Assembly (NCBI GenBank): GCA_903888345.1
Contig: CAISTG010000034.1
Span: 6,823 to 70,822 of the forward strand
Direction: 5' to 3'
Length of the DNA: 64,000 nucleotides
Origin: Candidatus Buchananbacteria bacterium
GTDB taxonomy: Bacteria > Patescibacteriota > Patescibacteriia > 2-01-FULL-39-33
The translations under genes and the position numbers were made by a program. Shown here piece after piece: positions 1 through 64,000 of the stretch. The notes under the pieces were generated by a model, which did not search any database, was not told the origin of the DNA, and saw only the letters and a program-made list of their open reading frames with translations. Positions within the stretch are counted from its first letter, which is position 1; each line of letters begins with the position of its first letter.

Positions 1-113
1 ACCACTAGTTGTTAGAGCGATCGCTCCGTAAACAACACCAATAATTATGAGAACGCCCACCACGCCGGCGACAATCCCCATAACCAATTTCTTGTTATTT
101 TTTTTCTCATCCA
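1..113 (-). CDS. Partial CDS (N-terminal 37 aa, continues beyond window): membrane-anchored protein
   Basis: rc of 1-113 reads MDEKKNNKKLVMGIVAGVVGVLIIIGVVYGAIALTTSG...; hydrophobic helix after a short basic N-terminus; ATG at 111-113. Confidence 0.3.
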
Positions 114-142
114 TATTAAAGACTTTAGTTTATTAATTATAT

Positions 143-760
143 TTAATTGGTTTTAGTTGAGATTATATCCTCAATAACTGCCCGAAATTCTGTTTCTTCA
201 TTTGCTAAATTATCTTCATTTTCATAGCCATTACCGACGCGAAAATACTTACAACCAAAGATAAAGGTCGGGATTGAACCTTCCGGATTAAAGGTCTCAT
301 AGGCAATAGTAGCACTCTCCGGCATTTTAGTTTCAACTAAAGGGGTCAGTAAATCATCTCCGGTTTCAGCGTCAAAATGATAGGCCTTGATTTTACCGGC
401 TGCAACATATTCCTCAACCACCTTATCATAAGTATCTTTAATCCACTGGCAATGCGGACACCAGGAGGCGGTAAATAAATATACCACTGGCTTGCCATCT
501 TCGCGACAAATTTCCGCATTTTTTTTAAGCTCAAAAGTATTAATGGCGGGATTAGTAATAGAGTCAGTTTCTGGCCCAGCCGAACTAACCGCGGATTTAG
601 TGGTAACTTCCGTGCCCGTTAACTTATTATTATGATTGGTTGCAGATTTTAAAAACAAAAAAACTAGTGTGACAATTAACACAATTGCCAAACCGATGAC
701 TAAACCAAAAATAAATTGTCGATCCCTCCAAAATCGCCTGTCACCTTCCATAAGTAACAA
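143..760 (-). CDS. Membrane-anchored thioredoxin-fold thiol:disulfide oxidoreductase (CPHC active site, DsbA/TlpA-like)
   Basis: N-terminal TM helix (IFGLVIGLAIVLIVTLVFLFL) followed by a soluble domain with a WCPHCQ CxxC motif. Confidence 0.7.
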   Translation of the reverse strand: MLLMEGDRRFWRDRQFIFGLVIGLAIVLIVTLVFLFLKSATNHNNKLTGTEVTTKSAVSSAGPETDSITNPAINTFELKKNAEICREDGKPVVYLFTASWCPHCQWIKDTYDKVVEEYVAAGKIKAYHFDAETGDDLLTPLVETKMPESATIAYETFNPEGSIPTFIFGCKYFRVGNGYENEDNLANEETEFRAVIEDIISTKTN

Positions 761-866
761 CTAAATTATAATAAAGTATTAATATAATACCACAAAAACA
801 AGAGACTATACAAACTAATAATTACCGTGTCTGATAATTTACTATAATACAAAACGAGTGAAATTT

Positions 867-2327
867 TTATTTCAACTCCGGTTTGGCTAGATGATAATCC
901 GTCGCCAATTGGAATTGATGACCAGCACGCAAAATCGTCTTTTCATCAAAGCGTTTGCCTAGTAGCTGAATACCAACCGGTAATTCGCTTACTAAACCAG
1001 CGGGAATTGATAAACCACATAAACCAGCTAAAGAGGCTGGGATGGTAAACACATCTTCCAAATACATTGCTAGTGGATCACCAATTTTCTCTCCTAATTT
1101 ATAGGCTGGGGCTGGAGCGACTGGCGTTAAGATAATATCAACCTGTTTATAAGCTTCCTCAAAGTCCTGGCGTACCAAAGTTCGTACTTGCATCGCTTTT
1201 TTGTAATAAGCATCATAGTAGCCAGCTGATAAGGCATAAGTACCGATCATAATGCGGCGCTTCACTTCCGCACCGAAACCCTCACGACGACTATCTAAAT
1301 AGATATCTAACAAATCTTTGCCGTCACGCTTCGACAGGCCGTAACGCATGCCATCAAAACGGGCCATATTACTAGAAACCTCTGAAGGGCAAATAACATA
1401 ATAAGCCGCTACTGCTAAATCAGTATGTGGTAAGGAAATATCAATTACTTCCGCGCCCAGTTCCTCGAATTTCTTGGCAGCGTTTAAAACTGTTTGGCGC
1501 ACCCCTTCATCCATACCTTCGACAAAATATTCTTTCGGCAAGCCGATTTTTAAACCCTTAATATCTTGTTTAATTTCTTCAGAATAATTATCAACGACAA
1601 CTGGTGGCGTGGTAGCATCTTTAGAATCAGGACCAGCCAAGTATTCCATAATCATCGCGATGTCAGCAACATTCTTGCCGAAGGGTCCAATCGTATCAAG
1701 TGACGAAGTCATGGCCATGACACCATAACGAGAAACGCGACCATAAGAAACTTTCAATCCAGATATACCACAAAATGAGGCGGGTTCGCGGATTGAGCCG
1801 CCAGTATCTGTACCCAAAGAATAAAAGCCCATATCAGCAGCCACGGCCGCAGCTGAACCGCCAGAAGAACCACCGGGAACACGGCTATAGTCCCAAGGAT
1901 TGCTGGTTGGCCAAAAACCGGAATTTTCTGTTGAGCCGCCCATGGCAAATTCATCTAAATTGGTCTTACCCAAAATTACCGCCCCGGCTTCGCGTAAAAT
2001 TTTAACGACGGTCGCATCAAACGGTGGCACGTAATTTTCTAAAATCTTGGAAGCTGAAGTGGTACGTAAATTAGTTGTGCAAAATATATCTTTAATCGCC
2101 ACTGGAATACCTTCCAGAGGATGTAAACTTTCTCCTTTAGCGATCTTCTGATCAGCGGCATCAGCTTGTGTATATGCCTCAGCTTCGTTGAGTGTCAAAT
2201 AAGCCTTAATCTTATCATCGTATTTTTTAATTTGTTCAAAACAAGCTTCGGTCAATTGGTGTGATGTGAATTTCTTATCACGTAAACCTTGAAAGGCCTC
2301 GAGTAAAGTTAATTTATGTAATTCCAT
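867..2327 (-). CDS. gatA: Glutamyl-tRNA(Gln) amidotransferase subunit A
   Basis: 486 aa; amidase signature GGSSGGSAAAVAA, catalytic Ser-cisSer-Lys context; sits immediately downstream of gatC. Confidence 0.9.
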   Translation of the reverse strand: MELHKLTLLEAFQGLRDKKFTSHQLTEACFEQIKKYDDKIKAYLTLNEAEAYTQADAADQKIAKGESLHPLEGIPVAIKDIFCTTNLRTTSASKILENYVPPFDATVVKILREAGAVILGKTNLDEFAMGGSTENSGFWPTSNPWDYSRVPGGSSGGSAAAVAADMGFYSLGTDTGGSIREPASFCGISGLKVSYGRVSRYGVMAMTSSLDTIGPFGKNVADIAMIMEYLAGPDSKDATTPPVVVDNYSEEIKQDIKGLKIGLPKEYFVEGMDEGVRQTVLNAAKKFEELGAEVIDISLPHTDLAVAAYYVICPSEVSSNMARFDGMRYGLSKRDGKDLLDIYLDSRREGFGAEVKRRIMIGTYALSAGYYDAYYKKAMQVRTLVRQDFEEAYKQVDIILTPVAPAPAYKLGEKIGDPLAMYLEDVFTIPASLAGLCGLSIPAGLVSELPVGIQLLGKRFDEKTILRAGHQFQLATDYHLAKPELK

Positions 2328-2332
2328 AGGTA

Positions 2333-2626
2333 TTATTTATTTTCGAAAATCTTCGGGATCACGACATAACCATCCTGGTGCTGTGGTGCACAAGCAACCA
2401 ATTCTTCGCTGATGCCGCTTTCAATAATTTCATCTTCACGAGTAACATTAGTTAGGCCAGTAACCTGAGAAGTTGGCTCAATATTAGCTGTATCAACCGC
2501 CGCTAACTTTTCGACATATTCCAAAATACCAGACAATTGTCCAGCATATTTTTCAGTTTCTTCAGAAGTGACACGTAAACGCGCTAATTTAGCGATATGT
2601 TCGACTTCTTCTTGTGAGAGTTTCAT
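2333..2626 (-). CDS. gatC: Asp/Glu-tRNA amidotransferase subunit C
   Basis: 97 aa acidic protein 5 nt upstream of gatA; MKLSQEEVEHIAKLARL... is typical of GatC. Confidence 0.8.
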   Translation of the reverse strand: MKLSQEEVEHIAKLARLRVTSEETEKYAGQLSGILEYVEKLAAVDTANIEPTSQVTGLTNVTREDEIIESGISEELVACAPQHQDGYVVIPKIFENK

Positions 2627-2646
2627 AGTTAATTTAGTTAAAAACT

Positions 2647-2672
2647 GACGGTTTTAGCCGTCCGTTGTTTAA
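2647..2672 (-). terminator. Rho-independent terminator downstream of the sensor kinase gene
   Basis: Minus strand reads GACGGCUAAAACCGUC hairpin followed by AGUUUUUAAC. Confidence 0.5.
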
Positions 2673-2741
2673 TTTCCGATAACGAAATTCTAACATTATT
2701 CGTTATTTTTTTCAAGCCTGCCCCGGCACTGGCTATTTTAC

Positions 2742-4943
2742 CTATTTAGGGATCTTTAATTTAATCGTAAAGGTTGTACCCTCCCCCTCTTTACTAGTAA
2801 AAACTAGGCTACCACCATCATGGGCCTCGACAATTTGTTTAGCAATAAACAGACCCAGGCCTGTCCCATCAGTATACATATTAACCGCATTTTTGGCGCG
2901 AGAAAACTTGTCAAACATTTTTTTCTGATCCGCCTCAGGAATACCGATGCCAGAATCAACAACTTTAACGGTTAAGTAGCCTGGTTCTTCACTTAATAAT
3001 TCCAATTTAACAAAACCTTGTTTAGTATACTTGATGGCATTATCAACTAAATTATAAATAGCCTGCTCAAGGAAATCGGCACTAGTCATAATGGGTGCCG
3101 CTTTCTTTGGTAATAAATTTAATTCTAATTTAATGCCCTTGCGTTCCGCTAATTCTTTTAAGTCACTGTAAACTGATTGTAACAATTCTTCTAATTGTAC
3201 TTTTTTACTACTAGCGGCATCAATCTTAAATTCTTCACTTTCAATTTCTGAGGCACGCAGAATATCACTAATAATTAAATTAAGCTTTTCTGTTTTTTGA
3301 TAAATATTATCAAAAAATTTCTTTTGTTCGGCTTCTGGTAACTTATCCATCGAACCGTCACGGAACATTGAAATGGTGCCACGAATAACGGAAACGGGAG
3401 TCTTGAGTTGATGGCTGGCAATATCCAAAAATTCCTCGCGCATTTTCAATAATTTTTCCAAATGCAAAGCACGCGTTTTTAGCTCATTAGTTTGTAAATC
3501 AACTTTCTCCTGCAAGACCTTATTGAAATTCTTGGTTTCCGAATAGAGTCGCGCGTTATCGATCGCAATGCCTGCCTGGCTTGATAAGGTGGTCAATAAT
3601 TCTAGATCTTCCTTTGTAAAGGGGTCGCCAGAATTCTTGGCACCCAAAACGATAATTCCCTTAAGTTCCTTATTGCTTAACAGTGGCAAACAAAGCGAAG
3701 CCTCAATGTGCTGCATCTCCTTTTCTAAATTCAAGAAAGATTTTTTTTCTGCTGGACTAACACTACCATTAGCAATAAAAGACATTTCTTCCCGCACTAG
3801 CGGCTTAGCGGTTTTCTTGAGATAACGGGTTAAAAAATTATCTTTTACTAAAGAAATACCATTAGTAATATCAAAGCCAATCACTTTAAATATTTTATAA
3901 TGAATCTCAGAACCCTCTTTGTTAATTAATAATACACCCGCTCGATTAAGACCCATTGTGGCCTTAATTGTATCAACGATCAGGTCTACTACTTTATTTA
4001 AGTCATTATAATTACTTAACTCGGCCGTTAGCTTAATAATCGTCTGCCGATAATCATAAAGCGAATAAAAAAAGTACTTATCAATTAATCGGGTGATGAT
4101 TTTGTTAAAATTGAATAGGCCATAAACAAAAGCGGGGGCCACGATTACGCCCGTTAATAGCGCATAAGGATGCCAGACATTACCCCAGAGATAAATATAA
4201 AACCACACCAAACTATTAAAAAAAACATACACGATTACTGCGTCAATTATATAGATTAAAACAATTCTCGCTACCTGGCGCAAATCCATTAAGCGATATT
4301 TTAAAATAGCGTAAGAAATAATCACGACGAAAAATAACCCAGACAAATAGGAAAAAGGGTAAATACTGACACCATAAGCCGGTAAATAAGCGGTTGGCCC
4401 AATAGTGAACAGGATCAAAAAAGCGATAAAATAATACTTGATCTGATAGCGGACTAAAGTTGATTCAGTGTGACGATACTGCTTATAGACAATAAAAAAC
4501 CAAGCCAGAACATAAGAGCAAAAATAAATCAAGAACAAGTGGTGCAATGGGCCAGCTTTAGTATGAACCCCCCATTTATATACAAATAGATCGTGGACAA
4601 AATAATTTGTCGGAATTGAAATTAAAAAGAAAATTGACAAGAAATATGCAAAATATAACCAAAAATCGGCCTTGCGGTTAGTTAAGGCCAAACAAAAATA
4701 ATACATGAAGGCCGGAATAAACACCACCGCACCATAAATGAAACGATCCCAAAAAATCGCCGCTTCACGATCACCGCCATTACTAAACATCATGAAGGTT
4801 CCAAATAACCACAAAGTAATCACGAGTGCAAACAAAGCAAAAGCGACATTCAAACGATTTTTAGGATTCCGCCAAAAAACCATGCTGCCTTGTATAAAAA
4901 CAAGTAGTGCACTAATTAATGGAAAATAAACAATTAACGACAT
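2742..4943 (-). CDS. Sensor histidine kinase with a large polytopic membrane N-terminus, GAF-like domain, HisKA and HATPase_c
   Basis: 733 aa; more than 8 predicted TM helices, then H-box ASHQLKTPVSVI and G-boxes DSGIGIP / GTGLGL. Confidence 0.8.
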   Translation of the reverse strand: MSLIVYFPLISALLVFIQGSMVFWRNPKNRLNVAFALFALVITLWLFGTFMMFSNGGDREAAIFWDRFIYGAVVFIPAFMYYFCLALTNRKADFWLYFAYFLSIFFLISIPTNYFVHDLFVYKWGVHTKAGPLHHLFLIYFCSYVLAWFFIVYKQYRHTESTLVRYQIKYYFIAFLILFTIGPTAYLPAYGVSIYPFSYLSGLFFVVIISYAILKYRLMDLRQVARIVLIYIIDAVIVYVFFNSLVWFYIYLWGNVWHPYALLTGVIVAPAFVYGLFNFNKIITRLIDKYFFYSLYDYRQTIIKLTAELSNYNDLNKVVDLIVDTIKATMGLNRAGVLLINKEGSEIHYKIFKVIGFDITNGISLVKDNFLTRYLKKTAKPLVREEMSFIANGSVSPAEKKSFLNLEKEMQHIEASLCLPLLSNKELKGIIVLGAKNSGDPFTKEDLELLTTLSSQAGIAIDNARLYSETKNFNKVLQEKVDLQTNELKTRALHLEKLLKMREEFLDIASHQLKTPVSVIRGTISMFRDGSMDKLPEAEQKKFFDNIYQKTEKLNLIISDILRASEIESEEFKIDAASSKKVQLEELLQSVYSDLKELAERKGIKLELNLLPKKAAPIMTSADFLEQAIYNLVDNAIKYTKQGFVKLELLSEEPGYLTVKVVDSGIGIPEADQKKMFDKFSRAKNAVNMYTDGTGLGLFIAKQIVEAHDGGSLVFTSKEGEGTTFTIKLKIPK

Positions 4944-4992
4944 GTTGTTTGATAAAATAGTTACTATTATTATAACACAAAACTACAGAAAT

Positions 4993-5023
4993 AAAAAACC
5001 GGCTACTCTTTTAGAGTAGCCGG
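4993..5023 (-). terminator. Rho-independent terminator (10-bp stem CCGGCUACUC/GAGUAGCCGG + U-run on minus strand)
   Basis: Plus strand reads aaaaaaCCGGCTACTCttttaGAGTAGCCGG; on the minus strand the hairpin is followed by UUUUUU. It terminates the Aar-like gene and bounds the GC-rich island. Confidence 0.65.
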
Positions 5024-5040
5024 ACAATAAACAAATAACC

Positions 5041-6087
5041 TTAAATTTCTGGTAGAGCAAAGCCTAAAGCTTGTGCCGCCTGCCAGGTTAGTTCCAGCCG
5101 ATCGATATCAACCGGTCCCACCTCGTGTTCGCTCCAGCCTTCGGCAGCATGGACAAATGTTCCGGCATGGCAAGCATATGTTAATCCGGGCTGCAAACGC
5201 ATAGTAAAGTGCAGGTCTGTCAGAGCCGGATCATAACACAGCAATCCACCTTCGTAATTGCGAATGTCGGGACGAGAATTGATGTCGTGCCGAGTCAAGG
5301 GATTGGGAACAGCGAAATTCAAGATAATCGTTCCCTTAGGCACACGATTAAGTAATTCCGTGCTAGCCGGAATCGCTTTACCAGTCACCCATAAGGCACA
5401 ATCATGACCTTGCGTTAGCGAATCAGCATGAATCAGATTATCAGCATACTCACCGGCTTCGGACCGAATTTTTTGGAATCGATCCTGATCCTGAGTATAC
5501 ATAATAACCTTAACGCCCTGTCGCGCTAAATACAAAGCCACCGCTCGTCCGATTTTCGATGTCGACCCAGTCAGAAAGACTGGGCTAGTAATCCGAAACT
5601 TGGCAAGCAGTCCCAACACCTGCTGAATGACGACCATCGCCGTTAACGTATCGCCGTGGACAACCCACGCATGCAACCGATCACCAAGCTGGTCGACAAT
5701 CCATTTACCGCCCTGTGTAATTCGCTCATCCTTAATGAGGGCACCCAATCCAATAACATCGTTATGTTCTTGCGCATACAAAACAGCGTCAAGAATCTTC
5801 TGTCGAATCCGATCCCGTTGCTTCGGGATCACAAAGTGCCAACCAAAAGTACGAGTCAAGATGGTCATTCCCTGAACTTCTAAACCGTTGACACCATGAA
5901 AAACGAATCGATCAACAACATCATAAGACTTCTTGCCGAACAAGTAAATGATCGACATTAAAGCACACAGTGGCCAGAGCCAAAAAAAATACTTACGGTG
6001 ACTAGGATGGCGATGCAAATCACCAATCCACCAAAACAACCAATTCGAATTTTCTACCCAGTGAGCAATGAATGTCATCCGCTTCAT
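5041..6087 (-). CDS. Aar-family (acyl-ACP reductase-like / shikimate-DH-like Rossmann) oxidoreductase with N-terminal membrane segment
   Basis: Blocks align by eye with cyanobacterial acyl-ACP reductase: AQEHNDVIGLGAL, HGDTLTAMVVIQQV, TGSTSKIGRAVALYLARQGVKV nucleotide-binding motif, C-terminal GW..E block. GC-rich. Strong SD AGAGGAGG. Confidence 0.55.
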   Translation of the reverse strand: MKRMTFIAHWVENSNWLFWWIGDLHRHPSHRKYFFWLWPLCALMSIIYLFGKKSYDVVDRFVFHGVNGLEVQGMTILTRTFGWHFVIPKQRDRIRQKILDAVLYAQEHNDVIGLGALIKDERITQGGKWIVDQLGDRLHAWVVHGDTLTAMVVIQQVLGLLAKFRITSPVFLTGSTSKIGRAVALYLARQGVKVIMYTQDQDRFQKIRSEAGEYADNLIHADSLTQGHDCALWVTGKAIPASTELLNRVPKGTIILNFAVPNPLTRHDINSRPDIRNYEGGLLCYDPALTDLHFTMRLQPGLTYACHAGTFVHAAEGWSEHEVGPVDIDRLELTWQAAQALGFALPEI

Positions 6088-6196
6088 AACAATAACCTCC
6101 TCTGGCTATTTGCCGTTTCTTGATTAAAAAATTGGGTTGAGCTCGTTGCCACAAAGCAACAGCTAATTTTTAAAGTGCTTAATCAATCTTCACCAG

Positions 6197-6259
6197 ATTA
6201 TATCATAACAATATGTTTTTGTCAATGCTATTGACAAAAAATATATAATGTTGTATAGT
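6197..6259. promoter_or_regulatory. Back-to-back divergent sigma70 promoters sharing a palindromic -35 (TTGTCAAtgctaTTGACAA)
   Basis: Plus strand: TTGACA(6231-6236)-17 nt-TATAGT(6254-6259). Minus strand: TTGACA (rc of 6220-6225)-17 nt-TATAAT (rc of 6197-6202). Confidence 0.6.
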
Positions 6260-6346
6260 GACATATTGGAATTGTCTTTCCAATTAAATTGTACCAACAA
6301 CAGCCAGCGGCGATCAATCTGGATCGCTAAAAAAAAGGAATCCGCC

Positions 6347-6574
6347 ATGAAAAAGCTTCTGTCCCGCGTCATCGAAAGCGTCCTTAGCTCCATTTTTGGC
6401 CTAGGCTTGCTAATTTTCTTCATTTATGGCAGCATTACTGAGTATTTTCGCTGCTGGCTTGGCTGGAAAGACCTAGCCAGCACCATGCTCGGCTGGGCAT
6501 TCTTTGCCTCCATTGCCATCCCGCTATTCACCTTTGCTGCCGCCCGCTACATTTTAACCGGTGCTGAATACTAG
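6347..6574 (+). CDS. Small hydrophobic membrane protein (75 aa, 2-3 TM)
   Basis: Internal ATG of the 108-aa ORF preceded by AAGGAA; sequence MKKLLSRVIESVLSSIFGLGLLIFFIYG...; lies downstream of the plus promoter and is followed by a terminator. Confidence 0.45.
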   Translation: MKKLLSRVIESVLSSIFGLGLLIFFIYGSITEYFRCWLGWKDLASTMLGWAFFASIAIPLFTFAAARYILTGAEY

Positions 6575-6590
6575 CCCGCCCCGAACCTTC

Positions 6591-6620
6591 GCCGCCAGGT
6601 CCCACCTCGCGGCTTTTTTT
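6591..6620 (+). terminator. Rho-independent terminator (GCCGC...GCGGC + T7)
   Basis: gccgccaggtcccacctcgcggcttttttt lies directly after the small membrane protein gene. Confidence 0.6.
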
Positions 6621-6656
6621 AATTAAAAAACCGGTACCCTTTCGAGGATACCGGCG
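6621..6656 (-). terminator. Rho-independent terminator for the OMP gene
   Basis: Minus strand reads CCGGUAUCCUCGAAAGGGUACCGG hairpin followed by UUUUUUAAUU. Confidence 0.6.
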
Positions 6657-6669
6657 GTTAAACAAAGTG

Positions 6670-7848
6670 CTAGAACTTCCAACAGGCCGAAACGCCGGCC
6701 GTGGCCACCTTAGTCGATATTTCACGACCGTAAACTTCATTAAGGCCCCAGCCGTAGCTGAGAGAAGTAATGACGCTAAAGCTGTCAGTCGGCGAATACT
6801 TGACGCGCCCACCAACTGCCCAGCCATTGGCATCGGGAGTCATGAAATCGGCGGTCTTGGTGATGGCCTTATTCATATACGTTACCCCGCCACCAACTGT
6901 CCAGCGCTCGTTAATGACATGGCTAGCCCCAACATTGATGGCGATATTGTCTTGCCAATTGAGGCTGACCAGTTTCACGATCGGCAACTTGTCAAAGTGA
7001 ACCTGTGCCGTGTTCAGACTGGTTTCGGAATAACCGAAGTAAGTCAGCTGTGCGACAAGCAGCCAATCAGCTCGCGGCTGATAACCAACCGAGAAATCAA
7101 GCTTCTCCGGAAACTCATACTTCAGCTTCACGTTGTCGCGGACACTGATTCCAGCATTGACCGAGCAATGCCCACGCAAATCAACTGTAACCTTCGACAA
7201 GTAATTCATGCCGACAGCGACCTGATCCGTTACCTGATACATAGCGCCGATCTGAAATCCATAGCCAAAGCCAATGGTCTGCATGTCAACACGTATCGGC
7301 AGCGGCACCCGATTGATGTCGAAGGGGCCGCTCCAGTTCATCATACTCATAACAAGTACTGGACCAGCACCAATCGACAACTTGTCAGTTAACTGTTTGG
7401 ACAGGTACGGCTTAATATAGGTTCCCGAAACCAAAGTCCGCGAATCCATGCCATACCAGATGTCTTTAAAAGACGCACCGATACCAAAGTTGGTATGGAT
7501 ATCCACGCCCCAGACCATGTCGTCGCCCAGTTTTCGGGCGTATGAAACAGCCGGCAAAATATGGATCATATCCTTGGAGGTGAACTCCTGACGCCGACTG
7601 TCTTTGTAACCAAACTTGGGGCCCATGGCCTCCATGCCGATCTCAAGATAGTTATTCGAGTCAAGCAGCTGAAACTGTCGCAACTGAAGCTTGCTGCCGA
7701 GATTGTGCGGGAACTTCGGGCCATCCGGGTCAGAGCCCAGCCCGATATCTGTGGTTCCGGTCGCCGCAATACGGCTCAAACCGCCAGCCAGTGCCACCTG
7801 ACAGACACCAAACGCCAAAATAACCAGCATCAAAGTCAGCTTCTTCAT
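6670..7848 (-). CDS. Outer-membrane beta-barrel protein, FadL/OmpP1-like (hydrophobic-compound channel family)
   Basis: Signal peptide MKKLTLMLVILAFGVCQVALA; alternating amphipathic beta-strand pattern, aromatic girdle and C-terminal ...CWKF terminal Phe. GC-rich; strong SD AAGGAGAG. Confidence 0.55.
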   Translation of the reverse strand: MKKLTLMLVILAFGVCQVALAGGLSRIAATGTTDIGLGSDPDGPKFPHNLGSKLQLRQFQLLDSNNYLEIGMEAMGPKFGYKDSRRQEFTSKDMIHILPAVSYARKLGDDMVWGVDIHTNFGIGASFKDIWYGMDSRTLVSGTYIKPYLSKQLTDKLSIGAGPVLVMSMMNWSGPFDINRVPLPIRVDMQTIGFGYGFQIGAMYQVTDQVAVGMNYLSKVTVDLRGHCSVNAGISVRDNVKLKYEFPEKLDFSVGYQPRADWLLVAQLTYFGYSETSLNTAQVHFDKLPIVKLVSLNWQDNIAINVGASHVINERWTVGGGVTYMNKAITKTADFMTPDANGWAVGGRVKYSPTDSFSVITSLSYGWGLNEVYGREISTKVATAGVSACWKF

Positions 7849-7930
7849 GTTATCTCTCCTTGTTGTTTAGCCTTGCGGCTATTGTTAAGTACACTTTAGC
7901 TATGGACAATCTCGTCCAGGCCAATACATA

Positions 7931-7959
7931 TTTATATCATACTTTTATAATTTTGTCAA
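7931..7959 (-). promoter_or_regulatory. Sigma70 promoter for the OMP gene (TTGACA-17-TATAAA)
   Basis: rc reads tTTGACAaaattataaaagtatgaTATAAAt about 80 nt upstream of the SD. Confidence 0.5.
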
Positions 7960-7975
7960 ATATAGCCGGAATCAA

Positions 7976-8006
7976 ATAAAAAAGCTCACAACCGAAGTTG
8001 CGAGCT
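7976..8006 (-). terminator. Rho-independent terminator downstream of 8326..9033
   Basis: Minus strand reads GCUCGCAACUUCGGUUGUGAGC hairpin followed by UUUUUU. Confidence 0.45.
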
Positions 8007-8325
8007 GAGAGAGTATTTACTTTAGATTGGGAGTCAGGCCTAAAAAGAACAGGAATGATTGGCTACGGCATAGAAAAAGAATCAACCAAACTAAAGATGC
8101 TGTTACTGAAAGTCATAATTTTACTCCTGCGGTTGCAGTGCCGTTTAAGATATTAATAATACCAATAAAACGCATAACTCAACGCATCGAGCAAAGCATA
8201 AAACAAATCATAAAACATCCCAAAAATCACATCGAGAAAAGACATGACATCATCTCCTGTTGGTTGTTGGCTCGTGGCGCAACTCTAATTAAAAACAAGT
8301 ACAATAATTAGGAACTGGAAACAGC

Positions 8326-9033
8326 TTAAGAACCAAACAAAATTAATATCACGGCCAAGACTAAGGGCAAGGTGAAATTATCGTCAGGATAAATAACAGT
8401 GATGAACTTCGGTAAGACCAAAGTCATTCCCGCCGTTATCGATTTCAAATACTGCCAAACGCTTCCCGTGTAGGCCTCAATAGCCGCTGTAACTAGACTA
8501 GCAATAATTATCGCCAGCCAATTGATACCGCCACCATAAAAAGAAAATATCAGCGCCACCAATAAACAAGTGGCTACCGCAAAGGCCAGGAACCCAAAAA
8601 ATCGAAAATTTGTTATGCCAAGCTCATAAGACAAAAGTCTTACTAATGCTGCCAGCGGATCAGCTATAGCTATTACGACTATCGCCGAAACTAAAATTAC
8701 TTCACTAACTAAACCGCAATATAAGCCAGTAATCAAAATGGCTACTGCCAGAAAACAATAGGTTGAGGCGTTATAACCGAAATGCTCATGTGCTCTCAGG
8801 ATTGACCCATAAAACGGCAACCGTTTAAAGGCCTGATTGGCAGCCGGACGATAAAGACGAATAATATCAATCGTGACACAAATTCCCGCCAACAGCCAAG
8901 CTAATCCCAAAAGACAAATTAGCCAATAATCAAAATAGTTAATCCCCCGCCATAAAAAGTAAACCGGCAACATCGATAAACAACCGCAAATATGCCACAA
9001 CTTTCGCTTAGTATTCCAGGCTTCTTGATCCAT
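8326..9033 (-). CDS. Polytopic inner-membrane protein (possibly CTP-dependent polyprenol/diacylglycerol kinase-like, CdsA/DolK family)
   Basis: 235 aa with 6-7 TM helices; the family call rests on weak pattern similarity only. Confidence 0.4.
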   Translation of the reverse strand: MDQEAWNTKRKLWHICGCLSMLPVYFLWRGINYFDYWLICLLGLAWLLAGICVTIDIIRLYRPAANQAFKRLPFYGSILRAHEHFGYNASTYCFLAVAILITGLYCGLVSEVILVSAIVVIAIADPLAALVRLLSYELGITNFRFFGFLAFAVATCLLVALIFSFYGGGINWLAIIIASLVTAAIEAYTGSVWQYLKSITAGMTLVLPKFITVIYPDDNFTLPLVLAVILILFGS

Positions 9034-9096
9034 GTTATTGTCTCCATTGTAAAGAACCTAGGTCAAAACTAACATATTTATTCTATTTTGGCAAAC

Positions 9097-9120
9097 TAAA
9101 AAGATGGCTGATCGCCATCT
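9097..9120 (-). terminator. Rho-independent terminator for 9242..10030
   Basis: Minus strand reads GAUGGCGAUCAGCCAUC followed by UUUUU. Confidence 0.5.
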
Positions 9121-9241
9121 CCTTAGTTTAATACGATTGTTTTCGGCGCCCCAGCGTTAAGGATCAGCTAAATTAATATCCAAGCAGCGCCTTTCTAATA
9201 AATAAATTAATTATGATATATGAATCAGCTATTTTAGTTTT

Positions 9242-10030
9242 CTAAAATCCAAATAACTTTTTAAAGAAACCGCCCATTTGACCAAAGAAACCAAAATGGT
9301 TTCCGTTCTTAACTTCAGTGCCTGCTCCGATACTCGCGACCACCGGTTTATTCTGATCAATCACCGAGCTGGCAGTAATCGACGTGCCACTAGTTAAACC
9401 CTGAACAACTACCGTATCGCCAACCATCACATTCGCAAGGGAAATAGTAGCTTGTCCCTTAACAATCTTAGCACTCGCCGTATCGACAGTATATTGAATG
9501 CCGCTTCTGGTAGCAACGGTTATGGTCGCACCACTAATAGCAGTCACGCTACCAGCTACCACCGGCTGTCCATTACCCGTAATTGCCGGAATAGTTGATG
9601 AGCCAAAACGTTCACCCTTACCATTAGTTCGCATTCCTTGTGGCCCACCATTAGAATTAAATCTGATGGAAGTAGCTGCGATATTGGTGCCACTGATCGT
9701 CCCTTCAATTCTTAGGCTATTGCCCACCGCTAAAGTACTGAGGCTACTGGCAACATTATCTTTAAAAACTTTGGCCGCGCTAGTATCAACAGTATAAGTG
9801 ATGGCCGTGCCAGCGTTACCAAAACCCTGGCGACCACTGACCATTAAGTTGGTGCCATTAATCGCCGTAATGGTGCCGCTGACGCCATTTTGTCGTTGCT
9901 GCAGCTGACCGCGACCGAATCGCTGTCCCGTTTCCACGCCAGTGGTCGCTGCCAAGGCAGGTGCTGTCGCCAAGATACCGGCACCAAAGACTAAGATAGA
10001 AATGATTGAAAGACTAGTTTTAGAATTCAT
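9242..10030 (-). CDS. Secreted protein with two internal ~95-aa repeats and a Gly/Phe-rich C-terminal tail
   Basis: Signal peptide ...ATAPALA. Repeat 1 ITAINGTNLMVSGRQ...ITYTVDTSAAKVFKD matches repeat 2 VTAISGATITVATRS...IQYTVDTASAKIVKG. Tail HFGFFGQMGGFFKKLFGF. Confidence 0.6.
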   Translation of the reverse strand: MNSKTSLSIISILVFGAGILATAPALAATTGVETGQRFGRGQLQQRQNGVSGTITAINGTNLMVSGRQGFGNAGTAITYTVDTSAAKVFKDNVASSLSTLAVGNSLRIEGTISGTNIAATSIRFNSNGGPQGMRTNGKGERFGSSTIPAITGNGQPVVAGSVTAISGATITVATRSGIQYTVDTASAKIVKGQATISLANVMVGDTVVVQGLTSGTSITASSVIDQNKPVVASIGAGTEVKNGNHFGFFGQMGGFFKKLFGF

Positions 10031-10254
10031 ATGTTTTGGTTAATTAATTATCGTTCTGTTATAAATACAATTGAGGTAACAGAAATATTCCAAAATAATT
10101 ACCCAAAAAAATATAATTAAAAATACCTAAAATGAGGCAAATATTTTATCAACACCATAATTGAAAGATAACCTCCAACATTAATGTATAATTTAATGTG
10201 TGTTATACTATAATTACGTTTAGAGACTACTAACCAGTAATAATCGGCTAACTT

Positions 10255-11016
10255 ATGAAAAATATATTCCACGTAAAATTACGGTTCAAAGTCTTAAGTT
10301 TTTTATTGCTCTTTACAATTGCGTTTTATTTTTTCCGTAGCAGCAACTACTATAACTATAAAATTTTGGCTGCCGATCTCGGAAGCATCCCCTGGCTATA
10401 TTCGACCATCGGCTTAATTTTCGGTGTTATCTCTGCTTTCATTATCCAAAAAGAATGGCAACAATGGAATGATCTAGTTGATGCTATTAAAGGTGAAAAC
10501 AATGCCCTATATGAATTATGGTTGTGGTCTGAACGCCTACCCCAAAACATCCATGCGAAACTTAAACAATCAATTATCACTTACTTAACGACAATGATTG
10601 GCGAAGGTTGGCAAAAAACTGAAGCAGGAGAAATTAGCGATGAGCTTGATGCCAATATCCGAGAGATGCATAATATTGTCGCCGATCTAAATGAAACGCA
10701 GCCAATCATGTCTTCGATTGCCTTTTCATTACTCAGTAATGTCATGAGCTATCGTGAAAAGAGAGTCCGTTATGGCTCGAGCCATATGCCCAGTATTCTG
10801 CTTTCAACTTTACGTTTTGCCACCTTTCTGATGATTGCCCTTTGTCCGTTAATCGTCGTTAAAGACTTCGAATTGCATTATATCTTTAGTATTAGTATTG
10901 CTTTCCTCTCTTATATCGTCTACCTAGTGTCTTATGACCTTGATCACCCACTACGACCTGGTGGCTGGCATCTGACCATGAAAGACTACCAGAAATTACT
11001 CGCGAAATTATCCTAA
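10255..11016 (+). CDS. Hypothetical membrane protein (TM helices at both ends)
   Basis: 253 aa ORF; one of the rare plus-strand genes. No recognisable catalytic motif. Confidence 0.5.
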   Translation: MKNIFHVKLRFKVLSFLLLFTIAFYFFRSSNYYNYKILAADLGSIPWLYSTIGLIFGVISAFIIQKEWQQWNDLVDAIKGENNALYELWLWSERLPQNIHAKLKQSIITYLTTMIGEGWQKTEAGEISDELDANIREMHNIVADLNETQPIMSSIAFSLLSNVMSYREKRVRYGSSHMPSILLSTLRFATFLMIALCPLIVVKDFELHYIFSISIAFLSYIVYLVSYDLDHPLRPGGWHLTMKDYQKLLAKLS

Positions 11017-11100
11017 AATTTATAATTAACAAAAAAACACCAGCCACGACTGATGTTTTTTTGTTCATAGCTATTTAATCCCCATCAACTGACATTTTCG

Positions 11101-11742
11101 TTAAAGCAACAACCGAAAATTTTTTTTAAAAATATAATGAAAAACCAGCCACGCCAACCCGATTCCGCCAATAATATCTGGCAAATAATGCTGTTTAATC
11201 AAAACCGTCGAGATGACAATCAAGCAGGTCAGTGGTAGTAACAACAATGCAAATTTACGACTCATTCGCATCAAGCAAAGATTAGCCAAAACCGTAAAAG
11301 TTACATGTTCACTAGGAAAAGAATTTTGCGCGGTATCCACTGAATAGATAAACAAAACTAGTTTATCAAAAATATTTACCGGTAAAACATCACCTCTGAT
11401 CATCATGGTCGGCAATAAAATAAAACAAAGATTGCAAATTAGTGCTGCCCAAAAAAATGATTTGGCGGTTGCCAAAAATAGTCTTTTATCTCGAGCAGCC
11501 AGAACAAACACCAGAATTAATACCGCTAAATATAAAATATATGGAACAATAAATATAGCAACAAAAGGAATCTTATCGTCCCAAGGAAATTTAAAAATAT
11601 AACCGCTAACAAAATTCCACTGAATTAGCTTATAGACTAAGGTGATTTGTAAGAGAAATAAAATAAAATAGATCTGCGCCTGATATTTTCTCCACATATT
11701 GTTCGGCATTAATATTGGGATTAAACTTGCCTCTAACTTCAT
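11101..11742 (-). CDS. PAP2-superfamily membrane phosphatase-like protein
   Basis: 213 aa, 5-6 TM helices; PSEH (like PSGH motif 2) and H-x3-D (HYLPD) near the C-terminus (motif 3). Confidence 0.45.
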   Translation of the reverse strand: MKLEASLIPILMPNNMWRKYQAQIYFILFLLQITLVYKLIQWNFVSGYIFKFPWDDKIPFVAIFIVPYILYLAVLILVFVLAARDKRLFLATAKSFFWAALICNLCFILLPTMMIRGDVLPVNIFDKLVLFIYSVDTAQNSFPSEHVTFTVLANLCLMRMSRKFALLLLPLTCLIVISTVLIKQHYLPDIIGGIGLAWLVFHYIFKKNFRLLL

Positions 11743-11761
11743 TATATTCTCTTTTCATAAT

Positions 11762-11797
11762 AAAACATACTCTCGGCCTAGGCCGAGAGTATGTTTT
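11762..11797. repeat. Perfect 36-nt palindrome (17-bp arms, 2-nt centre)
   Basis: AAAACATACTCTCGGCC ta GGCCGAGAGTATGTTTT; it lies between the PAP2-like gene start and the rpmG terminator. Confidence 0.8.
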
Positions 11798-11868
11798 ATT
11801 GGCACGGGATGGAGGTGCCGCCCCCCCGCTAGCGGTTTTGGAGACCGCTGTACTACTGTTATACGAAT

Positions 11869-11893
11869 CCCGCAAAAAAGCGCTAACAAGCGC
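11869..11893 (-). terminator. Rho-independent terminator of rpmG
   Basis: Minus strand reads GCGCUUGUUAGCGC followed by UUUUUUGCGGG immediately after the rpmG stop. Confidence 0.7.
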
Positions 11894-12049
11894 CTATTTG
11901 GTTTCTTTATGAGGAGTATGCTTTTTGCAATGTTTGCAATATTTGCTCATTTGCAATCTTTCTTTGAGCAATTTTTTATTTTTACGAGAAAAATAGTTAA
12001 TCTTTTTGCATTCAGTACACTCGAATTTGATCATGTTATCTTGGGACAT
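11894..12049 (-). CDS. rpmG: 50S ribosomal protein L33
   Basis: 51 aa, absent from the ORF track (<60 aa). [51 protein letters not shown] carries the C4 zinc ribbon and the HKETK C-terminus typical of L33. Confidence 0.8.
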
Positions 12050-12079
12050 ATCAGTAACTTAATTTATTGTTATTATTTA

Positions 12080-12151
12080 AGCCGGCCATCAGAATCGAAC
12101 TGATAACCTACCGCTTACAAGGCGGTTGCTCTACCATTGAGCTAGGCCGGC
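12080..12151 (-). tRNA. tRNA-Thr (anticodon UGU)
   Basis: Manual cloverleaf: acceptor GCCGGCC/GGCCGGC, D-stem GCTC/GAGC, anticodon stem ACCGC/GCGGT with loop CTTGTAA, T-stem ATCAG/CTGAT, T-loop TTCGATT. No encoded CCA. Confidence 0.85.
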
Positions 12152-12221
12152 ATTACCGCCAATTCGTAAATAGTATGGGTAAATACTAACATAAAACTAA
12201 CAAAAAGGCAAGTAGCTGAAT

Positions 12222-13484
12222 TTAAGCCAATTTTCCACTTAAAACAAAGGATTTAGCGTCAATAATCTTAACCTTGACAAATTGCCCAACTAGCGACTTT
12301 TTACCACTAAACGCCACAATTTTGTAGCTAGCGGTCTTGCCAAAACAACGGCCATTTTTATAGCCGTCAACCAGTAAAAGCTCCGTCTGACCCAGATACT
12401 TTTGACTATTCGCCAAGGCAGTTTCTTTTAGTAGCTTATTTAATCTCTCTTCGCGCCGCTTTTTTTCTAGCTTAGAGACATTATCTTTAAGTTGAGACGC
12501 GGCGGTACCAGAACGAGATGAATAACGATTAAGATAGGCCATATCAAAACCAATCATTTGCATTAATTCGGCCGTATGTTCAAATTGCTGTTTCGTCTCA
12601 CCCGGAAAACCAACGATGATATCGGTCGAAACGGTCAGGTTTTTAATTTTCTTCCTGGCCTGAGTGATTATTTTTTGATAATGCTCTGCAGTATAACGAC
12701 GATTCATTTTTTTTAGGATGTCATTATCACCGGATTGTAAGGCTAAATGCAGATAAGGTGTCAGATGTTTTCCTTGTGCCAAAACATTAATCAAGTCCAG
12801 TGAAAAATCCTTCGGATGGGAAGTTAGAAACCGCACCCAAAATTCACCCTCGATTTTATTCAGCGCCGTTAGCAACTTAGGAAAATTATAACGACCGCTC
12901 TGGTAAGAATTTACATTTTGGCCAAGTAAAACTATCTCTTTGTAGCCCTGAGCTACTAATTGCTGACATTCAGTAATAATACTTTTAGCAATTCGAGAAA
13001 CTTCCCGGCCGCGAGTGTAAGGCACCGCACAATAGGAGCAGAAATTATTACAGCCATTACTAATTGGCACGTAAGCAGTGAAAGTTGACTCGTGGTGCGC
13101 TGGCAGACATAAATAATCAGTCGTCGTCAGGACTGACTGCGATTCGATAATTTCAGGCAATTGATTTATTTCTTTGGCAGTAATAATCAGGTCAAATTGC
13201 AGGCCCAGCTTCTTTTTATCTTTAGTTAGTACGCAACCGGTCAAAATAGCTTGTAAGTGACCGGCTTTCCGCCGAGTCTGCCATTGGCGCGCCTTACCAT
13301 AAATCCGATCAATCGCCGATTGACGCACTGAGCAGGCCACCGCAATAATCAAATTTGCCTCGCGTTCACTATCAGTTTTTTTCCAACCCAAATTCAAAAG
13401 AATCATTTCGATTCTTTCGGCATCAGCCTGATTCATTTGGCAGCCTAAAACCAATAACAGGAATTTTTTAGTTGATTGCTTCAT
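12222..13484 (-). CDS. MiaB-family radical-SAM methylthiotransferase (MiaB/MtaB/RimO-like)
   Basis: 420 aa; N-terminal MTTase Cys cluster, radical-SAM CSYCAVPYTRGRE motif and C-terminal TRAM-like domain. Confidence 0.85.
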   Translation of the reverse strand: MKQSTKKFLLLVLGCQMNQADAERIEMILLNLGWKKTDSEREANLIIAVACSVRQSAIDRIYGKARQWQTRRKAGHLQAILTGCVLTKDKKKLGLQFDLIITAKEINQLPEIIESQSVLTTTDYLCLPAHHESTFTAYVPISNGCNNFCSYCAVPYTRGREVSRIAKSIITECQQLVAQGYKEIVLLGQNVNSYQSGRYNFPKLLTALNKIEGEFWVRFLTSHPKDFSLDLINVLAQGKHLTPYLHLALQSGDNDILKKMNRRYTAEHYQKIITQARKKIKNLTVSTDIIVGFPGETKQQFEHTAELMQMIGFDMAYLNRYSSRSGTAASQLKDNVSKLEKKRREERLNKLLKETALANSQKYLGQTELLLVDGYKNGRCFGKTASYKIVAFSGKKSLVGQFVKVKIIDAKSFVLSGKLA

Positions 13485-13625
13485 GAAAATTAACTTATCT
13501 AATTATTGATCGATCTGAATTAGCCCTAGATTCCCGCTTCTGCCTGACGACAGACAAGTGCGCAGAAATAACGAAGCAAGATCTTCATCCCAAAATCATA
13601 CCTTAAAACAACAAAATTTTCAAGA

Positions 13626-13652
13626 TAAAAAAAGTGGCCACTAACGACCACT
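13626..13652 (-). terminator. Putative terminator (AGUGGCCACU palindrome + U-run on minus strand)
   Basis: rc reads ggaGTGGTCGTTAGTGGCCACttttttt; it lies downstream of the small ORF 13670..13801. Confidence 0.35.
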
Positions 13653-13669
13653 CCAATTAAAGTAATAAT

Positions 13670-13801
13670 TTATCGTGCCACAAATAAAGTCAAAATTACC
13701 CCAATCGCAGCTGAGGCCAAGAGCATCATACCAGTCATGGTCACCACTCTTTGCGTCGAGGAAGTGCTTCTAACTACTTTTACTAATGTTTGCTTTGCCA
13801 T
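13670..13801 (-). CDS. Possible small membrane peptide (43 aa)
   Basis: MAKQTLVKVVRSTSSTQRVVTMTGMMLLASAAIGVILTLFVAR. The start lies 3 nt after the stop of 13804..14910, there is no obvious SD, and a terminator-like element follows. Confidence 0.25.
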   Translation of the reverse strand: MAKQTLVKVVRSTSSTQRVVTMTGMMLLASAAIGVILTLFVAR

Positions 13802-13803
13802 AT

Positions 13804-14910
13804 CTACTGAATAATGATTTTTATTCGTTTGCTATCGTTAGGGGTAGTATCGCGCCAATAAGGAGAAATTATGACTTCAATATTATTAATGACACCAGTT
13901 TGTGCCGCCCACGTGCGAATTTGTTGAGCAGTTTTTCCGGTAAAATTACTCTTATTAAGAGTGTCATTACCTTCGGTTAAATATGCCTTTAAAGGATAAC
14001 TAACTTTAATGATAATACTATTAGGGTTTTTGGAATCTAAAACCGTATATTTAATCTGACTAACGTCAATCGTTGTAGCCGAGAGGCCCTTGAGATCCAT
14101 CTTTTGGGTTTTCCGTGTTATTAATGCGGCTAACTGCGTTTCATCCGCCTTAACGATCTTTAAGCGAACAACCGCCGTTAAGGTGAAGGTCTTAGCCACA
14201 TCACCCAACTTCTTATCAATTTCATAACTGACTAGTTCGCCCTTAACATTAGTATTGGTCGAAGAAACGGTGGTCAAATAATCATCAACCGCTTTAGTGA
14301 CAATTTCTTTTTTGGCGAGATTAATATCGCTATCAGCAATATAGTAAGAATCGCCGCCAGTTGCCACCGCCAAAGGTTCCGCCACTTGACCGTAAATTTT
14401 ATCCTGTAACGTTGTTGCCAGCTTAATGATTGTCAGCTTACCACTAACTACTGACTGAAAGCTGGTTCCCTCTTTTGGATAAACATCAACCATAACACTG
14501 CCGCCAGCCGGAACATTAACCTCACTATTGGTGCGAACAATCACACCATTCTCAGCCTGAAATTGAGTTGTTTTAACTAACTTCTGACTCTTGGAATAGC
14601 TATTAACTACTTTAATGCGACCAACGAGGTTAGTGCCAGTAACTGGCTTCGTACTAGATGTATTATAAACAGCTGAAACCGTCGAACTAATTGTCTCAAT
14701 TATTCCACCCACAGCATCTTGATCAGCTAATTCAGCTGAAGTCGATGAGGTTCTAATCTCGGTGACAAAATTTAAATTAACCGTCTGAGCATCTGCCGTA
14801 ATCACTATAGTTGCCTGTGAATAAAACATTAAAAAAACAGCACACAAAATCATCGCCGCAAAAACGATAAAGGTGATGGAAATATTGCGATAAAGATTAA
14901 GTCGGCCCAT
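13804..14910 (-). CDS. Hypothetical membrane-anchored protein (N-terminal TM, extracytoplasmic Thr/Ser/Val-rich domain)
   Basis: 368 aa ORF downstream of dnaE; no recognisable motif. Confidence 0.55.
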   Translation of the reverse strand: MGRLNLYRNISITFIVFAAMILCAVFLMFYSQATIVITADAQTVNLNFVTEIRTSSTSAELADQDAVGGIIETISSTVSAVYNTSSTKPVTGTNLVGRIKVVNSYSKSQKLVKTTQFQAENGVIVRTNSEVNVPAGGSVMVDVYPKEGTSFQSVVSGKLTIIKLATTLQDKIYGQVAEPLAVATGGDSYYIADSDINLAKKEIVTKAVDDYLTTVSSTNTNVKGELVSYEIDKKLGDVAKTFTLTAVVRLKIVKADETQLAALITRKTQKMDLKGLSATTIDVSQIKYTVLDSKNPNSIIIKVSYPLKAYLTEGNDTLNKSNFTGKTAQQIRTWAAQTGVINNIEVIISPYWRDTTPNDSKRIKIIIQ

Positions 14911-15035
14911 ATTGCAAGTTAATGAGAAGAAGCCAATTTAATAAAAAACTATCAAAATTCGCTGAACTATGCTTCTGCTGTTTATTATAACACAAATTCA
15001 ATAAAAGACCTACTAATTGTGGATAAGTTTAACCA

Positions 15036-18000
15036 CTAAACCTTGACCGTTCCCGGCCCTAGCAATTGTTCAATCTCCTTTTGGAAGCTCTCGGTATAAT
15101 TAATACGAAAGGTGGTCCGAATTTTTTCACTACCCTGTTCCTTATTAACCAAAAATTCAACAAGATGATTACCCGGGTGCCGTAAAATTAACCCTTTTAG
15201 ATTTTTTGATAAATCATAAAGCAACGGATGACCTAGACTAATGGTGATAATTTTGTCGACAATGACTGGTTCTTTCTTGGGTGTGTTTTTTTCAAATCCT
15301 CCCGCCGGTCGAAAGCGACGGTTATTATTACTGCTCGCCTCACGTGAGGCAATCAAAAATTGATCTAAAGTTTCCTTTAAATTCTCCTTATTAATAACAA
15401 CGGCTAGGTCACATAGCACCTTACGTTCACCATCTTTATCGGAAATCACTCCAGAACAAATAATTAAATTATCTGGCTGCCAAAGATGAGGATTTTTTTC
15501 TAACACTTTGGGGAAAACTAAAATTTCAATATCGCCAGTAGTATCTTCAACTTTAACAAACAACATCGCATCACCTTTTTTGGTATAAATTTTTTTTATT
15601 GTCGAAATAACTCCAGCAACACGCACTTGTGAACCATCAGCGCAACCCTTTAAAGTTAAACAAGCAGCGGCATAATTTCGAACTTGTTTTTCAATATCCG
15701 ACATGGGATGCTCTGATATATATAATCCCAAATACTCTTTTTCCCAAGTTAACTTCTGACGCTTATCTAGCATTGCCACCTTATCTAAGCGCAACCGCGT
15801 CAAATTAATTTGTGCCGTAGAAGCAAATAAACTATCCTGACCATTACCCGCGCCCTGATTAATTTCATTGGAAAAAGTCAGCAACTTATCCATATTCGCC
15901 AGAATATGATTTCGTTCTGCCAGTGAATCCATTACACCAGTTTTGGCCATTGCCTCGAGTGAGCGTTTATTTAGATCCTTGCTTTTAACGCGCGACAACA
16001 AATCTTCCAAATCAGAATACTTGCCACCTCGTTTGCGCTCTTCAATAATTTCCTTAACGATATTCTCACCTAAACCCTTAACTCCCAATAAACCGAAGCG
16101 AATACGCGGTCGGCCCGTCTCTAAACTTTCAGCCACCACACCAAAATCAGAAAATGACTCATTAATATCGGGCGGTAAAACATCAATACCCATCTGACGA
16201 CATTCTTCGACTTCAATCGCGACGCGATCAAGATTAGTCTGATCGGACGTTAAAAGTGCCGCCATGAATTCAGCCGGATAATTCGCCTTTAACCAAGCGG
16301 TTTGATAGGCTATCAAGGCATAACAAGCCGCATGGGAACGATTAAAGCCATAGGAGGCAAACGGCAAAATAAATTCCCAAATCTTTTTAGCTACCGGACG
16401 TTCAATACCACCAGCAATCATTCCATCAATTAACTTGACTTCTTGTTCATCTAATAATTCTTTAATTTTCTTACCGACCGCTTTACGTAAAACATCGGCC
16501 TGACCATAAGTAAAGCCAGCCAAACTGCGTGCGATTTGAAAAATCTGCTCTTGATAAATCGCTACACCATAGGTTTTTTCTAAAATAGGCTTAAGTTTAG
16601 GATGCAAATAAACTGGCTTTTTACGACCATATTTACCGGCAATATAATCGGGAATATATTCAAGCGGACCCGGGCGATATAAAGCTACCATGGCGATTAA
16701 GTCTTCGATATCAGTTGGCATTAACTGCTTTAAATAGCGCTTCATGCCGGCACTTTCAAATTGAAACACACCAGTAGTACGACCATCTTGAAAAATTTTA
16801 TATGATTTCTTATCATCCAGCGGAATGGTATCAATATTAACATCAAGATTATGAATTTTCTTGACTACCTTTAAGGCCTGTTCAATAATAGTTAAGTTAG
16901 ATAGACCCAAAAAGTCCATTTTAAGTAAGCCCAATTCTTCAACCATTTTTCCCTCATATTGAACGATGATAGTTTCGTTGCTACCAAACTGACGCGGCGC
17001 ATAATGATCGATCGCCTCCGGCGTAATCACTACTCCGCAAGCATGTGTCCCCGCATGACGACAAACACCTTCCAAGCGTTTGGCGATGGCGATTAATTTC
17101 GAGCCATCGTCATCACTCAAAATATCTTTCAATTCGGGCACCGCTTCACAAGCCTCGTCTAAATCCATACCCATGGGAATCAATTTAGCCACGCGATCAC
17201 AATAATTATAAGGAATGCTCATCGCTCGTCCCACATCACGTATCGCATTACGCGCCGCCATCGTTCCAAAAGTAATAATTTGAGCGACATGATCGCGGCC
17301 GTATTTTTCGGCGACATAATTCAAAACATCATCGCGGCGCGAATCAGCAAAATCAGTATCGATATCAGGCATCGAGATGCGCTCGGGATTTAAAAATCTC
17401 TCAAAAATCAAATCATACTTAATCGGATCAATATTAGTGATCTTAGTTAAATAAGCCACAATGGAGCCAGCCGCTGATCCACGTCCTGGACCGACCACCA
17501 CGCCATTATTTTTGGCCCAAATAATAAAATCAGACACGATTAAAAAATAGCCGGCGTAACCAGTCTTCTCAATAATTCCTAACTCATAATCCAGCCGCTC
17601 CTGAAGTTCAGTGGTAATTACCTCGCCATAACGTTCCGTTAATCCCTGCTGACATAATTCGCGTAAATAGCTATCAGAGGTCATGCCAGCTGGTAAATCA
17701 AAAATCGGCAAAATATTTTCACCCAAAGTTAATTCTAAATTACATTGCTCGGCCACCTTTAGGGTATTGGTAATTACTTCGGGATGATCAGCAAAAGCCG
17801 CCAGCATATCGTCACCCGACTTGAAAGACAAATCAAAGCCGATGTATTTCATGCGATCCGTATCTGACAAAACTTTTTTGGTTTGAATACAAAGTAAAAC
17901 GTCCTGTGCATAATCATCATCCTTATTTGGATAATGAATATCGTTTGTCGCCACGACCGGCACACCAGTTTCCGCCGCCAAGGCAAACACTGCCTCGTTA

Positions 18001-18560
18001 ACTTGATTTTGTTTGGCAAAATGTGGGTGCGATTGCACTTCCAAATAAAAGTTTTCGGCTCCAAATAATTCCCGATATTTCGTAATCATTTCTCTGGCAG
18101 CAGCTAAATCATTATTTAAAATATGATTAGCCAATTCGCCAGCCGTGCAGGCCGTCGAGCAAATAATTCCCTCGTGATATTGCTCCAACAACTCAAAATC
18201 AATGCGCGGTTTATAATAAAAACCCTCTAAATGAGCAATTGTCGTCAGTTTCACTAGATTCTGATAGCCAATTAAATTTTTGGCTAATAAAATCAAATGA
18301 TAAGGCCGCTCATCAAGCTTGGGACGCTTATTCAGGTGACCGTTACGTGCGACGTAAGCTTCAACGCCGACGATCGGTTTAATACCGGCCTTCTTCGCTT
18401 TTTTATAAAACTCAATTGCCCCATACATAACACCGTGGTCGGTTAAGGCCATCGCTGGCATTTCGTATTGCTTAGCCAATTTTACAAGTTCATCAATCTT
18501 ACCCAAACCATCAAGGAGTGAGTAATGCGAATGGGTATGCAAGTGGACAAAAGGAGTCAT
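15036..18560 (-). CDS. dnaE: DNA polymerase III alpha subunit
   Basis: 1174 aa; N-terminal PHP domain (HLHTHSHYSLLDG), polymerase core and OB-fold regions. Confidence 0.95.
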   Translation of the reverse strand: MTPFVHLHTHSHYSLLDGLGKIDELVKLAKQYEMPAMALTDHGVMYGAIEFYKKAKKAGIKPIVGVEAYVARNGHLNKRPKLDERPYHLILLAKNLIGYQNLVKLTTIAHLEGFYYKPRIDFELLEQYHEGIICSTACTAGELANHILNNDLAAAREMITKYRELFGAENFYLEVQSHPHFAKQNQVNEAVFALAAETGVPVVATNDIHYPNKDDDYAQDVLLCIQTKKVLSDTDRMKYIGFDLSFKSGDDMLAAFADHPEVITNTLKVAEQCNLELTLGENILPIFDLPAGMTSDSYLRELCQQGLTERYGEVITTELQERLDYELGIIEKTGYAGYFLIVSDFIIWAKNNGVVVGPGRGSAAGSIVAYLTKITNIDPIKYDLIFERFLNPERISMPDIDTDFADSRRDDVLNYVAEKYGRDHVAQIITFGTMAARNAIRDVGRAMSIPYNYCDRVAKLIPMGMDLDEACEAVPELKDILSDDDGSKLIAIAKRLEGVCRHAGTHACGVVITPEAIDHYAPRQFGSNETIIVQYEGKMVEELGLLKMDFLGLSNLTIIEQALKVVKKIHNLDVNIDTIPLDDKKSYKIFQDGRTTGVFQFESAGMKRYLKQLMPTDIEDLIAMVALYRPGPLEYIPDYIAGKYGRKKPVYLHPKLKPILEKTYGVAIYQEQIFQIARSLAGFTYGQADVLRKAVGKKIKELLDEQEVKLIDGMIAGGIERPVAKKIWEFILPFASYGFNRSHAACYALIAYQTAWLKANYPAEFMAALLTSDQTNLDRVAIEVEECRQMGIDVLPPDINESFSDFGVVAESLETGRPRIRFGLLGVKGLGENIVKEIIEERKRGGKYSDLEDLLSRVKSKDLNKRSLEAMAKTGVMDSLAERNHILANMDKLLTFSNEINQGAGNGQDSLFASTAQINLTRLRLDKVAMLDKRQKLTWEKEYLGLYISEHPMSDIEKQVRNYAAACLTLKGCADGSQVRVAGVISTIKKIYTKKGDAMLFVKVEDTTGDIEILVFPKVLEKNPHLWQPDNLIICSGVISDKDGERKVLCDLAVVINKENLKETLDQFLIASREASSNNNRRFRPAGGFEKNTPKKEPVIVDKIITISLGHPLLYDLSKNLKGLILRHPGNHLVEFLVNKEQGSEKIRTTFRINYTESFQKEIEQLLGPGTVKV

Positions 18561-18694
18561 GAAATTTAGTTTGAGCCTTTATTTAGCAATTAAAGACAAA
18601 AACTCCCCAAGGCTAGAGAGTTTTGTTTATTGAGTAAAATGTGATTGTACCATTACCATTATACAAAAAAATGGACTTAAAAACAAACTGAAAA

Positions 18695-19780
18695 TTACTT
18701 TAAAGTAACAGCTACCGTGAGATCTTGCCCGCCACGGTTCACTAACAATTCAACGCGATCATTTGGTTGATAATTACTAACCGCTTCCGCTAAACCGACA
18801 AAGTTATTAAGCTCAATATCATTAACTTTTTTGATAACATCGCCCTTTTTTACTACGCCATACGCCGCAGTATCTTTCAGTGGCTCATAAACAACATAAG
18901 CCCCCTTATCACCAAAAGCAATCAAACCGTCGATTTGCGACAAATCAAGATAGTCAACGCCTAAAGTTGCCCGAGTTATTTGTTGTTTAGAAAGAACTTG
19001 AGTCATAACAGTACTGAAATAATCTGCCGGAATAGCGCTTCCGCCAGAAATAATACCGATAACTTCACCCTTAAAATTAACCAGTAATCCCCCTTCAAAG
19101 TCGTCGGACAACGTTTGAGCTAAATAAATTCGTTTACGTAAATAATCAGAATTTAGCGCTAAATCTTTATTCTGGCGTAAGTCATAACCAATTTTTGCAA
19201 TCGTTGTTAGTGATAATTGATTACGACCAGAAACAACGACCACTGTCTGTCCCAGATGCAAGTCGCTGGACCTGCCAATCTTCGCAACTGATAAGTTGCT
19301 AGCTGCCATATGGCCAAAAATAACACCAGTCGCATTGTCCAATAAAAAATTATCTAAAGCATACTTTTTATTTTGATATCCAACAGCAGAATACTGGCCC
19401 TTGAGATTACTAATCGCTTTCGCAGTCGAGATCACCCAACCATCGGCTGTCAAAACAAAGCCACGACCCAAAACATCACTTTGTGTATAAGCGGATGAAA
19501 GTGGATCGGTCGATTTATTGGTCCGATATACATTAATAACGGTCGGCAATAAATCATTTTCTATTTGCTGGATTTGGGTATCTTGCTCTAAAACCACTGA
19601 GCGCGGCTGCTGAATTACGATGTTACTATCCAAATTTGAGCCAGCATAATTAATGGTCCCAACAAAAGGAATTTTAAAATTTCCCGTGCCAATAATAATA
19701 AAACCCAAGATACCTGAAAGTGCCCCAAAAAAAATCGCCAGAATAATAAAATAAAAGGAGTTGCTAAATTTGATTGCCAT
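18695..19780 (-). CDS. HtrA/DegP-like trypsin-fold protein with C-terminal PDZ domain, catalytic triad apparently degenerate
   Basis: N-terminal TM helix. The region matching the GNSGGPLVN catalytic-Ser motif reads DDFEGGLLVN (Ser to Glu), and the His region reads TADGWVISTAKAI with no His. PDZ domain at KKGDVIKKVNDIELNNFVGL.... Confidence 0.65.
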   Translation of the reverse strand: MAIKFSNSFYFIILAIFFGALSGILGFIIIGTGNFKIPFVGTINYAGSNLDSNIVIQQPRSVVLEQDTQIQQIENDLLPTVINVYRTNKSTDPLSSAYTQSDVLGRGFVLTADGWVISTAKAISNLKGQYSAVGYQNKKYALDNFLLDNATGVIFGHMAASNLSVAKIGRSSDLHLGQTVVVVSGRNQLSLTTIAKIGYDLRQNKDLALNSDYLRKRIYLAQTLSDDFEGGLLVNFKGEVIGIISGGSAIPADYFSTVMTQVLSKQQITRATLGVDYLDLSQIDGLIAFGDKGAYVVYEPLKDTAAYGVVKKGDVIKKVNDIELNNFVGLAEAVSNYQPNDRVELLVNRGGQDLTVAVTLK

Positions 19781-19810
19781 ATAATTGATTAAATTTTTGT
19801 TTAAATTAAA

Positions 19811-20575
19811 TTAGGTCCAGGCAGCGGTCAAAAAAATAGCTAACGCCACTACCGTACACCAAATAATGTAGCGCCACAAAAACCTGCTAGTCAATTGATT
19901 TTTTAAGGCCGCTAAAGTGACAGCTGACAAGAGATAGTAAATTAAGGAAACCACTGCTGCTGCCACATAAAAACTCGTTGGCAAATACATTAATGCTGTT
20001 AAAATTTCTATTAAGATCAGAGCAAGAATTGATGAATATATCCACGCCTCGTCTCGATTAATCTTTTGTCTGGTGAGAGCAAAATTAATGATAATAAGAT
20101 AAGACAAACCCAACATTAACAATATCCCCACTTCCGACCAGTTCAAAAAAATATAAAAACTAATAAGTGAACTAGTTAAGAAAAAAATAATCAAAATATT
20201 AGCATACAAGGAAACGTTCTGCAAATTAATAATATGTGTTCGGTTCGTTTCATAAAATTCATGAAAAACGGCTTCCAAATAAAGCCAAAAAATTAACGAC
20301 CAGGCCACAAGAAAAATATTGATTATTTGAGGATTTTCCAAAACCAGAAAATACGCTAAACCAGCCAAATAATATGTAACCGCAAAAAACATTAGGCCCA
20401 AGATTGGTTTTTGACGATTTTTTAATTTTAGTAAGATAAAATTAGCCACTGTCAGTGCCAAACCTAAAACCAAAAAACCCAGCCAATAATCTGGATAATA
20501 AGCAGTGGCCTTGGCTAAACCAAAGAAAGTTAACGGTATAAAATATGGTAAAAATCTGACCAGTAAAAAAATCAT
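19811..20575 (-). CDS. Polytopic membrane protein (hypothetical)
   Basis: 254 aa with 7-8 TM helices; no recognisable motif. Confidence 0.5.
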   Translation of the reverse strand: MIFLLVRFLPYFIPLTFFGLAKATAYYPDYWLGFLVLGLALTVANFILLKLKNRQKPILGLMFFAVTYYLAGLAYFLVLENPQIINIFLVAWSLIFWLYLEAVFHEFYETNRTHIINLQNVSLYANILIIFFLTSSLISFYIFLNWSEVGILLMLGLSYLIIINFALTRQKINRDEAWIYSSILALILIEILTALMYLPTSFYVAAAVVSLIYYLLSAVTLAALKNQLTSRFLWRYIIWCTVVALAIFLTAAWT

Positions 20576-20579
20576 AGGA

Positions 20580-21035
20580 CTAGTTCTTTTCGAATAATTG
20601 TCTCAAATCGTTGATTTTCTTATCAGCGTTTTTGGGGTTGCCATTGGAGATTAGGTCGGCGATTTCTCCCAACAGTAAAACTTCGGCTAAATGCCGTGCC
20701 TTATACTGCGCTGGTAATGTTAAATTCAATAAACTTGCTTGGGCGGTATGAGACAGGACTGCCAGGTTAGGGTTGGTGGAGCTAGCTACAGCTAAATATT
20801 CGGTAATAATTTGTGATGACTGAGATAAATAGTCTTCATTTAGTCGTTCAACGTCAATTGGCTTTTGTGTGGCCAGAATCGGATTCTTAACAACAAGCTG
20901 ATTAACGTCGGAAATAACAACTAAATAACGCCAGGCGCAATACCAAACTAATCCCAGCAAAACCAAACCGAGGACGCTAATGGCGACAATTCTAAAAATA
21001 ACACTAGTTTTTGAAATCGAGACCATAAGGTTCAA
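20580..21035 (-). CDS. Membrane-anchored hypothetical protein
   Basis: 151 aa; single N-terminal TM helix. Confidence 0.45.
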   Translation of the reverse strand: MNLMVSISKTSVIFRIVAISVLGLVLLGLVWYCAWRYLVVISDVNQLVVKNPILATQKPIDVERLNEDYLSQSSQIITEYLAVASSTNPNLAVLSHTAQASLLNLTLPAQYKARHLAEVLLLGEIADLISNGNPKNADKKINDLRQLFEKN

Positions 21036-21048
21036 TCAGATTAGCTGT

Positions 21049-21408
21049 TTAAATTAAAGTGGTCAAGGCCGCACCCAAAAAGACTAAAGTAAAAATAACG
21101 AATATTGTGGCCGCCGTTGCCAAAAAAGCATAGAGCGCTTCTTGGTATTTTTTTTCAATAAAATAGTAAGCGGGCCAAGCAAAAACCAAAACCCCAGCGA
21201 TTGCCACGCTCAAAACCAACAAAGACAAGAAAGCGATGATACCAAAAATAATTGTCGCGGGATTAGCAGTCGCAAATAATGATTCGGTAGCAACCATAAA
21301 AATGGCGACTAAAACAATGTAAGCAACTTCCATAATACCAGCTATTACTCCCTGGCCCACCGGTGTTGCTAGTTTGTCTCGACCAAAAAATGCTTTGAGT
21401 TTAATCAT
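21049..21408 (-). CDS. Small membrane protein (hypothetical)
   Basis: 119 aa with 3 TM helices. Confidence 0.45.
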   Translation of the reverse strand: MIKLKAFFGRDKLATPVGQGVIAGIMEVAYIVLVAIFMVATESLFATANPATIIFGIIAFLSLLVLSVAIAGVLVFAWPAYYFIEKKYQEALYAFLATAATIFVIFTLVFLGAALTTLI

Positions 21409-21429
21409 ATAGTTTGATTAGTTAGTTGA

Positions 21430-21978
21430 TTATATTTTACCATTATTTAGACTAAACTCACAACCACAATATTTCTGACGATAAAAACCCTGCTCTTTAG
21501 CAAATTCCGTCGCTTTTCTAAAACCGTCATTAACCCTAAAATCATCAGCCAAAAATTTGAGACTATACTTTTGCGCCAAGGCTTGGCCAATGTTTTTAAT
21601 CGCTTGATCATTCTTGTAAGGAGAAATAGACAAGCTGGTAGTAAAATAATCAAACTGGTGCTCGGCGGCATACGTGGCTGCTGCCTTCAAGCGATAATGA
21701 TAACACAACTTACAACGTTTGCCCTGTTCTGGCTCCCCTTCCAAGCCCACGGTTAACTTTTTCCAGTCAGCATAATTTTGGTCAACCAAGATAAATTCTA
21801 CGTTTTGTGCTTTAAAATATTTTTCAGCTTCCTGGGCACGCTTCTGAAATTCGCTCTCCGGCCAAATATTGGGATTATCAAAATAAACCGTGACTTGAAA
21901 ATCCTGAAGCAACCGCTGCGACAGTAAACCACTACAGGGCGCACAGCAGATATGAAATAATAATTTCGGTTTAATCAT
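21430..21978 (-). CDS. queH: Epoxyqueuosine reductase QueH (DUF208 family)
   Basis: 182 aa; N-terminal LLFHICCAPCS and C-terminal YCGCEFS cysteine motifs characteristic of QueH. Confidence 0.65.
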   Translation of the reverse strand: MIKPKLLFHICCAPCSGLLSQRLLQDFQVTVYFDNPNIWPESEFQKRAQEAEKYFKAQNVEFILVDQNYADWKKLTVGLEGEPEQGKRCKLCYHYRLKAAATYAAEHQFDYFTTSLSISPYKNDQAIKNIGQALAQKYSLKFLADDFRVNDGFRKATEFAKEQGFYRQKYCGCEFSLNNGKI

Positions 21979-21981
21979 AAA

Positions 21982-22440
21982 CTACTTGCGGTTGGCAATA
22001 AAACTTTCGGCTTCGGTCAGAATTTCCTTAAGATTTTTGAATTTTAAATATTTACTAGCGACTTTGTAGGGTAGCCAAGCATAACCATTAACTTTCTCGC
22101 CTTCACCCTCATTAACCAATAATTTAACCTGTTGCCCCGCTGGTAGCTCAGCTAAATACAAGACCAAATCTTTTTTGATAAACTCACCGCTTTTGGTCCC
22201 ATGTTTCTCTTTAAACATAAACTGAGTTTGTTGACGCCAGCCATCGATTACTTGCGTACCGCTAATTCCTGTTTCCTCACGTAATTCTCTAACTGCGGTT
22301 TCCGCCTCGGACTCACCAACCTCCATGTGACCCTTGGGCACATTCCAATAATCACCACGAAGATACAACATTAAATATTGAATGCCCTCTTGCGCATCTT
22401 GGCGATACAAGATAACACCAACTGATTTTTCGTATATCAT
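21982..22440 (-). CDS. NUDIX hydrolase
   Basis: Nudix box GHMEVGESEAETAVRELREETGI. Confidence 0.85.
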   Translation of the reverse strand: MIYEKSVGVILYRQDAQEGIQYLMLYLRGDYWNVPKGHMEVGESEAETAVRELREETGISGTQVIDGWRQQTQFMFKEKHGTKSGEFIKKDLVLYLAELPAGQQVKLLVNEGEGEKVNGYAWLPYKVASKYLKFKNLKEILTEAESFIANRK

Positions 22441-22484
22441 AATATTAATATTTACAAATTTGACATGATTAATTAATTTATCAT

Positions 22485-23747
22485 CTAGATTTCTCGGAGA
22501 TACTTACGTCCTTTTATTTTAATTGGCAAATACTCTTGCTGTTCTTGATAATCATGATCGGGGCTATATTTATAATCCTTACCATAACCGAGATTTTTCA
22601 TTAACTTGGTCGGCGCATTACGCAAATGAATTGGCACCGGTTCATCAGCCGTTTCTTTAACATCTTTCATGACTGCATTTATCGCCTCATAAAGCTCATT
22701 TGATTTCTTGCATTTCGCTAAATACACCACGACTTGCGCCAAAATAACGTTGCATTCCGGCATACCGATAAAGTGGCAAGCCTGATATCCGGCGACCGCC
22801 TGTTCCAGTGCCTTAGAGTTAGCTAGCCCGACATCCTCGCTCGCAAAGCGAACTAACCGCCGTGCAATATATAATGGATCTTCGCCACCAGCGAGCATTC
22901 GTCCTAACCAATACAAGGCCGCATCAGCATCACTACCACGCAAAGATTTGTGCAAGGCCGAAATAATATTATAATGCTGATCGCCGGTCTTATCGTATAA
23001 ATGCGCATTTCGCTGCAATGACTCCTTAATTAGCGCTTGAGATAATTTAATTATACCAGATTTCAGTGGTTTCGTCGCTTTGACAGAAATCTCTAACACG
23101 TTCAGCGCCGTCCGCGCATCACCATTAGAGAGTAACGCCAAATAACTAATCGCCTCTTCATCGATTTTAATTTTTAAGTAACCTAAGCCCCGCTCCTTAT
23201 CAGCGACAGCCAACTTGATGATATTAGCAATATCAGCTTCGGCTAATTGTTCTAACACAAAAACGCGCGAGCGTGATAATAACGCGGAGTTAACTTCAAA
23301 GGAAGGATTCTCTGTCGTCGCCCCGATTAAAATTACTGTACCATCCTCAACATGCGGCAATAAAGCGTCTTGTTGCGCTTTATTCCAACGATGAATTTCA
23401 TCAATAAATAAAATAGTGCGGCGTTGCTGGAATTTTAACTGTTCTTTTGCTTCGCTGATTAGTTTTTTTAATTCCGCCACGCCCGAGCTGACCGCCGAAA
23501 AGGAAACAAAAATTGAACCGGTAGCGCCAGCAATAATTCGGGCCAAAGTAGTCTTGCCTGTACCTGGCGGGCCCCAAAAGATCATGGACGGGATTTGATC
23601 ACTTTCAATTAAGCGCTTGAGTAATTTGCCCTCACCTACAATTTGCTCCTGCCCAAAAAACTCGGCTAAATTCCGAGGTCTAATTCGATCCGCCAAAGGC
23701 CCTTCTTTGGCCTGTAACGCCTCCAAATTAGCGTCAAATAAATCCAC
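22485..23747 (-). CDS. rarA: Replication-associated recombination protein A (AAA+ ATPase)
   Basis: Walker A GPPGTGKTT, Walker B ILFIDEIHR, and MgsA C-terminal domain. Confidence 0.9.
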   Translation of the reverse strand: MDLFDANLEALQAKEGPLADRIRPRNLAEFFGQEQIVGEGKLLKRLIESDQIPSMIFWGPPGTGKTTLARIIAGATGSIFVSFSAVSSGVAELKKLISEAKEQLKFQQRRTILFIDEIHRWNKAQQDALLPHVEDGTVILIGATTENPSFEVNSALLSRSRVFVLEQLAEADIANIIKLAVADKERGLGYLKIKIDEEAISYLALLSNGDARTALNVLEISVKATKPLKSGIIKLSQALIKESLQRNAHLYDKTGDQHYNIISALHKSLRGSDADAALYWLGRMLAGGEDPLYIARRLVRFASEDVGLANSKALEQAVAGYQACHFIGMPECNVILAQVVVYLAKCKKSNELYEAINAVMKDVKETADEPVPIHLRNAPTKLMKNLGYGKDYKYSPDHDYQEQQEYLPIKIKGRKYLREI

Positions 23748-23874
23748 GGTAACTGATTATGACTAATACCCTAATCATACTTCAATTCGAGTTTTTAGTA
23801 AAATTATGATAATTTATTTTATCTAAATTTAGATAATTTTAATCTAACTAAAAATGTTACAGTGGATAAGTATC

Positions 23875-23903
23875 TTGACAAAATTTGATATATATGATAT
23901 AAT
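23875..23903 (+). promoter_or_regulatory. Perfect-consensus sigma70 promoter (TTGACA-17-TATAAT)
   Basis: ttgaca aaatttgatatatatga tataat. An upstream DnaA-box-like AGTGGATAA (rc TTATCCACT) ends 5 nt 5' of the -35. Confidence 0.65.
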
Positions 23904-24013
23904 TATAATTATCGAAAGAGTACCTTCCCAAGCACTTCGACCAGACAGTTTCTGGCTAGAAGCAAATCAACTATCACCTGGCAGCAAAAATGCCAGACCA
24001 CAGGGAGAAAGAA

Positions 24014-24511
24014 ATGAAGCAGAACAACGAACTCCGCCATGCCCTGACCATCGTGACCGTCATCATGACTGGTTTGCTGTTTATTGGGAAGTTCTTCCCG
24101 ATCAACCAGCACCCGGAACTCCAATGGCTGCAACACGATATCACGCTGTTTGGCTGGATGCTGAGCCCAATCGTCCTGATGCTGTTCTCGGCCTGGAGCT
24201 TCCAGTTCCTGACCGAGAGCTGGAGCGTGGTTTTGCGATACGGTGCCAAGAGCTTCCAGCTGTCCCCACCTTGGTGGCTTGGCCTGATCGCGGGACTAGT
24301 CATAATTGTGCTGACGCTGGTCAACGCAGCTCAGCTAGCCTTGCGAACAATCAACCTTGATCCGGTATCTCAGCAAACCGGGGGGGTTGTTCCGATTTTG
24401 GCAGTTGATGCCCTACTCATCGTCGGGCTCTCACTTGGTTGGTCGCTGTTTAAGACCAATGCGGAAATTGCCAACTTCCTCCATCCCGAAAACCCGCCCT
24501 TCAATATCTGA
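24014..24511 (+). CDS. GC-rich 4-TM membrane protein of unknown function
   Basis: 165 aa from the ATG with SD GGGAGA; an alternative ATG at 23990 gives 173 aa. About 58% GC versus about 38% in flanking genes. It has its own promoter and terminator. Confidence 0.55.
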   Translation: MKQNNELRHALTIVTVIMTGLLFIGKFFPINQHPELQWLQHDITLFGWMLSPIVLMLFSAWSFQFLTESWSVVLRYGAKSFQLSPPWWLGLIAGLVIIVLTLVNAAQLALRTINLDPVSQQTGGVVPILAVDALLIVGLSLGWSLFKTNAEIANFLHPENPPFNI

Positions 24512-24534
24512 GGGCACCATTCAAAGCACACAAA

Positions 24535-24590
24535 AGCCGTCCCCCACCAATCTTCACAGATTGCCACGGGACGGCTTTTAAAATTTTATT
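24535..24590 (+). terminator. Hairpin terminator (AGCCGTCCC...GGGACGGCT + T-rich)
   Basis: Follows the cassette gene. Reading the other strand, the same hairpin follows the stop of 24593..24964. Confidence 0.5.
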
Positions 24591-24592
24591 GA

Positions 24593-24964
24593 TTACTTTT
24601 TCTCTAAGCGCGTATTAACCAACTTCACCACCTCATCTAATTTCCAGTTAGACTTAATCAGATATTCAAAAACTCCTCGCTCTAATGCTTCGGCCGTTTT
24701 ATCCGCCTCCGATAAGTTAGTTAAAATAATCACGGGCACTTTTTCCCCGAGCGGGTCTTGTCGCAATAGCTTCAACATCGTCAACCCATCCATGATGGGC
24801 ATCACAATATCTAACAGAATTAAATCTGGTAGAAACTTTTTAAAAACTGTTAAACCCTCTTGACCATTTTTGGCTACCTTAACATTAAACCCTCTTTTAA
24901 TAAACTTGGCCGATAGGACGCCCCTTAATGATTTCTCATCTTCTACAATTAAAATTTTTTTCAT
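24593..24964 (-). CDS. Stand-alone response-regulator receiver domain (CheY-like)
   Basis: 123 aa; acidic pocket ILIVEDE, phospho-acceptor region DLILLDIVMP, conserved K near the end. Confidence 0.85.
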   Translation of the reverse strand: MKKILIVEDEKSLRGVLSAKFIKRGFNVKVAKNGQEGLTVFKKFLPDLILLDIVMPIMDGLTMLKLLRQDPLGEKVPVIILTNLSEADKTAEALERGVFEYLIKSNWKLDEVVKLVNTRLEKK

Positions 24965-25023
24965 ATCAATTTAAGTCAAATAATCTTATTACTAATCAAA
25001 TACTACCAAACCTTAAAACGCAA

Positions 25024-25470
25024 CTAGTCCTTAGAGGCGTCATTTTTCCGATTATGCAGCACTCCCTTCAAGTCAGAAATAATCTTCTCTAAACGAAAAT
25101 CTGATTTAGTATAATACTTTTCCACACCCAATCGAAGATAACCAGCAACCTTATCGGGCGAAGCCGTATTAGAAACAACAAAGATTGGAATTTTTTTCCA
25201 CTTTGACCCATCCTCCTTCATCTTAATTACCAAATCCAAACCATTTTCTTTACCTAAGAGATAGTGATCAAGCCAAATCGCATCAATCTTCACCCCTTCA
25301 GTCAAATACTGCAAGGCGGCATTAACTGATCGGGCTGAGACAGTACTAAATCCATTCTTTTCCAATTTTAATTTAATCGCCTCAGCCAAAGGACGCTCAT
25401 CCTCGATAATTAAAATATTATGATTGTTTGTCGCCAATTTAATTGTGGCTGCTGACTGTTTCATATACAA
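25024..25470 (-). CDS. Stand-alone response-regulator receiver domain
   Basis: 148 aa; ILIIEDERPLAE...IDAIWLDHYL receiver pattern with no output domain. Confidence 0.8.
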   Translation of the reverse strand: MYMKQSAATIKLATNNHNILIIEDERPLAEAIKLKLEKNGFSTVSARSVNAALQYLTEGVKIDAIWLDHYLLGKENGLDLVIKMKEDGSKWKKIPIFVVSNTASPDKVAGYLRLGVEKYYTKSDFRLEKIISDLKGVLHNRKNDASKD

Positions 25471-25491
25471 TTTAAAATTAATTAAAGCTAC

Positions 25492-27822
25492 TTATTTCGC
25501 CTTACCTTTAGCTTCCATCCCAGCTAATGGTAACAAAATATAAAATTTACTACCTTTGTTTTCATGCGACTCGAACCAAGCCTTACCCTTAACCTCATCC
25601 ATAATTTCTTTGACGATATATAAACCTAAGCCGGTACCCTCAGTATCCATACTTTTAACATTATCAGCGCGAAATAATTTTTGAAAAATCTTCTCTTGTT
25701 GACACTTAGGAATACCATAACCAGTATCTTCAACTGAAAATAAGATGCCTTTTTTATCCCAAGTCATCGAGAGCTTAATTTTACCTTTCTCGGGCGTATA
25801 CTTAACAGCATTAGATAAGTAATTCTGAAAGATCATACGCATTAATTTTGGATCAACATTAACTTGCGGCAAATCATCGGCATAAGTGGCGGTAAAAGAT
25901 AACTTTTTTTCATTAATACCGACCAATTGCTCCTTGACCACCTCTTCTGAGAGTAACTTCAAATCGGTTGGTTGCGGTTCAATAACAAAAGTTCCCAATT
26001 CTAAACGCGAGACATTCAATAAGGTATTAACTAATTCAACCATGCGTTGATTACCGCGATAAATCTCTTTAATGTAATCCTTTTGTTCAGCCGTCAATTT
26101 TCCCGCATCACCATCTAATAGCATTTCCGCGTACCAGTTAATAGCCGAGAGTGGCGTGCGTAATTGATGTGAGGCCAAAGAAACGAATTCTGTTTTCGCT
26201 TTATCGATTTGTCTTTCCTTGGTGATATCCATACTGATAACGGAAACCCCAATAACCTTACCGGCGGCGTTTTTGATGGGCGAGGCAGAAATCGAAACTT
26301 CAACTAAACTGCCATCTTTCTTTTTTCGAACAGTCGCAAAATGTTCAACTGGGTGCCCTCGACCAATCATCACTGAAATTCCTTCGATCTCGGAATATTT
26401 TTCGGGAGGAACAATAATCTTAATTGATTTACCAATAACTTCTGCGGCAGTATAACCATAAAGATTAACCGCTCCATTATTCCAGCCAGTTATTATACCA
26501 CTAAGATCCTTACTAATAATCGGTTCCTCAGCATCACGAACAATCGCTGCCACCTGCTCAGCCTTAACCTTTTCTTCTTCGACATCTTCTAGAATATTTA
26601 AAATCGCCCCTTTTTGATTAATAGCATCCTGTTGCCTCGCTAGTAACTCTTTCGTCTGCTCCTGCACTTTTTGATCGATCTCAGCCTTAGCTTTTTTAAT
26701 GGCGGTCACCATTAAATTAAATGAATTAGCTAAATCACCAATTTCATCCTTGGCTTTAAAGTCAATCTTAAAGTTAAAGTCACCATTTTTTACCTTATTA
26801 GTAAAATGTGACAAAACACTAAGTGGCTTAGTAATCCTGCCGGCTAATATATTGCCCATCACTAACAGCAGCAGGACAATAATTAGACAAGCCACCACAA
26901 TAAAAATAATTAAATTAAACCGATAGGAAAATATCTCCGAAACATCTGCCTTAGTAATTAAACACCAACCAGTTTCCGGAATATAGGCGTGGGTACCAAC
27001 AACTTGAACGCCACGGTAGTCTGTTGCTTGAAGAATTCGTGAATGCTTTTCAATTTTGGCTAACCCACTATAACCATTGGTTTTAACGTAGGCCATTTCT
27101 GCCGGATCAAAACAATTAATGGAATTTTGTGTCTCAACTTTTTGTTTTAAAATAACTTGACCAACCAAAAATATCGACGGTGTAATAAAAAATCTATCAC
27201 TATTAATTAGAAAATTTTCTTCGGTCTTACCGAGTCCATTTTCGTTAAAAACCATTGCATAAAAATCATTAGAGTAATAACGCAAAACTGACACACCAAG
27301 AAAAGTACCGTCGCTATCGAGGATGGGAGCTGAAATAGCATAAGCAAATCCCTTAACCTGTGTGGAAACATAAATACTCTTAAAATACACTCCACTGGTG
27401 GCGTTAACGAAATAATCATCCCGTGACTTGTCCAGACCAACCTCCGACTCAATGGAGGAGGCGACAATTTTTCCCGTCTTATCTATGACCAAAGTCGAAT
27501 GCAAACCGGGATCAGCCAGTAGGGTTCGAGTCAAACGCTTATCAACTTTATCCTTAATAACTCGGTACTGATTGGAAGTGGTTGGTTCTTTTAAAAAATC
27601 AAGATAAACTGAAGCCGAAGCCAAAATAACGGCAGCTATTTCTTTTTGCTGAATATATGTTCTGATGTGCTCCGCCCTTGCCCGATTACTCGAGATCAGA
27701 TAAGCATTTATATCACCCTTAACCAAATTATTAGCATAAATTTCAAAACCGACACCCACTAAAAGTATGCCAATAACAAAAATAGTAAAAAAACTTAAAT
27801 TGATTTTATTTCTAATTTTCAT
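25492..27822 (-). CDS. Sensor histidine kinase: TM - periplasmic Cache-like domain - TM - HAMP - PAS - HisKA - HATPase_c
   Basis: 776 aa. H-box SLASHQLRTPLSAI; N/G boxes NYLSNAVKYT, DTGYGIP, GTGLGL; PAS region IISKDLSGIITGWN. Confidence 0.85.
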   Translation of the reverse strand: MKIRNKINLSFFTIFVIGILLVGVGFEIYANNLVKGDINAYLISSNRARAEHIRTYIQQKEIAAVILASASVYLDFLKEPTTSNQYRVIKDKVDKRLTRTLLADPGLHSTLVIDKTGKIVASSIESEVGLDKSRDDYFVNATSGVYFKSIYVSTQVKGFAYAISAPILDSDGTFLGVSVLRYYSNDFYAMVFNENGLGKTEENFLINSDRFFITPSIFLVGQVILKQKVETQNSINCFDPAEMAYVKTNGYSGLAKIEKHSRILQATDYRGVQVVGTHAYIPETGWCLITKADVSEIFSYRFNLIIFIVVACLIIVLLLLVMGNILAGRITKPLSVLSHFTNKVKNGDFNFKIDFKAKDEIGDLANSFNLMVTAIKKAKAEIDQKVQEQTKELLARQQDAINQKGAILNILEDVEEEKVKAEQVAAIVRDAEEPIISKDLSGIITGWNNGAVNLYGYTAAEVIGKSIKIIVPPEKYSEIEGISVMIGRGHPVEHFATVRKKKDGSLVEVSISASPIKNAAGKVIGVSVISMDITKERQIDKAKTEFVSLASHQLRTPLSAINWYAEMLLDGDAGKLTAEQKDYIKEIYRGNQRMVELVNTLLNVSRLELGTFVIEPQPTDLKLLSEEVVKEQLVGINEKKLSFTATYADDLPQVNVDPKLMRMIFQNYLSNAVKYTPEKGKIKLSMTWDKKGILFSVEDTGYGIPKCQQEKIFQKLFRADNVKSMDTEGTGLGLYIVKEIMDEVKGKAWFESHENKGSKFYILLPLAGMEAKGKAK

Positions 27823-27827
27823 TTTAT

Positions 27828-29102
27828 TTATTTAGACTTTATATCACCAGTATTTTTTTTCAGGGCGGCAATCTCTTGTTTGAGACGAATCATCTCAAGT
27901 TCCCGTCCCACCATCAATTTATTCAACTTTTCTGAATCGATTAAATTTTTCTTTAAACTATTTTCTGATAATTCCAATTTCTTGGTCTTTTCTTTAACTT
28001 TTTTATCTAAATTTTTATACAAATCATCCAATTTTCCCGCCATATCATTAAATGATCTAGCCAAAACGGCAGTTTCATCGGTAGCCTTAAGTTCCGCCTC
28101 ACTTAACTTAATATTAAACTTACCGCCAGCAATTTCTTGAGTAATCTTGCTCAGTCGAGTAATCCTGGTGGTGATCCTACTAACAAATAAAAAAACGATA
28201 ATAATTGTTAAGATAATCGCGGTGACGATCGCCAGAATAAGCGTCAAATTCATGGTCTGTACTAAAGACAACAAGGTGCGCGCTGATTTTTCATAAACGA
28301 CAGTTACTGAACCATTAAATTTATAGCCGACAAAATTATCGCTATCACGAAAACTTCCCTGATTATTATTACCAGCTAAACCAATCGCAATTTTTTTCAA
28401 TTCTATTTCTTCATGATCGGTTGAACTACTGATGCTGGTGATTTTTTCTTCGGTATTTAAGAACATTAGGCCATGACGATCCAATAATTCAACCTTACTA
28501 GCTTGGCCTTGCTGTAAATCCCACAAATAGCCTCGCAATTCGGATAAATCGATAGTGCCGATAATATTCCCAATGACCTCACCCCGGATATTTTTGACTG
28601 GCACCGCTAAACCCAATACCGGATTATTACTAATAGCACTTAGATAGGCTGACGATAGATAGGTTGCTTTAGTTTTAACTACCCCCTGACAATAATCTCT
28701 ACTAGAAAAATCCTTACCAATAAATGGCGCTGAAGCTTGATCACCTCCTACTAAGATGCAAGTCGATCCCTTAATTTCATCTAAACCGATATTTTCAATT
28801 GTCGTAATCGTCTCATTAACGTCCGTAATTTTTTTGGTTACTTGCGCCAGAATAACTGGATCTTTTGTTTCTAAAGCCTCAATAATCAGTGGATCATTAG
28901 CCAAGCTGGTCAAATTATTTTCGGCACGATCAACATAAAAATTAACTAGCTGGGTAACCTGATCAACAGTGTTGGTGATATCAGAATTAAGATGTGCTGT
29001 AATCACGCGATTATTTTGCCAATAAATAAAAGCTCCCATTGCTAAACCGTCGATCAACAAGATCGCGACAATAATTAAAGTTAATTTAAATTTTATCGAC
29101 AT
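27828..29102 (-). CDS. Output-less sensor: TM - Cache-like periplasmic domain - TM - HAMP - coiled coil (chemoreceptor-like but no MA domain, no kinase)
   Basis: 424 aa, 5 nt upstream of the kinase gene. HAMP region ITRLSKITQEIAGGKFNIKL...FNDMAGKL. Ends in the coiled coil ...EKLNKLMVGRELEMIRLKQEIAALKK. Confidence 0.7.
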   Translation of the reverse strand: MSIKFKLTLIIVAILLIDGLAMGAFIYWQNNRVITAHLNSDITNTVDQVTQLVNFYVDRAENNLTSLANDPLIIEALETKDPVILAQVTKKITDVNETITTIENIGLDEIKGSTCILVGGDQASAPFIGKDFSSRDYCQGVVKTKATYLSSAYLSAISNNPVLGLAVPVKNIRGEVIGNIIGTIDLSELRGYLWDLQQGQASKVELLDRHGLMFLNTEEKITSISSSTDHEEIELKKIAIGLAGNNNQGSFRDSDNFVGYKFNGSVTVVYEKSARTLLSLVQTMNLTLILAIVTAIILTIIIVFLFVSRITTRITRLSKITQEIAGGKFNIKLSEAELKATDETAVLARSFNDMAGKLDDLYKNLDKKVKEKTKKLELSENSLKKNLIDSEKLNKLMVGRELEMIRLKQEIAALKKNTGDIKSK

Positions 29103-29107
29103 AGCAA

Positions 29108-30124
29108 TTATTGAGTTAGATTCCGCATAAAGCTAGCGTTAATAATATCCAAGGAATCAATTTTTTGAGTGATTACTTTGCGCTCGAATAAATAGTCGTT
29201 AATCTTACTAATAGCTCCATGAATCGAGCCAAGATTAGGACCGTAAGTAAAAATAGTTAGGTTGTCTTTCAAGCCGATTATCCGATCAGTTGCTGCTAAA
29301 GCCGCTACCTCTTCGGGATAAATATTGTGAATCTGTGCAATAATTGCATAGGCCGCCTGTGGATTGGCTATAATAAACTCCGTGGTTTTATTCCAAACGC
29401 CAACAAAAGCTTGGACATCTTCCGGCCGCGCCTCAATAAAACTACGTTTAAAAACCCAATTACCGAAATTGATCCCCGGCATCTGAGAAGAATCAAAGAT
29501 AATTTTACCCTTACCTTTGTTGGCGGCCTCAGACAAATTCGGTTGCCAGTCGACAATAGCGTCATACTTACCAGAGATAAATCCCGTAACCGCCTCTTCC
29601 GGGGTGGTGTCAATCTTAATAATATCCTCTGCCGGATTTAAATCGTTATTAATCAAAACAACATTTAAAATGTAATCCAAATATGTACCCACAGTGACTG
29701 CAACTTTTTTACCCTTGAGACTTTTGATCGTATTCAAGCCAGTTTTGGCGACAATACCATCAGCGCCAGAAGAAAGATCTGAAGTGAAAACAATATTGAG
29801 GTCTGCACCCTTAGCATTATACTGGATCAAATCAAAGGGCGGAAAGTTAACCGTATCAAGCTTGCCATCAGCTGTATCTTTTAATGATTGGTTATAATCA
29901 GTATTAGTATCAACTAGTTCAACATTGAGCCCAGCCTCCTTAAACCATCCTTTTTGATTGGCGATTTCAACCCAATATGACCCCGGCCAATAATACTTAG
30001 CCACGCGAATTACCTGGCCAGAAGTATGTGGTTGTGATTGCTGAAGGATAAACCAACCGCCAGTTGCTATTAGAGCAAGCATCAAAATAGCACCAACACC
30101 CACAATGATAAATTTATTTCTCAT
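29108..30124 (-). CDS. Membrane-anchored periplasmic substrate-binding protein (NMT1/SsuA/TauA-like)
   Basis: 338 aa; N-terminal TM anchor then a two-lobe SBP fold; 5 nt from the neighbouring gene. Confidence 0.65.
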   Translation of the reverse strand: MRNKFIIVGVGAILMLALIATGGWFILQQSQPHTSGQVIRVAKYYWPGSYWVEIANQKGWFKEAGLNVELVDTNTDYNQSLKDTADGKLDTVNFPPFDLIQYNAKGADLNIVFTSDLSSGADGIVAKTGLNTIKSLKGKKVAVTVGTYLDYILNVVLINNDLNPAEDIIKIDTTPEEAVTGFISGKYDAIVDWQPNLSEAANKGKGKIIFDSSQMPGINFGNWVFKRSFIEARPEDVQAFVGVWNKTTEFIIANPQAAYAIIAQIHNIYPEEVAALAATDRIIGLKDNLTIFTYGPNLGSIHGAISKINDYLFERKVITQKIDSLDIINASFMRNLTQ

Positions 30125-30180
30125 ATTATATATGATAAACCAGAAACGATCAGTTTAGTATAATGAATCGGCTAAACTTA

Positions 30181-31167
30181 TTACTTTTTTTCTGATTGTT
30201 TTTTTAATCTTTCAATCGTATTCTTTAAATCAATCATTTTTAGCTCCCGACCAACTAATAATTTATTTAATTTTTCTAATTCTTCTAGCCGCGCCTTTAA
30301 TTCATTTTCAATTTCCTTTCGTTTTTCAATATTTTCAATTTCCGTAACAAAATATAATGGTTTCTGGCTACTATCCCGTACCAAGCTTGTATGTAAAGAA
30401 ACCCAAATTGTCTTTCCTGCCTTAGTAATATACCTTTTTTCGACATCATAGTTGTTCATCAAACCCGACACCATATTTTTTAAAGCGCCTAAATCTCGCT
30501 TAACCTCATCTGGATAAGTAATTGCCTTAAAATCCAAATTCAATAATTCTTTAGCAGAATAACCCAGTATAGCGCAAATAGCTGGATTAACCTGAATCCA
30601 CTTTCCCGTCGGCGAAACCAATGCCATGCCCAAGGATGAACTATCAAATGCATTCTTAAACTTCTCTTCGCTTTCCTTTAAGCGGTTGGAAACACGCTTC
30701 TCTTCGGTAATATCATGAATAATCCCTACTAAAATTTTATCGCCTTGATCATTTTTATAGACGTTTTTTTTAGTAATAATGGTGTGAGTTTGCCCCTTAG
30801 CATCTGTAAAACACTCTTCATTAATATTATTTTTACCACTTTTTAAAACCTCTTCGTCTTTCGCCCAAAAAACTTCCGCCTCCTTTTTCGGAAAAAAGTC
30901 GAAATCAGATTTGCCAATCAACTCTTCGCGACTGTGACCCTTAAATCGACAAAAGGCATCATTTAACAAAATCCAATGATGTTTACTATTCTTAACGAAG
31001 ACTGGATCACTAATCGCATTAAAAATATCATAAAGAATCTCATCTCTAATAAAAGCTGGATCAATCGACTTAATTGGCTTATTTTTTTTCAAACCCAAAA
31101 TAACTGATTTTATTGCATGGGCAGGATTATGTGATCTGGACTTAGTAACGACCGACTTGTTGACCAT
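30181..31167 (-). CDS. Cytoplasmic tandem-PAS protein ending in the same coiled-coil motif as 27828..29102
   Basis: 328 aa; two PAS-like regions; C-terminus ...EKLNKLLVGRELKMIDLKNTIERLKK. Confidence 0.65.
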   Translation of the reverse strand: MVNKSVVTKSRSHNPAHAIKSVILGLKKNKPIKSIDPAFIRDEILYDIFNAISDPVFVKNSKHHWILLNDAFCRFKGHSREELIGKSDFDFFPKKEAEVFWAKDEEVLKSGKNNINEECFTDAKGQTHTIITKKNVYKNDQGDKILVGIIHDITEEKRVSNRLKESEEKFKNAFDSSSLGMALVSPTGKWIQVNPAICAILGYSAKELLNLDFKAITYPDEVKRDLGALKNMVSGLMNNYDVEKRYITKAGKTIWVSLHTSLVRDSSQKPLYFVTEIENIEKRKEIENELKARLEELEKLNKLLVGRELKMIDLKNTIERLKKQSEKK

Positions 31168-31193
31168 ATTTAATTATTAAATTTACAAAAAAA

Positions 31194-31658
31194 TTAACGA
31201 ACAACACTAATTGTAGAACTATTTTCGGCACGCGGCGCGCAGAGTGTAACACGATTAGTGGTAGCGTTTTTATAAATTTGGTAAGCCGTGCCATTAGTAC
31301 TGGTGGTCGTAGGATCAATTGGCATTGATTCTAAATATTTGGCTGTGGTTGAAACTAAATAATAGCCAACATCCGTTAAGCCACTACAAGATCCGCCGGT
31401 CTTACAAATCTCCTGAGCCGCAACACCACAGGCAGTACCATTAATAATCGTCGGCGGCAAGGAACCATTATTGTCGATCGCGTACTGATAAACAGCATTC
31501 AGAATCGAATTAAGATCAGAGCGACGATCAATATTACGAGCATCACCAAATTGTTTAGTGGGATTTAAAGCCATAACAGCAATACCAGCCAAAATAGCAA
31601 TAATAGCAATCACTAGCAATAACTCTACTAAAGTAAAGCCTTGATTTTTAGATTTCAT
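31194..31658 (-). CDS. Type IV pilin / pseudopilin
   Basis: MKSKNQ G|FTLVELLLVIAIIAILAGIAV class-III signal peptide with E+5. Confidence 0.75.
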   Translation of the reverse strand: MKSKNQGFTLVELLLVIAIIAILAGIAVMALNPTKQFGDARNIDRRSDLNSILNAVYQYAIDNNGSLPPTIINGTACGVAAQEICKTGGSCSGLTDVGYYLVSTTAKYLESMPIDPTTTSTNGTAYQIYKNATTNRVTLCAPRAENSSTISVVR

Positions 31659-31735
31659 GTTTTTGAATTAGTTTCAAGCTACAATTTTTAGCCTTTACTA
31701 TTTTATTATAACATACTTGAGTGCGGCCAGCCAAA

Positions 31736-32148
31736 TTATGGTAGCTCTTGCCAAGTAGAACTAATGGTCGGATTAACCGCGGAAACAGAAACCGTTACTC
31801 GTCGAACAACGCCACTAAAAGTACTACTCGCCGTAACGGTTTTGGGTAAGATGCCAGTAACGGCGTAATCACAACTACCTCCATTAATACTCAGACTACC
31901 CGATCCTGTATAACTGGTATTTTCTCGAATCTGCTCCAGTGCGGTCTCAACGCAAGTATTAACTCCGGCTTTTGCTTTATTGGAAGATTGATAAGAAATA
32001 GCGCTTTTAGAACCGCCAGTGCCCAAAAATAATAAAGCTATCGCTACGGAAGCTGCAATAGCTCCGACGATAATAACACTAATTAGCAAGATAAAACCCT
32101 TAGCGCAAGGTAGCCGAACCGCTAAAGTTTTGGGTGTAATTATACTCA
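31736..32148 (-). CDS. Minor pilin-like protein lacking Glu+5 (GspK/PilX-like); start trimmed to the internal ATG
   Basis: MSIITPKTLAVRLPCAKG|FILLISVIIVGAIAASV. The ORF-track start at 32242 would overlap the upstream pilin gene by 142 nt; start 32148 overlaps it by 49 nt. Confidence 0.4.
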
Positions 32149-32606
32149 TTGGTAGTAGACGAAGTATTAAGTTTACTAAGAGTGAATTGAATGCGAATGG
32201 AACCATTGGCAAAGTTAGAAAATGTCGTATTAGTGATAGCAACGTGACTATCAGTCAAATTAATTGGACTAGCTGTTCCCTCTTTAATTCTTAGGGTTCC
32301 GCTGGCTACATCAAAGACCGTGGGCGAATTAACTCCGGTGGGCACAGTAATAGTCAATGAGGTTGAAGTCGCACCACTGATCGGTGTAGTAATAGCGGTA
32401 GCATTCCTAATGATTTGTGTCATTTTTGTTAAAACCAAAGTACCTTGCTGTTCGACTTCCGCCACGGACTGCGCCTTGACTCGAACCGATAAAGCTAAAG
32501 AAAAAAACTGTGACAGCGCCAATAAAATAATGGCAGCGACAGCTACATAGATCAAAAGTTCCACCAGCGTAAATCCCGATTGTTGATTTTTATTAATTAT
32601 CTTCAT
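32100..32606 (-). CDS. Type IV pilin / pseudopilin
   Basis: MKIINKNQQSG|FTLVELLIYVAVAAIILLAL prepilin leader. Confidence 0.75.
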   Translation of the reverse strand: MKIINKNQQSGFTLVELLIYVAVAAIILLALSQFFSLALSVRVKAQSVAEVEQQGTLVLTKMTQIIRNATAITTPISGATSTSLTITVPTGVNSPTVFDVASGTLRIKEGTASPINLTDSHVAITNTTFSNFANGSIRIQFTLSKLNTSSTTNEYNYTQNFSGSATLR

Positions 32607-32609
32607 AAA

Positions 32610-34391
32610 TTAATTACGCCACCAAGCAAATGAATAGGGACTATTAATAGATTGCGGCAAACTAAGTTCAATTGCAGCGCCATCAGAATTAGTCCAAGTA
32701 AAAGTCGGCGTAGCATTCATGACTAAGCGCTTACAAAACAAATCGCTCGCATTATCAGAAGTACAAAACATCAATTGATCTTTACTTAAGGGATTTGTGG
32801 TAATTTGGTAATGTTTTTGCGGATTAGCAAAAACTGGAGCCGGTACAAAAACAGTCGGATTAGAACCATTAGTTGGTGCCCAAGTGTTACCAGTTGGATT
32901 ATATTGACGGTAATTAATGCCGGTAGTCCCACTATCGTTATAAACAACGATCGCCCTGGTGGTAGCTCCAGAAATTAGCCAGCCAGTCGCCACTAATTCC
33001 GACCCAGCGACCGGAATTTGCGCCGAGGTATCCGTATTAGCTGAATTCGTCCAAGCCGAACCGTTCCAATAACCAACTTGTAGATCGCTTTGGTTAGTAC
33101 CAATCGAGGCAAAGATCATTTCATCACTATTCGGATTGGCAGACAAATCGAGATTGACCGAATCATCGGCAAAAGTAGCTGGAGTCGACGTAGCCCCCCA
33201 AGTACAGGTCGCAGTTCCGCCAGTACACGCGCGATAACGGACACCATTAATATTAGCGGCAACAGTAGTACCCCAAATCATCATCAAGTCACCCGACACC
33301 GATTCATATTCTAGGTCAAAATCATCCACGTCTTGAGCTGCCGTCACAAAATCAAGATTGGCATCAGAAACCGCTGATGGCTCATTACCCCAAGAAGAGC
33401 CGCTCCAAATCATAGCCGATAAACCAGCATTAGCATCCGCCCACTGAGCCGCAATTAAATTTTGACCAGCCCGTCGATCCCAAGCCATTTTAATCCACTG
33501 AATAACGCCAGTCGTTCGCAGAACGCTATAATTAGTATTAACTGACCAGTTAGCCGAACCGCAGCCAGTATTACCGGCCTTGGTACGATAACCAAGCTGG
33601 GAACTGCTGCCACCGACATTATTACTAAATAAAACCAGGGCATCACCAGTGGCCGTTTCATAAGCGATATCAAAACGACGAGTTGTGCCAGTGCCACCGA
33701 CAGTAGTTGTCCATTCTTGATGCCAAGAACCATCATAACACAAAACATTCAAGACCCCGGCAGCTGTTACGAATCCGGCAATGGCCTCCTGATTAAGTGG
33801 AGAGGTGCGAACAACAAAGGTATTTCCACTAGCATTAGCTGTAATCGCCGCTTCCGTACCAAAATTATTTAAAGTTGTATTATAAGCGCGGTATTTCGTG
33901 CTGGTAGTGCCGTCACCATAAAGCAGGAGGCCACCTAGGGCCGCAATTGTTCGCTGCCAATTTGTTAGCTGTGTAGTCAAAGAAAAAGTCGAGGTTCCTA
34001 GTCCGGTATTATAACTGACGGTACTAGTAATAATTTTTGTATAGGAGCCAGAGTCAGCAACATCTAAATGGCGATTAAAGATCCCATTATTATCGGAAGT
34101 TCCCGATAAAGCCCAAACGCCTGCCGCGGTTAAACCGTAGGTTCCAGCCGTCAGGCTACTATAAGAAGTATCTCGTAGACTCCGAGCTGCTTCTAAACCC
34201 TCTTCGGCTAATAACATCGCCCGAGAATTGGCACCAGCGACCTGAACACTCTGCACGGCATAAGCTAACGCTCCCACCAAAACTGCGGCAATCAACATGA
34301 ATATCCCCAACGCTAAAACAGCCTCAACCAAAGAGAAGCCAGAAAGATTGTTGCTATTTTTATCGGGGCTAGACACAAACTGCTTCATCAA
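32610..34391 (-). CDS. Large prepilin-type protein (593 aa; candidate tip/adhesin minor pilin)
   Basis: N-terminal SG|FSLVEAVLALGIFMLIAAVLV methylation motif followed by about 550 aa of Thr/Ser/Gly/Asn-rich beta-rich sequence. Confidence 0.7.
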   Translation of the reverse strand: MMKQFVSSPDKNSNNLSGFSLVEAVLALGIFMLIAAVLVGALAYAVQSVQVAGANSRAMLLAEEGLEAARSLRDTSYSSLTAGTYGLTAAGVWALSGTSDNNGIFNRHLDVADSGSYTKIITSTVSYNTGLGTSTFSLTTQLTNWQRTIAALGGLLLYGDGTTSTKYRAYNTTLNNFGTEAAITANASGNTFVVRTSPLNQEAIAGFVTAAGVLNVLCYDGSWHQEWTTTVGGTGTTRRFDIAYETATGDALVLFSNNVGGSSSQLGYRTKAGNTGCGSANWSVNTNYSVLRTTGVIQWIKMAWDRRAGQNLIAAQWADANAGLSAMIWSGSSWGNEPSAVSDANLDFVTAAQDVDDFDLEYESVSGDLMMIWGTTVAANINGVRYRACTGGTATCTWGATSTPATFADDSVNLDLSANPNSDEMIFASIGTNQSDLQVGYWNGSAWTNSANTDTSAQIPVAGSELVATGWLISGATTRAIVVYNDSGTTGINYRQYNPTGNTWAPTNGSNPTVFVPAPVFANPQKHYQITTNPLSKDQLMFCTSDNASDLFCKRLVMNATPTFTWTNSDGAAIELSLPQSINSPYSFAWWRN

Positions 34392-34420
34392 TCAATTAAT
34401 ATTTATTCAGATTGTTTAGT

Positions 34421-34846
34421 TTAGTAATCAACCAAACCCTTAGCATTGACACTTATGATCTTACGATCACCTGAATCTGAACTCAAGGTAATGGAAGTCG
34501 AGGCTACCGGTTCTCCAGTAAATTTTGAGAAGTTAATATCAACAACAGTCGAAGTAACGCTAGCCGGCAGACTGTAGGGCTCATCATAGTTACTGTTGCG
34601 TGAACCAAAACTAGCACCGACATAAACAGTAATACTAGAGGTAGAAAAATAGGTACCCCAATTATTATCTTGCTCCATATTAACGGCTAACAATTGCGCT
34701 CGTCGTAGTGACCGCACTCCCGCCTCGGTAGCTAAACCGAATTCATTATTTGTTTGGTAAGAAAAATATACCGGTGTCGCCAAACCGATCAAGATGGCCA
34801 TAATCGCCACAGATAGCACCATTTCTACTAAAGTAAAACCACGCAT
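34421..34846 (-). CDS. Type IV pilin / pseudopilin
   Basis: MRG|FTLVEMVLSVAIMAILIGLATPVY. Confidence 0.75.
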   Translation of the reverse strand: MRGFTLVEMVLSVAIMAILIGLATPVYFSYQTNNEFGLATEAGVRSLRRAQLLAVNMEQDNNWGTYFSTSSITVYVGASFGSRNSNYDEPYSLPASVTSTVVDINFSKFTGEPVASTSITLSSDSGDRKIISVNAKGLVDY

Positions 34847-34863
34847 TGCAAATCATTTAATTA

Positions 34864-35964
34864 TTAAAGGCTACCGACAAGACTATAAATCGGCAAGATA
34901 ACAGCAATCGCCACCGCCAACACAACCAAACCAACCATTAATAATAAAAACGGCTCCAGAATTACTGAGATGTTTTTAGATGTCATCTCCATTTTTACTT
35001 CATAAATAGCGCCAACCTTGACTAAGGTATCAGCTAAATTGCCGGATTGTTCGCCAGCAATGATTAATTGTTTTACTGTCGACGGTATTAGGATGTTGGC
35101 TTTTTTCATCGACTCGAAACTACGTCGTAATGATTTACCCTCTTCAATATCTGCCGATAGTCTACGATAAAACCTTTTATAGGGAGCATAATTAACCGAT
35201 TCGACTAATGCATCAAGCGCTTCAACAATTGGCAGACCAGCATTGAGCAAAGTACCGAAAATAAACCCAAAACGCGCGACTTCTGCTTGTCGCACCAACC
35301 GCCCTGAGCCAGGCAAATATAGTAATAAATTCTGACCAATAAATTTAGTGAAACGAAAAAAGAAGAAAAAATAAATCAGGGCCACTAACGCCAAAAATAC
35401 ACCGGGCACAACAATCAAACCATAAGCAGTGACAAAATTACCAACATTAATCATGATACGAGTAACTAGAGGTAATTCAACGTGCAATGAAGAAAAAACT
35501 TTAGCGAACTTAGGAATAATAAAAACGGTTACGCCCACTCCAACAACGCTAGCCACTGTTAAAACTACTAGTGGATACATCATCGCTGATTTTATGTTAG
35601 ATTGAAAGCTGCGATTTTTTTGTTGTTGCAGGGCGACCACCTTTAGATTATCTATCAAGCGACCAGAACGCTCGCCCAGGTTAATTAAGGCTAACGCCTG
35701 ATTATTAACCAAGCCAGTACCAGCAAAAGCTTGATATAAGGACGAACCACTTTCAATTTCTGCCACCAAATAATCAATAAACTTAATCATACGTCGTCGC
35801 ACCGTTTCTTCGCGCACAGCTTTAATAGCGGACAAAACATCCATGCCGGCAGTAAGCAACATGAGAAGATTTTCAATAAAATTTTCCCGGTCTTCGGTAT
35901 AACCAAAGCCGGGTAAACGAACTTTTTTAGTATTAGATTTCTTACTGTTAGTTTTACCAGCCAT
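34864..35964 (-). CDS. pilC: Type IV pilus / T2SS platform protein (GspF/PilC family)
   Basis: 366 aa; two T2SSF repeats, 3 TM helices. Confidence 0.85.
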   Translation of the reverse strand: MAGKTNSKKSNTKKVRLPGFGYTEDRENFIENLLMLLTAGMDVLSAIKAVREETVRRRMIKFIDYLVAEIESGSSLYQAFAGTGLVNNQALALINLGERSGRLIDNLKVVALQQQKNRSFQSNIKSAMMYPLVVLTVASVVGVGVTVFIIPKFAKVFSSLHVELPLVTRIMINVGNFVTAYGLIVVPGVFLALVALIYFFFFFRFTKFIGQNLLLYLPGSGRLVRQAEVARFGFIFGTLLNAGLPIVEALDALVESVNYAPYKRFYRRLSADIEEGKSLRRSFESMKKANILIPSTVKQLIIAGEQSGNLADTLVKVGAIYEVKMEMTSKNISVILEPFLLLMVGLVVLAVAIAVILPIYSLVGSL

Positions 35965-35968
35965 AAAA

Positions 35969-37627
35969 TTACTTTTTGGGACTAAGTATGATTGGCGTGG
36001 CGACTCTAGTCACCTCCTCAATGGTAGTTGTTCCGGTCAACACTTTGGCAATACCATCTTCAAACATCGAGATACTACCCTGTTTTTGGGCCAACTGCCA
36101 AATCTGTAACGACGAAGGATGGGTCAAAATTAATTCTTGTAACTCCGGTGTAATAGAAATGATTTCAAATAAAGCAACACGCCCCGTATAACCAGTACCA
36201 TGACAAATCGGACAGCCCTTACCCTGATATAACGTCAAATCACCAGACTTGAAAAAGCCCCTGACTTGTGGATATTTAGCTACTAACTGTTCAGTCTTGA
36301 CCTTGTAACTAACACGGCAATTCTCGCAAATTTTTCGTGTCAGACGCTGGGCCATAATCAACTGTAAAGTCGAGGCTAACAAAAATGGTTCGGCACCCAT
36401 ATCCAATAAACGCGGAATACCGGTGGCGGCATCATTAGAGTGAAAAGTGGATAACAATAAATGACCGGTCAAAGCGGCGTTAATAGCAATATCGGTAGTT
36501 TCGGGGTCGCGTATTTCACCAACCATAATAATATCAGGGTCCTGACGAACTATCGAACGTAAACCCTTAGCAAAAGTTAAATTGGTGGCTGTATTTACTT
36601 GAATTTGATTAACGCCAGAGATTTTATACTCAACTGGATCTTCAATAGTAGTAATATTGACGTCGCGGCTATTAATTTTCTTAAGAATCGCATAAAGCGT
36701 AGTGCTTTTGCCGGAACCGGTCGGCCCAACCGTTAAAATCATGCCAAATGGCTTTTCCGAAGCGGCTTCAATAACTTTTTGATCACGCAAAGACAAGCCT
36801 AAATCACTTAAACCATAACCACGAACATAGTGTGATAACAAACGAATAACGATTTTCTCGCCGTCTAAAATCGGCACAATCGAAACGCGCATATCCGCCG
36901 CAATACCTTCACGCTCATAAAACATTGATCCGTCTTGGGCAGCATAATGTTCATCAGTACGCAAGCGACTTTTTACTTTAATACGGTTAACGATACCCTC
37001 ATAAAATTCTTTGGGCAAACGTCCCGCCTCGGCTAAAATGCCATCAATACGGAATCGCACCACCACCTCATAAGGCTCGGGCTCAAAGTGAATATCCGAA
37101 GCACGGTAAGTAATCGCGTCAGAAAAAATTTCATCAACAATTTCAGGAGCAATCCGATGTTTTTCTTTAATAATTTGAGAAAATCTCGTCGCTAATTCCT
37201 GACGATAGGAAACCAAAACAGTATTAATGTCTTCAGTTAGCGAGTAGGCAATTTTAACATTTTTACCATACGCCTTAATTAAAACTTCTTTCAATTCTTT
37301 ATTGTCCGGCTGATCTGTAGTAATTACAAGACTTTTCGGAGTTTTCTTAAATAATACAATGCGATATTTAATGGCTAAGTCTTCAGTCACCAATTTAACC
37401 TGCTCCGCGTCAGGCATATTCGAATTCAAGTCGGCGTAAGGTACGCCAAAAAATTCCGCCATGGCCTGGCCGAATACATCTTTATCTAATAAGCCCTCGT
37501 CAAATAAATAGTCAATGATTTCAATATGCCGCCTAGCTGTTTCCGCTTCCGCGGTGAGCCAGTCAGCTTCTTCCAGGTACCCTCCTTCGACCAGGATTTT
37601 TTTGAGTTGTTGTTGATTTAATTCCAT
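35969..37627 (-). CDS. pilB: Type IV pilus assembly ATPase (GspE/PilB family)
   Basis: 552 aa; N-terminal GSPII_E_N domain, Walker A GPTGSGKSTT, Asp box, His box, and tetracysteine CENC...CPIC. Confidence 0.9.
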   Translation of the reverse strand: MELNQQQLKKILVEGGYLEEADWLTAEAETARRHIEIIDYLFDEGLLDKDVFGQAMAEFFGVPYADLNSNMPDAEQVKLVTEDLAIKYRIVLFKKTPKSLVITTDQPDNKELKEVLIKAYGKNVKIAYSLTEDINTVLVSYRQELATRFSQIIKEKHRIAPEIVDEIFSDAITYRASDIHFEPEPYEVVVRFRIDGILAEAGRLPKEFYEGIVNRIKVKSRLRTDEHYAAQDGSMFYEREGIAADMRVSIVPILDGEKIVIRLLSHYVRGYGLSDLGLSLRDQKVIEAASEKPFGMILTVGPTGSGKSTTLYAILKKINSRDVNITTIEDPVEYKISGVNQIQVNTATNLTFAKGLRSIVRQDPDIIMVGEIRDPETTDIAINAALTGHLLLSTFHSNDAATGIPRLLDMGAEPFLLASTLQLIMAQRLTRKICENCRVSYKVKTEQLVAKYPQVRGFFKSGDLTLYQGKGCPICHGTGYTGRVALFEIISITPELQELILTHPSSLQIWQLAQKQGSISMFEDGIAKVLTGTTTIEEVTRVATPIILSPKK

Positions 37628-37764
37628 CTTAACCGCATGAGTTAGTTTACCCTGTAGAATAAGCTATCGGATATGCTTTAAATTATTGCGCTAGTAGTGC
37701 CAATAATTAGAAAAACAATCGCATTCGAGCCACTATTCTACTGGATTAAGACAAAAGGATAAAT

Positions 37765-38136
37765 TTAAACGAGCGTTTTGACTTTATTAACGATGTCTTG
37801 GATTTGAGTGTTTGATTTGACAATGTAGTCAACCGCCCCCAAACCCTTAGCGCGCTTTATGTCCTCCTCCTGTGATAAATTTGATGTTACGATAACTTTA
37901 ATCTTTATTTTCTTTTCTTTGATTTTTTCTAAAACACCAAAGCCGTCAAGCTTAGGCATAATCAAGTCCAATAAAAGAAGATCAAATGATGATTTTTCTA
38001 GGGCCGCAATTGCTTCCTCGCCATCAAAAACCAGTGTCGGATCAAAGCCTGATTTCTGGAATTTCAAACCCATGGCCTTGGCCATAGACTTTTCGTCTTC
38101 GGCAATAAGGATTTTTGGCTCACTTTTACTTGGCAT
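37765..38136 (-). CDS. Stand-alone response-regulator receiver domain
   Basis: 123 aa; ILIAEDEKSMAK...DLLLLDLIMPKLDG receiver pattern. Confidence 0.85.
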   Translation of the reverse strand: MPSKSEPKILIAEDEKSMAKAMGLKFQKSGFDPTLVFDGEEAIAALEKSSFDLLLLDLIMPKLDGFGVLEKIKEKKIKIKVIVTSNLSQEEDIKRAKGLGAVDYIVKSNTQIQDIVNKVKTLV

Positions 38137-38330
38137 AATTTTTATAACCAGTTACTATAGTTATCTATATTCTACCACAAATATAATAAAACAGCAAAAC
38201 ATATCAAGGCTATATATCAATAAATAATATAACCACCACAATTAAACCAAAATTAACTAATTGATTGCGAGATTAATAAGTAATTAACCGCAATTAACAT
38301 AATAGGAGTTGTTTCTTGATGTCGGGCTGG

Positions 38331-38388
38331 GCGGAATTGAACCGCCGTCACGCGAACCTTCACCCTGGTAAATAGGTGTCGGGATGAC
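38331..38388 (-). pseudogene. tRNA 3'-half-like fragment (variable region + T-arm GGCGG/TTCAATT/CCGCC + acceptor 3' strand CAGCCCG-A); no 5' half found
   Basis: Abuts the 3' end of tRNA-Pro. The sequence differs from the tRNA-Pro and tRNA-Thr 3' halves, and the cloverleaf cannot be completed. Confidence 0.35.
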
Positions 38389-38461
38389 CCGATTTGAACG
38401 GGCGACCTCGTCGTCCCGAACGACGCGCGCTACCATCTGCGCTACACCCCGAAAATTTAAC
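38389..38461 (-). tRNA. tRNA-Pro (anticodon CGG)
   Basis: Manual cloverleaf: C1:G72 pair typical of bacterial tRNA-Pro, D-stem GCGC/GCGC, anticodon stem CGTCG/CGACG with loop TTCGGGA, T-loop TTCAAAT. Confidence 0.85.
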
Positions 38462-38506
38462 AGGGCGGGTCGCGTATAATGCCGTTATACCACAGCCCGA
38501 AATTGA

Positions 38507-38959
38507 TTATTTGGTCAGCTCATAGGCTGCGATACCATAAGCGACTGACACATTTAAACTTTCCTTAATCCCCTGCATCGGAATCTGCACGGCAGCGTCA
38601 CAGCGCTTGAGTAAAGCCGGTGTTACGCCGGTGACTTCATTGCCAAGAACGATCGCTAAAGGATATTCAGATTTAAATAGCTTAATATTTTTACTCTCTT
38701 TTGTCAATTCTAAAGCAATCACTTTGAAGCCCTGCTTCTTTAACTTTTCTACGACCCGCCAGGACGACTTGGCTTGTTCCCAAGCCACCGAATTCTCCGC
38801 CCCCAATGACACTTTGGCCAGACCAGACTGCTCCGGTGTGCCAGTTATACCGCAAAGCCAAATCTTGCTAATGCCCAAGGCATCAGAAGTACGAAAAATA
38901 GAGCCGACATTATAGAGGCTCCTAATATTATCACAAATTACGTGAACTTCTTTATTCAT
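38507..38959 (-). CDS. SpoU-family tRNA/rRNA 2'-O-methyltransferase (TrmL/TrmH-like)
   Basis: 150 aa; NVGSIFRTSDALG and C-terminal SLNVSVAYGIAAYE SPOUT knot motifs. Confidence 0.8.
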   Translation of the reverse strand: MNKEVHVICDNIRSLYNVGSIFRTSDALGISKIWLCGITGTPEQSGLAKVSLGAENSVAWEQAKSSWRVVEKLKKQGFKVIALELTKESKNIKLFKSEYPLAIVLGNEVTGVTPALLKRCDAAVQIPMQGIKESLNVSVAYGIAAYELTK

Positions 38960-39119
38960 AAAACAAAAAAATGGATTCCAAGCTTCCTTCGTGTCATTCC
39001 GGCCCTGCCTACCGGCAGGCAGGCTTGAGCCGGAATCTGAACTCTTGCTTCTGACGCAAACGAAGATTCCGGGTCAAGCCCGGAATGACGTCGATAATTC
39101 GTACTTAATAATTGATCGC

Positions 39120-40457
39120 CTAGTATTGTAAAACAGTCTTAAATTTCTTTGTTTCTTTGGTCTTACCAAAAACAATCTTCTCGATATTATAAGTACCGTA
39201 TTTCGGCGCTTCAATAAAACCCGCCATCGCTGCCTCGGCTAACCAACCAGAATGCAACCAATCACAAAGCCATTCACCAGTATATTTGGGATCATCCTGA
39301 TCAATTCCCGCCCCAATTAATTGTAACCACTTCTGATTAAATTTTTCTTGACTGCCAACCGGTGGCGCCATAATAATCGGTAAACCTAAAGCACAATAAA
39401 AACATAATTCCGATGGCTTAGTCCAAAGAATATCTGATTCACGCAGCGCCTTATTAAAAGTTTTGAAATATTGATGCTTATTAGATTCAAAAATTATATT
39501 AATACCCTTACCCAACTCTCGAGATAATTTTAATTTCTTTAGTTCCTCTTTAAAATATTCAGCTACTTGCTGATTAGTACCCGCCACCAAATTTAAGCGC
39601 ATCTTACCATCCAAAATATACTTTTTAATACTGAAGGCAACTTCGACCCCCAATTCACGTTGAGCGCCAGCACCGCCAACGGCAAAAGTAATGGTTAAAG
39701 GCCGTGATTTATGTAATTTAAAATTAGACCCCAAATGAGAATGAATTGAGGGTTTGAATTGATTAATATATACGCGTCCCGGATCCAAATTAATTAGACG
39801 CTTCCCCAGATCCGCTTTCAAAATTTTTAAATTAACGCCAACATTTTCCTGAGGCAAGGGGAAACCAGTCAAAATAATCCGATCTTCCGTCACGCCATAC
39901 AACTTTAGGCGATCAGCCACCCGCCGATTAGAAGCAAAGTAAATAATCCGGCTATCTTGAGGCTTAGGCGGTACCCAGGCACGTGAAATATCCGCATCAC
40001 ACAAAATACAATAAATTTCTCCAGGATAATCGAAATACTCTGCCATCATCGCCGTCACAAAAAACGTGGTAATAAATGGGAGTGGCGTTTTCGCTAATTT
40101 AGAAATCAGATGCTTGCCCCAATCACCTTCCTCAAAAAATTTATAAATCTGTTTTAATTGCAAATTAGAAGTCGATAAATCACGCTTCGGATAAAAATTC
40201 GGAATGGCCTGCAATTTATCGTATAAACTAAAAACTCGATCACCAATAAGTGGTACCATTTTAAACCGCGAGACAAATTCATAAAAGCCACGCGAGTTCT
40301 CCCAAATAAATTTGTCTTTTTCGGGAATGCCAACATAAGTATTAGCGGTAATAATACCCTTGTAGGCAATATTCTTTAAGGGGTAGGCAGCGCGTTGATG
40401 ACCATAGCCCATATCAACTGTCACCACCCACGCTTTTTGTGGAAGTTTAGAAGTCAT
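39120..40457 (-). CDS. GT-B fold glycosyltransferase (MGDG-synthase/UgtP-like, GT28-like)
   Basis: 445 aa; N-terminal VDMGYGHQRAAYPL resembles the G-x-GH motif of MGDG synthase / YpfP. Motif similarity only. Confidence 0.45.
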   Translation of the reverse strand: MTSKLPQKAWVVTVDMGYGHQRAAYPLKNIAYKGIITANTYVGIPEKDKFIWENSRGFYEFVSRFKMVPLIGDRVFSLYDKLQAIPNFYPKRDLSTSNLQLKQIYKFFEEGDWGKHLISKLAKTPLPFITTFFVTAMMAEYFDYPGEIYCILCDADISRAWVPPKPQDSRIIYFASNRRVADRLKLYGVTEDRIILTGFPLPQENVGVNLKILKADLGKRLINLDPGRVYINQFKPSIHSHLGSNFKLHKSRPLTITFAVGGAGAQRELGVEVAFSIKKYILDGKMRLNLVAGTNQQVAEYFKEELKKLKLSRELGKGINIIFESNKHQYFKTFNKALRESDILWTKPSELCFYCALGLPIIMAPPVGSQEKFNQKWLQLIGAGIDQDDPKYTGEWLCDWLHSGWLAEAAMAGFIEAPKYGTYNIEKIVFGKTKETKKFKTVLQY

Positions 40458-40529
40458 AGTTAATTCAAGTATAACATAAAACCCTGCTTAGTTAAAAGCA
40501 GGGTTTTATTAATTCGAATCAAATAATAA

Positions 40530-40817
40530 TTATTTGCCTAAGCAAGATTCTTTAGCAGCTTTAGCGACGCGGAATTTAACCACAGTCTTAGCTGGGATCT
40601 TGATAGTTTCACCAGTAGCTGGGTTTCTACCTTCACGAGCTTTACGAGCAACTTTAACTAACTTACCGAAGCCTGGTACTACAAATTCACCATTCTTCTT
40701 TACTTCTGAATAAGCCAATGTAGTTAGGGTATCCATTAACCCAATTACATCTTTCTTTGCCAAGCCGGTCTTCTCAGCTAAGGCGCTCATAAGAGCTGAT
40801 TTAGTCATTTTAGCCAT
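40530..40817 (-). CDS. hup: HU family DNA-binding protein
   Basis: 95 aa; ...GFGKLVKVARKAREGRNPATGETIKIPAKTVVKFR arm motif. Confidence 0.85.
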   Translation of the reverse strand: MAKMTKSALMSALAEKTGLAKKDVIGLMDTLTTLAYSEVKKNGEFVVPGFGKLVKVARKAREGRNPATGETIKIPAKTVVKFRVAKAAKESCLGK

Positions 40818-40979
40818 AATCTTAAGATTATTTAATTATTAATTTTTAAAAACCTTATTTTCATTGGGGGTTTTATCCACACCCTCAATTCAATATAATC
40901 ATTATATAGTAAAAACAAAGAAAAGGCTAATATTTTGTCAATGTTTAATTCCAGCCTCAAGGCATTAAACTAACCCGAC

Positions 40980-41008
40980 TTGACATTTTGCTAATTTTTT
41001 GCTAAAAT
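40980..41008 (+). promoter_or_regulatory. Sigma70 promoter (TTGACA-17-TAAAAT) for the plus-strand paralog operon
   Basis: cTTGACAttttgctaattttttgcTAAAATagcgg lies about 70 nt upstream of 41079. Confidence 0.5.
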
Positions 41009-41078
41009 AGCGGGAAGTGTCTGATAGTAAATCAGGCCAAAAGGACCTTGAAAATTCAACGGAAAAGGAACTGCCATA

Positions 41079-41606
41079 ATGGAAGCAACTAGCGATGTCA
41101 GTACTGGTCGGATTTCTACATTGCGCCTGTACAGCGACACGGCCGCCAAGATCAATCAGCGCAAGTTTAATCTGATTATATCCTATCTAGGCGAACAACT
41201 AGCCGATGCTCTGGCAATAATTGGAATTCTCGCTTTGTCCTGGTTCTATCAACCAAGTGACTTGAGTGAATTAATTCCCTGCCTGATCACTGCTCTCTTG
41301 ATGGTTATGCCACTAGGGACCACGTTATTGATACTTAGGTCGGCGCGAAAATCAAAGAAACTCAAGCAAGAACTGGAGACACTTTTGCCAGCGATGCTAA
41401 TCGAAACGCGCGATTTATTTCTACGCGACGAACAAAGCAAGCAAGACACGGACTTGGTCTTAATTGAACCCGGTCTTCATCCGCTCGAGGATCTCGACGG
41501 TACCAGATTCATCATCAAAGGAACTGAAATATACGGTGACTGGAAAGAACTTAAACGCCATGACAAAATTCAAAACGGCGGCATTCGCTTGATCGAAAAA
41601 CTGTAA
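41079..41606 (+). CDS. Paralog 1 of a 2-TM membrane protein family with conserved PGL(H/Y)PLE motif
   Basis: 175 aa; ...LIEPGLHPLEDLDGTRFIIKGTE. Region is GC-richer (~50% by eye). Confidence 0.5.
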   Translation: MEATSDVSTGRISTLRLYSDTAAKINQRKFNLIISYLGEQLADALAIIGILALSWFYQPSDLSELIPCLITALLMVMPLGTTLLILRSARKSKKLKQELETLLPAMLIETRDLFLRDEQSKQDTDLVLIEPGLHPLEDLDGTRFIIKGTEIYGDWKELKRHDKIQNGGIRLIEKL

Positions 41607-41629
41607 TTCAACCAACAGGGAGAAAAACC

Positions 41630-42160
41630 GTGGGTATTTGGAAAAACGCGAAGTGGCTAAATTTTGAACAGAGATTCATCAATATCTCAGAGCCGGGTGA
41701 GATCCTAACAGCGCGGCTTTATGATGATGTCGTTGCTAGCAACCTGAAGCAGCACTACGACAATTGGCGGCTCTGCTTCAAGCTTATGTTCAGTATTATT
41801 GTTGCGGCAATTATATTGCTGGTACTATGCTTTCAGTTTCATTGTGTTTCCATCTGGCTCGTTCTAATTATCATTATGACCTTCGTGCCGATCCAATGTA
41901 TTGCCTCGCAAAATGCCATTCAGTACCGCTGCTTACTGGAACCGCAACTACCAGCATTGCTAGTCAACACACCAAGAATTCTCTTGGGCGAAGAAAACAA
42001 TCGTGGTGCTGGCGAAGTCATCGTCGGTCCCGGCCTCTACTCGTATATGCCGACTGACGATCCTTCGGTTTTCCGATTTAAGCGTGGCACACTAGTTTTT
42101 CATGCGAACATCGCTGCTGGTGCTGGATCGCAACTTAAATTGATCACCAAAATCTGGTAA
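41630..42160 (+). CDS. Paralog 2 (GTG start) of the same family
   Basis: 176 aa; SD AGGGAG 8 nt upstream of GTG; ...LLEPQLPALLV...VIVGPGLYSYMPTDD. Confidence 0.5.
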   Translation: MGIWKNAKWLNFEQRFINISEPGEILTARLYDDVVASNLKQHYDNWRLCFKLMFSIIVAAIILLVLCFQFHCVSIWLVLIIIMTFVPIQCIASQNAIQYRCLLEPQLPALLVNTPRILLGEENNRGAGEVIVGPGLYSYMPTDDPSVFRFKRGTLVFHANIAAGAGSQLKLITKIW

Positions 42161-42186
42161 TCAGCCACCAGCAAGAAAGGCAAGCA

Positions 42187-42657
42187 ATGAACGACTCAAA
42201 GATATCCGACGGCCAACTCAAGACAACGACCTACTTTTCTAGCCAACAGGCTCGGGAATGCAAAAGAAAATATGATGAAATAATCAATTGTCGCTCTTAT
42301 GCGAGACAATTAGTATTGACCCTCGCACTAGCTTCCGGAATCTTGCTATTCTCTCCTACTATTATTGGCGCCAAAATTTTGATTGGCGTGTCAATCTTAT
42401 CAATTGGCATGTATTCCTTCTTCCGCAGTGCCGTTGCCAAACGCGAAGCTGAGCTCAAGCCGCTCTACCCCGCACTGCTGGTTAGAGACGATACTTGTCT
42501 CCGATTTTCCGGGGAAGCGATTACTCTGAAGCCGGGATTATACCCGCTAGAAGAAACCGGCATGGAAACGATCACGATTAGCGGCACCAAACGCACTATG
42601 TTGCGAAGTGAGCTGGGGCAGATTATCAAGCTCAATACCGTGACTCTACTGAATTAA
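42187..42657 (+). CDS. Paralog 3 of the same family
   Basis: 156 aa; RSAVAKREAELKPLYPALLVRDD...ITLKPGLYPLEETG aligns with paralog 1. Confidence 0.5.
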   Translation: MNDSKISDGQLKTTTYFSSQQARECKRKYDEIINCRSYARQLVLTLALASGILLFSPTIIGAKILIGVSILSIGMYSFFRSAVAKREAELKPLYPALLVRDDTCLRFSGEAITLKPGLYPLEETGMETITISGTKRTMLRSELGQIIKLNTVTLLN

Positions 42658-42714
42658 CTCTGAACTTTCAAAATAACCCCGAACGCCTAACAGCGTCCGG
42701 GGCTTTTTATTTTT

Positions 42715-43470
42715 TTAATATTTTTTATTACCAATGTTCCAGAAATAATCGTAAATACTTTTGACGCTACCGACAATTGCTTGATGATGGCAAGCGACGA
42801 CAAACGGCGGCTTGCCCGAAAATAAAACCAGCAAATTTCCGACAAACCAAATTGAAGCGGTAAAATTAATTTCTTTTGGCAACTCCCTGATTTCAATATT
42901 TTGTGCCGATAATTTTTTATTATCAATTCCAGCAAATGTTCCGATTGGTACTAAAGTCTTAGTAATAATCCCCTGCTTTTTCTTTAAACTTAAAAGCACT
43001 CGGTTAAAATCTTCCGAAAATATTTTTTGATAATTGCCCTGATGTGGGGCATCAATCGTATAAATAACCGACTTAGCCGGCAAATTAATCAATAACTTTT
43101 CAATAAAATTCTTAATCCCTTTTTGCGTATCATAAATATTAGCAAAAGGAAAATTTGCCTCGGAACGATACAACTCCGACAACGATTCTTCAAGTGAACT
43201 TGCGAGTGTTCGTTTATGATCAAAAATAGTTTGTAAAGTCTTCGGCGACTCCACCCAATAATAAGTCATCCCCTTGTAATGATTGGTCGACAAATAATTC
43301 TCACTAGCTAAGTGTTCCAAATTATCAATGGTCGTCGTTCGCGGCAAGCCGACTTTCTTAGCAACTCTAGAGGCTGGTGCCTCGCCGAGCTCAGTTAAGG
43401 CCAAATAGACCTTAATGGCATTATCCTTTAAACCTAACTCTTTGAGGATTTTTTTGAGTTGAACTGGCAT
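42715..43470 (-). CDS. TrmB-like HTH transcriptional regulator
   Basis: 251 aa; N-terminal winged HTH (LKDNAIKVYLALTELGEAPASRVAKKVGLPRTTTIDNLEHL) plus a C-terminal effector-like domain. Confidence 0.55.
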   Translation of the reverse strand: MPVQLKKILKELGLKDNAIKVYLALTELGEAPASRVAKKVGLPRTTTIDNLEHLASENYLSTNHYKGMTYYWVESPKTLQTIFDHKRTLASSLEESLSELYRSEANFPFANIYDTQKGIKNFIEKLLINLPAKSVIYTIDAPHQGNYQKIFSEDFNRVLLSLKKKQGIITKTLVPIGTFAGIDNKKLSAQNIEIRELPKEINFTASIWFVGNLLVLFSGKPPFVVACHHQAIVGSVKSIYDYFWNIGNKKY

Positions 43471-43669
43471 AAATATGGGTTATTTCGCTGTTGCTGTCGG
43501 AAAAATCCGACAGTAGTAGCCGTATTTATTATCTAAATTTAAATAAAAAAATAATATGACTTCTTGACTTTCCCGAGAATTTCAGCTAAAATAATCAATC
43601 ACTGCTATTATTATAGCAGTAAATGATTGAACATTAAAAACGGTCTAAAACCCGAAAAGGAACAGCGTT

Positions 43670-44722
43670 ATGAAAAAGAACCTGATCGTCTTCCCTGGAA
43701 CCTTTTGCCCACCCACTTACGGTCACCATGAAATCGTCAAAATGGCCGCGGAAATTTTCCCTTGTGGCGTTACGATTATGGCTTCGGCCAATCCCGATAA
43801 AGACAACTGGTTTACTCAAGAAGAACGCGCCGCCATGTGGCAAGCTTATGACCTGCCCAGTAATGTTCGCGTAACGACCCTAGATCAGATGCAACGTGAA
43901 GAAGTTGATTTTACTACTATGGTCATGGTTCGCGGTATTCGCAATCAAGACGACTATATTCATGAGCAATCCGTCATGGAACTAAATTTTAATGGTTATG
44001 GAATTAGCAAATACTTCTATATCATGACCACCGGCGAATTCCGCGAGCTGTCCTCATCGAGAGCCCGCGCTGCCGCCAGTGAACTGCGCTTAGCTGATCT
44101 AGCCAAGTATGTGCCACCGCAGATTGCAGGACAACTACTTGAATACGTCTTGCAAGCCAAAAATATTTTCTTGGTCGTCGGACGACCGGGATCAGGTAAG
44201 TCAACTTGGTTAAAGTCAGTGGTTGAAGTTGATCCTTCTGCCTACCATCTTGATGGCGATCAACTGAATAAAGAGCTGCGACCCGAACTAGTAGCAGCCT
44301 TCCCTGGCGTCGACCTGATCGAACTGGCTATGACTAACGAAGCCGCCTTGCTCGAAGTATTGGCCCCCAAATGGCTGGCACTACTGGGCGAACGGCTGAA
44401 ACAAGTACCGCCTGGTCGCAACGTCTACGTTGAAGCCGCTTATGGACTTGAAGCCAACAAACAACTTTACCGCTATCTCGGCAGTAAAGTCATTCATGTT
44501 GGTTGCCAAGATCCGGCAGTGAATCAAGAGCGGATTGCCGCTCGTGGCACCAGCCGACATCAAGCCTTCGTCGAGAAGATTCCTGATCTTTGCGAGTCGG
44601 TTATGATCGCCGCTTCCGAAAAGCTATCCCTCAAACTCGTGGACACTTCCGGCAGTCTGGAAGATCTCAAACAAACTACCAAAGACTTTGTCAGCGACCT
44701 CCATCAAGGAACCTCATCATGA
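43670..44722 (+). CDS. Fusion protein: cytidylyltransferase-like nucleotidyltransferase (HxGH) + P-loop kinase domain (NadR-like NMNAT/nucleoside-kinase or PPAT-kinase)
   Basis: N-terminal LIVFPGTFCPPTYGHHEIV (G-x-F-x-P-x-H-x-GH Rossmann motif); C-terminal Walker A VVGRPGSGKSTWL. Confidence 0.6.
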   Translation: MKKNLIVFPGTFCPPTYGHHEIVKMAAEIFPCGVTIMASANPDKDNWFTQEERAAMWQAYDLPSNVRVTTLDQMQREEVDFTTMVMVRGIRNQDDYIHEQSVMELNFNGYGISKYFYIMTTGEFRELSSSRARAAASELRLADLAKYVPPQIAGQLLEYVLQAKNIFLVVGRPGSGKSTWLKSVVEVDPSAYHLDGDQLNKELRPELVAAFPGVDLIELAMTNEAALLEVLAPKWLALLGERLKQVPPGRNVYVEAAYGLEANKQLYRYLGSKVIHVGCQDPAVNQERIAARGTSRHQAFVEKIPDLCESVMIAASEKLSLKLVDTSGSLEDLKQTTKDFVSDLHQGTSS

Positions 44723-45387
44723 AAACTGAAATCAAAGCCAGGTTGAAACAGCGCTTTGCGCTGCTGTGTAAAAGATTTGCGGAAGCCAAGCAACTTACCG
44801 ATACTGATGCCAAGATTGAGAAGTGGTGGAAAGTTCTGGATGAATGTTATAGTGCTAGCCAGCGTGCTTACCACAATTGGGAACACGTTGCCGCGTGCTT
44901 AGAGGAGTTCGATCGGGTCATTCACCTGTTCGATAATCCCCTTGCCGCTGAAGCCGCAATATTCTTCCATGACGCGAAATACGATCCTTTCGCCACCGAC
45001 AATGAAGCCGTTAGTGCGGAAATGCTCGGAGAATTTTACGCTGACTTTGGTTGGCCGGACACTATTGCCAAGAAACTGGTTAATAGCACCGACCATAAGG
45101 CGACCAGCAAAGATAACGACGAGCAATTGCTCTGCGATATCGACCTGGCAATTCTGGGTCAGCCGTGGCCTCGCTACATCTGTTACGCCCAGGATATTAG
45201 AAAAGAATATCAAGCGGTACCTCTGGCTGCTTATCGCACCAAACGGATCGAGGTTTTGAAGAAACTTCGCGACCGTGAACCACTATTTCAGACGGAATAT
45301 TTCCAGCGCCAGTATAAGCTGAACGCCGAGAGCAATCTGACTGCCGAAATCATGGCCCTGGCGCATGAGCAGTTCCCTAACTACTAA
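44719..45387 (+). CDS. HD-domain metal-dependent phosphohydrolase (start overlaps upstream stop, ATGA)
   Basis: 222 aa from MKTEIKA; HNWEHV and FFHDAKYD motifs (H...HD...D); translationally coupled to 43670..44722. Confidence 0.55.
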   Translation: MKTEIKARLKQRFALLCKRFAEAKQLTDTDAKIEKWWKVLDECYSASQRAYHNWEHVAACLEEFDRVIHLFDNPLAAEAAIFFHDAKYDPFATDNEAVSAEMLGEFYADFGWPDTIAKKLVNSTDHKATSKDNDEQLLCDIDLAILGQPWPRYICYAQDIRKEYQAVPLAAYRTKRIEVLKKLRDREPLFQTEYFQRQYKLNAESNLTAEIMALAHEQFPNY

Positions 45388-45479
45388 GCGCACCTTTACG
45401 TCCCGAACAACAAATTTGTTCGGGACTTTTTATTTACAAAAAAACCGAGCCTCGCGGCTCGGTTTTTCTTATATAGCTA

Positions 45480-47276
45480 TTAATTACCTTTTCTACCCGA
45501 TCGAATACGATCAGTCTCGGTTAAAAATTGTTTGCGTAATCTGATGGAATTCGGTGTGATTTCTAAGTATTCATCATCATTCATCACTTCCATACCGCGC
45601 TCTAAGTTAAGCTCCCAAGCTGGAGTCAGTTTTAACGCTTCATCCGCGCCAGAAGAACGCATATTAGTTAAGTTCTTGCCCTTGATTGGGTTAACTGTTA
45701 AGTCGTTGCCCTTAGTAACATTACCAATAACTTGGCCTTCATAAACTTCAACAGCACCATTAACATATAAGATGCCACGATTTTCTAAGTTAGCTAAGGC
45801 ATAAGCAGCAGTCTTACCGGTTGCCATAGAAATCATGGAACCAGAATCACGCTTCTCAACTTCACCAGCATATTTCTTGAAACCGACAAAACGAGAACAA
45901 AGAATTCCTTCACCACGAGTATCAATTGTAAATTCACCACGATAGCCCAATAAACCACGGGTCGGAGTTTCAAATACAATTCTCGTTTGATCGGCTTCCT
46001 GTTTCATGTCGATAATCATGCCCTTACGCTTAGACATCTTTTCAATGACGGTTCCAGAATAATCTGTCGGTACATCGATAGTTACTTCTTCAAACGGTTC
46101 CAATTTAACGCCGCCTTCTTCCTTAATAATTACCTGCGGTTGAGAAACTTGAATTTCATAACCTTCGCGACGCATATTTTCCAGTAAAATCGCAATATGT
46201 AATTCGCCACGGCCATAAACTTTACAAAATTCAGTATCAGAAAATTCAACTTTAAGTCCAACATTAACTTCTAATTCTTTTTCTAAACGCTCTTTAATTT
46301 GCTTCGAAGTGACATATTTACCCTCACGTCCAGCAAACGGAGAATTATTAACCAAGAAATTCAAAGCGATCGTTGGCTCATCAACAGAAATAGCTGGCAA
46401 TGGTTCTTGATCTGCAGTCAAACAAATCGTATCACCGATCCAGATATTAGGAATACCAGCGATCATCGCGATATCACCGGCGCCGACTTCAGTGGTTTCT
46501 TCCCGCTTCAAACCTTTAAAAGTAAACAATTTGGAAATTTTAGCATTAGTAATACTGCCGTCATATTTTCTGACAATCACATTATCGCCAGTCTTAACCT
46601 TACCTTCATAAATTCTAGTAATCGCCAAGCGACCCAGAAAATCATCATAAGCTAAGTTGAATGGTTGAGCGCGCAAGGGACTTTCGGAATCAGTTTTAGC
46701 CGGAGCAACTTTAGCAATAATCGTCTCCAGTAACGGGGTTAGATCATGGCTCAAATCTTCTGGTTGAAATTTAGCGATACCTTCGCGAGCAATCGCATAA
46801 ACAGTCGTGAAATCTAATTGCTCATCATTAGCGCCTAAATCCAAAAATAGTTCATAAACTTCTTCTTGTACCATATCAATACGGGAAGCCGGCTTATCAA
46901 TCTTGTTGATAACTACAATCGGTCGCAAGCCCAACTCTAATGACTTCTTCAAAACAAAACGCGTCTGAGGCATCGGGCCTTCTTGGGCATCAACTACGAG
47001 TAACACTGAATCAATAGAACTCAAAACACGCTCTACTTCAGAACCGAAGTCCGCATGACCTGGCGTGTCGACGATATTGATCTTGGTGTCTTTATAAAAA
47101 AACGAGCCGTTTTTAGAATAAATAGTAATGCCGCGTTCTTTTTCTAAGGCATTTACGTCCATAGAAAAATCATCAGCCACCATGTGTGTCTGTTTTAAAA
47201 TAGCGTCAGTCAGGGCGGTCTTGCCATGGTCAACGTGAGCGATAATCGCGATATTACGGATTTCCATTTGTGTCAA
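45480..47276 (-). CDS. typA: Translational GTPase TypA/BipA
   Basis: 598 aa; G1 AHVDHGKT, G3 DTPGH, G4 NKID, EF-G-like domains. Confidence 0.9.
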   Translation of the reverse strand: MTQMEIRNIAIIAHVDHGKTALTDAILKQTHMVADDFSMDVNALEKERGITIYSKNGSFFYKDTKINIVDTPGHADFGSEVERVLSSIDSVLLVVDAQEGPMPQTRFVLKKSLELGLRPIVVINKIDKPASRIDMVQEEVYELFLDLGANDEQLDFTTVYAIAREGIAKFQPEDLSHDLTPLLETIIAKVAPAKTDSESPLRAQPFNLAYDDFLGRLAITRIYEGKVKTGDNVIVRKYDGSITNAKISKLFTFKGLKREETTEVGAGDIAMIAGIPNIWIGDTICLTADQEPLPAISVDEPTIALNFLVNNSPFAGREGKYVTSKQIKERLEKELEVNVGLKVEFSDTEFCKVYGRGELHIAILLENMRREGYEIQVSQPQVIIKEEGGVKLEPFEEVTIDVPTDYSGTVIEKMSKRKGMIIDMKQEADQTRIVFETPTRGLLGYRGEFTIDTRGEGILCSRFVGFKKYAGEVEKRDSGSMISMATGKTAAYALANLENRGILYVNGAVEVYEGQVIGNVTKGNDLTVNPIKGKNLTNMRSSGADEALKLTPAWELNLERGMEVMNDDEYLEITPNSIRLRKQFLTETDRIRSGRKGN

Positions 47277-47413
47277 TTTAGATTATTTAATACCACAATA
47301 TTCTATCACATTTTTATTATTTTGTCAAAAAAACTCCCCGATAAATCGAGGAGTGAGTACAAAAAACATAGCATACGGTGCTTTTTTTACAATAATTACG
47401 CTTGGCCACCCGC

Positions 47414-48217
47414 CTATTTTTTTGGTTTAGGTGGATTTGCTGCTGCTAATGGCGGCATTTGAAAGCCACCATCATCAGGACCAAAAGCATTATCGAAATT
47501 GGAGTCACTGGGACCAAAAGCACCATCAAAGATCGGCATTTCTCTGCGTCGATCATGCGGACTAACTGGTGGCACCTGAAAGCCCCTACTTGTCGGCCCG
47601 AAATCAAAGTTGGAGTCACTAGGGCCAAAGGCACTATCAAAGACTGGAGTCTCTGCCGGTCCCCGACCCAAGTCACCCCCAAAATCCGGGACCACAATAC
47701 CGGGCTTGGCGGGCGCAGCATCTTCACGTTTTCGTGCCGGGCCAAAGGCCCCGTCAAAGATCGGTGTTGCTGACTCGCCCAAACCAAAGCCAGTATCGGG
47801 ACCAAAATCCGGAACCATAATTTGACCATCCTTATTAGCTGGCCTAAAACTAAAATTTGGCAGACCATAATCATGACCAGGAACAGGAAAACCATCATCT
47901 AGATTTGGTCCAAAAACCGGATTTTCCATAAAGAAATCATCACGATCAAACAAATCATTGCCACAAGCCGGACAAATACAAAAAGCATAACGAACAGGAT
48001 ATTGACATTTGGGGCAAGGAAAAATATCGGCTTCTGTGTGCGATCCACCGACTGGCTCACTTGATGCCCGGGAGGTCTTCGCTGGTACTTCACACTCTTT
48101 TTTGGTAGTAGTCGTTTTAGAAGCTCTGCCAACATAATATCCAGTTGCAAAAATCATTAGTGCCAGCAGTAAAACTAATGGTCCCATCTCGTTTTCTCCT
48201 TTGAGCATTTCTGCCAT
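47414..48217 (-). CDS. Membrane-anchored zinc-ribbon protein with degenerate FGP/FD(G/S)AFGP tandem repeats
   Basis: N-terminal TM helix; CPKCQ...CPACG zinc ribbon; at least 3 repeats of ...VPDFG(P/G)D.G.G...TP(I/V)FD(G/S)AFGP...; Pro/Lys-rich C-terminus. Confidence 0.6.
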   Translation of the reverse strand: MAEMLKGENEMGPLVLLLALMIFATGYYVGRASKTTTTKKECEVPAKTSRASSEPVGGSHTEADIFPCPKCQYPVRYAFCICPACGNDLFDRDDFFMENPVFGPNLDDGFPVPGHDYGLPNFSFRPANKDGQIMVPDFGPDTGFGLGESATPIFDGAFGPARKREDAAPAKPGIVVPDFGGDLGRGPAETPVFDSAFGPSDSNFDFGPTSRGFQVPPVSPHDRRREMPIFDGAFGPSDSNFDNAFGPDDGGFQMPPLAAANPPKPKK

Positions 48218-48383
48218 TGTGTTATTGAGGTGCTATTTAACAAACTTAAGTTATAAAGAACCGCATTAAACAATACAATCATCTGACTCTCTATTTTAGC
48301 AGATTTTAGTAATTTGTCAAGACACAAAAGCTGTCGGAAAAATCCGACAGCCTGTTAAATATTGGCTAATTTTAGATTAAATA

Positions 48384-48737
48384 TTATTGCGCCTTCTTAA
48401 ACTTTACCGTAAATAATGGGTCATACTCTACCTCATACTCATCAACCACCTTAACTGTCTCCCCTTTCATGAGCTGAGTCAAAGCTAAATCAGAAATCAT
48501 TTCCATGTCCGAATCAATATCAATCTTTATATCCTCCAGCTTCGTAAATTCCGAAGTAAACTGACCCTTAACATCAGACTCGATCTGTTTCTTTTTAACC
48601 TTCAAATCATTGAGCTCATCATTTACTTCTTTGTAAGATGGCGAATTGGCAAGCGCATCGCGATAAGCTTCTTTTAATTTTTTCTGCTCTACCTTATTTT
48701 TTCTAATGCGTAAAAATACTTCTTGCAGGTTGGACAT
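48384..48737 (-). CDS. Hypothetical coiled-coil protein
   Basis: 117 aa, highly charged with heptad periodicity. Confidence 0.45.
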   Translation of the reverse strand: MSNLQEVFLRIRKNKVEQKKLKEAYRDALANSPSYKEVNDELNDLKVKKKQIESDVKGQFTSEFTKLEDIKIDIDSDMEMISDLALTQLMKGETVKVVDEYEVEYDPLFTVKFKKAQ

Positions 48738-48771
48738 AACTAAAAGTTTTATTTTTATAATTTTTAATTTT

Positions 48772-50064
48772 TTATTGCGCGCTAGCTAACTCATTACCAT
48801 CTAAAATTTTCTTCACAATATTATTGCGTTGATCCAAGGAATAGGCGTGAAAAACTATAATCACTTTCCCCTCTTTCATAATTACGGCATTACGCTGCGC
48901 TTCTACCAAATAACCAGACTTCGAGGCAATCGGATTAAATGCCAATAAACTATAATTGCGATTAACGACATTAACGTCTCGAGGCGTACCATCGGCTTGT
49001 TCAACGGTAAAAATATAACTTGTATATCGAGTACCAGCCGCAATCGTCTCATTGCTAAAAGCCAACTTAACGACTTTAGCAAATTCCTCCGCCGTGGAAA
49101 TATTATCCGCCGACAACCCAGACATTTCCACAAATCTCGTCTTAACCAAACCTAACGACTTCGCCTTGTCATTCATTTTTTGGACAAATTCAACTGGAGT
49201 CAAACCAGAATTATCAGCTAAAATCTTGGCCGATTGATTGGAAGAGGCCGTTAACATTGCCGCCCATAAATCCTTAATCTTAACCTTATCACCCGCTTTT
49301 AAATTAACTTCACTCGTCGAACCGCAAGCTTGCAAAGTGCAAGGATAATGAATTTCCGCCGGCGTAATTTCCACCACCTTTTCCCAGTCAGGATTAGTGT
49401 CGAAAAACACCAAAGCCGTCATCACCTTACTTACTGAAGCTAACGATAAAATCCGCTGACTTTCCTTACCGTAAGAATAACTCTGTCCATCATATTGCAC
49501 CTGGGCCGTTCCATAATAAACTGGGTCATAAGTCAGTTGCCGAGAATTCATTGGGAGCTGACGCAATAACGCATCAGTCGCTCCCAGACCAATTACTTGA
49601 GCCGTCTTATAAAAATCAGCAAAATCATCCATCATGTAAATGATGTTATCGGCAGGATTAAAATAGTAGGGCGTACTGGTATGGCTAGGATTAATAATAA
49701 TCCGACCGCTGTACTTTTTAATTAACGCCGCTGTTGTTTTGGTTTTCTTGTTCTGAGCTAGCTTCGCAAAATCTTTAACGGTAGGTTTGACACCCAAATT
49801 ATCCGCCAAAAACTGTAAATCAGCATCGTTATGTAAATAATATCTTAGCTTAGTGGTCGGATCGATATACCATAATTTATTTTCGCTTTGATACTGTAAG
49901 ACCAAACGACCCAATAAATCCTTAGTCGTTGGCACGGGCACCTTTTTCTTGACCACTGTCTTCGCCACAACTTTCTTGGTCGTTGCCGCACTAACACTAA
50001 CCGGTAAGATTACCGGCAATAAAACTAATAACAAAATTATACTGAAGATTTTTTTCTTAGTCAT
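48772..50064 (-). CDS. D-alanyl-D-alanine carboxypeptidase (PBP5/6-like, peptidase S11) with N-terminal extension
   Basis: 430 aa; signal/TM anchor; active-site SxxK (ASVSKVMT) and later SxN/KTG-like blocks. Confidence 0.7.
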   Translation of the reverse strand: MTKKKIFSIILLLVLLPVILPVSVSAATTKKVVAKTVVKKKVPVPTTKDLLGRLVLQYQSENKLWYIDPTTKLRYYLHNDADLQFLADNLGVKPTVKDFAKLAQNKKTKTTAALIKKYSGRIIINPSHTSTPYYFNPADNIIYMMDDFADFYKTAQVIGLGATDALLRQLPMNSRQLTYDPVYYGTAQVQYDGQSYSYGKESQRILSLASVSKVMTALVFFDTNPDWEKVVEITPAEIHYPCTLQACGSTSEVNLKAGDKVKIKDLWAAMLTASSNQSAKILADNSGLTPVEFVQKMNDKAKSLGLVKTRFVEMSGLSADNISTAEEFAKVVKLAFSNETIAAGTRYTSYIFTVEQADGTPRDVNVVNRNYSLLAFNPIASKSGYLVEAQRNAVIMKEGKVIIVFHAYSLDQRNNIVKKILDGNELASAQ

Positions 50065-50140
50065 ATAATAACGTTATTATAGCAGTTTGCGCCGGACAAA
50101 TCAAAAGGCCGAATAACTCTCGTTATTCGGCCAGCAGTTC

Positions 50141-50602
50141 TCAAATGACTATCTCTTCGAAGTCGTTAATATGCAATTTTAACCGCACAATCGCCCGCTC
50201 ACGCTGTACGTCTGACAATTCCGATAGAACGTAATTATAGAAACGCGGATTTGCCGGATCGCCGTAACAAATTACCAGCGTGTGTTTGTCAGGTTGTAAC
50301 CAACGCTTAACAGTCTCAACTCGAGCATAATTGATATCTTTCCAGGTGATATACATAATTATTCGTCCCCGAAAAGTTTCGGTAATGGCAGCGACACACA
50401 GTTCTAAGTCGGTCAAATAGCGATCAAGGACTTGATAAAGATGAACCACAGCAATAACGGCAATCACAGCGGCTAATACTTGGCAATCACCAATGAAAAA
50501 ATTGCCGAAATACAAACCAATAAATAAAGCTGGTAGCCACATAACCCAGAGTAAATGATGCAAAAAAATATAAAGATCCGGTTTAAACTTAAGTAGTTCC
50601 AT
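50141..50602 (-). CDS. 2-TM membrane protein with C-terminal bacterial-PH-like domain (hypothetical)
   Basis: 153 aa; no recognisable catalytic motif. Confidence 0.45.
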   Translation of the reverse strand: MELLKFKPDLYIFLHHLLWVMWLPALFIGLYFGNFFIGDCQVLAAVIAVIAVVHLYQVLDRYLTDLELCVAAITETFRGRIIMYITWKDINYARVETVKRWLQPDKHTLVICYGDPANPRFYNYVLSELSDVQRERAIVRLKLHINDFEEIVI

Positions 50603-50701
50603 CTCTGTCTCCTTTACCAGTAATTACACCGGTTGGCGATAATTAAAAATGAGCTAAAAGTTTAGCTCATTATAACTAAATCTGATTTTTTTGTCAATGG
50701 T

Positions 50702-51544
50702 CTAAGAAGAGGCCGGTGGCATGATGTTGTTCGCGTCTAGATAATTAATTTCCGGCAAAACCTCGACTGTATCGGCCTGAGAAATTGCTTTAGTCCAATT
50801 CAGTTCAATTGTTCGCTGCTCCCCCGATTTAAATTGGGGAATCGTCGTAAAATTAACACCAACTGTGCTGCCACCATTAGACAAGAGAATCACTACGCCC
50901 GCCTCCCAATAACTATAAGAAGAATCATTTTTGATAGTAAAGCGGACCCGCGATGGATCGCCAATTTGTGGTGCTGGTAAAAACTCGGTATTTTCAATTG
51001 TAAAACGTTCACGAACATTTCTAATAGCCAAATAATCAGTAATCTTTTGCCACTTCACATTACTCACTTCTAATTGTGCAGCGGCCATTGAACGTCCTAA
51101 ATCTAATAATACTTTATGTTGTCCCGGCAAAACAAAACTAGAAAATTTAGTTGCGGTAGCATTACCACCAGCAAAAGTATAATCAAAGGTAGCGAACCAG
51201 CTAGAATTGGGGTTAACGACGTCAGCCATTAAATCATAAAGATTACCATTACCACTAAAAACCTCAACGCTCGATAAATTTAACGGTTGTGGCTTCATCG
51301 CTTCAAGCGTCGACAAGACGCCTGAGTCCGAGAACATTAAACCCTGCGTTTGTTTAGTTAGACGATCATTATCAAGTGCCCACGACGCTAAGCCAGCTAT
51401 GGAATAGCCCCAGAACACGCAGTTTATAATAACTAATAACAAAACCAGCAACTTACGTAAAAGCAGTTTATTGCTGACATAAAAATAACTCAATTTTAAT
51501 TGCCAATCGGACAAGCCCGAAGTTGGCGGCATAGCATCTGGCAT
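50702..51544 (-). CDS. Membrane-anchored protein with extracytoplasmic beta-rich domain (hypothetical)
   Basis: 280 aa; single TM near the N-terminus. Confidence 0.45.
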   Translation of the reverse strand: MPDAMPPTSGLSDWQLKLSYFYVSNKLLLRKLLVLLLVIINCVFWGYSIAGLASWALDNDRLTKQTQGLMFSDSGVLSTLEAMKPQPLNLSSVEVFSGNGNLYDLMADVVNPNSSWFATFDYTFAGGNATATKFSSFVLPGQHKVLLDLGRSMAAAQLEVSNVKWQKITDYLAIRNVRERFTIENTEFLPAPQIGDPSRVRFTIKNDSSYSYWEAGVVILLSNGGSTVGVNFTTIPQFKSGEQRTIELNWTKAISQADTVEVLPEINYLDANNIMPPASS

Positions 51545-51591
51545 ATAAGTTTATTATACCAAAAAATATCACAAACCAAAAGAAAAGCGCC

Positions 51592-52161
51592 TTAGGCGCT
51601 CGTCAGAATTTTTTTTAATGCCGGTAAACTATGTAGTTGTTTATCGGTCGCCTCTTGAACTAACGTCACCATTTTTAGTGACAATTCCGCCTGATTATTA
51701 ACCACTAGCGGTGGTTCATAGCCGGAGACAGCTAACAATTTAAATAAACTTTTATTAAAAACAATAACAGCACCACGTCCACTAGCGATCGTTTCTAATT
51801 GTTCCAAAAATTCGGCGACTAGATTATACACCCGTTCCTCGCGTTCTTTTTCTAATAATAAGAGATCAACTAATTCAAAAAAAATGTTCGCTAAGACCGA
51901 CTTAAATAAATTACGATTCAGATTTTTGTTGCTGTCTTTAATTTTTGCTCCGGCTAAACGATAAAAGCTGGCGCCAGGCGCAATCATTACTTCTACCGTG
52001 CCGAATAATTCTAAATGCGGCGCTAATTTTGAACTGATTTTAGAAGCGCTTTTAGCTAGTACTCTAACCTTGCCTAATTCTTTAGTCAGCAACACATACT
52101 GGCGATCAAAATCACCGCGTAAACTCTTTTTTAAAACAAAGGCTTCAGTTAAAACTGTCAT
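51592..52161 (-). CDS. recO: DNA repair protein RecO (short form)
   Basis: N-terminal OB fold; AFVLKKSLRGDFDRQYVLLTKELGKVRVLAKSA resembles the RecO N-terminus. Overlaps ruvX by 4 nt. Confidence 0.55.
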   Translation of the reverse strand: MTVLTEAFVLKKSLRGDFDRQYVLLTKELGKVRVLAKSASKISSKLAPHLELFGTVEVMIAPGASFYRLAGAKIKDSNKNLNRNLFKSVLANIFFELVDLLLLEKEREERVYNLVAEFLEQLETIASGRGAVIVFNKSLFKLLAVSGYEPPLVVNNQAELSLKMVTLVQEATDKQLHSLPALKKILTSA

Positions 52162-52547
52162 ACGTCCGGATTAGCATCAAGATAGCTTTGTAACATAATC
52201 ATAGCGGCAACATCATCATCGCGCTGTCCCGCCCCCATTTTCTGTGCTTGTTGTGAGGAAAAGCGCTCGTCAAATAAATCTAAATCCATACCTAAAACCT
52301 TTTGTAATTCCAGCGCGAATTTTCGCGTAGCCTCCGTCTGATTAGATGATTCAGAACGAGTGTTGAGCGGCAAACCCACCACGATCATTTCCACATTTTC
52401 AGCCTTAATAACATCCGCTAAATCCTGAAACAAAGTTGTCCAGCCAGAATTCTTGATAATTTTGTACGGTAACGCCAAATTCGACTCGCTATCACCAATA
52501 GCCAGCCCCACCTTCGAATCACCATAATCGATGCCTAAGTATTTCAT
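52158..52547 (-). CDS. ruvX: Holliday-junction resolvase-like protein YqgF/RuvX
   Basis: 129 aa; MKYLGIDYGDSKVGLAIGD RNase H-like start. Confidence 0.85.
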   Translation of the reverse strand: MKYLGIDYGDSKVGLAIGDSESNLALPYKIIKNSGWTTLFQDLADVIKAENVEMIVVGLPLNTRSESSNQTEATRKFALELQKVLGMDLDLFDERFSSQQAQKMGAGQRDDDVAAMIMLQSYLDANPDV

Positions 52548-52560
52548 TTCATTAGTATTA

Positions 52561-52728
52561 CCCGTTCCCAGGTGCGACCATTTGAAAATATTGTGCTGAT
52601 TTTATGCGAGAACGACTCAAAAATTATCGCAAGCGATGGCGTCAGATAATTTTTAGGAGTGAAGCATAAAATTCAGCCATGATTTTCAACCGGTCGCGAT
52701 TCTTGCTCCACTTCTTCTAAAGAAGTGG
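52561..52728. repeat. Copy A of a ~170-nt structured repeat (between map stop and ruvX start)
   Basis: About 85% identical to copy B; closing helix GGTGCGACC...GGTCGCGAT; terminal hairpin CCACTTCTTctaaAGAAGTGG. Confidence 0.75.
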
Positions 52729-52740
52729 AAAGATAAATTA

Positions 52741-53511
52741 TTATTTCGTTAAAATCTTAAAACCATCGTCAGTCACTGCTACCGTATGTTCAAAATGCGC
52801 CGACAAGGATTCGTCAGCCGTGACAATCGTCCAACCATCGTCGAGCGTATCAACCTCCCAGCCACCAGCATTAACCATCGGTTCGATCGCAATTACCATA
52901 CCAACCTCTAAGGTCAAATCGCGAGTATCATAAGCTGGCCAATAATTAGGAACCTGTGGATCTTCATGCGCCGCAAAACCAACACCATGACCACACAATT
53001 GCCGCACCACCGTGAAACCATTCTTTTCGACGACTGACTGAATGGCTTTACCGATATCTGATAATTTGTTACCTGGTTTTACCTTTTTAATGCCAGCGCC
53101 AAGCGCTTCTTGAGTGACTGACATTAATTTCTTGGCCGCCGGAGAAATTTTTCCCACGGCAACCGTCCGAGCCATGTCAGTAAATAATCCTTTATACTTT
53201 AAACCACAATCCAAACCAACAATATCACCAGCTTCTAATTTTCTATCAAAGGTTGGTATACCATGAACCACTTCATCATTAACCGAAACACAAAGCGCGG
53301 CCGGATAAACGCTCTCGGCCCAAGCCGCTTCATAATTCTTAAAACTACCCTCAGCCCCAGCCGCCTCAATTAACTTTTCGGCATAATCATTAAGCTCACC
53401 GGTAGTAATCCCCGGCTTAACCTTTTCGATGACTAAATCCATAATCTTCGACAGGATCTTCCCGCCCTCAGCAATGGTCTTTATTTGTTCTTTAGTTTTA
53501 TATTTAATCAT
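52741..53511 (-). CDS. map: Methionine aminopeptidase type I
   Basis: 256 aa; metal ligands in the conserved D...D...H...E...E pita-bread fold. Confidence 0.9.
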   Translation of the reverse strand: MIKYKTKEQIKTIAEGGKILSKIMDLVIEKVKPGITTGELNDYAEKLIEAAGAEGSFKNYEAAWAESVYPAALCVSVNDEVVHGIPTFDRKLEAGDIVGLDCGLKYKGLFTDMARTVAVGKISPAAKKLMSVTQEALGAGIKKVKPGNKLSDIGKAIQSVVEKNGFTVVRQLCGHGVGFAAHEDPQVPNYWPAYDTRDLTLEVGMVIAIEPMVNAGGWEVDTLDDGWTIVTADESLSAHFEHTVAVTDDGFKILTK

Positions 53512-53601
53512 AAGGTTTACCCTATGGAATGGTGTAATATTATTCCTATAGGGTTATTATAATCTATTCTATAGTTTATTTCCACCTCTTTAGACTTAAT
53601 T

Positions 53602-53773
53602 CCCGCTCCCGCTCCCAGGTGCGACCGTATGAAAATATTGTGCCAATTTTTAGTGGGAACGACTCGAAAATTATCGCAAGCGACAGCGTCAGATAATTTT
53701 CAGGAGTGAAGCTAAAAATTTGGCCATGATTTTCATCAGGTCGCGATTCTTGGTTACTTCTTCTAAAGAAGTG
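53602..53773. repeat. Copy B of the ~170-nt structured repeat (upstream of map)
   Basis: cccgctcccgctcccaggtgcgaccgtatgaaaatattgtgcc...ggtcgcgattcttggttacttcttctaaagaagtgac aligns colinearly with copy A. Confidence 0.75.
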
Positions 53774-54028
53774 ACAAAAGGATATTTCTTGCTCTTGTCA
53801 CTTTTTTCTAGAAAAAAGTAACCAAAAAAGTCGCGACGGCATAAAACATGGCCAAATTTTAAACTTCATTCACTAAACCAAAAACGCTGTCGCTGTTTTG
53901 GTTTGCCCTAACGGGCCGTTCATTCCCGTTTAAAATTGGCACAAGTTTTATTCATGTCGCAAGACGGGGACGGGAACGAAAAAAGTGTCTAAATTTAAAC
54001 AAAATAAATAATATTGTGGATAAACTAC

Positions 54029-54057
54029 TTGACAAAATATAATAGCCGTGCTATACT
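54029..54057 (+). promoter_or_regulatory. Sigma70 promoter (TTGACA-17-TATACT) with perfect DnaA-box-like TGTGGATAA ending 5 nt upstream
   Basis: tgtggataaactacTTGACAaaatataatagccgtgcTATACT; same arrangement as the promoter at 23875. Confidence 0.6.
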
Positions 54058-54163
54058 TATTTATTAACCTAATGACATTAGTCAAAGGGTTTATGGCTCA
54101 AAACGGTTAAGTTGACCGTTAAAAGCCCCGAAAACAGTACCTACAACCCAAGGAGACAGTATC

Positions 54164-54553
54164 ATGGCACCGAAGAACCAGAAGAGCGACAGCAAGGACG
54201 GCAAGGGCAAGGGCGAAGCGAAGCGCAGCGTTTTCGATGGAAACGCACCGCGCGAAAGCAAGTGCCTCACCCCCAAACCGGCGTACAGCCTGGAGAGCGT
54301 GATGCGCGAACTGCGGCGGCGGAAGAACGTTGCCCAGGCCGTCGTCCCGGTCCCCAAGAGCGACCGGACCCTTACAGTCATCTTTCACACACCCAAGGCT
54401 TTGGGCATCCGGATGCTCGGCGGCCTCGACTATCTCGCCAAGGCCCACGGCTACGGTTCGCTCCTGATCAGCCAGGAGGAGTTCAATGACCTGGTCAAGG
54501 CCAAGAAGATCAAGCCGTTCGTCGCGTTGAAGGATGCGACGGCCGCCGACTAA
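54164..54553 (+). CDS. GC-rich small basic protein of unknown function (129 aa, Lys-rich disordered N-terminus)
   Basis: Strong SD AAGGAGA 8 nt upstream of ATG; about 60% GC; own promoter and terminator. Confidence 0.55.
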   Translation: MAPKNQKSDSKDGKGKGEAKRSVFDGNAPRESKCLTPKPAYSLESVMRELRRRKNVAQAVVPVPKSDRTLTVIFHTPKALGIRMLGGLDYLAKAHGYGSLLISQEEFNDLVKAKKIKPFVALKDATAAD

Positions 54554-54574
54554 TCCCAAGCGTCCGCACATATA

Positions 54575-54616
54575 CGCCCCGAGCTAGCAATAGCCCGGGG
54601 CGTCATCTTTTTATTT
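54575..54616 (+). terminator. Rho-independent terminator (GCCCCG...CGGGGC + T-run)
   Basis: cgccccgagctagcaatagcccggggcgtcatctttttattt. Confidence 0.6.
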
Positions 54617-55298
54617 AACTTTTATTCCAATCTATCTTACTTCTCAAGTCAGTCACCAATAATTTAATTATTTGTTGCTGAACCTTTTCAATTGATTGCT
54701 CGCCATTAATCTTGCTTAACAATCCCTGCTCTTCATAAAACTTGACGATAGCGTCAGCCTCACGATGATAAACCTCTAATCGTGATTTAACGGTTTCTTC
54801 TTTATCATCATCACGTTGAAATAATGATTCACCGCAAGTATCGCAAATCAATTGATCTTTTGGTGGTGAATATTTCAAATGCCAAGTATGGCCATTTTTA
54901 CAAACCCGGCGCCCGGACATCCGTTCAACGATGGCCTCATCAGAAACATTAATTAAGAAAACTCGGTCAACAGTCGTGATCTGGCTCAGATATTGGGCCT
55001 GTTCTAAAGTCCGTGGAAAACCATCCATCGCATAGCCAAGACTGCAATCATCTTTTTTAATTCTGTCGGCCACCAAACGATTAACTAATTCGGTCGGCAC
55101 TAATTTCCCATTATCCATATATGAGGCCACCTCTTGAGCTAAGGGATTGTTGGTTTCCGCTTTTATGTTTTGTAAAATAACACCAGTAGAAATATGAGGA
55201 ATATCAAAAGTATTAGCGACTAATTCAGTCTGCGTCCCCTTGCCAGAAACTGGTGGTCCCAAAAAAATAAGTTCGAACGGTTTGTCATTTAAAGGCAT
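54615..55298 (-). CDS. adk: Adenylate kinase (long, zinc-lid form)
   Basis: P-loop GPPVSGKGTQ; lid with CKNGH...CDTCG zinc ligands. Confidence 0.9.
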   Translation of the reverse strand: MPLNDKPFELIFLGPPVSGKGTQTELVANTFDIPHISTGVILQNIKAETNNPLAQEVASYMDNGKLVPTELVNRLVADRIKKDDCSLGYAMDGFPRTLEQAQYLSQITTVDRVFLINVSDEAIVERMSGRRVCKNGHTWHLKYSPPKDQLICDTCGESLFQRDDDKEETVKSRLEVYHREADAIVKFYEEQGLLSKINGEQSIEKVQQQIIKLLVTDLRSKIDWNKS

Positions 55299-55484
55299 AG
55301 CTAAATAAATTAAGAATTAAGAATTACGAATTACGAATTTGATTAATGCACAATTCTTAATACTCCAATTATTGTAATTATATTAACCTATTTTACAAAA
55401 TTAATCCATACAAAAAAGACTGATTTAATTCAGTCTTTTTTGTATATATAAATCGTAATTTTTAATTCGTAATTCGTAATTCAC
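55299..55484. repeat. Intergenic inverted repeat (19-bp perfect arms GAATTACGAATTACGAATT) flanking a bidirectional terminator hairpin
   Basis: Arms at about 55317-55335 and 55461-55479. Central hairpin aaaaaaGACTGAtttaattCAGTCtttttt at about 55413-55446. Confidence 0.6.
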
Positions 55485-56765
55485 CTAGATTTCTTCGTAA
55501 TCTCTCATTGATAATTGAGCATTAATCTGATTAACAGTTTCAATAACTACGGACACCACAATCAATAAGGAAGTACCACCGATAACTAGAGATTTAGTTC
55601 CAGTTAATTGAGCAGTGACGAGCGGCAAGATAGCAATCAAGCCCAAGAATATAGCACCAGTGAAAATAATCTTACTGACGATTGCTTGCACATAATCGGC
55701 AGTGGACTTACCCGGGCGAATACCTGGGATGAAACCGCCCTGCTTCTGTAAGTTTTCGGCAATTTGGTCGGGATGGAAAATAACAGCGGTGTAGAAATAA
55801 GTGAAAGCCACTACTAAAGTGAAATAGGAAATGCCATAGAATAACTGATTCTGGAATAAGCGGACAATATACTGAGCACTTTGAGCGACCCAAGCACTTT
55901 TGACATTAATAAATAACTGAGCAAAAGTCGGTGGCATTAAGATGATAGAAATGGCGAAAATGATTGGAATAACACCAGCCATATTTACGCGCAATGGTAA
56001 ATGAGTCGTCACGCCACCAATCGTGCGGTTACCACGAATTTGACGGGCATACTGCACTGGGATATTGCGTTGTCCTTCAGTAATAACGACGACAGCCGCG
56101 ATAGTGATCAAGGCGATAATCGCAAAAATTATCAAATTAACTAATTCTGATACATTATAATTCAAGAACATTTTGGTAGCAGCTGATGGAATACCAGAAA
56201 CGATACCGGCAAAAATCATGAGGGAAATACCGTTGCCAATTTTCTTTTCGGAAATAAGTTCGCCGAGCCACATAATGAAGATAGTACCAGCCGTAGCCAC
56301 AACCATCGCGATTAGCAGATCATAAGTATGGAAATTGCTAAAAATTATGGAGCCACCCTGAGAGTTCTTTAGTAATTGGATCATGCCAAAGGCTTGCATC
56401 GCGGCCAAAGGAATCGTTAACCAACGAGTCCACATATTGATCTTATTGCGGCCATACTCACCTTCTTTGGATAATTCTTCGAGTGATGGAACCACCATTG
56501 TTAACAACTGAAAAATAATCGAGGAAGTGATGTAAGGTCCAACGCCAAGCATAACAACAGAAAAGTTAGCCATAGCGCCACCAGAGAAAATATTCATCAA
56601 TCCAAGAATCTGATTAGAAGCGAATAATTGTTTAAGACCAGCAGCATCAATACCAGGCAATGGGATAATCGCAGCAATTCTAGAAATAACTAAAAGACCC
56701 AAGACGAAAAGAATGCTATTCCGTAAATCCTTGAGCTTCCAAATTTGAGAAAGTTTATTAAGCAT
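55485..56765 (-). CDS. secY: Preprotein translocase subunit SecY
   Basis: 426 aa with 10 TM helices, in the conserved position downstream of rplO. Confidence 0.9.
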   Translation of the reverse strand: MLNKLSQIWKLKDLRNSILFVLGLLVISRIAAIIPLPGIDAAGLKQLFASNQILGLMNIFSGGAMANFSVVMLGVGPYITSSIIFQLLTMVVPSLEELSKEGEYGRNKINMWTRWLTIPLAAMQAFGMIQLLKNSQGGSIIFSNFHTYDLLIAMVVATAGTIFIMWLGELISEKKIGNGISLMIFAGIVSGIPSAATKMFLNYNVSELVNLIIFAIIALITIAAVVVITEGQRNIPVQYARQIRGNRTIGGVTTHLPLRVNMAGVIPIIFAISIILMPPTFAQLFINVKSAWVAQSAQYIVRLFQNQLFYGISYFTLVVAFTYFYTAVIFHPDQIAENLQKQGGFIPGIRPGKSTADYVQAIVSKIIFTGAIFLGLIAILPLVTAQLTGTKSLVIGGTSLLIVVSVVIETVNQINAQLSMRDYEEI

Positions 56766-56865
56766 AATAATAAATTGTTTTTTTGTTAAATTGTTTATTG
56801 TTAAATTATTGTCACCCTACTAATACCAACAATTTAACAATTTAGCAATTGCGCAATTTTATACC

Positions 56866-57300
56866 TTATTTAACTTCAGTTTTGCCACCGGCAGCTTCAA
56901 TAGCTGCTTTAGCGGTAGCGGAGAAAGAGTTAGCAATGACGGTCAATTTCTTTTCTAATTTTCCATTGCCTAAAATCTTGATGGTTTTATAGCGTTTGTC
57001 TAATAAGCCGGCTTGGATCAACTTTTTGTAGTCAACGATAGCACCTGCTTCAAACACATTTAAATCAACCAAATTAACCACTGGGGTTTTGGCATACATT
57101 GATTTGAAACCGCGAGACTTTGGAGTAGAAAGCATCATTTGCTTTAAACCTAAAGCCTTCAACCCGGACACGCCGCTACGGGATTTCTGGCCCTTCATAC
57201 CTTTGCCGGAATAAGTTCCACGTTTGCCGCCGCGACCGATTTCTTTGGCTTTTTTCTTAGAGCCCTGAGCCGGTTTTAAATTTGATAGATTGACTGACAT
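56866..57300 (-). CDS. rplO: 50S ribosomal protein L15
   Basis: Gly/Lys-rich N-terminus ...GRGGKRGTYSGKGMKGQKSRSG. Confidence 0.85.
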   Translation of the reverse strand: MSVNLSNLKPAQGSKKKAKEIGRGGKRGTYSGKGMKGQKSRSGVSGLKALGLKQMMLSTPKSRGFKSMYAKTPVVNLVDLNVFEAGAIVDYKKLIQAGLLDKRYKTIKILGNGKLEKKLTVIANSFSATAKAAIEAAGGKTEVK

Positions 57301-57325
57301 AATTGTAATTAGTTTTTTTCCTTAT

Positions 57326-57377
57326 TGTCATTCTCGGAAAATCCGTAAACGTAGTGGGAGGATTTATCCGAGAATCT
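57326..57377. repeat. 52-nt nested hairpin element, copy 1 (rplO-rpsE spacer, where L30 would normally be)
   Basis: gtcATTCTCGGaAAATCCgtaaacgtagtgggagGGATTTaTCCGAGAATc; nearly identical to copy 2. Confidence 0.7.
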
Positions 57378-57406
57378 TTTCCTAAATGATAAATTTATCT
57401 ACTTAA

Positions 57407-57946
57407 CTATTCGCTTTTAGCTTCAGCCTTGGTTTCTTTCTTGGCTGTTTTCAATTTCTTCAAGCTAGCTAAAGCGTGTAAAGTTGCTTTGATATTATTA
57501 ACCTTATTATTGGAGCCGAAAACCTTAGAAACAATATTTTCTACGCCAGCAAGTTCCAAAACGATACGAACCGCACCGCCAGAAATAATACCAGTACCAG
57601 CTGGAGCAGGTTTCAACATGATTCTCGCTGCACCGAATTTGGATCTGATTTCATGAGCAATAGTACCTTCGCGTAAAGGAACTTTGATTAAGTTCTTTTC
57701 TGCTTGGCGCACCGCTTTTTGTACAGCCATTGGCACGTCTTTAGCCTTAGCTAAACCCATGGCCACACGGCCCTTTTTATCACCGATGACTACACAAGCG
57801 CGAAAACTGATACGTTTACCGCCGGCCATAACACGAGTAACTCTAGCGATTTCCACGATGGTTTGTTGGAATTCACTGACTTCACGTTTTGGTCGCTGAC
57901 CTTTTCTGTCTCGTCTGTCTTTATTAGTATTGGTATTAGGTTTCAT
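57407..57946 (-). CDS. rpsE: 30S ribosomal protein S5
   Basis: S5 dsRBD plus C-terminal domain, with a basic N-terminal extension. Confidence 0.85.
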   Translation of the reverse strand: MKPNTNTNKDRRDRKGQRPKREVSEFQQTIVEIARVTRVMAGGKRISFRACVVIGDKKGRVAMGLAKAKDVPMAVQKAVRQAEKNLIKVPLREGTIAHEIRSKFGAARIMLKPAPAGTGIISGGAVRIVLELAGVENIVSKVFGSNNKVNNIKATLHALASLKKLKTAKKETKAEAKSE

Positions 57947-57953
57947 AAGATTA

Positions 57954-58307
57954 TTAAATAGTTAATCCATTTTCTCGAGCGCCTTCGGCCACCGCTTTAA
58001 CACGGCCATGATAACGGAAAGAACCGCGATCAAAAACGGCAGTTGAGATTTTTTTAGCTTTAGCTTTTTCAGCTAATAACTTGCCAACTTCAAAAGCTTT
58101 TTCGGTTTTAGTTTTACCGGTTTTGATTTCAGTATCCTGAACGCTAGCTAAAGTTACTCCAGTAGTGTCATTAATCAACTGAGCATAGATATGATCTAAG
58201 CTACGATAAACTGACAAGCGAGGCTTAAGCTCCGTGCCGGTAATTTTGGCGCGGACACGTTTGTGTCTTCTTTCGACCCTGGCGTTATTGTTTCTGACTT
58301 TATTCAT
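57954..58307 (-). CDS. rplR: 50S ribosomal protein L18
   Basis: 117 aa in the conserved spc-operon position. Confidence 0.85.
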
Positions 58308-58333
58308 AATATTTATTAGACTTTATCATTAGA

Positions 58334-58384
58334 TGTCATTCTCAGAAAATCCGTAAACGAAGTGGGAGGATTTATCCGAGAAAC
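58334..58384. repeat. 52-nt nested hairpin element, copy 2 (rplR-rplF spacer)
   Basis: gtcattctcagaaaatccgtaaacgaagtgggaggatttatccgagaaa; 3 substitutions relative to copy 1. Confidence 0.7.
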
Positions 58385-58398
58385 TATTCAATTATTTA

Positions 58399-58944
58399 TT
58401 ATTTGCCTTTGGAAGCAGTCTTACCAGCCTTACGGATAAAGATTTCACCAAGATACTTAATGCCTTTACCTTTATACGGTTCAACTTTCTTGATTTTTCT
58501 GATTTGAGCAGCAATTTCACCGACTACCTGCTTATCAATACCGGCAACAGTCATAATATTTCCTTCAACAGTAATAGTGATTCCGGCTGGAATAGCGAAT
58601 TCAACTGGATGAGAAAAGCCAACGTTTAAAATGACTTTATTACCAACAACAGCATATTTCATACCAACGCCGCTGATCTCTAGTTTTTTGATAAAACCTT
58701 CAGTCACGCCCTTGACCATATTTCTGAGCAAGCTACCAAAAAGACCCCACAAAGCACGTTGGCTCTTATCGGTTTCATCTTTAATGGTGACCTGGATGTT
58801 ATTGTCTTTAACTTCAACCATAACCTGAGGATGGATTTCCTGTTTTAAAACGCCTTTCGGGCCCTTAACAGTAATTTCACTTCCTTCAACCTTTACTTCG
58901 ACTCCAGCAGGAATAACGATTGGATTTTTACCTATTCTAGACAT
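58399..58944 (-). CDS. rplF: 50S ribosomal protein L6
   Basis: Two L6 alpha/beta repeats; 181 aa. Confidence 0.85.
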   Translation of the reverse strand: MSRIGKNPIVIPAGVEVKVEGSEITVKGPKGVLKQEIHPQVMVEVKDNNIQVTIKDETDKSQRALWGLFGSLLRNMVKGVTEGFIKKLEISGVGMKYAVVGNKVILNVGFSHPVEFAIPAGITITVEGNIMTVAGIDKQVVGEIAAQIRKIKKVEPYKGKGIKYLGEIFIRKAGKTASKGK

Positions 58945-59008
58945 AGTATTATATCAATTTTTAAGTTCAGCCGAAGCTGGGCTTAAATTTATTTTATTGG
59001 ATTAAATA

Positions 59009-59410
59009 TTAGTAAACTTCACAAACTACTTCTCCACCCAAACCAGCTTTCTTGGCTTGGCGATTAGTCATCATACCGGAGGAAGTGGAAATAATGGCGA
59101 TACCATAATTATTCAAAACTACCGGCAATTCATCTTTAGAGACATATTGGCGTTGACCTGGTTTGGAAACCCGGTTAATAGTATTAATAGCTGATTGGCC
59201 TTCGTCGTATTTCAAAGTCACTTCCAAACCGCCGAACTTATAACCTTCGGTGTCTGGTTTGATTTCAGAAAAGTCCGCGATAAAGCCTTCGCGCTTCAAA
59301 ATTTTGGCGATTTCTAATTTTACCTTAGAAAAAGGAATGAAAACCTTATCCTTCTTGACTTTAGAAGAATTCCGGATTCTGGTTAACATGTCGGCGATGG
59401 TATCGGTCAT
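59009..59410 (-). CDS. rpsH: 30S ribosomal protein S8
   Basis: MTDTIADMLTRIRN start is typical of S8. Confidence 0.85.
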   Translation of the reverse strand: MTDTIADMLTRIRNSSKVKKDKVFIPFSKVKLEIAKILKREGFIADFSEIKPDTEGYKFGGLEVTLKYDEGQSAINTINRVSKPGQRQYVSKDELPVVLNNYGIAIISTSSGMMTNRQAKKAGLGGEVVCEVY

Positions 59411-59451
59411 ATATGAATATAATTTATCTGTATTTATTTAACAATTAGAAA

Positions 59452-59637
59452 CTACCAGGAAGACTTAGAAACTCCCGGAATCTGGCCATTGTTGGCTAAT
59501 TCTCTAAAACAAATTCTACAGAGTTTGAAATCTCTCATGTAGCCGTGTCTTCTGCCGCAACGCCAGCAGCGATTGACCTTTCTGGTTGAAAATTTTGGTT
59601 TTCTGTTTGATTTGGCGATTTGTGCTTCGGTAGCCAT
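59452..59637 (-). CDS. rpsZ: 30S ribosomal protein S14 type Z (zinc-binding)
   Basis: 61 aa; CRRCGR...CRICFRE C4 motif. Confidence 0.85.
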
Positions 59638-59760
59638 AGTAATATATTAGTTGAAAGTCTATAAGGTCTAAAATCTAGAAAGTCAACTAAAGAGTTTCTT
59701 TTTGACTTTAGGGACTTTAGGGACTTTTGACTATGTTTTATTTAATCTTAATTAATTTTT

Positions 59761-60309
59761 TTAATCTTTCTTCTGCATTGGGAAGCCTAACAGCTTGAAC
59801 ATTTCTTCGCCGACTTCTTTAGTCCCAGCATTAGTAGAAATATTGATCTGTAAACCATGAATGCGATCTACTTCGTCATGACGAATTTCGGGAAACACGA
59901 TATGTTCTTTGAAGCCAATCGAGAGATTGCCTTGCTTGTCGATATTCTTTGGTGAGATACCGCGGAAATCGCGAATACGAGGCAAGGAAACATTGACTAA
60001 CTTATCTAAGAAATCATACATCATAGCGCCGCGTAAAGTTACCATAACACCAACCACCATATTCTCTTTCACTTTGAAAGCAGAAATAGCTTGTTTGGCC
60101 TTACAGCGAACCGGCTTTTGTCCAGTAATTCTCTTGAGAGTGCTTTCAACTGCGTCGAGTAAGCCACTATCCGTGTTACGGGAATTGATGCCGACATTAA
60201 GCGTAACTTTCATCACCTTTGGTACGGACATGATATTTTTGTAGCCGAACTTTTCTTTTAGAGCCGGTACGACTGCTTTAGTATATTTGTCTTTTAATCT
60301 AACATTCAT
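59761..60309 (-). CDS. rplE: 50S ribosomal protein L5
   Basis: 182 aa in the conserved position. Confidence 0.85.
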   Translation of the reverse strand: MNVRLKDKYTKAVVPALKEKFGYKNIMSVPKVMKVTLNVGINSRNTDSGLLDAVESTLKRITGQKPVRCKAKQAISAFKVKENMVVGVMVTLRGAMMYDFLDKLVNVSLPRIRDFRGISPKNIDKQGNLSIGFKEHIVFPEIRHDEVDRIHGLQINISTNAGTKEVGEEMFKLLGFPMQKKD

Positions 60310-60330
60310 AAAATTAATAGTATAAAAACC

Positions 60331-60636
60331 TTAAATAGTTTCTTTGCATTTTGCGCAAACTCTGGATTTCTTGCCAGCTTCGACTTTAAAACTGACTCGG
60401 GTCGGTTTGCCACACTTTGGGCAAAGCAAAGCTACCTTAGCAATGTTAACGGCGGCTGGAAATTGAATTCGTTGGCCTTTTTCACCGCTCTTGCGGGCTT
60501 TTTGATGCTTGATCAGCAAATTCAAACCCTCAACGACGATACGTCCTTCTTCGGTCATGACCTGAAGAACCTTACCGCTTTTGCCTTTATCTTTGCCGGC
60601 TTGCATTGTTACTTTGTCTCCTGATTTTATTTTCAT
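60331..60636 (-). CDS. rplX: 50S ribosomal protein L24 (C-terminal CxxC...CxxC variant)
   Basis: KOW motif ...GKDKGKSGKV; C-terminus CPKCGKPTRVSFKVEAGKKSRVCAKCKE. Confidence 0.8.
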   Translation of the reverse strand: MKIKSGDKVTMQAGKDKGKSGKVLQVMTEEGRIVVEGLNLLIKHQKARKSGEKGQRIQFPAAVNIAKVALLCPKCGKPTRVSFKVEAGKKSRVCAKCKETI

Positions 60637-60750
60637 ATTTACCCTGTTAAATAATATTTCGAATTGAACCTATATTAATTTGATTCTTGTTATCCCCTAT
60701 TTTCTCCCTCTTAATTCAATCTCTTGAAAAATTTAACAGGGTGAAATTAG
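60637..60750 (-). promoter_or_regulatory. 5'-leader of rplX: 12-bp long-range helix (ACCCTGTTAAAT / ATTTAACAGGGT) pairing the ACAGGGUAAA start-site motif
   Basis: Arms at 60641-60652 and 60731-60742; the mRNA reads ...AACAGGGUAAAU AUG. Confidence 0.5.
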
Positions 60751-60762
60751 TTGGTAGCTTAT

Positions 60763-60820
60763 TAGCTTGTAGCTTGTAGATTCTTAGAATACTTTCTAAC
60801 AAACTACGAGCTACAAGCTA
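60763..60820 (-). other. 17-bp near-perfect stem-loop 3' of rplN (no U-run)
   Basis: TAGCTTGTAGCTTGTAG...CTACGAGCTACAAGCTA with one G.U wobble; candidate RNase III site or stabiliser. Confidence 0.4.
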
Positions 60821-60835
60821 CAACGCCTAAATTAT

Positions 60836-61204
60836 TTATAATACTTCCGGTGCTAAGGAAATTATTTTTTGATAGCCAAGATTACGTAATTCTCTGGCAA
60901 CTGGCCCGAAGATACGGGTGCCACGCATTTCTTTTTTGGCATCAATTAATACGACAGCATTATCATCAAAACGAATATAAGAACCATCAGCGCGGCGAGT
61001 TTCTTTTCTAGTTCGCACCACGACACCTTTAACAACATCACCCTTTTTGACTTGGGAATGAGGCACGGCTTCTTTAACTGACATCGTGACGATATCACCG
61101 ACTCGGCCATAGCGTTTGCGATAACCGCCAGCGACATTAAACACAGCTAATCTCTTAGCTCCGGTATTATCAGCGGCTTTAACAATTGATCTTAATTGAA
61201 TCAT
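60836..61204 (-). CDS. rplN: 50S ribosomal protein L14
   Basis: [17 protein letters not shown] start is typical of L14. Confidence 0.9.
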
Positions 61205-61236
61205 ATAATTAAACTTCTATATCTAAATAATATTTA

Positions 61237-61479
61237 TTATTCGGCGGAATAAACAACTCTCCATTTTTTATCTTTGGACAGTGGTCGACATTCGACAAAA
61301 TTAACGACATCGCCAGTCTTGAATTGGTTCTTTTCATCATGAACTTTATACTTGCTGCTGACTTTATAGCGCTTCTTTAATTTCGAATGCATTTTGAAAG
61401 CATCGACTTTGACGACGATGGTTTTGGACATTTTGTCGGAAACCACAGTGCCCTTAAATTTTCTTAAAATCTTTTCCAT
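61237..61479 (-). CDS. rpsQ: 30S ribosomal protein S17
   Basis: 80 aa OB fold in the conserved position. Confidence 0.85.
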
Positions 61480-61509
61480 ATTATATTTAGCTTTTTATTG
61501 AGAGGATTG

Positions 61510-61695
61510 TTATTTAGCTTCTTTAGTAGCCATCAAAACTCGAGCGATGTTTTTTTTGATCACTCTGATTTCTCTGACGCTCTTCAGCTGGCCTTGATGT
61601 GCCTTAAATCTCAACTCATCGAGCTGCTTGCGCAAATCGTTGAGGATGGCTGAAAGTTCGCCCTTTTCTTTAAGTCTTAATTCTTTAATATTCAT
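61510..61695 (-). CDS. rpmC: 50S ribosomal protein L29
   Basis: 61 aa; MNIKELRLKEKGELSAIL. Confidence 0.85.
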   Translation of the reverse strand: MNIKELRLKEKGELSAILNDLRKQLDELRFKAHQGQLKSVREIRVIKKNIARVLMATKEAK

Positions 61696-61717
61696 ATAAT
61701 TAAATGATGCCTAACAA

Positions 61718-62126
61718 TTATTTAGAAACAAATTTTGCCTTAACTGGCAATTTATAAGCGGCGAGTTCCATCGCTTCGCGAGCCACAACCTCAGTAACGC
61801 CATCAATTTCGAAAATGATAGTTCCTGGTCGAATCGCCGCAACATAATACTCAGGTGCGCCTTTACCGCCGCCCATAGTGGATTGAGAACCCTTGTTAGT
61901 AATAGCTGCATGTGGGAAGATTCTGATCCAAACCTTACCGCCGCGTTTCACGAATTTAGTGATAACACGTCGAGCCGATTCGAGTTGCTGAGCTTTAACC
62001 CAACCACCAGTGGTCGATTGCAAGCCATAATTACCGAAGGCCAAATAATGACCCTTAGTCGCTGGGCTCTTGCCACGGACATCCGGTCGATGTGGTTTTC
62101 TTCTTTTTAGTTTCTTAGGCATTAAC
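61718..62126 (-). CDS. rplP: 50S ribosomal protein L16 (start placed at MLMPKKLKRRK; the ORF track extends to 62161)
   Basis: Conserved L16 N-terminus M-L-x-P-K-(R/K)-x-K-(F/R)-R-K. The upstream 11 codons are not conserved. Confidence 0.8.
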
Positions 62127-62233
62127 ATATATAGTAGATAGATTATGTCGTTATTTGTCATCCCGATTTTTTCGCCTTAAGCCGTTAGGCGTTGCGGAAA
62201 AAGAGGGATCTATTCTTTATTATTTGCTTAAAA

Positions 62234-62908
62234 TTATTTAGCGGCTTCCTTCTCTTTAAAAATATCACCCTTATAGATCCAAACTTTGATACCAATAGTT
62301 CCATAAATGGTTTGAGCGATTCCTCGAGCATAATCAATATCAGCGCGCAAGGTATGCAATGGTACTTTGCCATAAAGGAAAAGTTCGCGACGGGCAATTT
62401 CCGCTCCGTCCAAACGTCCAGAAATCAAAACCTTAACACCCTTAGCTCCAGCCTTTTCGGCTCGTCCCATCGCTTGTTTAACCACGCGGCGGAAAGGAGT
62501 TCTTTTTTCGATATCAGTGGCCATTGATTGGATCAAGACAGCTGAATCGATGTTTGGGTTAGCTACTTCAATGATATTAACATTGATTGCTTTGATGGCT
62601 TTCTTTCGAGAAAAAGCATCTTTAAGAAAATTCTCTTTGATTTCATTTCTCAAGTCTTCAACTCCAGAACCGCCACGACCGATGATTACACCAGGTCGAG
62701 AAGCATGCAAATTCACGGTTACTCCGTTAGGCGTACGCTCAGTTTCGATCTTGGAAATTCCTTGGTTTCTGAATTTCTTCATGATATACTTTTTGATTTT
62801 GACATCCTGTTTTAGATATTCAGCAAAATCAAATTCGGTAAACCATTTGGCATCCCAGGTTTTGTTGACTTTTAATCTAAATGCTTTGGCATTAACTTTT
62901 TGACCCAT
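62234..62908 (-). CDS. rpsC: 30S ribosomal protein S3
   Basis: KH domain plus S3 C-terminal domain; 224 aa. Confidence 0.9.
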   Translation of the reverse strand: MGQKVNAKAFRLKVNKTWDAKWFTEFDFAEYLKQDVKIKKYIMKKFRNQGISKIETERTPNGVTVNLHASRPGVIIGRGGSGVEDLRNEIKENFLKDAFSRKKAIKAINVNIIEVANPNIDSAVLIQSMATDIEKRTPFRRVVKQAMGRAEKAGAKGVKVLISGRLDGAEIARRELFLYGKVPLHTLRADIDYARGIAQTIYGTIGIKVWIYKGDIFKEKEAAK

Positions 62909-63055
62909 ATTTACCCTGTTAAATAAGATTTTTATTTTATTAAACTTCTTATATTATTTAATTAGTTCGTATTCGCCGTCTGTTAAAGGAATTCATTTGT
63001 TCCAATCTTAATTTCAAATTTGAATTTGAAATTATTTAACAGGGTGAATAATTAG
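62909..63055 (-). promoter_or_regulatory. 5'-leader of rpsC with the same ACCCTGTTAAAT / ATTTAACAGGGT long-range helix as the rplX leader
   Basis: Arms at 62913-62924 and 63034-63045; the interior differs from the rplX copy; the mRNA again reads AACAGGGUAAAU AUG. Confidence 0.5.
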
Positions 63056-63070
63056 TTTTGTCTTTTCAAA

Positions 63071-63601
63071 TTATTTAGAACCAGTCTTTCTATTTAAGAC
63101 CTTACTGGCAAAGCCCTGTTTAGGAGCTGTCTTTTTAACTTTAGAACCTTCTTTTTCTTTGACTTCTTTCTTGTCAGCAATATCTTTAATTTCATCAAAT
63201 TCGCCAGTACCGACTTTAATAATATCAGAATCATCGGTTTTCTTTACCTTCTTAGCTTTGCCGGAAGCAACGATTTCAGTCAGTGTTAAAGTAACATGAG
63301 AAGTTCCTTTGCGTAACGGAGTGGCACGGCCTTGAGCGCGAGGCATCCAGCGTTTTAAAACTGGGCCACCATCAACAGTGACGGTTTTAACTTTCAAATT
63401 AGCCTCGTCGATTTCGTAATTCTCTTTGGCGTTAGCAATGGCCGAATTTAAAATCTTCAGCAAATTATTGCTGGCGAGCTTTGAGTTAAAAGTCAATTGC
63501 CACTTGGCCTTTTCCACGTCCATACCAGCAATCAAATTGGCAACCAATCTGACTTTGCGGGGAGACATGCGGATATATTTTCCTCTGGCGATAACATCCA
63601 T
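63071..63601 (-). CDS. rplV: 50S ribosomal protein L22 with long Lys-rich C-terminal extension
   Basis: L22 core over the first ~110 aa, then a ~65-aa K/E-rich tail. Confidence 0.8.
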   Translation of the reverse strand: MDVIARGKYIRMSPRKVRLVANLIAGMDVEKAKWQLTFNSKLASNNLLKILNSAIANAKENYEIDEANLKVKTVTVDGGPVLKRWMPRAQGRATPLRKGTSHVTLTLTEIVASGKAKKVKKTDDSDIIKVGTGEFDEIKDIADKKEVKEKEGSKVKKTAPKQGFASKVLNRKTGSK

Positions 63602-63683
63602 ATATTTAATTCAATTCAATGTTTAGTTATGATCCACTTCTGCTACAAACAGCTAGCGGAGCTATAGTTATTAATTTTAAACT

Positions 63684-63971
63684 TTATTTCTTAGACGCTT
63701 CGATCGCTTTTTGGATCTTACCGCCATGTCTGACGAATTTTCTAGTCAAAGAGAATTCTCCCAACTTATGGCCAACCATATTTTCGACCACAAAAACTGG
63801 CAGATGATCTTTGCCGTTATGGACGCCGAAAGTCAAACCAACCATCTCAGGAGTAATGGAGGAATTGCGGGCCCAAGTCTTAATAATGGTCTTGGATCCT
63901 TTAGGTGTGTTTTGGACTTTTTTGAGCAATTTTGCATCGACAAATGGCCCTTTCTTTAAACTTCTAGACAT
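63684..63971 (-). CDS. rpsS: 30S ribosomal protein S19
   Basis: [12 protein letters not shown]...[22 protein letters not shown] is canonical S19. Confidence 0.9.
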
Positions 63972-64000
63972 AATATAGTTAGTTATAAGGTCTGTAAAGT

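What the first reader, a model, noticed from the sequence alone, without database searches (positions are those of the whole stretch)
5030..7970. GC-rich three-gene island: Aar-family reductase-like protein, small membrane protein and FadL-like outer-membrane beta-barrel, driven by palindromic back-to-back promoters
Composition jumps from about 38% to above 50% GC between terminators at 4993-5023 and 6591-6656. All three genes have strong Shine-Dalgarno sites, which most AT-rich core genes here lack. The reductase-like protein aligns block by block with cyanobacterial acyl-ACP reductase and carries an N-terminal membrane segment. The adjacent barrel has a signal peptide, an amphipathic beta pattern and a C-terminal Phe. 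The palindrome TTGTCAAtgctaTTGACAA supplies both divergent -35 hexamers, each with a 17-nt spacer, and could double as an operator. An outer-membrane barrel beside a fatty-acyl reductase suggests horizontally acquired lipid/hydrophobic-compound handling. If the organism is monoderm, the barrel is an anomaly.
Basis: partly seen in the sequence, partly recalled or inferred. Interest (0 to 1): 0.6.

Follow-up and report, generated by a model that had tools for sequence, protein, structure and literature searches.

The report
Fatty-acid channel and reductase in Patescibacteria
A genome from the Patescibacteria, bacteria described as having a single membrane and no lipid synthesis of their own, carries an outer-membrane-type fatty-acid channel beside a membrane-anchored fatty-acyl reductase, in a gene module that recurs across the phylum and may be a route for taking up lipids.

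Summary
Window 5041-7848 carries three real genes, each with its own near-consensus promoter, Shine-Dalgarno site and hairpin terminator.

- **Reductase (348 aa):** matches Pfam CER1-like_C. Its model matches cyanobacterial acyl-ACP reductase (TM 0.76). The catalytic Cys aligns to an invariant Cys306.
- **Barrel (392 aa):** matches Pfam Toluene_X. Its model matches E. coli FadL (TM 0.77). It has a signal peptide and an invariant C-terminal Phe.
- **Small ORF:** a conserved 75-aa two-helix membrane protein.

The contig is Patescibacteria, which the literature calls monoderm, so the barrel anomaly is real. It is not an assembly artefact, because the same gene order occurs on independent contigs, one of 957,791 bp.

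Two things are new. The reductase sits directly upstream of a seven-helix (7TM) sensor histidine kinase in 41 of 47 loci, and a FadL-like barrel sits directly upstream in 9 of 31. In some relatives a FAR-type reductase or a methyltransferase fills the reductase slot.

The high GC is a family-wide offset (reductase richer than kinase in 35 of 35 loci), not evidence of recent transfer. The palindrome is two back-to-back -35 boxes with variable spacing in relatives, so not an operator. The likeliest role is lipid or hydrophobic-compound uptake and processing. Where the barrel sits is unknown.

The parts
2742..4943 (-). 7TM-GAF sensor histidine kinase (HisKA_7TM, GAF, HisKA, HATPase_c). Conserved downstream partner of the reductase gene, with host-like low GC.
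   Evidence: Pfam domains. A HisKA_7TM kinase lies directly downstream of the reductase, on the same strand, in 41 of 47 loci. GC is 0.36.
4999..5023 (-). Intrinsic terminator of the reductase gene: 11-bp stem followed by a U-run.
   Evidence: -19.4 kcal/mol, z -5.98.
5041..6087 (-). Membrane-anchored AAR/CER1-like NAD(P)H-dependent acyl-thioester reductase, 348 aa. Features: hydrophobic segment at residues 28-50 with invariant Pro39, Rossmann motif G174-S-T-S-K-I-G-R181, invariant Cys306.
   Evidence: Pfam PF12076, 84.4 bits. AF2 pLDDT 92. Foldseek AAR 6jzy, TM 0.76. hhalign against AAR, 96.7%. Invariant columns.
6197..6225 (-). Promoter of the reductase gene: TTGACA-17-TATAAT with an upstream TG. 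It predicts a 5' UTR of about 100 nt.
   Evidence: 12/12. The same design is found in L001, L005, L010 and L011.
6219..6237 (.). Palindrome TTGTCAAtgctaTTGACAA, formed by two back-to-back divergent -35 hexamers.
   Evidence: The spacing between the hexamers varies in relatives, at 3, 4, 5 or 24 nt.
6231..6259 (+). Promoter of the small membrane-protein gene: TTGACA-17-TATAGT.
   Evidence: 11/12.
6347..6574 (+). Conserved 75-aa two-helix membrane protein with loop motif R-x-x-W-x-G-W-[KR]-D. No Pfam family.
   Evidence: Homologues in L001, L005, L007, L011 and L022, and an 84-aa ORF in the same position in L091. No Pfam hit.
6591..6620 (+). Terminator of the small gene: GC-rich hairpin followed by a U-run.
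   Evidence: -14.4 kcal/mol, z -2.17.
6630..6655 (-). Terminator of the barrel gene.
   Evidence: -18 kcal/mol, z -3.67.
6670..7848 (-). FadL/TodX-family beta-barrel, 392 aa. It has a Sec signal peptide (about residues 1-21, ...VALA|GG) and an invariant C-terminal Phe392. Its GC3 of 0.623 is the highest in the window.
   Evidence: Pfam PF03349, 100.7 bits. AF2 pLDDT 81. Foldseek FadL, TM 0.77, E 1e-22. Alignment A1. GC3.
7931..7959 (-). The barrel gene's own promoter: TTGACA-17-TATAAA with TGn.
   Evidence: (11/12), and the sequence.
7983..8006 (-). Terminator of the gene upstream. It marks the outer boundary of the module.
   Evidence: -15.5 kcal/mol, z -5.59.

Best explanation
Window 5041-7848, together with the kinase gene at 2742-4943, is one copy of a conserved, uncharacterised Patescibacteria gene module. 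The module consists of a FadL-family beta-barrel, a two-helix mini-protein, a membrane-anchored AAR/CER1-type acyl-thioester reductase, and a 7TM-GAF histidine kinase.

**Shown here**
- The family and fold of each protein.
- The conserved catalytic cysteine and nucleotide-binding motif of the reductase.
- The signal peptide and C-terminal Phe of the barrel.
- Three monocistronic transcription units with near-consensus promoters, Shine-Dalgarno sites and terminators.
- Recurrence of the module across many contigs.

**Inferred**
- The module acquires and processes long-chain hydrophobic molecules (fatty acids, fatty aldehydes or lysolipids) that these lipid-auxotrophic cells must take from neighbours.
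- The barrel acts as a passive channel through an outer lipid layer, as FadL does.
- The reductase sits on the cytoplasmic face of the cell membrane through a Trp/Pro-rich hydrophobic hairpin. It interconverts an acyl-thioester and a fatty aldehyde through an acyl-Cys306 intermediate using NAD(P)H.
- The kinase senses membrane or lipid status, or the reaction product.

**Composition.** The high GC and GC3, the Shine-Dalgarno sites and the strong promoters are traits of the gene family wherever it occurs. They are not evidence of recent transfer into this genome.
For: **Protein identities.**

**Catalytic residues.** AAR Cys294 aligns to the invariant Cys306. The Rossmann motif GxTSKIGR is conserved.

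**Synteny with relatives.** Barrel, small gene, reductase, kinase and GatCA are in the same order. Protein identities are GatA 80%, kinase 67%, barrel 65% and reductase 58%.

**Census of 84 de-duplicated loci.**
- A kinase lies directly downstream in 41 of 47 loci.
- A barrel lies directly upstream in 9 of 31 loci, plus 3 partial cases.
- Two divergent barrel subfamilies each sit beside the reductase.

**Swaps in the slot between barrel and kinase.**
- L093 has a NAD_binding_4 (FAR-type) reductase there, E 3.6e-31.
- L004 and L006 have a Methyltransf_20 protein there. In L094 a related methyltransferase sits directly upstream of the barrel.

**A diderm relative.** L042 carries BamD/YfiO and LptE on the same contig. 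There the reductase lies between two FadL-like barrels, next to PlsC-type acyltransferase, HAD and PEMT/ICMT-like genes.

**Composition.** Reductase GC exceeds kinase GC in 35 of 35 loci and tracks background GC, r = 0.65.

Against: - No biochemical data exist for any member of the module.
- The phylum is described as monoderm. No Omp85/BamA, Lpt or Lol gene was seen in the window, and the type IV pilus cluster has no secretin. It is therefore unclear which membrane could hold a FadL-type barrel.
- The FadL hatch cannot be aligned by sequence. The NPA motif is absent and FadL Asp348 is not conserved.
- The acyl donor (ACP or CoA) and the fate of the aldehyde are unknown. No aldehyde-deformylating oxygenase or alcohol-forming partner is nearby.
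- The barrel accompanies only about 30% of reductase-kinase pairs, so it is accessory to the pair.
- In this window each gene has its own terminator. Co-regulation is inferred only from adjacency.
Confidence: 0.55

Rival explanations
1. The barrel is not for the Patescibacteria cell's own envelope. It is secreted through Sec and inserts into the outer membrane of the diderm host at the attachment site. There it opens a lateral route for host lipids or fatty acids, which the epibiont's membrane-bound reductase then processes.
For: - The phylum is described as monoderm and host-dependent for lipids (PMC11665869; bioRxiv 10.1101/2021.05.31.446380).
- The barrel has a cleavable signal peptide and a canonical C-terminal Phe signal.
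- No outer-membrane biogenesis gene is present in the window, and the pilus cluster has no secretin.
- Promoter and Shine-Dalgarno signals are very strong.
- Related barrels exist in diderms.
Against: - No precedent is known for inserting an outer-membrane barrel into another cell from outside.
- Assembly by BAM works from the periplasmic side.
- No host is known for this lineage.
- Only 64 kb of the genome was inspected for outer-membrane machinery.
Confidence: 0.15
2. This Patescibacteria lineage has an outer membrane, or a partial outer lipid layer, and the barrel is an ordinary resident outer-membrane fatty-acid channel.
For: - The barrel subfamily is conserved under constraint: 50 invariant columns over 17 sequences of 41-70% identity.
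- It keeps the C-terminal Phe typical of BAM substrates.
- It is syntenic in several genomes.
Against: - Published phylum-wide surveys place CPR in a monoderm clade that lost outer-membrane markers (bioRxiv 10.1101/2021.05.31.446380; PMC10160955; PMC11665869).
- No outer-membrane marker is present in the 64-kb window or in the fetched flanks.
- Only 3 of 185,579 species-representative genomes carry the barrel.
Confidence: 0.1
3. The island is a horizontally acquired block from a diderm donor with no integrated role. The barrel is a stranded passenger, and the composition reflects foreign origin.
For: - GC and GC3 are elevated, and Shine-Dalgarno sites are present in a genome that mostly lacks them.
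- The barrel subfamily and the reductase-barrel pairing also occur in diderms.
- One reductase homologue lies beside a toxin-antitoxin pair and a T4SS coupling-protein-like gene.
- The barrel's distribution is patchy.
Against: - Gene order is conserved with relatives, and the island genes have diverged about as much as the flanking core genes.
- The GC offset is present in 35 of 35 loci and tracks host GC.
- The ORFs are intact and conserved, with host-type consensus promoters and terminators.
- No integrase or transposase is adjacent, and there are no close plasmid or viral relatives.
Confidence: 0.1
4. The module makes and releases a hydrophobic aldehyde or alcohol as a signal or effector rather than importing lipid. 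The reductase would produce it, the barrel would export it, and the adjacent kinase would sense it.
For: - AAR-fold reductase domains also act in secondary metabolism. Hits include the carmabin TAD domain 9e4u and the 861-aa aminotransferase 4ppm, matched over an AAR-like N-terminal region.
- The reductase-kinase pairing is very tight, 41 of 47 loci.
- A methyltransferase can replace the reductase.
Against: - No other biosynthetic genes (PKS, NRPS, fatty-acid synthesis) are in the module.
- FadL-family channels characterised so far are uptake channels (PDB descriptions).
- These organisms lack fatty-acid synthesis to supply a precursor (PMC11665869).
Confidence: 0.1

Closest known systems
FadL / TodX / TbuX outer-membrane hydrophobic-compound channels (Pfam PF03349 Toluene_X; PDB 1t16, 3dwn, 3bs0, 3bry)
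   Same: - Pfam score is above the gathering threshold.
- The predicted structure superposes on E. coli FadL at TM 0.77, E 1e-22.
- It has a signal peptide and a C-terminal Phe.
- The conserved '(I/T)PD' strand motif is present.
   Different: - Identity is only 14-19%.
- The N-terminal hatch cannot be aligned by sequence, the NPA motif is absent, and FadL Asp348 aligns to Met.
- It forms a small, separate subfamily: 42 cluster representatives at E<=1e-30 among 1.84 billion, and a score gap from 476 or more bits down to 103 or fewer in the word-indexed search.
- It is found mainly in Patescibacteria, which are described as monoderm.
Cyanobacterial long-chain acyl-ACP reductase AAR (PDB 6jzq/6jzu/6jzy)
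   Same: - Same overall fold, TM 0.76.
- Profile alignment covers 273 columns at 96.7% probability.
- The catalytic Cys294 equivalent and the Rossmann motif are conserved.
   Different: - Identity is 18%.
- Plain HMMER searches of the PDB do not retrieve AAR.
- A hydrophobic Trp/Pro-rich hairpin at residues 13-50 replaces a soluble helical region.
- There is no ADO partner gene.
- The conserved neighbour is a 7TM histidine kinase.
- The host has no fatty-acid synthesis.
CER1/CER3-type proteins: C-terminal domain (Pfam PF12076 CER1-like_C) fused to an FA_hydroxylase domain
   Same: - This is the best sequence family for the window protein, 84.4 bits against a cut-off of 28.3.
- Eleven metagenome loci encode single ORFs of about 660 aa with FA_hydroxylase plus CER1-like_C. 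They match the window protein nearly end to end at about 39% identity.
   Different: - The Patescibacteria protein lacks the di-iron FA_hydroxylase (decarbonylase) half. It should therefore stop at the aldehyde.
- The fused forms have no adjacent kinase.
FAR-type fatty acyl reductases (Pfam PF07993 NAD_binding_4)
   Same: One occupies the same slot between barrel and kinase in relative L093. This suggests an equivalent role.
   Different: It is an unrelated extended-SDR fold and is not homologous to the window protein.
HisKA_7TM sensor histidine kinases (Pfam PF16927)
   Same: The partner kinase has this N-terminal 7TM domain plus GAF, HisKA and HATPase_c.
   Different: The two papers found that mention the domain are domain surveys. 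I found no report of the fixed pairing with an AAR-like reductase.

Membership tests
FadL/TodX family (PF03349) | Profile-HMM match above the curated threshold | tested here: met
   Toluene_X E 8.6e-29, 100.7 bits against a cut-off of 29.7. The NCBIfam FadL equivalog scores only 38.8 bits against a cut-off of 585, so this is not the FadL orthologue itself.
FadL/TodX family (PF03349) | FadL-type beta-barrel fold | tested here: met
   AF2 model pLDDT 81.2, pTM 0.81. Foldseek against the PDB gives FadL, TodX, TbuX and CymD as the top 24 hits, TM 0.66-0.78. The strand count could not be verified from coordinates.
FadL/TodX family (PF03349) | N-terminal hatch with conserved NPA motif, and the N-terminus to Asp348 contact | tested here: not met
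   The profile alignment to FadL starts at profile position 78-79, so the hatch is not aligned. There is no NPA in residues 22-65. FadL Asp348 aligns to Met in the 'GVGYMSKAI' strand. A structurally equivalent plug is not excluded.
FadL/TodX family (PF03349) | Sec signal peptide and C-terminal aromatic signal typical of outer-membrane barrels | tested here: met
   The N-terminus is MKK, a hydrophobic stretch, then A-x-A|GG. Phe392 is invariant in 17 of 17 sequences.
FadL/TodX family (PF03349) | Location in an outer membrane and transport of hydrophobic substrates by lateral diffusion | not testable with these tools
   This needs localisation and transport assays. The phylum is described as monoderm (PMC11665869).
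Acyl-ACP reductase (AAR) family | AAR fold | tested here: met
   AF2 pLDDT 92.3. Foldseek 6jzy_A E 3.1e-17, TM 0.76. The next unrelated fold has TM 0.43 or less.
Acyl-ACP reductase (AAR) family | Catalytic cysteine (Cys294 of the S. elongatus enzyme) and NADPH-binding glycine-rich motif | tested here: met
   In the hhalign alignment 'mfaCfae' aligns to 'TYAC306HAG' and 'GATGDIGSA' aligns to 'GSTSKIGRA'. Cys306 and G174/S177/K178/G180/R181 are invariant in 27 sequences. The AAR sequence was verified as identical to 6jzu_A.
Acyl-ACP reductase (AAR) family | Sequence-level membership (curated model or direct HMMER match) | tested here: not met
   phmmer and hmmsearch against the PDB retrieve only SDR Rossmann segments, not AAR. 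No AAR equivalog is among the best 25 NCBIfam hits, and all listed hits are far below their cut-offs. AAR itself matches PF12076 only at E 1.4e-3.
Acyl-ACP reductase (AAR) family | Genomic and functional pairing with aldehyde-deformylating oxygenase (ADO) | tested here: not met
   No ADO-like gene is in the window neighbourhood or in the annotated relatives. The constant partner is a HisKA_7TM kinase.
CER1-like_C (PF12076) | Profile-HMM match above the curated threshold | tested here: met
   E 9.9e-24, 84.4 bits against a cut-off of 28.3, covering residues 170-343. All 120 listed homologues carry PF12076.
CER1-like_C (PF12076) | CER1/CER3 architecture: N-terminal FA_hydroxylase di-iron domain | tested here: not met
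   It is absent from the 348-aa protein. It is present in the distant fused forms L063 and L072.
Acyl-thioester reductase activity (any of the above) | NAD(P)H-dependent reduction of a long-chain acyl-thioester to an aldehyde | not testable with these tools
   This needs an enzyme assay.

The most novel reading that the evidence does not exclude
A subset of Patescibacteria, a phylum held to be monoderm and unable to make lipids, deploys a dedicated FadL-type beta-barrel without a conventional outer membrane of its own. The barrel would sit either in the host's outer membrane or in a so far unseen outer lipid layer. It would act as the entry point of a lipid-scavenging pathway whose cytoplasmic-membrane arm is the AAR-like reductase and whose sensor is the 7TM kinase. 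This would be the first identified lipid-uptake system of the phylum, and a new way of placing or using an outer-membrane barrel.
Probability: 0.2. Interest if true: 0.9.

Novelty: new variant of a known kind. Interest (0 to 1): 0.62.

Why it matters
Patescibacteria make up a large share of bacterial diversity. [quoted passage not shown]

This locus offers a concrete set of genes to test:
- an outer-membrane-type fatty-acid channel;
- a membrane-anchored fatty-acyl reductase with an intact catalytic cysteine;
- a tightly linked 7TM sensor kinase.

The module recurs across the phylum. It also raises a cell-biology question. Either some members have an outer lipid layer, contrary to the current view, or a FadL-type barrel is being used in a new way.

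The composition analysis carries a practical warning. A GC-rich 'island' can be a family-intrinsic trait rather than evidence of recent transfer.

Tried and rejected
- **Plain sequence searches of the PDB with the reductase.** A single sequence and a 27-sequence profile returned only short SDR Rossmann matches and missed AAR. The relationship needed a fold search and hhalign.
- **Exact look-up of the window's barrel (P0121).** It gave no contig. The source record is known only as an NCBI/ENA contig of 82,770 bp.
- **Operator hypothesis for the palindrome.** Rejected, because the spacing between the two -35 boxes is 3, 4, 5 or 24 nt in relatives.
- **Chimeric assembly.** Rejected, because the same arrangement occurs on independent JGI, ENA, Logan and NCBI contigs.
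- **Module GC fixed near 50% whatever the host.** This was my first reading. It was rejected after the 35-locus analysis showed that reductase GC tracks background GC with a constant offset.
- **Translational selection as the cause of the high GC3.** Not supported, because the ribosomal-protein genes at 57-64 kb have GC3 of 0.30-0.43.
- **FadL functional residues.** NPA and Asp348 are not conserved.
- **Mobile-element vehicles.** No relatives were found on IMG/VR viral contigs. The reductase has no plasmid match, and the barrel has only distant matches of 23-26% identity on plasmid records.
- **Rfam.** It finds only two tRNAs in the window and nothing in the island.
- **AlphaFold-database fold search.** Unavailable.
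- **Literature searches.** Searches for FadL, acyl-ACP reductase or long-chain fatty-acid transport in Patescibacteria/CPR found nothing relevant.

Full report
**1. What is in the sequence**

Between 4999 and 8006 the window holds three genes: 5041-6087(-), 348 aa; 6347-6574(+), 75 aa (listed from 6248 by the ORF finder); and 6670-7848(-), 392 aa.

Each gene is a separate transcription unit.
- The reductase gene has a 12/12 promoter, TTGACA-17-TATAAT, at 6225-6197(-), and a terminator at 5023-4999.
- The small gene has an 11/12 promoter at 6231-6259(+), and a hairpin with a U-run at about 6591-6620.
- The barrel gene has its own 11/12 promoter, TTGACA-17-TATAAA, at 7959-7931(-), and a terminator at 6655-6630.
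- A fourth terminator at 8006-7983 closes the gene upstream.

The window has 9 promoter sites scoring 11/12 or better, against 2.4 +/- 1.5 in shuffles. Three of the nine lie in this 3-kb stretch.

Only 6 of 53 ORFs have a Shine-Dalgarno match of 5 nt or more. All three island genes are among them.

GC is 0.47 for the reductase gene, 0.50 for the small gene and 0.52 for the barrel gene, against a window mean of 0.40. The barrel's GC3 of 0.623 is the highest of 59 ORFs, z about 3.8.

**2. The organism**

Homologues of both proteins carry NCBI names such as Patescibacteria group bacterium, Candidatus Buchananbacteria, Portnoybacteria, Vogelbacteria and Paceibacterota.

The window's other genes fit that phylum. 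They include GatCA, DnaE, a type IV pilus cluster (PilB, PilC and pilins) with no secretin, SecY with a ribosomal-protein cluster, and mostly Shine-Dalgarno-less genes.

The literature describes Patescibacteria/CPR as monoderm and as unable to make lipids (PMC11665869; bioRxiv 10.1101/2021.05.31.446380; PMC10160955).

**3. The reductase**

- Pfam assigns it to CER1-like_C: PF12076, 84.4 bits against a cut-off of 28.3.
- HMMER searches of the PDB found only Rossmann-motif matches to SDRs.
- The AF2 model (pLDDT 92.3) has cyanobacterial acyl-ACP reductase as its seven best PDB matches, TM 0.73-0.76 and E down to 3e-17. The eighth is the carmabin TAD domain. The next fold reaches TM 0.43 or less.
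- I confirmed that the AAR sequence I supplied is identical to 6jzu_A. I then aligned it to the family profile. The result was probability 96.7%, E 3.3e-10, over 273 columns.
- In that alignment AAR's catalytic Cys294 falls on Cys306 and GATGDIGSA falls on GSTSKIGRA. Cys306 and the glycine-rich motif are invariant in 27 family members.
- AAR itself barely touches PF12076, E 1.4e-3. By sequence the Patescibacteria protein is therefore nearer the CER1/CER3 C-terminal family.
- Eleven metagenome loci encode single ORFs of about 660 aa with FA_hydroxylase plus CER1-like_C. They match the window protein nearly end to end at about 39% identity.
- Residues 13-50 are Trp-rich and hydrophobic, with an invariant Pro39. 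They lie between core strand 2-10 and strand 55-64. Because both ends belong to the same soluble domain, I infer a re-entrant or monotopic membrane anchor. This is inference, not shown.

**4. The barrel**

- Pfam Toluene_X scores 100.7 bits against a cut-off of 29.7.
- The AF2 model (pLDDT 81, pTM 0.81) superposes on E. coli FadL and on TodX, TbuX and CymD. TM is up to 0.78 and E down to 1e-22.
- Seventeen family members share a signal peptide, 50 invariant columns and an invariant C-terminal Phe.
- The sequence alignment to FadL begins only after the hatch. NPA is absent and FadL Asp348 is not conserved.
- The subfamily is small. An exhaustive profile search of 1.84 billion cluster representatives found 42 at E<=1e-30 and 1575 at E<=1e-10. 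The word-indexed search showed a gap between 476 or more bits and 103 or fewer bits.
- Only 3 of 185,579 species-representative genomes matched.

**5. The small protein**

It has 75 aa and two hydrophobic helices joined by the loop motif R-x-x-W-x-G-W-[KR]-D. It is conserved in L001, L005, L007, L011 and L022, and L091 carries an 84-aa ORF in the same position after its barrel. In the Paceibacterota loci it directly follows the barrel gene on the same strand. It has no Pfam family.

**6. The module beyond this window**

- A relative on a 957,791-bp contig (L001) and another (L005) have the same order: barrel, small gene, reductase, 7TM-GAF kinase, GatC, GatA. Protein identities are 65%, 58%, 67% and 80% for barrel, reductase, kinase and GatA.
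- Among non-fused reductase loci with 400 bp or more downstream, 41 of 47 have a HisKA_7TM kinase immediately downstream on the same strand.
- Among those with 1600 bp or more upstream, 9 of 31 have a FadL-like barrel immediately upstream. Three more have partial barrels at the contig edge.
- There are two divergent barrel subfamilies. The window type begins AGGLSR..DIGxGSDP, and a second type begins AGAFSPTPGGR. Both occupy that position.
- The slot between barrel and kinase is variable. It holds an AAR-like reductase with or without the small gene, a Methyltransf_20 protein (L004, L006; in L094 a related methyltransferase sits directly upstream of the barrel), or a NAD_binding_4 FAR-type reductase (L093, E 3.6e-31).
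- I read the replacement of one acyl-reductase fold by another at the same position as the strongest contextual argument for a fatty-acyl substrate.
- L042 is a true diderm, with YfiO/BamD, LptE and HolA on the same contig. There the reductase lies between two FadL-like barrels, next to a PlsC-type acyltransferase, a HAD hydrolase and a PEMT/ICMT-like domain.
- L095 shows a related barrel beside a Wza-type exporter.

**7. Composition and 'horizontal acquisition'**

- Across 35 loci, reductase GC averages 0.498, against 0.376 for the adjacent kinase and 0.389 for the background.
- Reductase GC is higher than kinase GC in 35 of 35 loci. GC3 is higher in 32 of 35, paired-t p = 2e-8.
- Reductase GC correlates with background GC: r = 0.65, slope 0.75.
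- An SD-like motif precedes a candidate start codon in 38 of 44 reductase genes.
- The GC-rich, SD-bearing, strong-promoter character therefore belongs to the gene family in every lineage. It does not mark a recent arrival in this genome.
- Ribosomal-protein genes here are not GC3-rich, so simple translational selection does not explain the offset. It remains unexplained.
- Ancient transfer of the barrel, and possibly of the pair, from diderms is plausible. The evidence is L042, L095, the patchy distribution, and a reductase homologue beside a toxin-antitoxin pair and a T4SS coupling-protein-like gene in L090. It is not demonstrated.
- No close viral or plasmid carriers were found.

**8. The palindrome**

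TTGTCAAtgctaTTGACAA is exactly two divergent consensus -35 hexamers, each followed by a 17-nt spacer and a good -10. Relatives keep the two hexamers but at gaps of 3 nt (L012, L022, L065), 4 nt (L011), 5 nt (window) or 24 nt (L001, L005). A dimeric operator would need fixed spacing. The symmetry is therefore a by-product of promoter design.

**9. Mechanism proposed**

- *Shown:* the protein families and folds, the catalytic residues, the transcription signals and the conserved linkage.
- *Inferred:* the module serves uptake and processing of long-chain hydrophobic molecules in a lipid-auxotrophic cell.
  - The barrel acts as a FadL-like passive channel.
  - The reductase acts at the cytoplasmic membrane face through an acyl-Cys306 intermediate with NAD(P)H.
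  - The 7TM-GAF kinase reads membrane or lipid status.
- *Open:* which membrane holds the barrel, the acyl carrier, the direction of the reaction in vivo, and the role of the mini-protein.
- I put 0.55 on the lipid or hydrophobic-handling module reading. About 0.2 goes to the most novel version, in which the barrel works in the host's outer membrane or in an unrecognised outer layer.

**10. Novelty and literature**

NCBI's pipeline already names one homologue 'outer membrane protein transport protein [Patescibacteria group bacterium]'. My full-text searches found no paper discussing FadL-type barrels, AAR/CER1-like reductases or this module in Patescibacteria. [quoted passage not shown]

The parts belong to known families. 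The combination, its host phylum and the kinase linkage are new, so I rate it a new variant of a known kind.

Noticed in passing
window 40980-45387 (+ strand): A second cluster shares the island's unusual signature: GC3 of 0.48-0.53, SD-like AAGGA motifs, and an 11/12 consensus promoter at 40980. It holds three ORFs of 156-176 aa, each with a central hydrophobic stretch and no Pfam family (41079-42657). Next come a CTP_transf_like/AAA_33 protein (43670-44722) and a 265-aa ORF.
   Followed up: partly
window, whole: Most genes lack a Shine-Dalgarno sequence. Only 6 of 53 ORFs have a match of 5 nt or more, and 11 of 53 have 4 nt or more, assuming the ORF-finder start codons are correct.
   Followed up: partly
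window 31194-37627: Type IV pilus cluster with PilB-like T2SSE, PilC-like T2SSF, several N-methyl pilins and a 593-aa pilin-like protein. No secretin gene is present, which fits a single-membrane envelope.
   Followed up: partly
window 8007-12151: The stretch between the barrel gene and tRNA-Thr/MiaB differs from the relatives. It holds a 235-aa polytopic membrane protein, a DUF5666 secreted protein, a bestrophin-like protein and a PAP2 phosphatase. The three of these used as tblastn queries (235-aa, DUF5666, bestrophin-like) have no match in L001-L006, which carry other genes there.
   Followed up: partly
L004 9161-10033; L006 9176-10057; L093 7187-8278; L094 228-1115: The slot next to the barrel is interchangeable. 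It can hold a Methyltransf_20-type methyltransferase or a NAD_binding_4 (FAR-type) reductase instead of the AAR-like reductase.
   Followed up: partly
L042 15-5332: In a diderm contig (BamD/YfiO, LptE and HolA follow), one 564-aa ORF joins a PEMT/ICMT-like membrane methyltransferase domain to a FadL-like barrel. It is followed by PlsC-type acyltransferase, HAD, the AAR-like reductase and a second barrel. The 564-aa ORF may be a true fusion or two genes read through.
   Followed up: partly
L090 6204-10990: A reductase homologue in a MAG labelled Deltaproteobacteria lies between an RHH/PemK toxin-antitoxin pair and a T4SS coupling-protein-like gene, with no kinase. This suggests a mobile-element context. 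L008 also has a PemK toxin gene upstream of its reductase.
   Followed up: no
L006 (CAYGKC010000016.1): The record is titled 'uncultured Gammaproteobacteria bacterium'. However, it has 36.7% GC and the same barrel-methyltransferase-7TM kinase arrangement as the Buchananbacteria contig. The taxonomic label is probably wrong.
   Followed up: no
L061-L064, L069, L072, L073, L077, L083, L085, L089: Eleven loci have uninterrupted ORFs of more than 480 codons containing the reductase domain. The two checked (L063, L072; about 660 aa) combine FA_hydroxylase and CER1-like_C, the CER1/CER3 architecture. None has an adjacent kinase where the flank allows a check. Their source organisms are unknown.
   Followed up: partly
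window 6088-6190 (- strand): The predicted 5' UTR of the reductase mRNA is about 100 nt and contains a small hairpin at 6145-6160. There is no Rfam match. Conservation was not examined.
   Followed up: no
window 47414-48217 (-): A 267-aa protein with an N-terminal membrane helix, a Cys-rich zinc-ribbon-like segment and repeated 'FDGAFGP / PDFG' motifs. It has no Pfam family.
   Followed up: no
window 6667-7392 (+): A 241-aa ORF runs antisense to the barrel gene. It is most likely a spurious open frame produced by the gene's high GC.
   Followed up: no

Follow-up and report, generated by a model that had tools for sequence, protein, structure and literature searches.

Does the GC-rich block beside rarA on this Candidatus Buchananbacteria contig represent foreign DNA, a faulty join, or a gene that belongs where it is found? 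In the window, by which we mean the whole stretch of 64,000 nucleotides that was analysed, the block stands on the minority strand (plus) between rarA (MgsA_C and AAA domains) and a response-regulator operon, and this second flank comprises two receiver-domain genes, a histidine kinase and a type IV pilus cluster (N_methyl, T2SSF, T2SSE). The original prediction had described a promoter, a Shine-Dalgarno (SD) sequence, a 165-aa ORF with four transmembrane (TM) segments, a hairpin terminator and the rarA and pilus/signalling flanks, and all of these were found in place. Its description of the block as a self-contained cassette was also borne out: the unit runs from a promoter of its own through leader, SD and ORF to a terminator, and the entire ~0.8 kb is missing in three relatives.

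The predicted sigma-70-type promoter (23875-23903, plus strand) consists of a -35 TTGACA (extended form TTGACAAAAT), a 17-nt spacer and a -10 TATAAT at 23898-23903, preceded by a TG at 23896-23897. It agrees with TTGACA-17-TATAAT at 12/12 consensus positions and carries the TG of an extended -10. The perfect-consensus promoter was thus correctly recognised, but it is not a one-off: eight sites with at most one mismatch from TTGACA-17-TATAAT occur in the window compared with 0.72 expected, and the promoter is therefore of the host's own strong-promoter type. A predicted 5' leader of ~105 nt (23910-24013, plus strand), counted from an inferred transcription start, leads to the SD GGGAGA (24003-24008, plus strand), which lies 5 nt before the ATG at 24014. 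The ORF at 24014-24511 (plus strand) encodes the 165-aa protein with four hydrophobic segments. A predicted intrinsic terminator follows at 24532-24590, with no strand assigned, and is composed of the stem AAAAGCCGTCCC...GGGACGGCTTTT (24532-24579) and a T-rich tail. Its hairpin has a folding energy of -26.8 kcal/mol (z -4.6) and an A-tract and a T-tract on its sides. Because of this A-tract/T-tract symmetry, dual termination is suggested, and the terminator may also end the convergent response-regulator gene (end 24593).

The block is enriched in GC as predicted, while the figure of ~58% did not hold: the span 23850-24590 measures 49.3% and the ORF 54.0%, and 58.5% is only reached in the peak 200-nt window. 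The surroundings had been put at ~38%, and the whole window was measured at 40.3%. The other reading frames, said to be open all across the block, are open for 42-168 codons and not for the whole of it. GC1, GC2 and GC3 of the ORF are 0.55, 0.37 and 0.70, and its GC3 is the highest among the 70 listed ORF-genes (window median 0.386, robust z 5.6); the sole higher value (0.85) belongs to the ORF of a second cassette, which was scored separately. Codons ending in C or G are strongly preferred (CTG, ATC, AGC, GCC, ACC). The coding signal goes beyond an open frame, since it comprises the GC1/2/3 pattern, four hydrophobic helices and protein-level homology to two database proteins, P0002 and P0003. 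As read from the sequence, the block is genuinely a gene, which encodes a small membrane protein of four helices and has its own predicted transcription signals.

At the same place, a GC-rich gene for a membrane protein was found in five related Buchananbacteria-like assemblies, namely L088, L211, L212, L213 and a JGI contig (source of P0003). Each of the first four presents TTGACAAAAT...TGnTATAAT/TATACT/TATATT, a leader, a membrane ORF and a hairpin terminator; their slot ORFs have a GC content of 0.47-0.61 and a GC3 of 0.52-0.76 in loci of 37-44% GC. On the JGI contig synteny is complete, with the gene order dnaE ... QueH, NUDIX, rarA, then an 81-aa and a 156-aa gene on the other strand, then two response regulators and a histidine kinase. 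A 57% GC ORF in a 42% GC locus, behind the promoter TTGACA-17-TATGAT, was found in L082 (source of P0002). Empty sites occur in L086/L087, L089 and L210, where the gap between rarA and the response-regulator gene is 139, 106 and 104 bp, respectively. A four-way alignment of the slot with the empty sites of L086, L089 and L210 placed the present/absent segment at approximately 23776-24591 (plus strand). In a RarA tree (neighbour-joining, without support values) the empty-site genomes form one clade nested among filled lineages. Because the three empty-site relatives group as one clade, this implies that the slot gene was probably ancestral and was lost once, in a single sub-clade. We put at roughly 60% the probability that the block is an accessory gene which is resident and transcribed autonomously, in a conserved 'expression slot' oriented divergently from rarA within a Buchananbacteria-like clade of Patescibacteria.

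The promoter and terminator of the slot have been kept far better than the gene between them. Between the window and L088, rarA DNA is 79% identical, the promoter 88-93% and the cargo proteins 17%. The 88-93% identity extends over a 43-nt stretch composed of the promoter and a box upstream of it, despite saturated synonymous sites between both genomes. The terminator resembles that of L088, GCCGTCCC...GGACGGC, with an alignment z of 4.9, compared with 1.2 for the ORF (no detectable ORF DNA similarity). Judged by these alignments, the slot shell, i.e. promoter plus terminator, is conserved, and the cargo is barely or not recognisably related. The likeness of the cargo also departs from the RarA tree, as the window protein is closer to P0003 (RarA 80%) than to the cargo of L088 (RarA 87%). 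BLASTP of the window protein against the slot cargo of L088, L211, L212 and L213 gave an E value of 0.13, and hhalign gave 0.012 over 20 columns; these values do not establish homology and do not separate a single diverging gene from different genes exchanged in one slot.

Such a pattern might arise if the slot were a recombination hot spot in which unrelated GC-rich membrane genes are swapped, with promoter and terminator serving as homology arms or landing pad, and if the cargos of the window, L088, L211, L212 and L213 were different genes instead of one fast-evolving gene. The contrast between the conserved shell and unalignable ORF DNA, and a cargo similarity that does not follow the RarA tree, would fit this explanation. 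So would the cargos of L211, L212 and L213, which have no detectable similarity to each other or to other cargo, the range of cargo lengths (123-218 aa) and the variable presence of an upstream peptide ORF (33-81 aa). However, every cargo is a small polytopic membrane protein, and the motif [KR]GYxxHWxxGLxxGLxxM is common to the L088 cargo, P0002 and the window protein at the same position and thus links the three. Moreover, no recombinase, attC-like site or direct repeats were found at the borders, and no donor pool is visible in protein databases. Exchange of unrelated genes is the strongest competitor of a resident gene, and we consider it rather unlikely.

Hypervariable loci in conserved flanks that are exchanged by homologous recombination are well known, for example capsule/O-antigen loci, pilin/surface-antigen loci and orphan bacteriocin-immunity genes. 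The slot is similar to them in its conserved flanks and regulatory shell around extremely divergent coding content, in a cargo similarity that runs off the species tree, and in its small polytopic membrane proteins, which at times stand behind a short hydrophobic peptide ORF. Unlike them, it is a single short gene and not a multigene locus, the window contains no recognisable bacteriocin, transporter or toxin partner and no family match, and the slot gene has a GC3 excess of ~30 points. To our knowledge, such an excess is not a feature of hypervariable loci.

The 165-aa protein itself has few relatives. Among 5.8 billion plus 1.84 billion proteins, besides the query (P0001), only the remote homologues P0002 (E 2e-6 in the set of 1.84 billion representatives) and P0003 were detected, and none outside the same genomic context. 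P0001, P0002 and P0003 all lie in low-GC contexts adjoining response-regulator genes, and the P0003 contig also contains rarA. No further family members were found in a metagenome scan with the protein alignment, in a viral scan, or by tblastn against 80 rarA loci of GTDB species representatives. No Pfam, NCBIfam, PHROGs or PADLOC match was obtained for the 165-aa protein, the protein of the second cassette or the cargo of the relatives. The AlphaFold model, built from a three-sequence alignment, consists of four long helices with a pLDDT of 61.6, and Foldseek of this low-confidence model against the PDB returned matches at E > 2 only. An immunity- or toxin-like role had been proposed. The hypervariability of the cargo and the small upstream TM-peptide ORF of some relatives (33-81 aa, hydrophobic) are hints that point that way; the window has no such partner ORF. 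Because of the extreme divergence, a role in conflict or envelope interaction (immunity, exclusion, host contact) is suggested. A cargo turnover far ahead of that of the regulatory shell is what a gene of conflict or host interaction would be expected to show.

The original prediction had listed foreign DNA, possibly from a high-GC host, first among its candidates. Could the gene have been acquired recently from a higher-GC donor and not yet have ameliorated to the composition of its host? A GC3 of 0.70 against the median of 0.39, a codon dialect (CTG, ATC, AGC, GCC) unlike that of the bulk genes, and the presence of the unit in some relatives and its absence in others would agree with a transfer. 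The other GC-rich genes of the window also include a FadL/TodX-type outer-membrane barrel of plausibly Gram-negative origin. As a recent event, however, a transfer is unsupported. There is no homologue beyond the same Patescibacteria context among the 5.8 + 1.84 billion proteins, the viral contigs and PHROGs. The outer lineages are filled and the empty sites are one clade, so that the distribution fits an ancestral gene with one loss and requires no gain. The promoter and the upstream sites are AT-rich and form a lineage-specific module. No mobility genes, tRNA target or repeats were found: the nearest tRNAs lie at 12080 and 38378, and the borders of the cassette showed no convincing target-site duplications, terminal inverted repeats or flanking direct repeats. 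Furthermore, the slot genes are still GC-rich in every lineage, even with synonymous sites saturated between the genomes. With no donor homologues, no gain-requiring distribution and no mobility signatures, the block does not resemble a recent islet, and we regard this origin as improbable.

Phage morons were reportedly described by Juhala, Hendrix and colleagues in 2000 in the lambdoid phages HK97 and HK022. They are autonomous promoter-ORF-terminator units between prophage genes, and they frequently carry a small membrane protein that acts in exclusion or fitness. The present unit is similar in that a single ORF has its own sigma-70 promoter and intrinsic terminator (here as sequence-level matches), its composition differs from that of the flanking genes (GC3 0.70 vs 0.39), it lies between genes that are direct neighbours in L086, L089 and L210, and its cargo is a small membrane protein. 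It differs in that its flanks are rarA, NUDIX, QueH and the two-component/pilus cluster instead of phage or prophage genes, in that no PHROG match and no relative or match of the promoter type in viral contigs was found, in being apparently ancestral to a bacterial clade rather than a sporadic insertion, and in an upstream regulatory module shared with other such units. Integron cassettes are promoterless, arrayed next to intI/attI, and end in attC. The unit resembles them as a modular single ORF that differs between relatives, encodes a protein without a known family and has a 3' hairpin. Unlike them, it is solitary, placed between rarA and the response-regulator gene behind a promoter of its own, its 3' hairpin is terminator-like, with a T-tract, and no integrase was seen among the genes examined.

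Why, then, is the gene GC-rich? The genomes compared are saturated at four-fold sites (32-35% identity), and FadL-like orthologues nevertheless keep a GC3 of 0.62 and 0.58. We infer that genes of this class maintain their GC-rich codon dialect and that it is not the fading trace of a transfer. A gene-specific GC and codon regime that outlasts synonymous saturation is not explained by the reasoning of foreign DNA followed by amelioration, and for screens of horizontal transfer or contamination it is a caution that a GC-rich islet in these genomes can be a long-term resident. Expression-linked codon bias was considered and ruled out, as ribosomal-protein, secY, adk and map genes have a GC3 of 0.33-0.40. 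When mRNA structure was compared with synonymous shuffles, z values of -1.6 (not significant) for the 165-aa ORF, -2.4 for the second cassette and -4.5 for L088 were obtained, and the controls gave -0.2 and +0.8. Stability or structure of the mRNA is the only candidate cause of the GC richness that is favoured even weakly.

Many GC-rich islands of AT-rich genomes are RNA genes, and the block might be a structured non-coding RNA gene with an ORF that merely follows from GC richness. In favour of this, the block has a promoter and a terminator of its own and several open frames, and the mRNA folds somewhat better than its synonymous shuffles, clearly so in L088. On the other hand, the codon-position periodicity is strong (GC3 0.70, GC2 0.37), the SD is correctly spaced from the ATG, the hydrophobicity pattern is that of four helices, the similarity to P0002 and P0003 exists at the protein level with unalignable DNA, and no Rfam family scored below E 0.9. 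An RNA gene is therefore very improbable. The permissive Rfam scan of 23700-24700 gave weak chance matches only, the best being Collinsella-1, whose 13.2 bits (E 0.9) stay below the gathering score of 35, well short of a riboswitch or cis-leader assignment, and the scan of the whole window at gathering thresholds detected two tRNAs only. The leader does fold (-24.1 kcal/mol, z -2.0), with hairpins at 23935-23962 and 23978-23996. In the minimum-energy fold an anti-SD UUCCC (23925-23929) pairs with GGGAG of the SD (24003-24007), and a hairpin with an A-rich loop directly 5' of the SD also occurs in L088 and L212.

An artefact of assembly or binning, in which a fragment of a higher-GC organism was joined chimerically into a Patescibacteria contig, has a negligible probability: the composition does change sharply on both sides of the block, and a short ENA contig (L001, 823 bp) starts at 23918, within the AT-rich promoter region, but the AT-rich promoter/terminator frame of the ORF is homologous to the L088 slot, the same architecture occupies the same slot beside rarA in independent assemblies from other samples (L088, L211, L212, L213 and the JGI contig with P0003), and L001, which may not be an independent assembly, is 100% identical over the ORF, the terminator and the response-regulator junction and reproduces this right junction exactly.

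The region upstream of the promoter links the unit to other loci. An 18-bp palindrome, TTATCTAAATTTAGATAA, lies at 23819-23836 (no strand) with the core CTAAATTTAG at 23823-23832. This core, 29 nt upstream of the GTGGATAA box, is a candidate site of a dimeric regulator. The 9-mer AGTGGATAA (23861-23869, plus strand) is located at the promoter, where 5 nt separate it from the -35 downstream; its reverse complement TTATCCACT agrees with TTATCCACA at 8/9 positions, i.e. within one mismatch. We take TTATCCACA to be the DnaA-box consensus, and AGTGGATAA, on its sequence, to be a candidate DnaA box. The arrangement GTGGATAA-N5-TTGACA occurs exactly twice in the window, both times at plus-strand GC-rich cassettes, and also at the L088 cassette. 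At the second cassette and in L088 the box matches the DnaA box at 9/9 positions. It is absent or otherwise spaced in the slot promoters of L212, L211, L213 and L082.

The second cassette (53989-54603, plus strand) lies between map and adk and is of the same kind as the unit beside rarA. It begins with the palindrome CTAAATTTAA (53989-53998), followed by the perfect DnaA-box match (54015-54023, read as TGTGGATAA), a promoter at 54029-54057, a ~105-nt leader with the SD AAGGAGA, an ORF at 54164-54553 (plus strand; GC 62%, GC3 85%) for a 129-aa basic protein, and a terminator hairpin at 54574-54603. The common plan is a three-part module: palindrome CTAAATTTAG, ~29 nt, DnaA-box-like TGTGGATAA, 5 nt, TTGACAAAAT, 12 nt and TGnTATAAT. 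From the window and public metagenomes, 48 full promoters of this type were recovered; as the metagenome pattern search demanded the box plus the -35, independent observations are confined to the palindrome, the -10 and the GC content of the cargo. The palindrome core (at most one mismatch) is present upstream of the box in 17/48 promoters, compared with 0.36 expected from shuffles, and 15 of these 17 come from public metagenomes, ahead of unrelated GC-rich ORFs. The gap between palindrome and box is 26-29 nt in 12/17, most commonly 28-29 nt, and a T precedes GTGGATAA in 37/48 promoters. Cargo GC exceeds the locus background in 24/30 cases, and where a palindrome is present and an ORF was called it does so without exception (13/13). 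The cargo proteins are mutually unrelated, save near-duplicate loci and one 56%-identical pair (L169/L176). In the literature on Patescibacteria promoters, DnaA boxes, GC-rich genes and codon usage, no description of such a module was found. A defined promoter architecture that is common to many unrelated accessory genes is testable.

DnaA boxes (TTATCCACA) are found near the promoters of dnaA, nrdAB and mioC in E. coli and of sda and ywlC in B. subtilis. As in such DnaA-regulated promoters, a DnaA-box-like 9-mer stands directly upstream of the -35 at a fixed distance of 5 nt. Unlike in these promoters, a separate 10-bp palindrome lies ~29 nt further upstream, and the downstream genes are orphan accessory genes rather than genes of replication or nucleotide metabolism. 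In the slot beside rarA, the housekeeping sigma factor would transcribe the unit at a high level, and it might be modulated by one or two DNA-binding proteins, of which one would bind the palindrome as a dimer and the other, DnaA or a different factor, the box. The anti-SD/SD pairing may perhaps tune translation, and the product would be inserted into the cytoplasmic membrane.

Patescibacteria have tiny genomes full of genes of unknown role, and their regulation is hardly known. As a speculative extension, to which we give little weight, Buchananbacteria-like Patescibacteria might possess an undescribed regulon of stand-alone 'expression slots', with GC richness actively maintained as functional. 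Each slot would combine a 10-bp palindrome, a DnaA-box-like site and a near-consensus extended promoter, and would drive one GC-rich orphan gene of fast turnover, which encodes a membrane, secreted or basic protein and in most cases runs opposite to the genes around it. The GC3 of the slot genes, 0.5-0.86 in genomes of ~40% GC, would be actively kept; one possibility is that their mRNAs are structured and resistant to AU-directed decay, with expression tied to the replication status via DnaA. A phage link of the module was rejected: in the 12 viral contigs that contain the promoter pattern, it looks like a chance match in frame, with neither a -10 nor GC-rich cargo. In L107, the box plus -35, without the palindrome, precedes an rpoB gene of normal GC, and the box alone is therefore no marker of the GC-rich class.

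The cassette beside rarA has a sigma-70 promoter, TTGACA-17-TATAAT, at 23875-23903 on the plus strand, which matches the consensus at 12 of 12 positions and carries a TG-extended -10. Next comes a leader of roughly 105 nt that contains two hairpins; its UUCCC at 23925-23929 is able to pair with the predicted Shine-Dalgarno sequence GGGAGA (24003-24008, plus strand), 5 bases ahead of the ATG at 24014. The plus-strand ORF (24014-24511) has 165 codons and encodes four hydrophobic helices. A terminator hairpin with a 12-bp stem, bordered by an A-tract on one side and a T-tract on the other, lies at 24532-24579 (-26.8 kcal/mol, z -4.6); being symmetric, it is probably shared with the convergent response-regulator (RR) gene. 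The cassette is neighbored by rarA on one side and by two receiver-domain genes, histidine kinases and the type IV pilus cluster on the other. The promoter, ribosome-binding site, four-helix ORF, strong terminator and location were hence all as described in the original prediction. The predicted block of about 58% GC in surroundings of about 38% is indeed GC-rich but was somewhat overstated, as the span 23850-24590 has 49.3% GC, the ORF 54.0% and only the top 200-nt stretch 58.5%, against 40.3% for the entire window.

The GC1/GC2/GC3 values of the ORF are 0.55/0.37/0.70. This GC3 is the highest among the 70 listed ORF-genes of the window (median 0.386, robust z 5.6) and is exceeded only by that of a second cassette (0.85), which was scored apart from the 70. 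Codon choice is wholly unlike that of the bulk genes: Leu TTA 0 vs 0.43, Leu CTG 0.46 vs 0.08, Ile ATC 0.64 vs 0.22 and Ser AGC 0.50 vs 0.08. Because codon-position periodicity, four hydrophobic helices and protein-level homologues coincide in the plus-strand ORF, it is a genuine gene. A tRNA-Pro(CGG) gene is located at 38378-38451; it decodes CCG, the Pro codon preferred by GC-rich genes (0.50-0.73 of their Pro codons vs 0.34 in the bulk).

A search of 5.8 billion clustered proteins returned only the 165-aa protein itself, on an 823-bp ENA contig. As this contig is 100% identical to 23918-24740, the right cassette junction is reproduced, and together with similar filled sites in relatives this refutes the suggestion of an assembly artefact. 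One distant relative, P0002 (E 2e-6, 31% identity), came from exhaustive HMMER against 1.84 billion representatives, and a profile search supplied another, P0003. The protein is therefore nearly an orphan, but both homologues occupy a similar genomic setting. The 20-kb contig that carries P0003 has the gene order of the window (dnaE, protease, three unknowns, QueH, NUDIX, rarA); beyond rarA come two genes of 81 and 156 aa in the reverse orientation, then RR, RR and a histidine kinase. The P0002 ORF has 57% GC within a 42% GC locus, is preceded by TTGACA-17-TATGAT and is convergent with an RR gene.

RarA comparison placed the window within Patescibacteria, with 'Candidatus Buchananbacteria' MAGs as the nearest named relatives. 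The window is rich in near-consensus TTGACAAAA...TGnTATAAT promoters (8 at ≤1 mismatch vs 0.72 expected). Thus, the perfect promoter of the cassette is the host's own strong-promoter type, and these eight sites rule it out as an imported or synthetic oddity.

The slot between rarA and the RR gene was compared across the rarA neighborhoods of RarA proteins 79-87% identical to that of the window. It is filled in four relatives (L088, L211, L212 and L213), each of which combines a promoter of the TTGACAAAAT...TGnTATAAT type with a leader and a hairpin terminator. The enclosed ORFs encode membrane proteins of 123-218 aa, with GC 0.47-0.61 and GC3 0.52-0.76 in loci of 37-44% GC, and in two of these slots a 33-aa hydrophobic ORF lies upstream. 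More broadly, L082 (the P0002 locus), L211, L213 and the P0003 contig each have a hydrophobic ORF (33-81 aa) that lies ahead of the main gene or runs into its start; the window cassette has no such small upstream ORF. The slot is empty in L086/L087, L089 and L210, where the RR gene is 104-139 bp from rarA. In a neighbor-joining tree of RarA the three empty genomes, 89-91% identical mutually, form one tight clade nested among filled lineages. A single loss of an ancestral unit is by far the more parsimonious account, compared with five or six gains at one site. The empty site of L086 (5862-6000) contains cGACAAAAT followed by a hairpin terminator; the former may be what is left of the TTGACAAAAT -35, and this would be consistent with deletion of the cassette.

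Foreign DNA was also proposed originally, and the deviant composition invites that reading. Four-fold degenerate sites between the window and its relatives' genomes are saturated (32-35% identical), so the lineages are old. A GC-rich relic should have faded under the host's AT bias, yet all filled slots are GC-rich. Taken with homologues in the same context and the apparent single loss of an ancestral unit, a recent import is not supported, and a relic of recent transfer is an unlikely source of the GC richness.

Segment-wise comparison with the closest relative, L088 (RarA 87% identical), separated a conserved shell from divergent cargo. The rarA DNA is 79% identical and the 43-nt box-plus-promoter 88-93%; alignment z is 5.2 for the upstream intergenic region, 4.9 for the terminator and 2.7 for the leader, but 1.2 for the ORF, which is not alignable. 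The two slot proteins are 17% identical (BLASTP E 0.13). Profile comparison of the cargo recovered just a 20-column motif, [KR]GYxxHWxxGLxxGLxxM, at the start of the third helix, and the L211, L212 and L213 cargo had no detectable similarity to any other cargo compared. Moreover, cargo likeness departs from the RarA tree, the window protein being nearer to P0003 (RarA 80%) than to L088. These patterns would fit both one gene diverging at an extreme rate and different membrane-protein genes exchanged inside a conserved shell.

In the window and in L088 the shell includes a box 5 nt from the -35. The window contains exactly two copies of GTGGATAA-N5-TTGACA, at the rarA-side and second cassettes, and among 89 loci scanned the only copy was at the L088 cassette. 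Read on the other strand, TGTGGATAA gives the DnaA-box consensus TTATCCACA; the match is 8/9 at the rarA-side cassette and 9/9 at the other two. Scanning metagenomes with GTGGATAA-N5-TTGACAAAAT gave 120 stretches, and a -10 at the correct distance was also present at 48 distinct sites across all loci gathered to that stage, including both window sites and the L088 cassette. Many of the 48 share a sample series with the slot relatives, and five lie on the 958-kb contig of L086. The downstream ORF is GC-richer than its own locus in 24/30 cases (GC3 up to 0.86), and the encoded proteins are mutually unrelated, except for near-duplicate loci and the L169/L176 pair (56% identical). A second conserved element upstream of the box, the 10-bp palindrome CTAAATTTAG, was not part of the search pattern and was found with ≤1 mismatch at 17/48 sites vs 0.36 expected, a count reached by 0/200 shuffles. 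Its gap to the box is commonest at 28-29 nt; in the rarA-side cassette the palindrome is exact and the gap is 29 nt. Conservation does not extend to the spacers that separate the blocks, so the likeness is one of putative binding sites, as in a regulon, rather than of a copied mobile promoter. The case generalises to a class of stand-alone, GC-rich, fast-turning-over genes behind a shared three-part promoter in this uncultured clade; literature searches turned up no account of the module or of a Patescibacteria gene class marked by high GC.

At another locus, L107, an rpoB gene with an ordinary GC of 0.40 stands behind TGTGGATAA-N5-TTGACAAAAT and a TATTAT -10, but the palindrome is missing. 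The box alone is therefore no marker of the GC-rich class, and some Patescibacteria may use box plus -35 in strong promoters generally. The L211 slot has GGGGATAA 16 nt from the -35 and an inverted TTATCCACA closer to rarA, the L213 slot has AGTGGATAA 17 nt from the -35, and the slot promoters of L212 and L082 have no box. Perfect DnaA boxes number 3 in the window vs 0.65 expected. One belongs to the second cassette; the other two (TTATCCACA) are also intergenic, at 15018-15026 just 3' of dnaE and at 40873-40881 in the divergent region before a promoter at 40980; neither has a -35 at 5-nt spacing.

The second cassette (53989-54603, plus strand), likewise a stand-alone unit with one gene, lies between map (52741-53511) and adk (54615-55298), beside the ribosomal-protein and secY cluster. 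It combines a palindrome, CTAAATTTAA, a perfect DnaA box, TTGACA-17-TATACT (54029-54057, plus), a structured leader of about 105 nt and a strong terminator (54574-54603, plus). Its ORF (54164-54553, plus; GC 62%, GC3 85%) encodes a basic, lysine- and arginine-rich orphan of 129 aa. Cargo proteins at two module loci, L120 and L195, have similarly basic N-termini; BLASTP gave no match between them and the orphan at E ≤ 1e-3.

As for working, the strong promoter would drive high-level transcription, with the palindrome as the putative site of a dimeric modulator and the box as that of DnaA or some other protein; the leader possibly tunes translation, and the four-helix product would insert into the membrane. 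In its hypervariability, strong promoter and small polytopic product, and in the short hydrophobic ORF that relatives have upstream, the slot resembles, by analogy, immunity, exclusion or host-contact genes. Family models gave no support for a specific function of the 165-aa protein, and its predicted structure was too weak for structure searching. Like a phage moron, the cassette has its own promoter and terminator, deviant composition and a position between genes adjacent elsewhere; unlike a moron, it does not reside in a phage. It is similar to hypervariable loci exchanged via conserved flanks and to promoters with DnaA boxes. It is neither an integron cassette nor a gene under riboswitch control, and it belongs to no catalogued defence family.

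Expression-linked codon bias as the cause of GC richness was ruled out by the ribosomal-protein genes (GC3 0.33-0.40). GC-rich ORFs fold better than shuffles of their own synonymous codons (z -1.6 rarA-side, -2.4 second cassette, -4.5 L088; controls -0.2 and +0.8), a hint that selection acts on the structure or stability of the mRNA, though not a significant one for the rarA-side ORF. In the region 5041-7959, near-consensus promoters stand back-to-back at 6197(-) and 6231(+), with another at 7931(-), and leaders of about 90-105 nt. Behind them lie a GC-elevated CER1-like_C/SDR protein (5041-6087), a GC-elevated small ORF (about 6352-6574) and a FadL/TodX-type beta-barrel with a signal peptide (6670-7848, GC3 0.62), which is unexpected in a Patescibacterium. 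Orthologues at another locus, L103, are 67% and 59% identical by global alignment and have GTGGATAA-box promoters. In two lineages whose synonymous sites are saturated, the FadL-like gene retained GC3 values of 0.62 and 0.58.

Plus is the minority strand (10/70 window genes), and nearly all GC3 outliers are on it. Judging by GC skew and by the 60:10 strand bias of the genes, these GC-rich genes would be transcribed head-on to replication. A plus-strand five-gene cluster (40980-45387; GC3 0.49-0.58) lies behind TTGACA-17-TAAAAT (40980) and encodes mostly orphans; genes 41079 and 42187 are paralogues (30% identical), and one product carries CTP_transf_like and AAA_33.

Follow-up and report, generated by a model that had tools for sequence, protein, structure and literature searches.

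A Patescibacteria type IV pilus gene cluster linked to a two-component system with output-less sensors and a putative kinase-docking motif

The gene cluster

The source of the 64-kb window (the whole stretch of DNA that was analysed) is an ultra-small bacterium of the Patescibacteria (CPR). Between positions 24593 and 38136, 14 co-directional genes (the original prediction had counted 13) are closely packed on the minus strand, in the order receiver (REC), PilB, PilC, five pilin-like proteins, PAS-PAS protein, solute-binding protein (SBP), dCache-HAMP sensor, histidine kinase, REC, REC. Gaps are 5 nt between the SBP and Cache-HAMP genes and again between the Cache-HAMP and kinase genes, 4 nt between PilB and PilC, and 3-137 nt elsewhere in the cluster. 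Pfam confirmed every originally predicted domain in its predicted place. The genes, with Pfam scores, are:

37765..38136, minus strand: REC1, stand-alone receiver, 123 aa, directly upstream of pilB (Response_reg 80.9 bits)
35969..37627, minus strand: PilB-type extension ATPase with MshEN-like N-domain, 552 aa (T2SSE 386 bits, MshEN 36.8 bits)
34864..35964, minus strand: PilC/GspF platform protein, 366 aa (T2SSF 150 bits, in two stretches)
34421..34846, minus strand: minor pilin, 141 aa (N_methyl 25 bits)
32610..34391, minus strand: minor pilin with lectin-like beta-propeller, 593 aa (N_methyl weak, 16.7 bits)
32100..32606, minus strand: minor pilin, 168 aa (N_methyl 32 bits), position conserved in related loci
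31736..32149, minus strand: PilX/GspK-like minor pilin without Glu5, assigned by position (start uncertain, ORF up to 32242)
31194..31658, minus strand: major-type pilin, 154 aa (N_methyl 37 bits)
30181..31167, minus strand: cytoplasmic PAS-PAS sensor without catalytic output, 328 aa (PAS at residues 49-158 and 169-280)
29108..30124, minus strand: membrane-anchored NMT1/SsuA-type SBP, 338 aa (NMT1 72.7 bits, cut-off 20.5)
27828..29102, minus strand: dCache_1-HAMP membrane sensor ending in a helix, 424 aa (dCache_1 68.8 bits, HAMP 31.7 bits)
25492..27822, minus strand: sensor histidine kinase, dCache_1-HAMP-PAS-HisKA-HATPase_c, 776 aa
25024..25470, minus strand: REC2, stand-alone receiver, cREC_REC-like, 148 aa from a TTG start (Response_reg 46.8 bits, cREC_REC 33.5 bits)
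24593..24964, minus strand: REC3, stand-alone receiver, 123 aa (Response_reg 86 bits)

It had been predicted that the window holds neither CheA, PilT and PilMNOPQ nor any DNA-binding regulator. The first part stands for the scanned ORFs of the 64-kb window, which lie outside 57.4-63.6 kb, but the second does not, since a TrmB-family regulator (42715-43470) and HU (40530-40817) are encoded outside the cluster. PilD was likewise not found among the scanned ORFs; it, PilMNO and PilT are possibly encoded elsewhere in the genome, and assignment as a type IV filament therefore refers to core components only. The cluster proteins have no Pfam match to Hpt, CheW or MCPsignal.

Pilus components

Walker A (GPTGSGKST) and tetracysteine (CxxC...CxxC) motifs are both readable in PilB. 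Its best NCBIfam match is type IV-A PilB (type_IV_pilB), at 479 bits below the equivalog cut-off of 675, and it is therefore a divergent member of that family. The NCBIfam match of PilC to GspF (198 bits) is also under cut-off. The prediction of five prepilin-like proteins (here four minor pilins and one of major type) holds: four match N_methyl (three over cut-off, the fourth weakly), GFTLVE-type N-termini are readable in the sequence, and the fifth, the PilX/GspK-like ORF (31736-32242), has no Pfam match and is placed by position. BLASTP matches that ORF to the same-position gene of related loci, and it also matches its counterparts in L001 (8112-8504, by sequence similarity) and L005, the two orthologous loci with called-gene Pfam annotation. 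It is without Glu5, as are minor pilins of the GspK/PilX type. Orthologs of the 141-aa minor pilin likewise occupy its position in L001, L005 and many further loci. The gene of the major-type pilin, on the other hand, is missing from the L001 and L005 versions of the cluster; upstream of it, a promoter-like site matching at 10/12 positions, with an extended -10 (31734-31705), makes an internal promoter possible, in a scan that was not significant overall.

The family of the 593-aa pilin is conserved in Patescibacteria at about 580-600 aa. Its AF2 model (pLDDT 88) consists of an N-terminal helix (residues 21-71), a pilin sheet and an all-beta part (154-590), and Foldseek ranks lectins with 7-bladed propellers highest among PDB structures (6gxr, 5c9o and 6fhy; TMt 0.60-0.66, E about 1e-9). 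On the strength of the model, this propeller pilin is a likely candidate for the tip adhesin.

Receivers, kinase and sensors

All three receivers keep the acidic pocket, D57, T/S87, K109 and Y106 in alignment to CheY, and such intact active sites predict that they are phosphorylatable. That they consist of a receiver and nothing else, as predicted, is borne out by Pfam, which matches receiver domains only. In NCBIfam they resemble receiver domains of the OmpR/PhoB family. Identity with a PilR-like regulator of the NtrC type was rejected: at 123-148 aa, with receiver-domain matches only, they have no sigma-54 AAA+ or HTH domain. A REC gene lies directly upstream of PilB on the same strand in 18 of 22 loci, at a distance of 1-137 nt in 17 of these 18 and of 249 nt in the remaining one (L032). 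The position of REC2 downstream of the kinase is conserved in related loci, and that of REC3 is conserved in related loci including L001 and L005.

The kinase matches HisKA (65.9 bits) and HATPase_c (89 bits), has the H-box SHQLRTPL, and is WalK/PnpS/PhoR-like in NCBIfam, under the cut-offs. The SBP has an N-terminal membrane helix and scores 138 bits against NCBIfam SsuA_fam (cut-off 163.5). An SBP gene is directly upstream of the Cache-HAMP-motif gene in 10 of 13 cases, and no ABC permease or ATPase partner is encoded in the cluster or beside the orthologs in L001, L003 and L005.

Neither output-less sensor is a piece of a frameshifted kinase or carries a cryptic output domain, the two possibilities that the original prediction had left for checking. 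The dCache-HAMP protein belongs to a conserved stand-alone family, with 26 orthologs of 400-440 aa that stop at the same position, and residues 343-421 form one continuous straight helix in its AF2 model, which shows no hidden output domain. Its identification as an MCP was rejected (only 65 residues follow HAMP, forming a single helix, with no MCPsignal match). What remains of the PAS-PAS protein beyond its PAS domains is a C-terminal motif.

A shared sensor motif and its counterpart in the kinase

Two elements that had escaped the original prediction are an identical motif at the C-termini of both sensors and a complementary motif in the kinase:

30184..30282, minus strand: helix motif at the C-terminus of the PAS-PAS protein, ELEKLNKLLVGRELKMIDLKNTIERLKKQSEKK, read from the sequence and matching the motif family
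27855..27938, minus strand: helix motif at the C-terminus of the Cache-HAMP protein, DSEKLNKLMVGRELEMIRLKQEIAALKK, one of the best-conserved parts of its family
26569..26616, minus strand: LNILED coil motif of the kinase, QKGAILNILEDVEEEK, between HAMP and PAS, a putative docking site for the sensor motif

The PAS-PAS and dCache-HAMP sensors both end in a near-invariant ELEKxNKLMVGRELKMIELKKEI, of which M397, R400, E401, M404, L407 and K408 are invariant in the Cache-HAMP family. Indels upstream of the motif in that family come in multiples of 7 aa, and a charge swap within the motif (K6/E9 to E6/K9) has p = 3e-11 in a Fisher test that ignores shared ancestry. The motif occurs in at least 19,479 protein cluster representatives (E <= 1e-3); it is C-terminal in 127 of the 129 top matches, and 88 of the 90 top matches are PAS proteins. 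The 25 commonest Pfam families of motif proteins include no catalytic output domain. The motif has no match in Pfam, NCBIfam or the PDB and is apparently undescribed. A pseudo-DHp or degenerate kinase helix was rejected as its identity (hhalign against the DHp profile: probability 1%, E = 0.052). Read from the alignment, it has two hydrophobic faces and would fit into any helical bundle. In L088 and L169, some short ORFs with the motif resemble fragmented gene calls.

A kinase gene lies downstream on the same strand, within 2.5 kb, of 54 of 87 motif-bearing sensors; 22 of the 87 are without a nearby kinase although the contig had room. (A Falkowbacteria pair of SBP and Cache-HAMP genes without a nearby kinase adjoins the gene of a 2271-aa surface protein.) The combination of motif sensor and kinase recurs in four non-Patescibacteria contexts, and in an ANME-2 archaeon the same gene order terminates at a PilB3/FlaI-like ATPase.

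The LNILED coil motif is present in 38 of 59 kinases of related loci. It is found in 33 of the 44 kinases downstream of motif-bearing sensors (and is missing in the other 11) but in only 5 of 27 others (odds ratio 13, p = 5e-6, by a Fisher test in which, again, shared ancestry is ignored). Among the loci compared, LNILED occurs in no sensor and the sensor motif in no kinase, and no fusion in cis of the sensor motif with LNILED was found. One locus (L171) is reduced to essentials: the N-terminus of its kinase consists entirely of three LNILED tandem repeats ('KAILNILEDFSAEK...'), and the gene of an 85-aa motif protein overlaps the start of the kinase gene by 4 nt. Judged from sequence, the motif helix probably docks output-less sensors onto the kinase. 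That ligand sensing is split across polypeptides, as originally predicted, is strongly supported, with the shared C-terminal motif as its candidate mechanism.

Linkage of pilus and signalling genes in other genomes

The block REC-PilB-PilC-minor pilins-SBP-CacheHAMP-HK-REC-REC is found in L001, L005 and many further loci with different flanks (FtsH/RecG in L001, amidase/DUF642 in L005). The gene arrangement is beyond chance, recurring as it does in unrelated genomic contexts, and the architecture is a widespread Patescibacteria module, not peculiar to the source genome. The original prediction would have been undermined if pilus and signalling genes were never linked elsewhere; they are, in divergent Patescibacteria. 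In 23 of 81 loci (13 of 37 among loci of at least 18 kb), PilB and a motif-bearing sensor lie no more than 10 kb apart, in a locus set chosen through the sensor motif itself, so that motif presence there is by construction. No PilB is found at that distance in the other 58 of the 81 motif-sensor/kinase loci, and receivers may therefore have other targets. Of 80 generic PilB loci that served as a control, 14 link a histidine kinase or receiver to PilB; the closest relatives are among these 14, none of which is a canonical PilB-PilT-PilC locus.

Interpretation

We consider it fairly probable that the cluster represents a conserved Patescibacteria module that places a host-adhesive type IV pilus, gated by signals through plug-in sensors, under the control of a two-component system of its own. 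The basis is gene neighbourhood and motif co-occurrence. The binding protein would signal the presence of its ligand to the dCache-HAMP sensor, much as LuxP informs LuxQ; this sensor and the PAS-PAS protein would dock by their C-terminal helices on the LNILED coiled coil that follows the HAMP domain of the kinase, adding inputs to its own dCache and PAS sensing. The kinase would phosphorylate the stand-alone receivers, and phosphorylated REC1 would act post-translationally on PilB/PilC so that pilus assembly starts or stops, with REC2 and REC3 serving as sink, competitor or second output. Altogether, a pilus with an adhesin at its tip would be deployed in response to signals. Direct control of PilB activity through phosphorylation, in particular, is inferred solely from the neighbourhood of the genes. 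The signalling-pilus interpretation originally put forward is partly supported: it gains from conserved sensors, linkage and intact receivers, and has lost its gene count and the supposed absence of a regulator.

A wider proposal, possible but on balance doubtful, is that motif helix and LNILED coil constitute an unrecognised cross-domain code for docking in trans, which in Patescibacteria would serve as one of the main regulators of host-adhesive type IV pili, with receiver-only proteins acting directly on PilB. If so, the code would be shared by bacteria and archaea, ANME-2 being among the latter; free-standing PAS, dCache-HAMP, GAF, REC-PAS and other modules would couple in trans to a histidine kinase, and tens of thousands of output-less 'PAS domain S-box proteins' would be detachable kinase inputs.

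Control could instead be exerted at the level of transcription, of pilus or other genes, the receivers working through an unlinked DNA-binding partner, a sigma/anti-sigma factor or a phosphorelay; pilus linkage would then signify co-regulation and not direct motor control. The OmpR/PhoB-like receivers and WalK/PhoR-like kinase fit such a scheme, several receivers per kinase suit a relay or sink, the TrmB-family regulator lies elsewhere in the window, and in the 58 loci where PilB does not occur within 10 kb, receivers need other targets. We nevertheless think it unlikely: neither the cluster nor L001 or L005 encodes a DNA-binding response regulator, an Hpt protein or a sigma/anti-sigma factor, and a receiver set tight against pilB across divergent lineages is the pattern expected of interacting proteins.

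There is a similarly small chance that the C-terminal helix does not dock on the kinase but is a homo-oligomerisation coil or binds a receiver, PilB or a membrane array, the sensors operating in parallel to the kinase. The 22 sensors without a nearby kinase, the Falkowbacteria pair alone beside its surface protein, the lack of cis fusions with LNILED kinases and a pair of hydrophobic faces suited to any helical bundle all speak for this. It is opposed by strong kinase adjacency and the specific LNILED enrichment in those kinases, by repetition of the pattern in the four non-Patescibacteria contexts, and by L171, where a minimal motif protein overlaps the start of a kinase whose N-terminus is LNILED repeats only.

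That the filament is instead a pseudopilus of the competence (ComG-like) or type II secretion-like kind that takes up DNA or nutrients, with nutrients sensed through the SsuA-like protein, is improbable. Patescibacteria probably rely on building blocks that they import, which is in keeping with uptake, as are the absence of PilT from the scanned ORFs and sub-threshold NCBIfam matches of PilB, PilC and the 593-aa protein to ComGA (233 bits), ComGB (132 bits), ComGE and GspE/GspF. Against it stand the ATPase's best match, to type IV-A PilB, a large minor pilin with a propeller-lectin fold typical of adhesins, the absence of ComEA and ComEC genes from the cluster, and the parallel with the host-binding T4P-2/PilX2 of Saccharibacteria, whose locus is likewise without PilT (PMC12206443). 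Finally, an artefact (sensors that are frameshifted pieces of one kinase, or an accidental juxtaposition of pilus and signalling genes), for which only the unusual look of the proteins and the fragment-like short ORFs of L088 and L169 could be cited, is refuted by the common length and stop of the 26 Cache-HAMP orthologs, by thousands of relatives that end at the motif, by a complete structural model of the sensor and by conservation of the block amid different flanking genes.

Comparison with known systems

A close counterpart of the pilus itself is T4P-2 of the Saccharibacteria species Nanosynbacter lyticus TM7x, which has its own PilB and PilC, no retraction ATPase in its locus, and a minor pilin, PilX2, whose C-terminal beta-propeller is a proposed host-binding adhesin (PMC12206443). 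The present cluster shares with it a Patescibacteria pilus, a minor pilin set that includes one beta-propeller, and a locus without PilT. The T4P-2 locus has PilMNO, whereas this cluster does not, and T4P-2 has no reported genes for a kinase, receiver or sensor, its regulation being listed as an open question (PMC12206443).

Signal input resembles LuxP-LuxQ and TorT-TorS in that an SBP gene adjoins that of a membrane sensor with an extracytoplasmic double-PDC/dCache-like domain, its presumed signalling partner. In LuxQ and TorS the kinase is within the same polypeptide, whereas the SBP partner here stops after HAMP and one helix, and a separate kinase comes next. Modulation of another signalling protein by contact, through a sensor without productive catalytic output, is shared with RetS/LadS-GacS and YycH/I-WalK. 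RetS contacts GacS through DHp domains; the motif profile here has no DHp relationship. RpBphP1 has a two-helix output domain (HOS; PMC6899989). None of these systems is known to have the MVGRELKM helix or an LNILED coil.

Like the cluster, PilS-PilR assigns a membrane histidine kinase and a response regulator specifically to type IV pili. PilR is a DNA-binding sigma-54 activator that drives pilA transcription, whereas all three regulators here are without an output domain. Action of response-regulator-type proteins on the extension ATPase itself has a precedent in Synechocystis, where the PATAN/CheY-type regulators PixG, PixE and PilG bind PilB1; these have PATAN domains and are fed by Che-like or photoreceptor pathways, and the cluster has bare receivers beside a HisKA kinase.

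The original prediction had drawn its analogy with Pil-Chp (PilJ-ChpA-PilG/PilH) of Pseudomonas aeruginosa, in which single-domain CheY-like receivers control pilus extension and PilB behaviour without DNA binding (PMC11656802). The analogy holds as a functional likeness, which extends to the presence of more than one receiver with possibly antagonistic or sink roles (PMC11656802), but not for shared components. The Pil-Chp kinase is of the CheA type, containing Hpt and CheW domains, and is accompanied by an MCP, PilJ; in place of CheA, CheW and MCPsignal, the cluster has a classical HisKA/HATPase kinase and sensors that are separate, kinase-less proteins. By analogy, it may function like PilG/PilH while being no member of the Pil-Chp family.

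Gene organization of the cluster

ORF listing and Pfam scans resolve the cluster (38136-24593, minus strand) into 14 genes that all read in one direction.

Genes of the type IV pilus and signalling cluster
Gene 1, minus strand: REC1, stand-alone receiver (Pfam)
Gene 2, minus strand: PilB, T2SSE and MshEN (Pfam)
Gene 3, minus strand: PilC, two T2SSF domains (Pfam)
Gene 4, minus strand: 141-aa pilin
Gene 5, minus strand: 593-aa pilin-like protein
Gene 6, minus strand: 168-aa pilin
Gene 7, minus strand: PilX/GspK-like pilin lacking Glu5 (by homology; no Pfam match)
Gene 8, minus strand: 154-aa major-type pilin
Gene 9, minus strand: PAS-PAS protein
Gene 10, minus strand: NMT1/SsuA-type binding protein with a membrane helix at its N-terminus
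Gene 11, minus strand: dCache_1-HAMP protein
Gene 12, minus strand: kinase, dCache_1-HAMP-PAS-HisKA-HATPase_c
Genes 13 and 14, minus strand: REC2 and REC3, stand-alone receivers

The original prediction, made from sequence alone, described these genes almost exactly while counting 13 of them. Its statement that the window holds no DNA-binding regulator is incorrect (a TrmB-family regulator and HU are present, outside the cluster). Its assignment of the regulators as receiver-only is borne out for all three. In REC1, REC2 and REC3 the acidic pocket is intact, as are the phospho-acceptor Asp, T/S87, K109 and the aromatic switch residue.

Spacing is tight (4 nt between PilB and PilC, 5 nt between binding protein and Cache-HAMP, 5 nt between Cache-HAMP and kinase, at most 137 nt elsewhere). 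Housekeeping genes flank the cluster on both sides (SpoU methylase upstream; MgsA, NUDIX and QueH downstream), which marks it as a discrete unit. A promoter and terminator scan over the cluster yields fewer matches than shuffled sequence does, and the only two suggestive promoter-like sites from that scan (38207-38180 and 31734-31705) carry no evidential weight.

Just upstream of the flank lies a gene for a 445-aa DUF6938 protein (39120-40457, minus strand), followed by three consecutive ORFs of 156-176 aa without Pfam matches (41079-42657, plus strand). The interval between the cluster and MgsA holds overlapping ORFs (23854-24511, plus strand), for a 173-aa hydrophobic protein and for a 168-aa product without Pfam match; they may encode a small membrane protein, in convergent orientation to the cluster. 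Further away is a gene for a 348-aa protein with a CER1-like C-terminal domain (5041-6087, minus strand; Pfam E = 1e-23), which is odd in this genome because the family is best known from wax/alkane synthesis of plants. A 392-aa FadL/Toluene_X-type outer-membrane beta-barrel is also encoded (6670-7848, minus strand; Pfam E = 8.6e-29), in a stretch of locally raised G+C (0.476 vs ~0.40). Patescibacteria are usually considered to lack an outer membrane, so this barrel is unexpected; it could reflect horizontal transfer or mis-assembly.

The pilus

The best NCBIfam match of PilB is type IV-A PilB, at a score under the equivalog cut-off, and the four genes downstream of PilC make up a minor-pilin set. 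The lack of a PilQ secretin among the scanned ORFs of the window is in keeping with general assumptions on the Patescibacteria envelope. The 593-aa pilin is a member of a conserved Patescibacteria family. Homologues of this large pilin and of the Cache-HAMP protein come nearly all from Patescibacteria (Paceibacterota, Falkowbacteria, Taylorbacteria, Buchananbacteria, Uhrbacteria and Shapirobacteria among the named sources). The structure model of the 593-aa pilin (pLDDT 88, pTM 0.78) combines the helix and sheet of a pilin with a downstream all-beta domain (residues 154-590), whose best structural matches are the seven-bladed propeller lectins BP39L (6gxr), PLL and PHL (E ~1e-9, TMt 0.60-0.66).

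The T4P-2 system of Saccharibacteria likewise has a beta-propeller minor pilin, PilX2, which is needed for host binding, and likewise lacks a linked retraction ATPase (PMC12206443). The predicted propeller-lectin fold and the parallel with PilX2 favour an adhesive, host-recognition pilus as the most likely product of the cluster; a ComG-like uptake pilus is a possible alternative.

The output-less sensors

The original prediction saw in the Cache-HAMP and PAS-PAS proteins two sensors that end without an output domain. The possibilities that they are frameshift products, or carriers of a cryptic output, are ruled out by ortholog lengths and by the structure model, and they can be regarded as whole proteins. 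The 26 full-length Cache-HAMP orthologs (400-440 aa, 39-62% identity) share a common stop position, and the AlphaFold model (pLDDT 85) shows a first transmembrane helix and stalk, dCache, a second transmembrane helix with HAMP, and then an unbroken helix from residue 343 to 421. In the PAS-PAS protein, two PAS domains and a terminal helix account for everything except the first ~48 residues, which are too few for a further domain.

The binding protein is NMT1/SsuA-like (Pfam, NCBIfam), and no ABC transporter genes lie near it. Its gene is found directly upstream of 10 of 13 genes for Cache-HAMP proteins with the C-terminal motif described below. LuxP-LuxQ and TorT-TorS are known binding-protein/sensor pairs, and by analogy the binding protein here most likely passes a ligand signal to the dCache domain. 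One of these 10 cases is a Falkowbacteria locus (L003, 8998-18485), where the binding protein and motif-bearing Cache-HAMP protein occur as a pair on their own and the next gene encodes a 2271-aa Fib_succ_major surface protein; no kinase or pilus genes lie within 10 kb of this pair, an exception to the kinase partnership considered below.

A shared C-terminal helix

The two output-less sensors share a C-terminal tail, which the original prediction had missed: the Cache-HAMP protein finishes with ...SEKLNKLMVGRELEMIRLKQEIAALKK and the PAS-PAS protein with ...LEKLNKLLVGRELKMIDLKNTIERLKK. The tail is among the most conserved stretches of the Cache-HAMP family, with M397, R400, E401, M404, L407 and K408 invariant, and the lengths of indels just upstream of it are multiples of seven residues, which is the signature of a signalling coiled coil. 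The consensus of 87 distinct examples is ELEKxNKLMVGRELKMIELKKEIxxLK, starting 17-41 residues before the C-terminus in 85 of the 87. Asn occupies position N(-3) in 81/87, a conservation independent of the detection regex.

The charges at positions 6 and 9 switch in concert (K/E in 65 examples, E/K or E/R in 12; p = 3e-11, kinship ignored), as would be expected of an i/i+3 salt bridge on a helix. This defines two subtypes, GRELKMxELK (65) vs GRELEMxKLK (12), with mixed forms rare. The window has one sensor of each charge subtype (e.g. motif 27855-27938) and one kinase for both; comparison by eye of sensor subtype (E6/K9 vs K6/E9) with variants of the kinase motif reveals no pattern. A degenerate or pseudo-DHp helix is rejected: VGRELKM resembles VSHELRT only superficially, and the profile-profile probability is 1%.

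The motif profile recovers 19,479 cluster representatives out of 1.84 billion with E <= 1e-3, and 5,891 when the threshold is E <= 1e-10. The strict pattern is present in 129 of the best 150 representatives, and within 70 residues of the C-terminus in 127 of these 129. Among the best 90 Pfam-scanned matches, 88 have PAS domains and a few have REC, dCache, HAMP, GAF, CBS or PocR; kinase, cyclase, phosphodiesterase and MCP outputs are absent from their 25 most frequent Pfam families. Named cases beyond Patescibacteria are an ANME-2 archaeon, Desulfuromonadaceae, Bacteroidetes, Altiarchaeales and Rhodocyclaceae. The motif has no match in Pfam or NCBIfam or among solved structures in the PDB (best E = 0.14), and a non-exhaustive search of the literature, for motif strings as well as for the concept, found no description of it.

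At two comparison loci (L088, 2895-6216; L169, 3380-4401) the motif forms a short ORF of its own, with PAS-domain ORFs directly before it. One PAS-motif gene seems to have been cut here by a frameshift or long-read indel error, and database counts of 'mini' motif proteins are therefore inflated.

Candidate kinase partners and the LNILED coil

A same-strand kinase gene starts within 2.5 kb downstream of 54 of the 87 motif-sensor genes, and within 100 bp for 29 of these. Such kinases carry a coil motif of their own, (D/N)Q(Q/R)KA(I/V)LN(I/V)LEDVEEEK (QKGAILNILEDVEEEK in the window's kinase), ~20-25 residues past the HAMP/'KVxEQT' segment. Of 44 kinases with an upstream motif-sensor, 33 contain LNILED, vs 5 of 27 without one (odds ratio 13, Fisher p = 5e-6, kinship ignored). 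LNILED occurs in none of 89 sensors, and the sensor motif occurs in none of the kinases of the set.

Four further contexts outside the locus set have the same sensor-kinase order. At locus L171 (6001-7711) the gene for an 85-aa protein consisting of little besides the motif shares 4 nt with that of a 338-aa kinase, whose entire N-terminus is three tandem 21-residue repeats 'KAILNILEDFSAEKxRLxxTQ' ('KAILNILEDFSAEK...') followed by DHp and CA; a stand-alone receiver comes after the kinase. In an ANME-2 archaeon (L087, 1-6340; GCA_013572355.1) a PAS-motif protein, cut at the contig end, is separated by 5 nt from a dCache-HAMP-GAF hybrid kinase with REC, which has a variant coil 'LAIMNIAVDIEE' between HAMP and GAF; REC, REC-MetOD1 and a PilB3/FlaI-type ATPase follow.

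From motif-LNILED co-occurrence and gene adjacency we infer that the C-terminal helix docks on the LNILED coil. On the other hand, 22 of the 87 sensors have no kinase nearby, 11 of the 44 adjacent kinases lack LNILED, and no cis fusion of sensor motif with LNILED kinase appears among the best 150 representatives.

The window encodes a second, orphan histidine kinase (2742-4943, minus strand; HisKA_7TM-GAF-HisKA-HATPase_c, 733 aa), which has no LNILED and no recognised adjacent receiver.

Conservation of pilus-signalling linkage

The linkage of pilus and signalling genes extends beyond this genome. Two loci in other assemblies, L001 (ortholog 57% identical; flanked by FtsH and RecG) and L005 of Taylorbacteria (48%; flanked by amidase and DUF642), share the order REC-PilB-PilC-four minor pilins-binding protein-CacheHAMP-kinase-REC-REC. 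The Cache-HAMP family leads to 81 non-redundant loci, and 23 of them have PilB within 10 kb (13 of 37 when the locus is at least 18 kb). In 18 of 22 loci the gene next upstream of PilB is a same-strand receiver. Several loci with motif-sensor and kinase genes carry a Saccharibacteria label, such as L037 and L063, where REC1-PilB is found as well. As a control, 80 generic metagenomic PilB loci were taken from among the matches listed (mostly 35-45% identity, and not an ortholog census); HK/REC-PilB linkage occurs in 14, which include the closest relatives of this PilB among those matches; none of the 14 is a canonical PilB-PilT-PilC locus.

The orthologous L001 cluster has variable slots, one holding a hemerythrin (8540-8953; 137 aa), another a 325-aa two-TM protein (11260-12237) of a sensor type unrelated to the others and with the same C-terminal motif. 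This suggests that inputs are exchanged cassette-like; with this third L001 sensor bearing the tail and hemerythrin in a slot, the tail can be thought of as a common output on interchangeable inputs.

A proposed signalling route and its relation to known systems

In the proposed route the binding protein would signal to the dCache-HAMP sensor, the helix tails of the Cache-HAMP and PAS-PAS sensors would dock on the kinase coil, and the kinase would phosphorylate the stand-alone receivers. REC1~P would act on PilB/PilC, and REC2 and REC3 would provide a sink or a second output. The observations behind this route are the gene inventory, catalytic residues that are intact, a conserved linkage and two complementary motifs. 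The finding is genuine and conserved; confidence is high for the parts and their linkage, and for the full signalling route moderate, somewhat better than even.

Patescibacteria live as obligate episymbionts and use type IV pili to recognize their hosts and attach to them. For the pili of Saccharibacteria, a 2025 study names control of extension and retraction as an open question (PMC12206443). The cluster is a concrete, conserved candidate for such regulation, with a kinase, three receivers (one fixed at pilB) and identifiable ligand-sensing inputs. For the motif family, the neighbouring kinases offer a testable partner motif. If this pairing is confirmed, it would give a function to 'orphan' PAS and Cache proteins, which form a very large class, and provide a natural modular way of adding kinase inputs that is of interest to synthetic signalling design.

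The PilG/PilH-like control originally predicted stands in part: CheY-like proteins controlling the pilus motor, as proposed here, are a functional parallel, but this is not a Che-type pathway, because the cluster has no CheA, CheW or MCP. Nor is it PilS-PilR, because all the regulators lack a DNA-binding domain. The ingredients of the architecture (two-component system, single-domain regulators, binding-protein co-sensors) are known and their combination is a new variant; greater novelty lies in the C-terminal helix motif, which is widespread and unannotated, together with its candidate partner motif in kinases.
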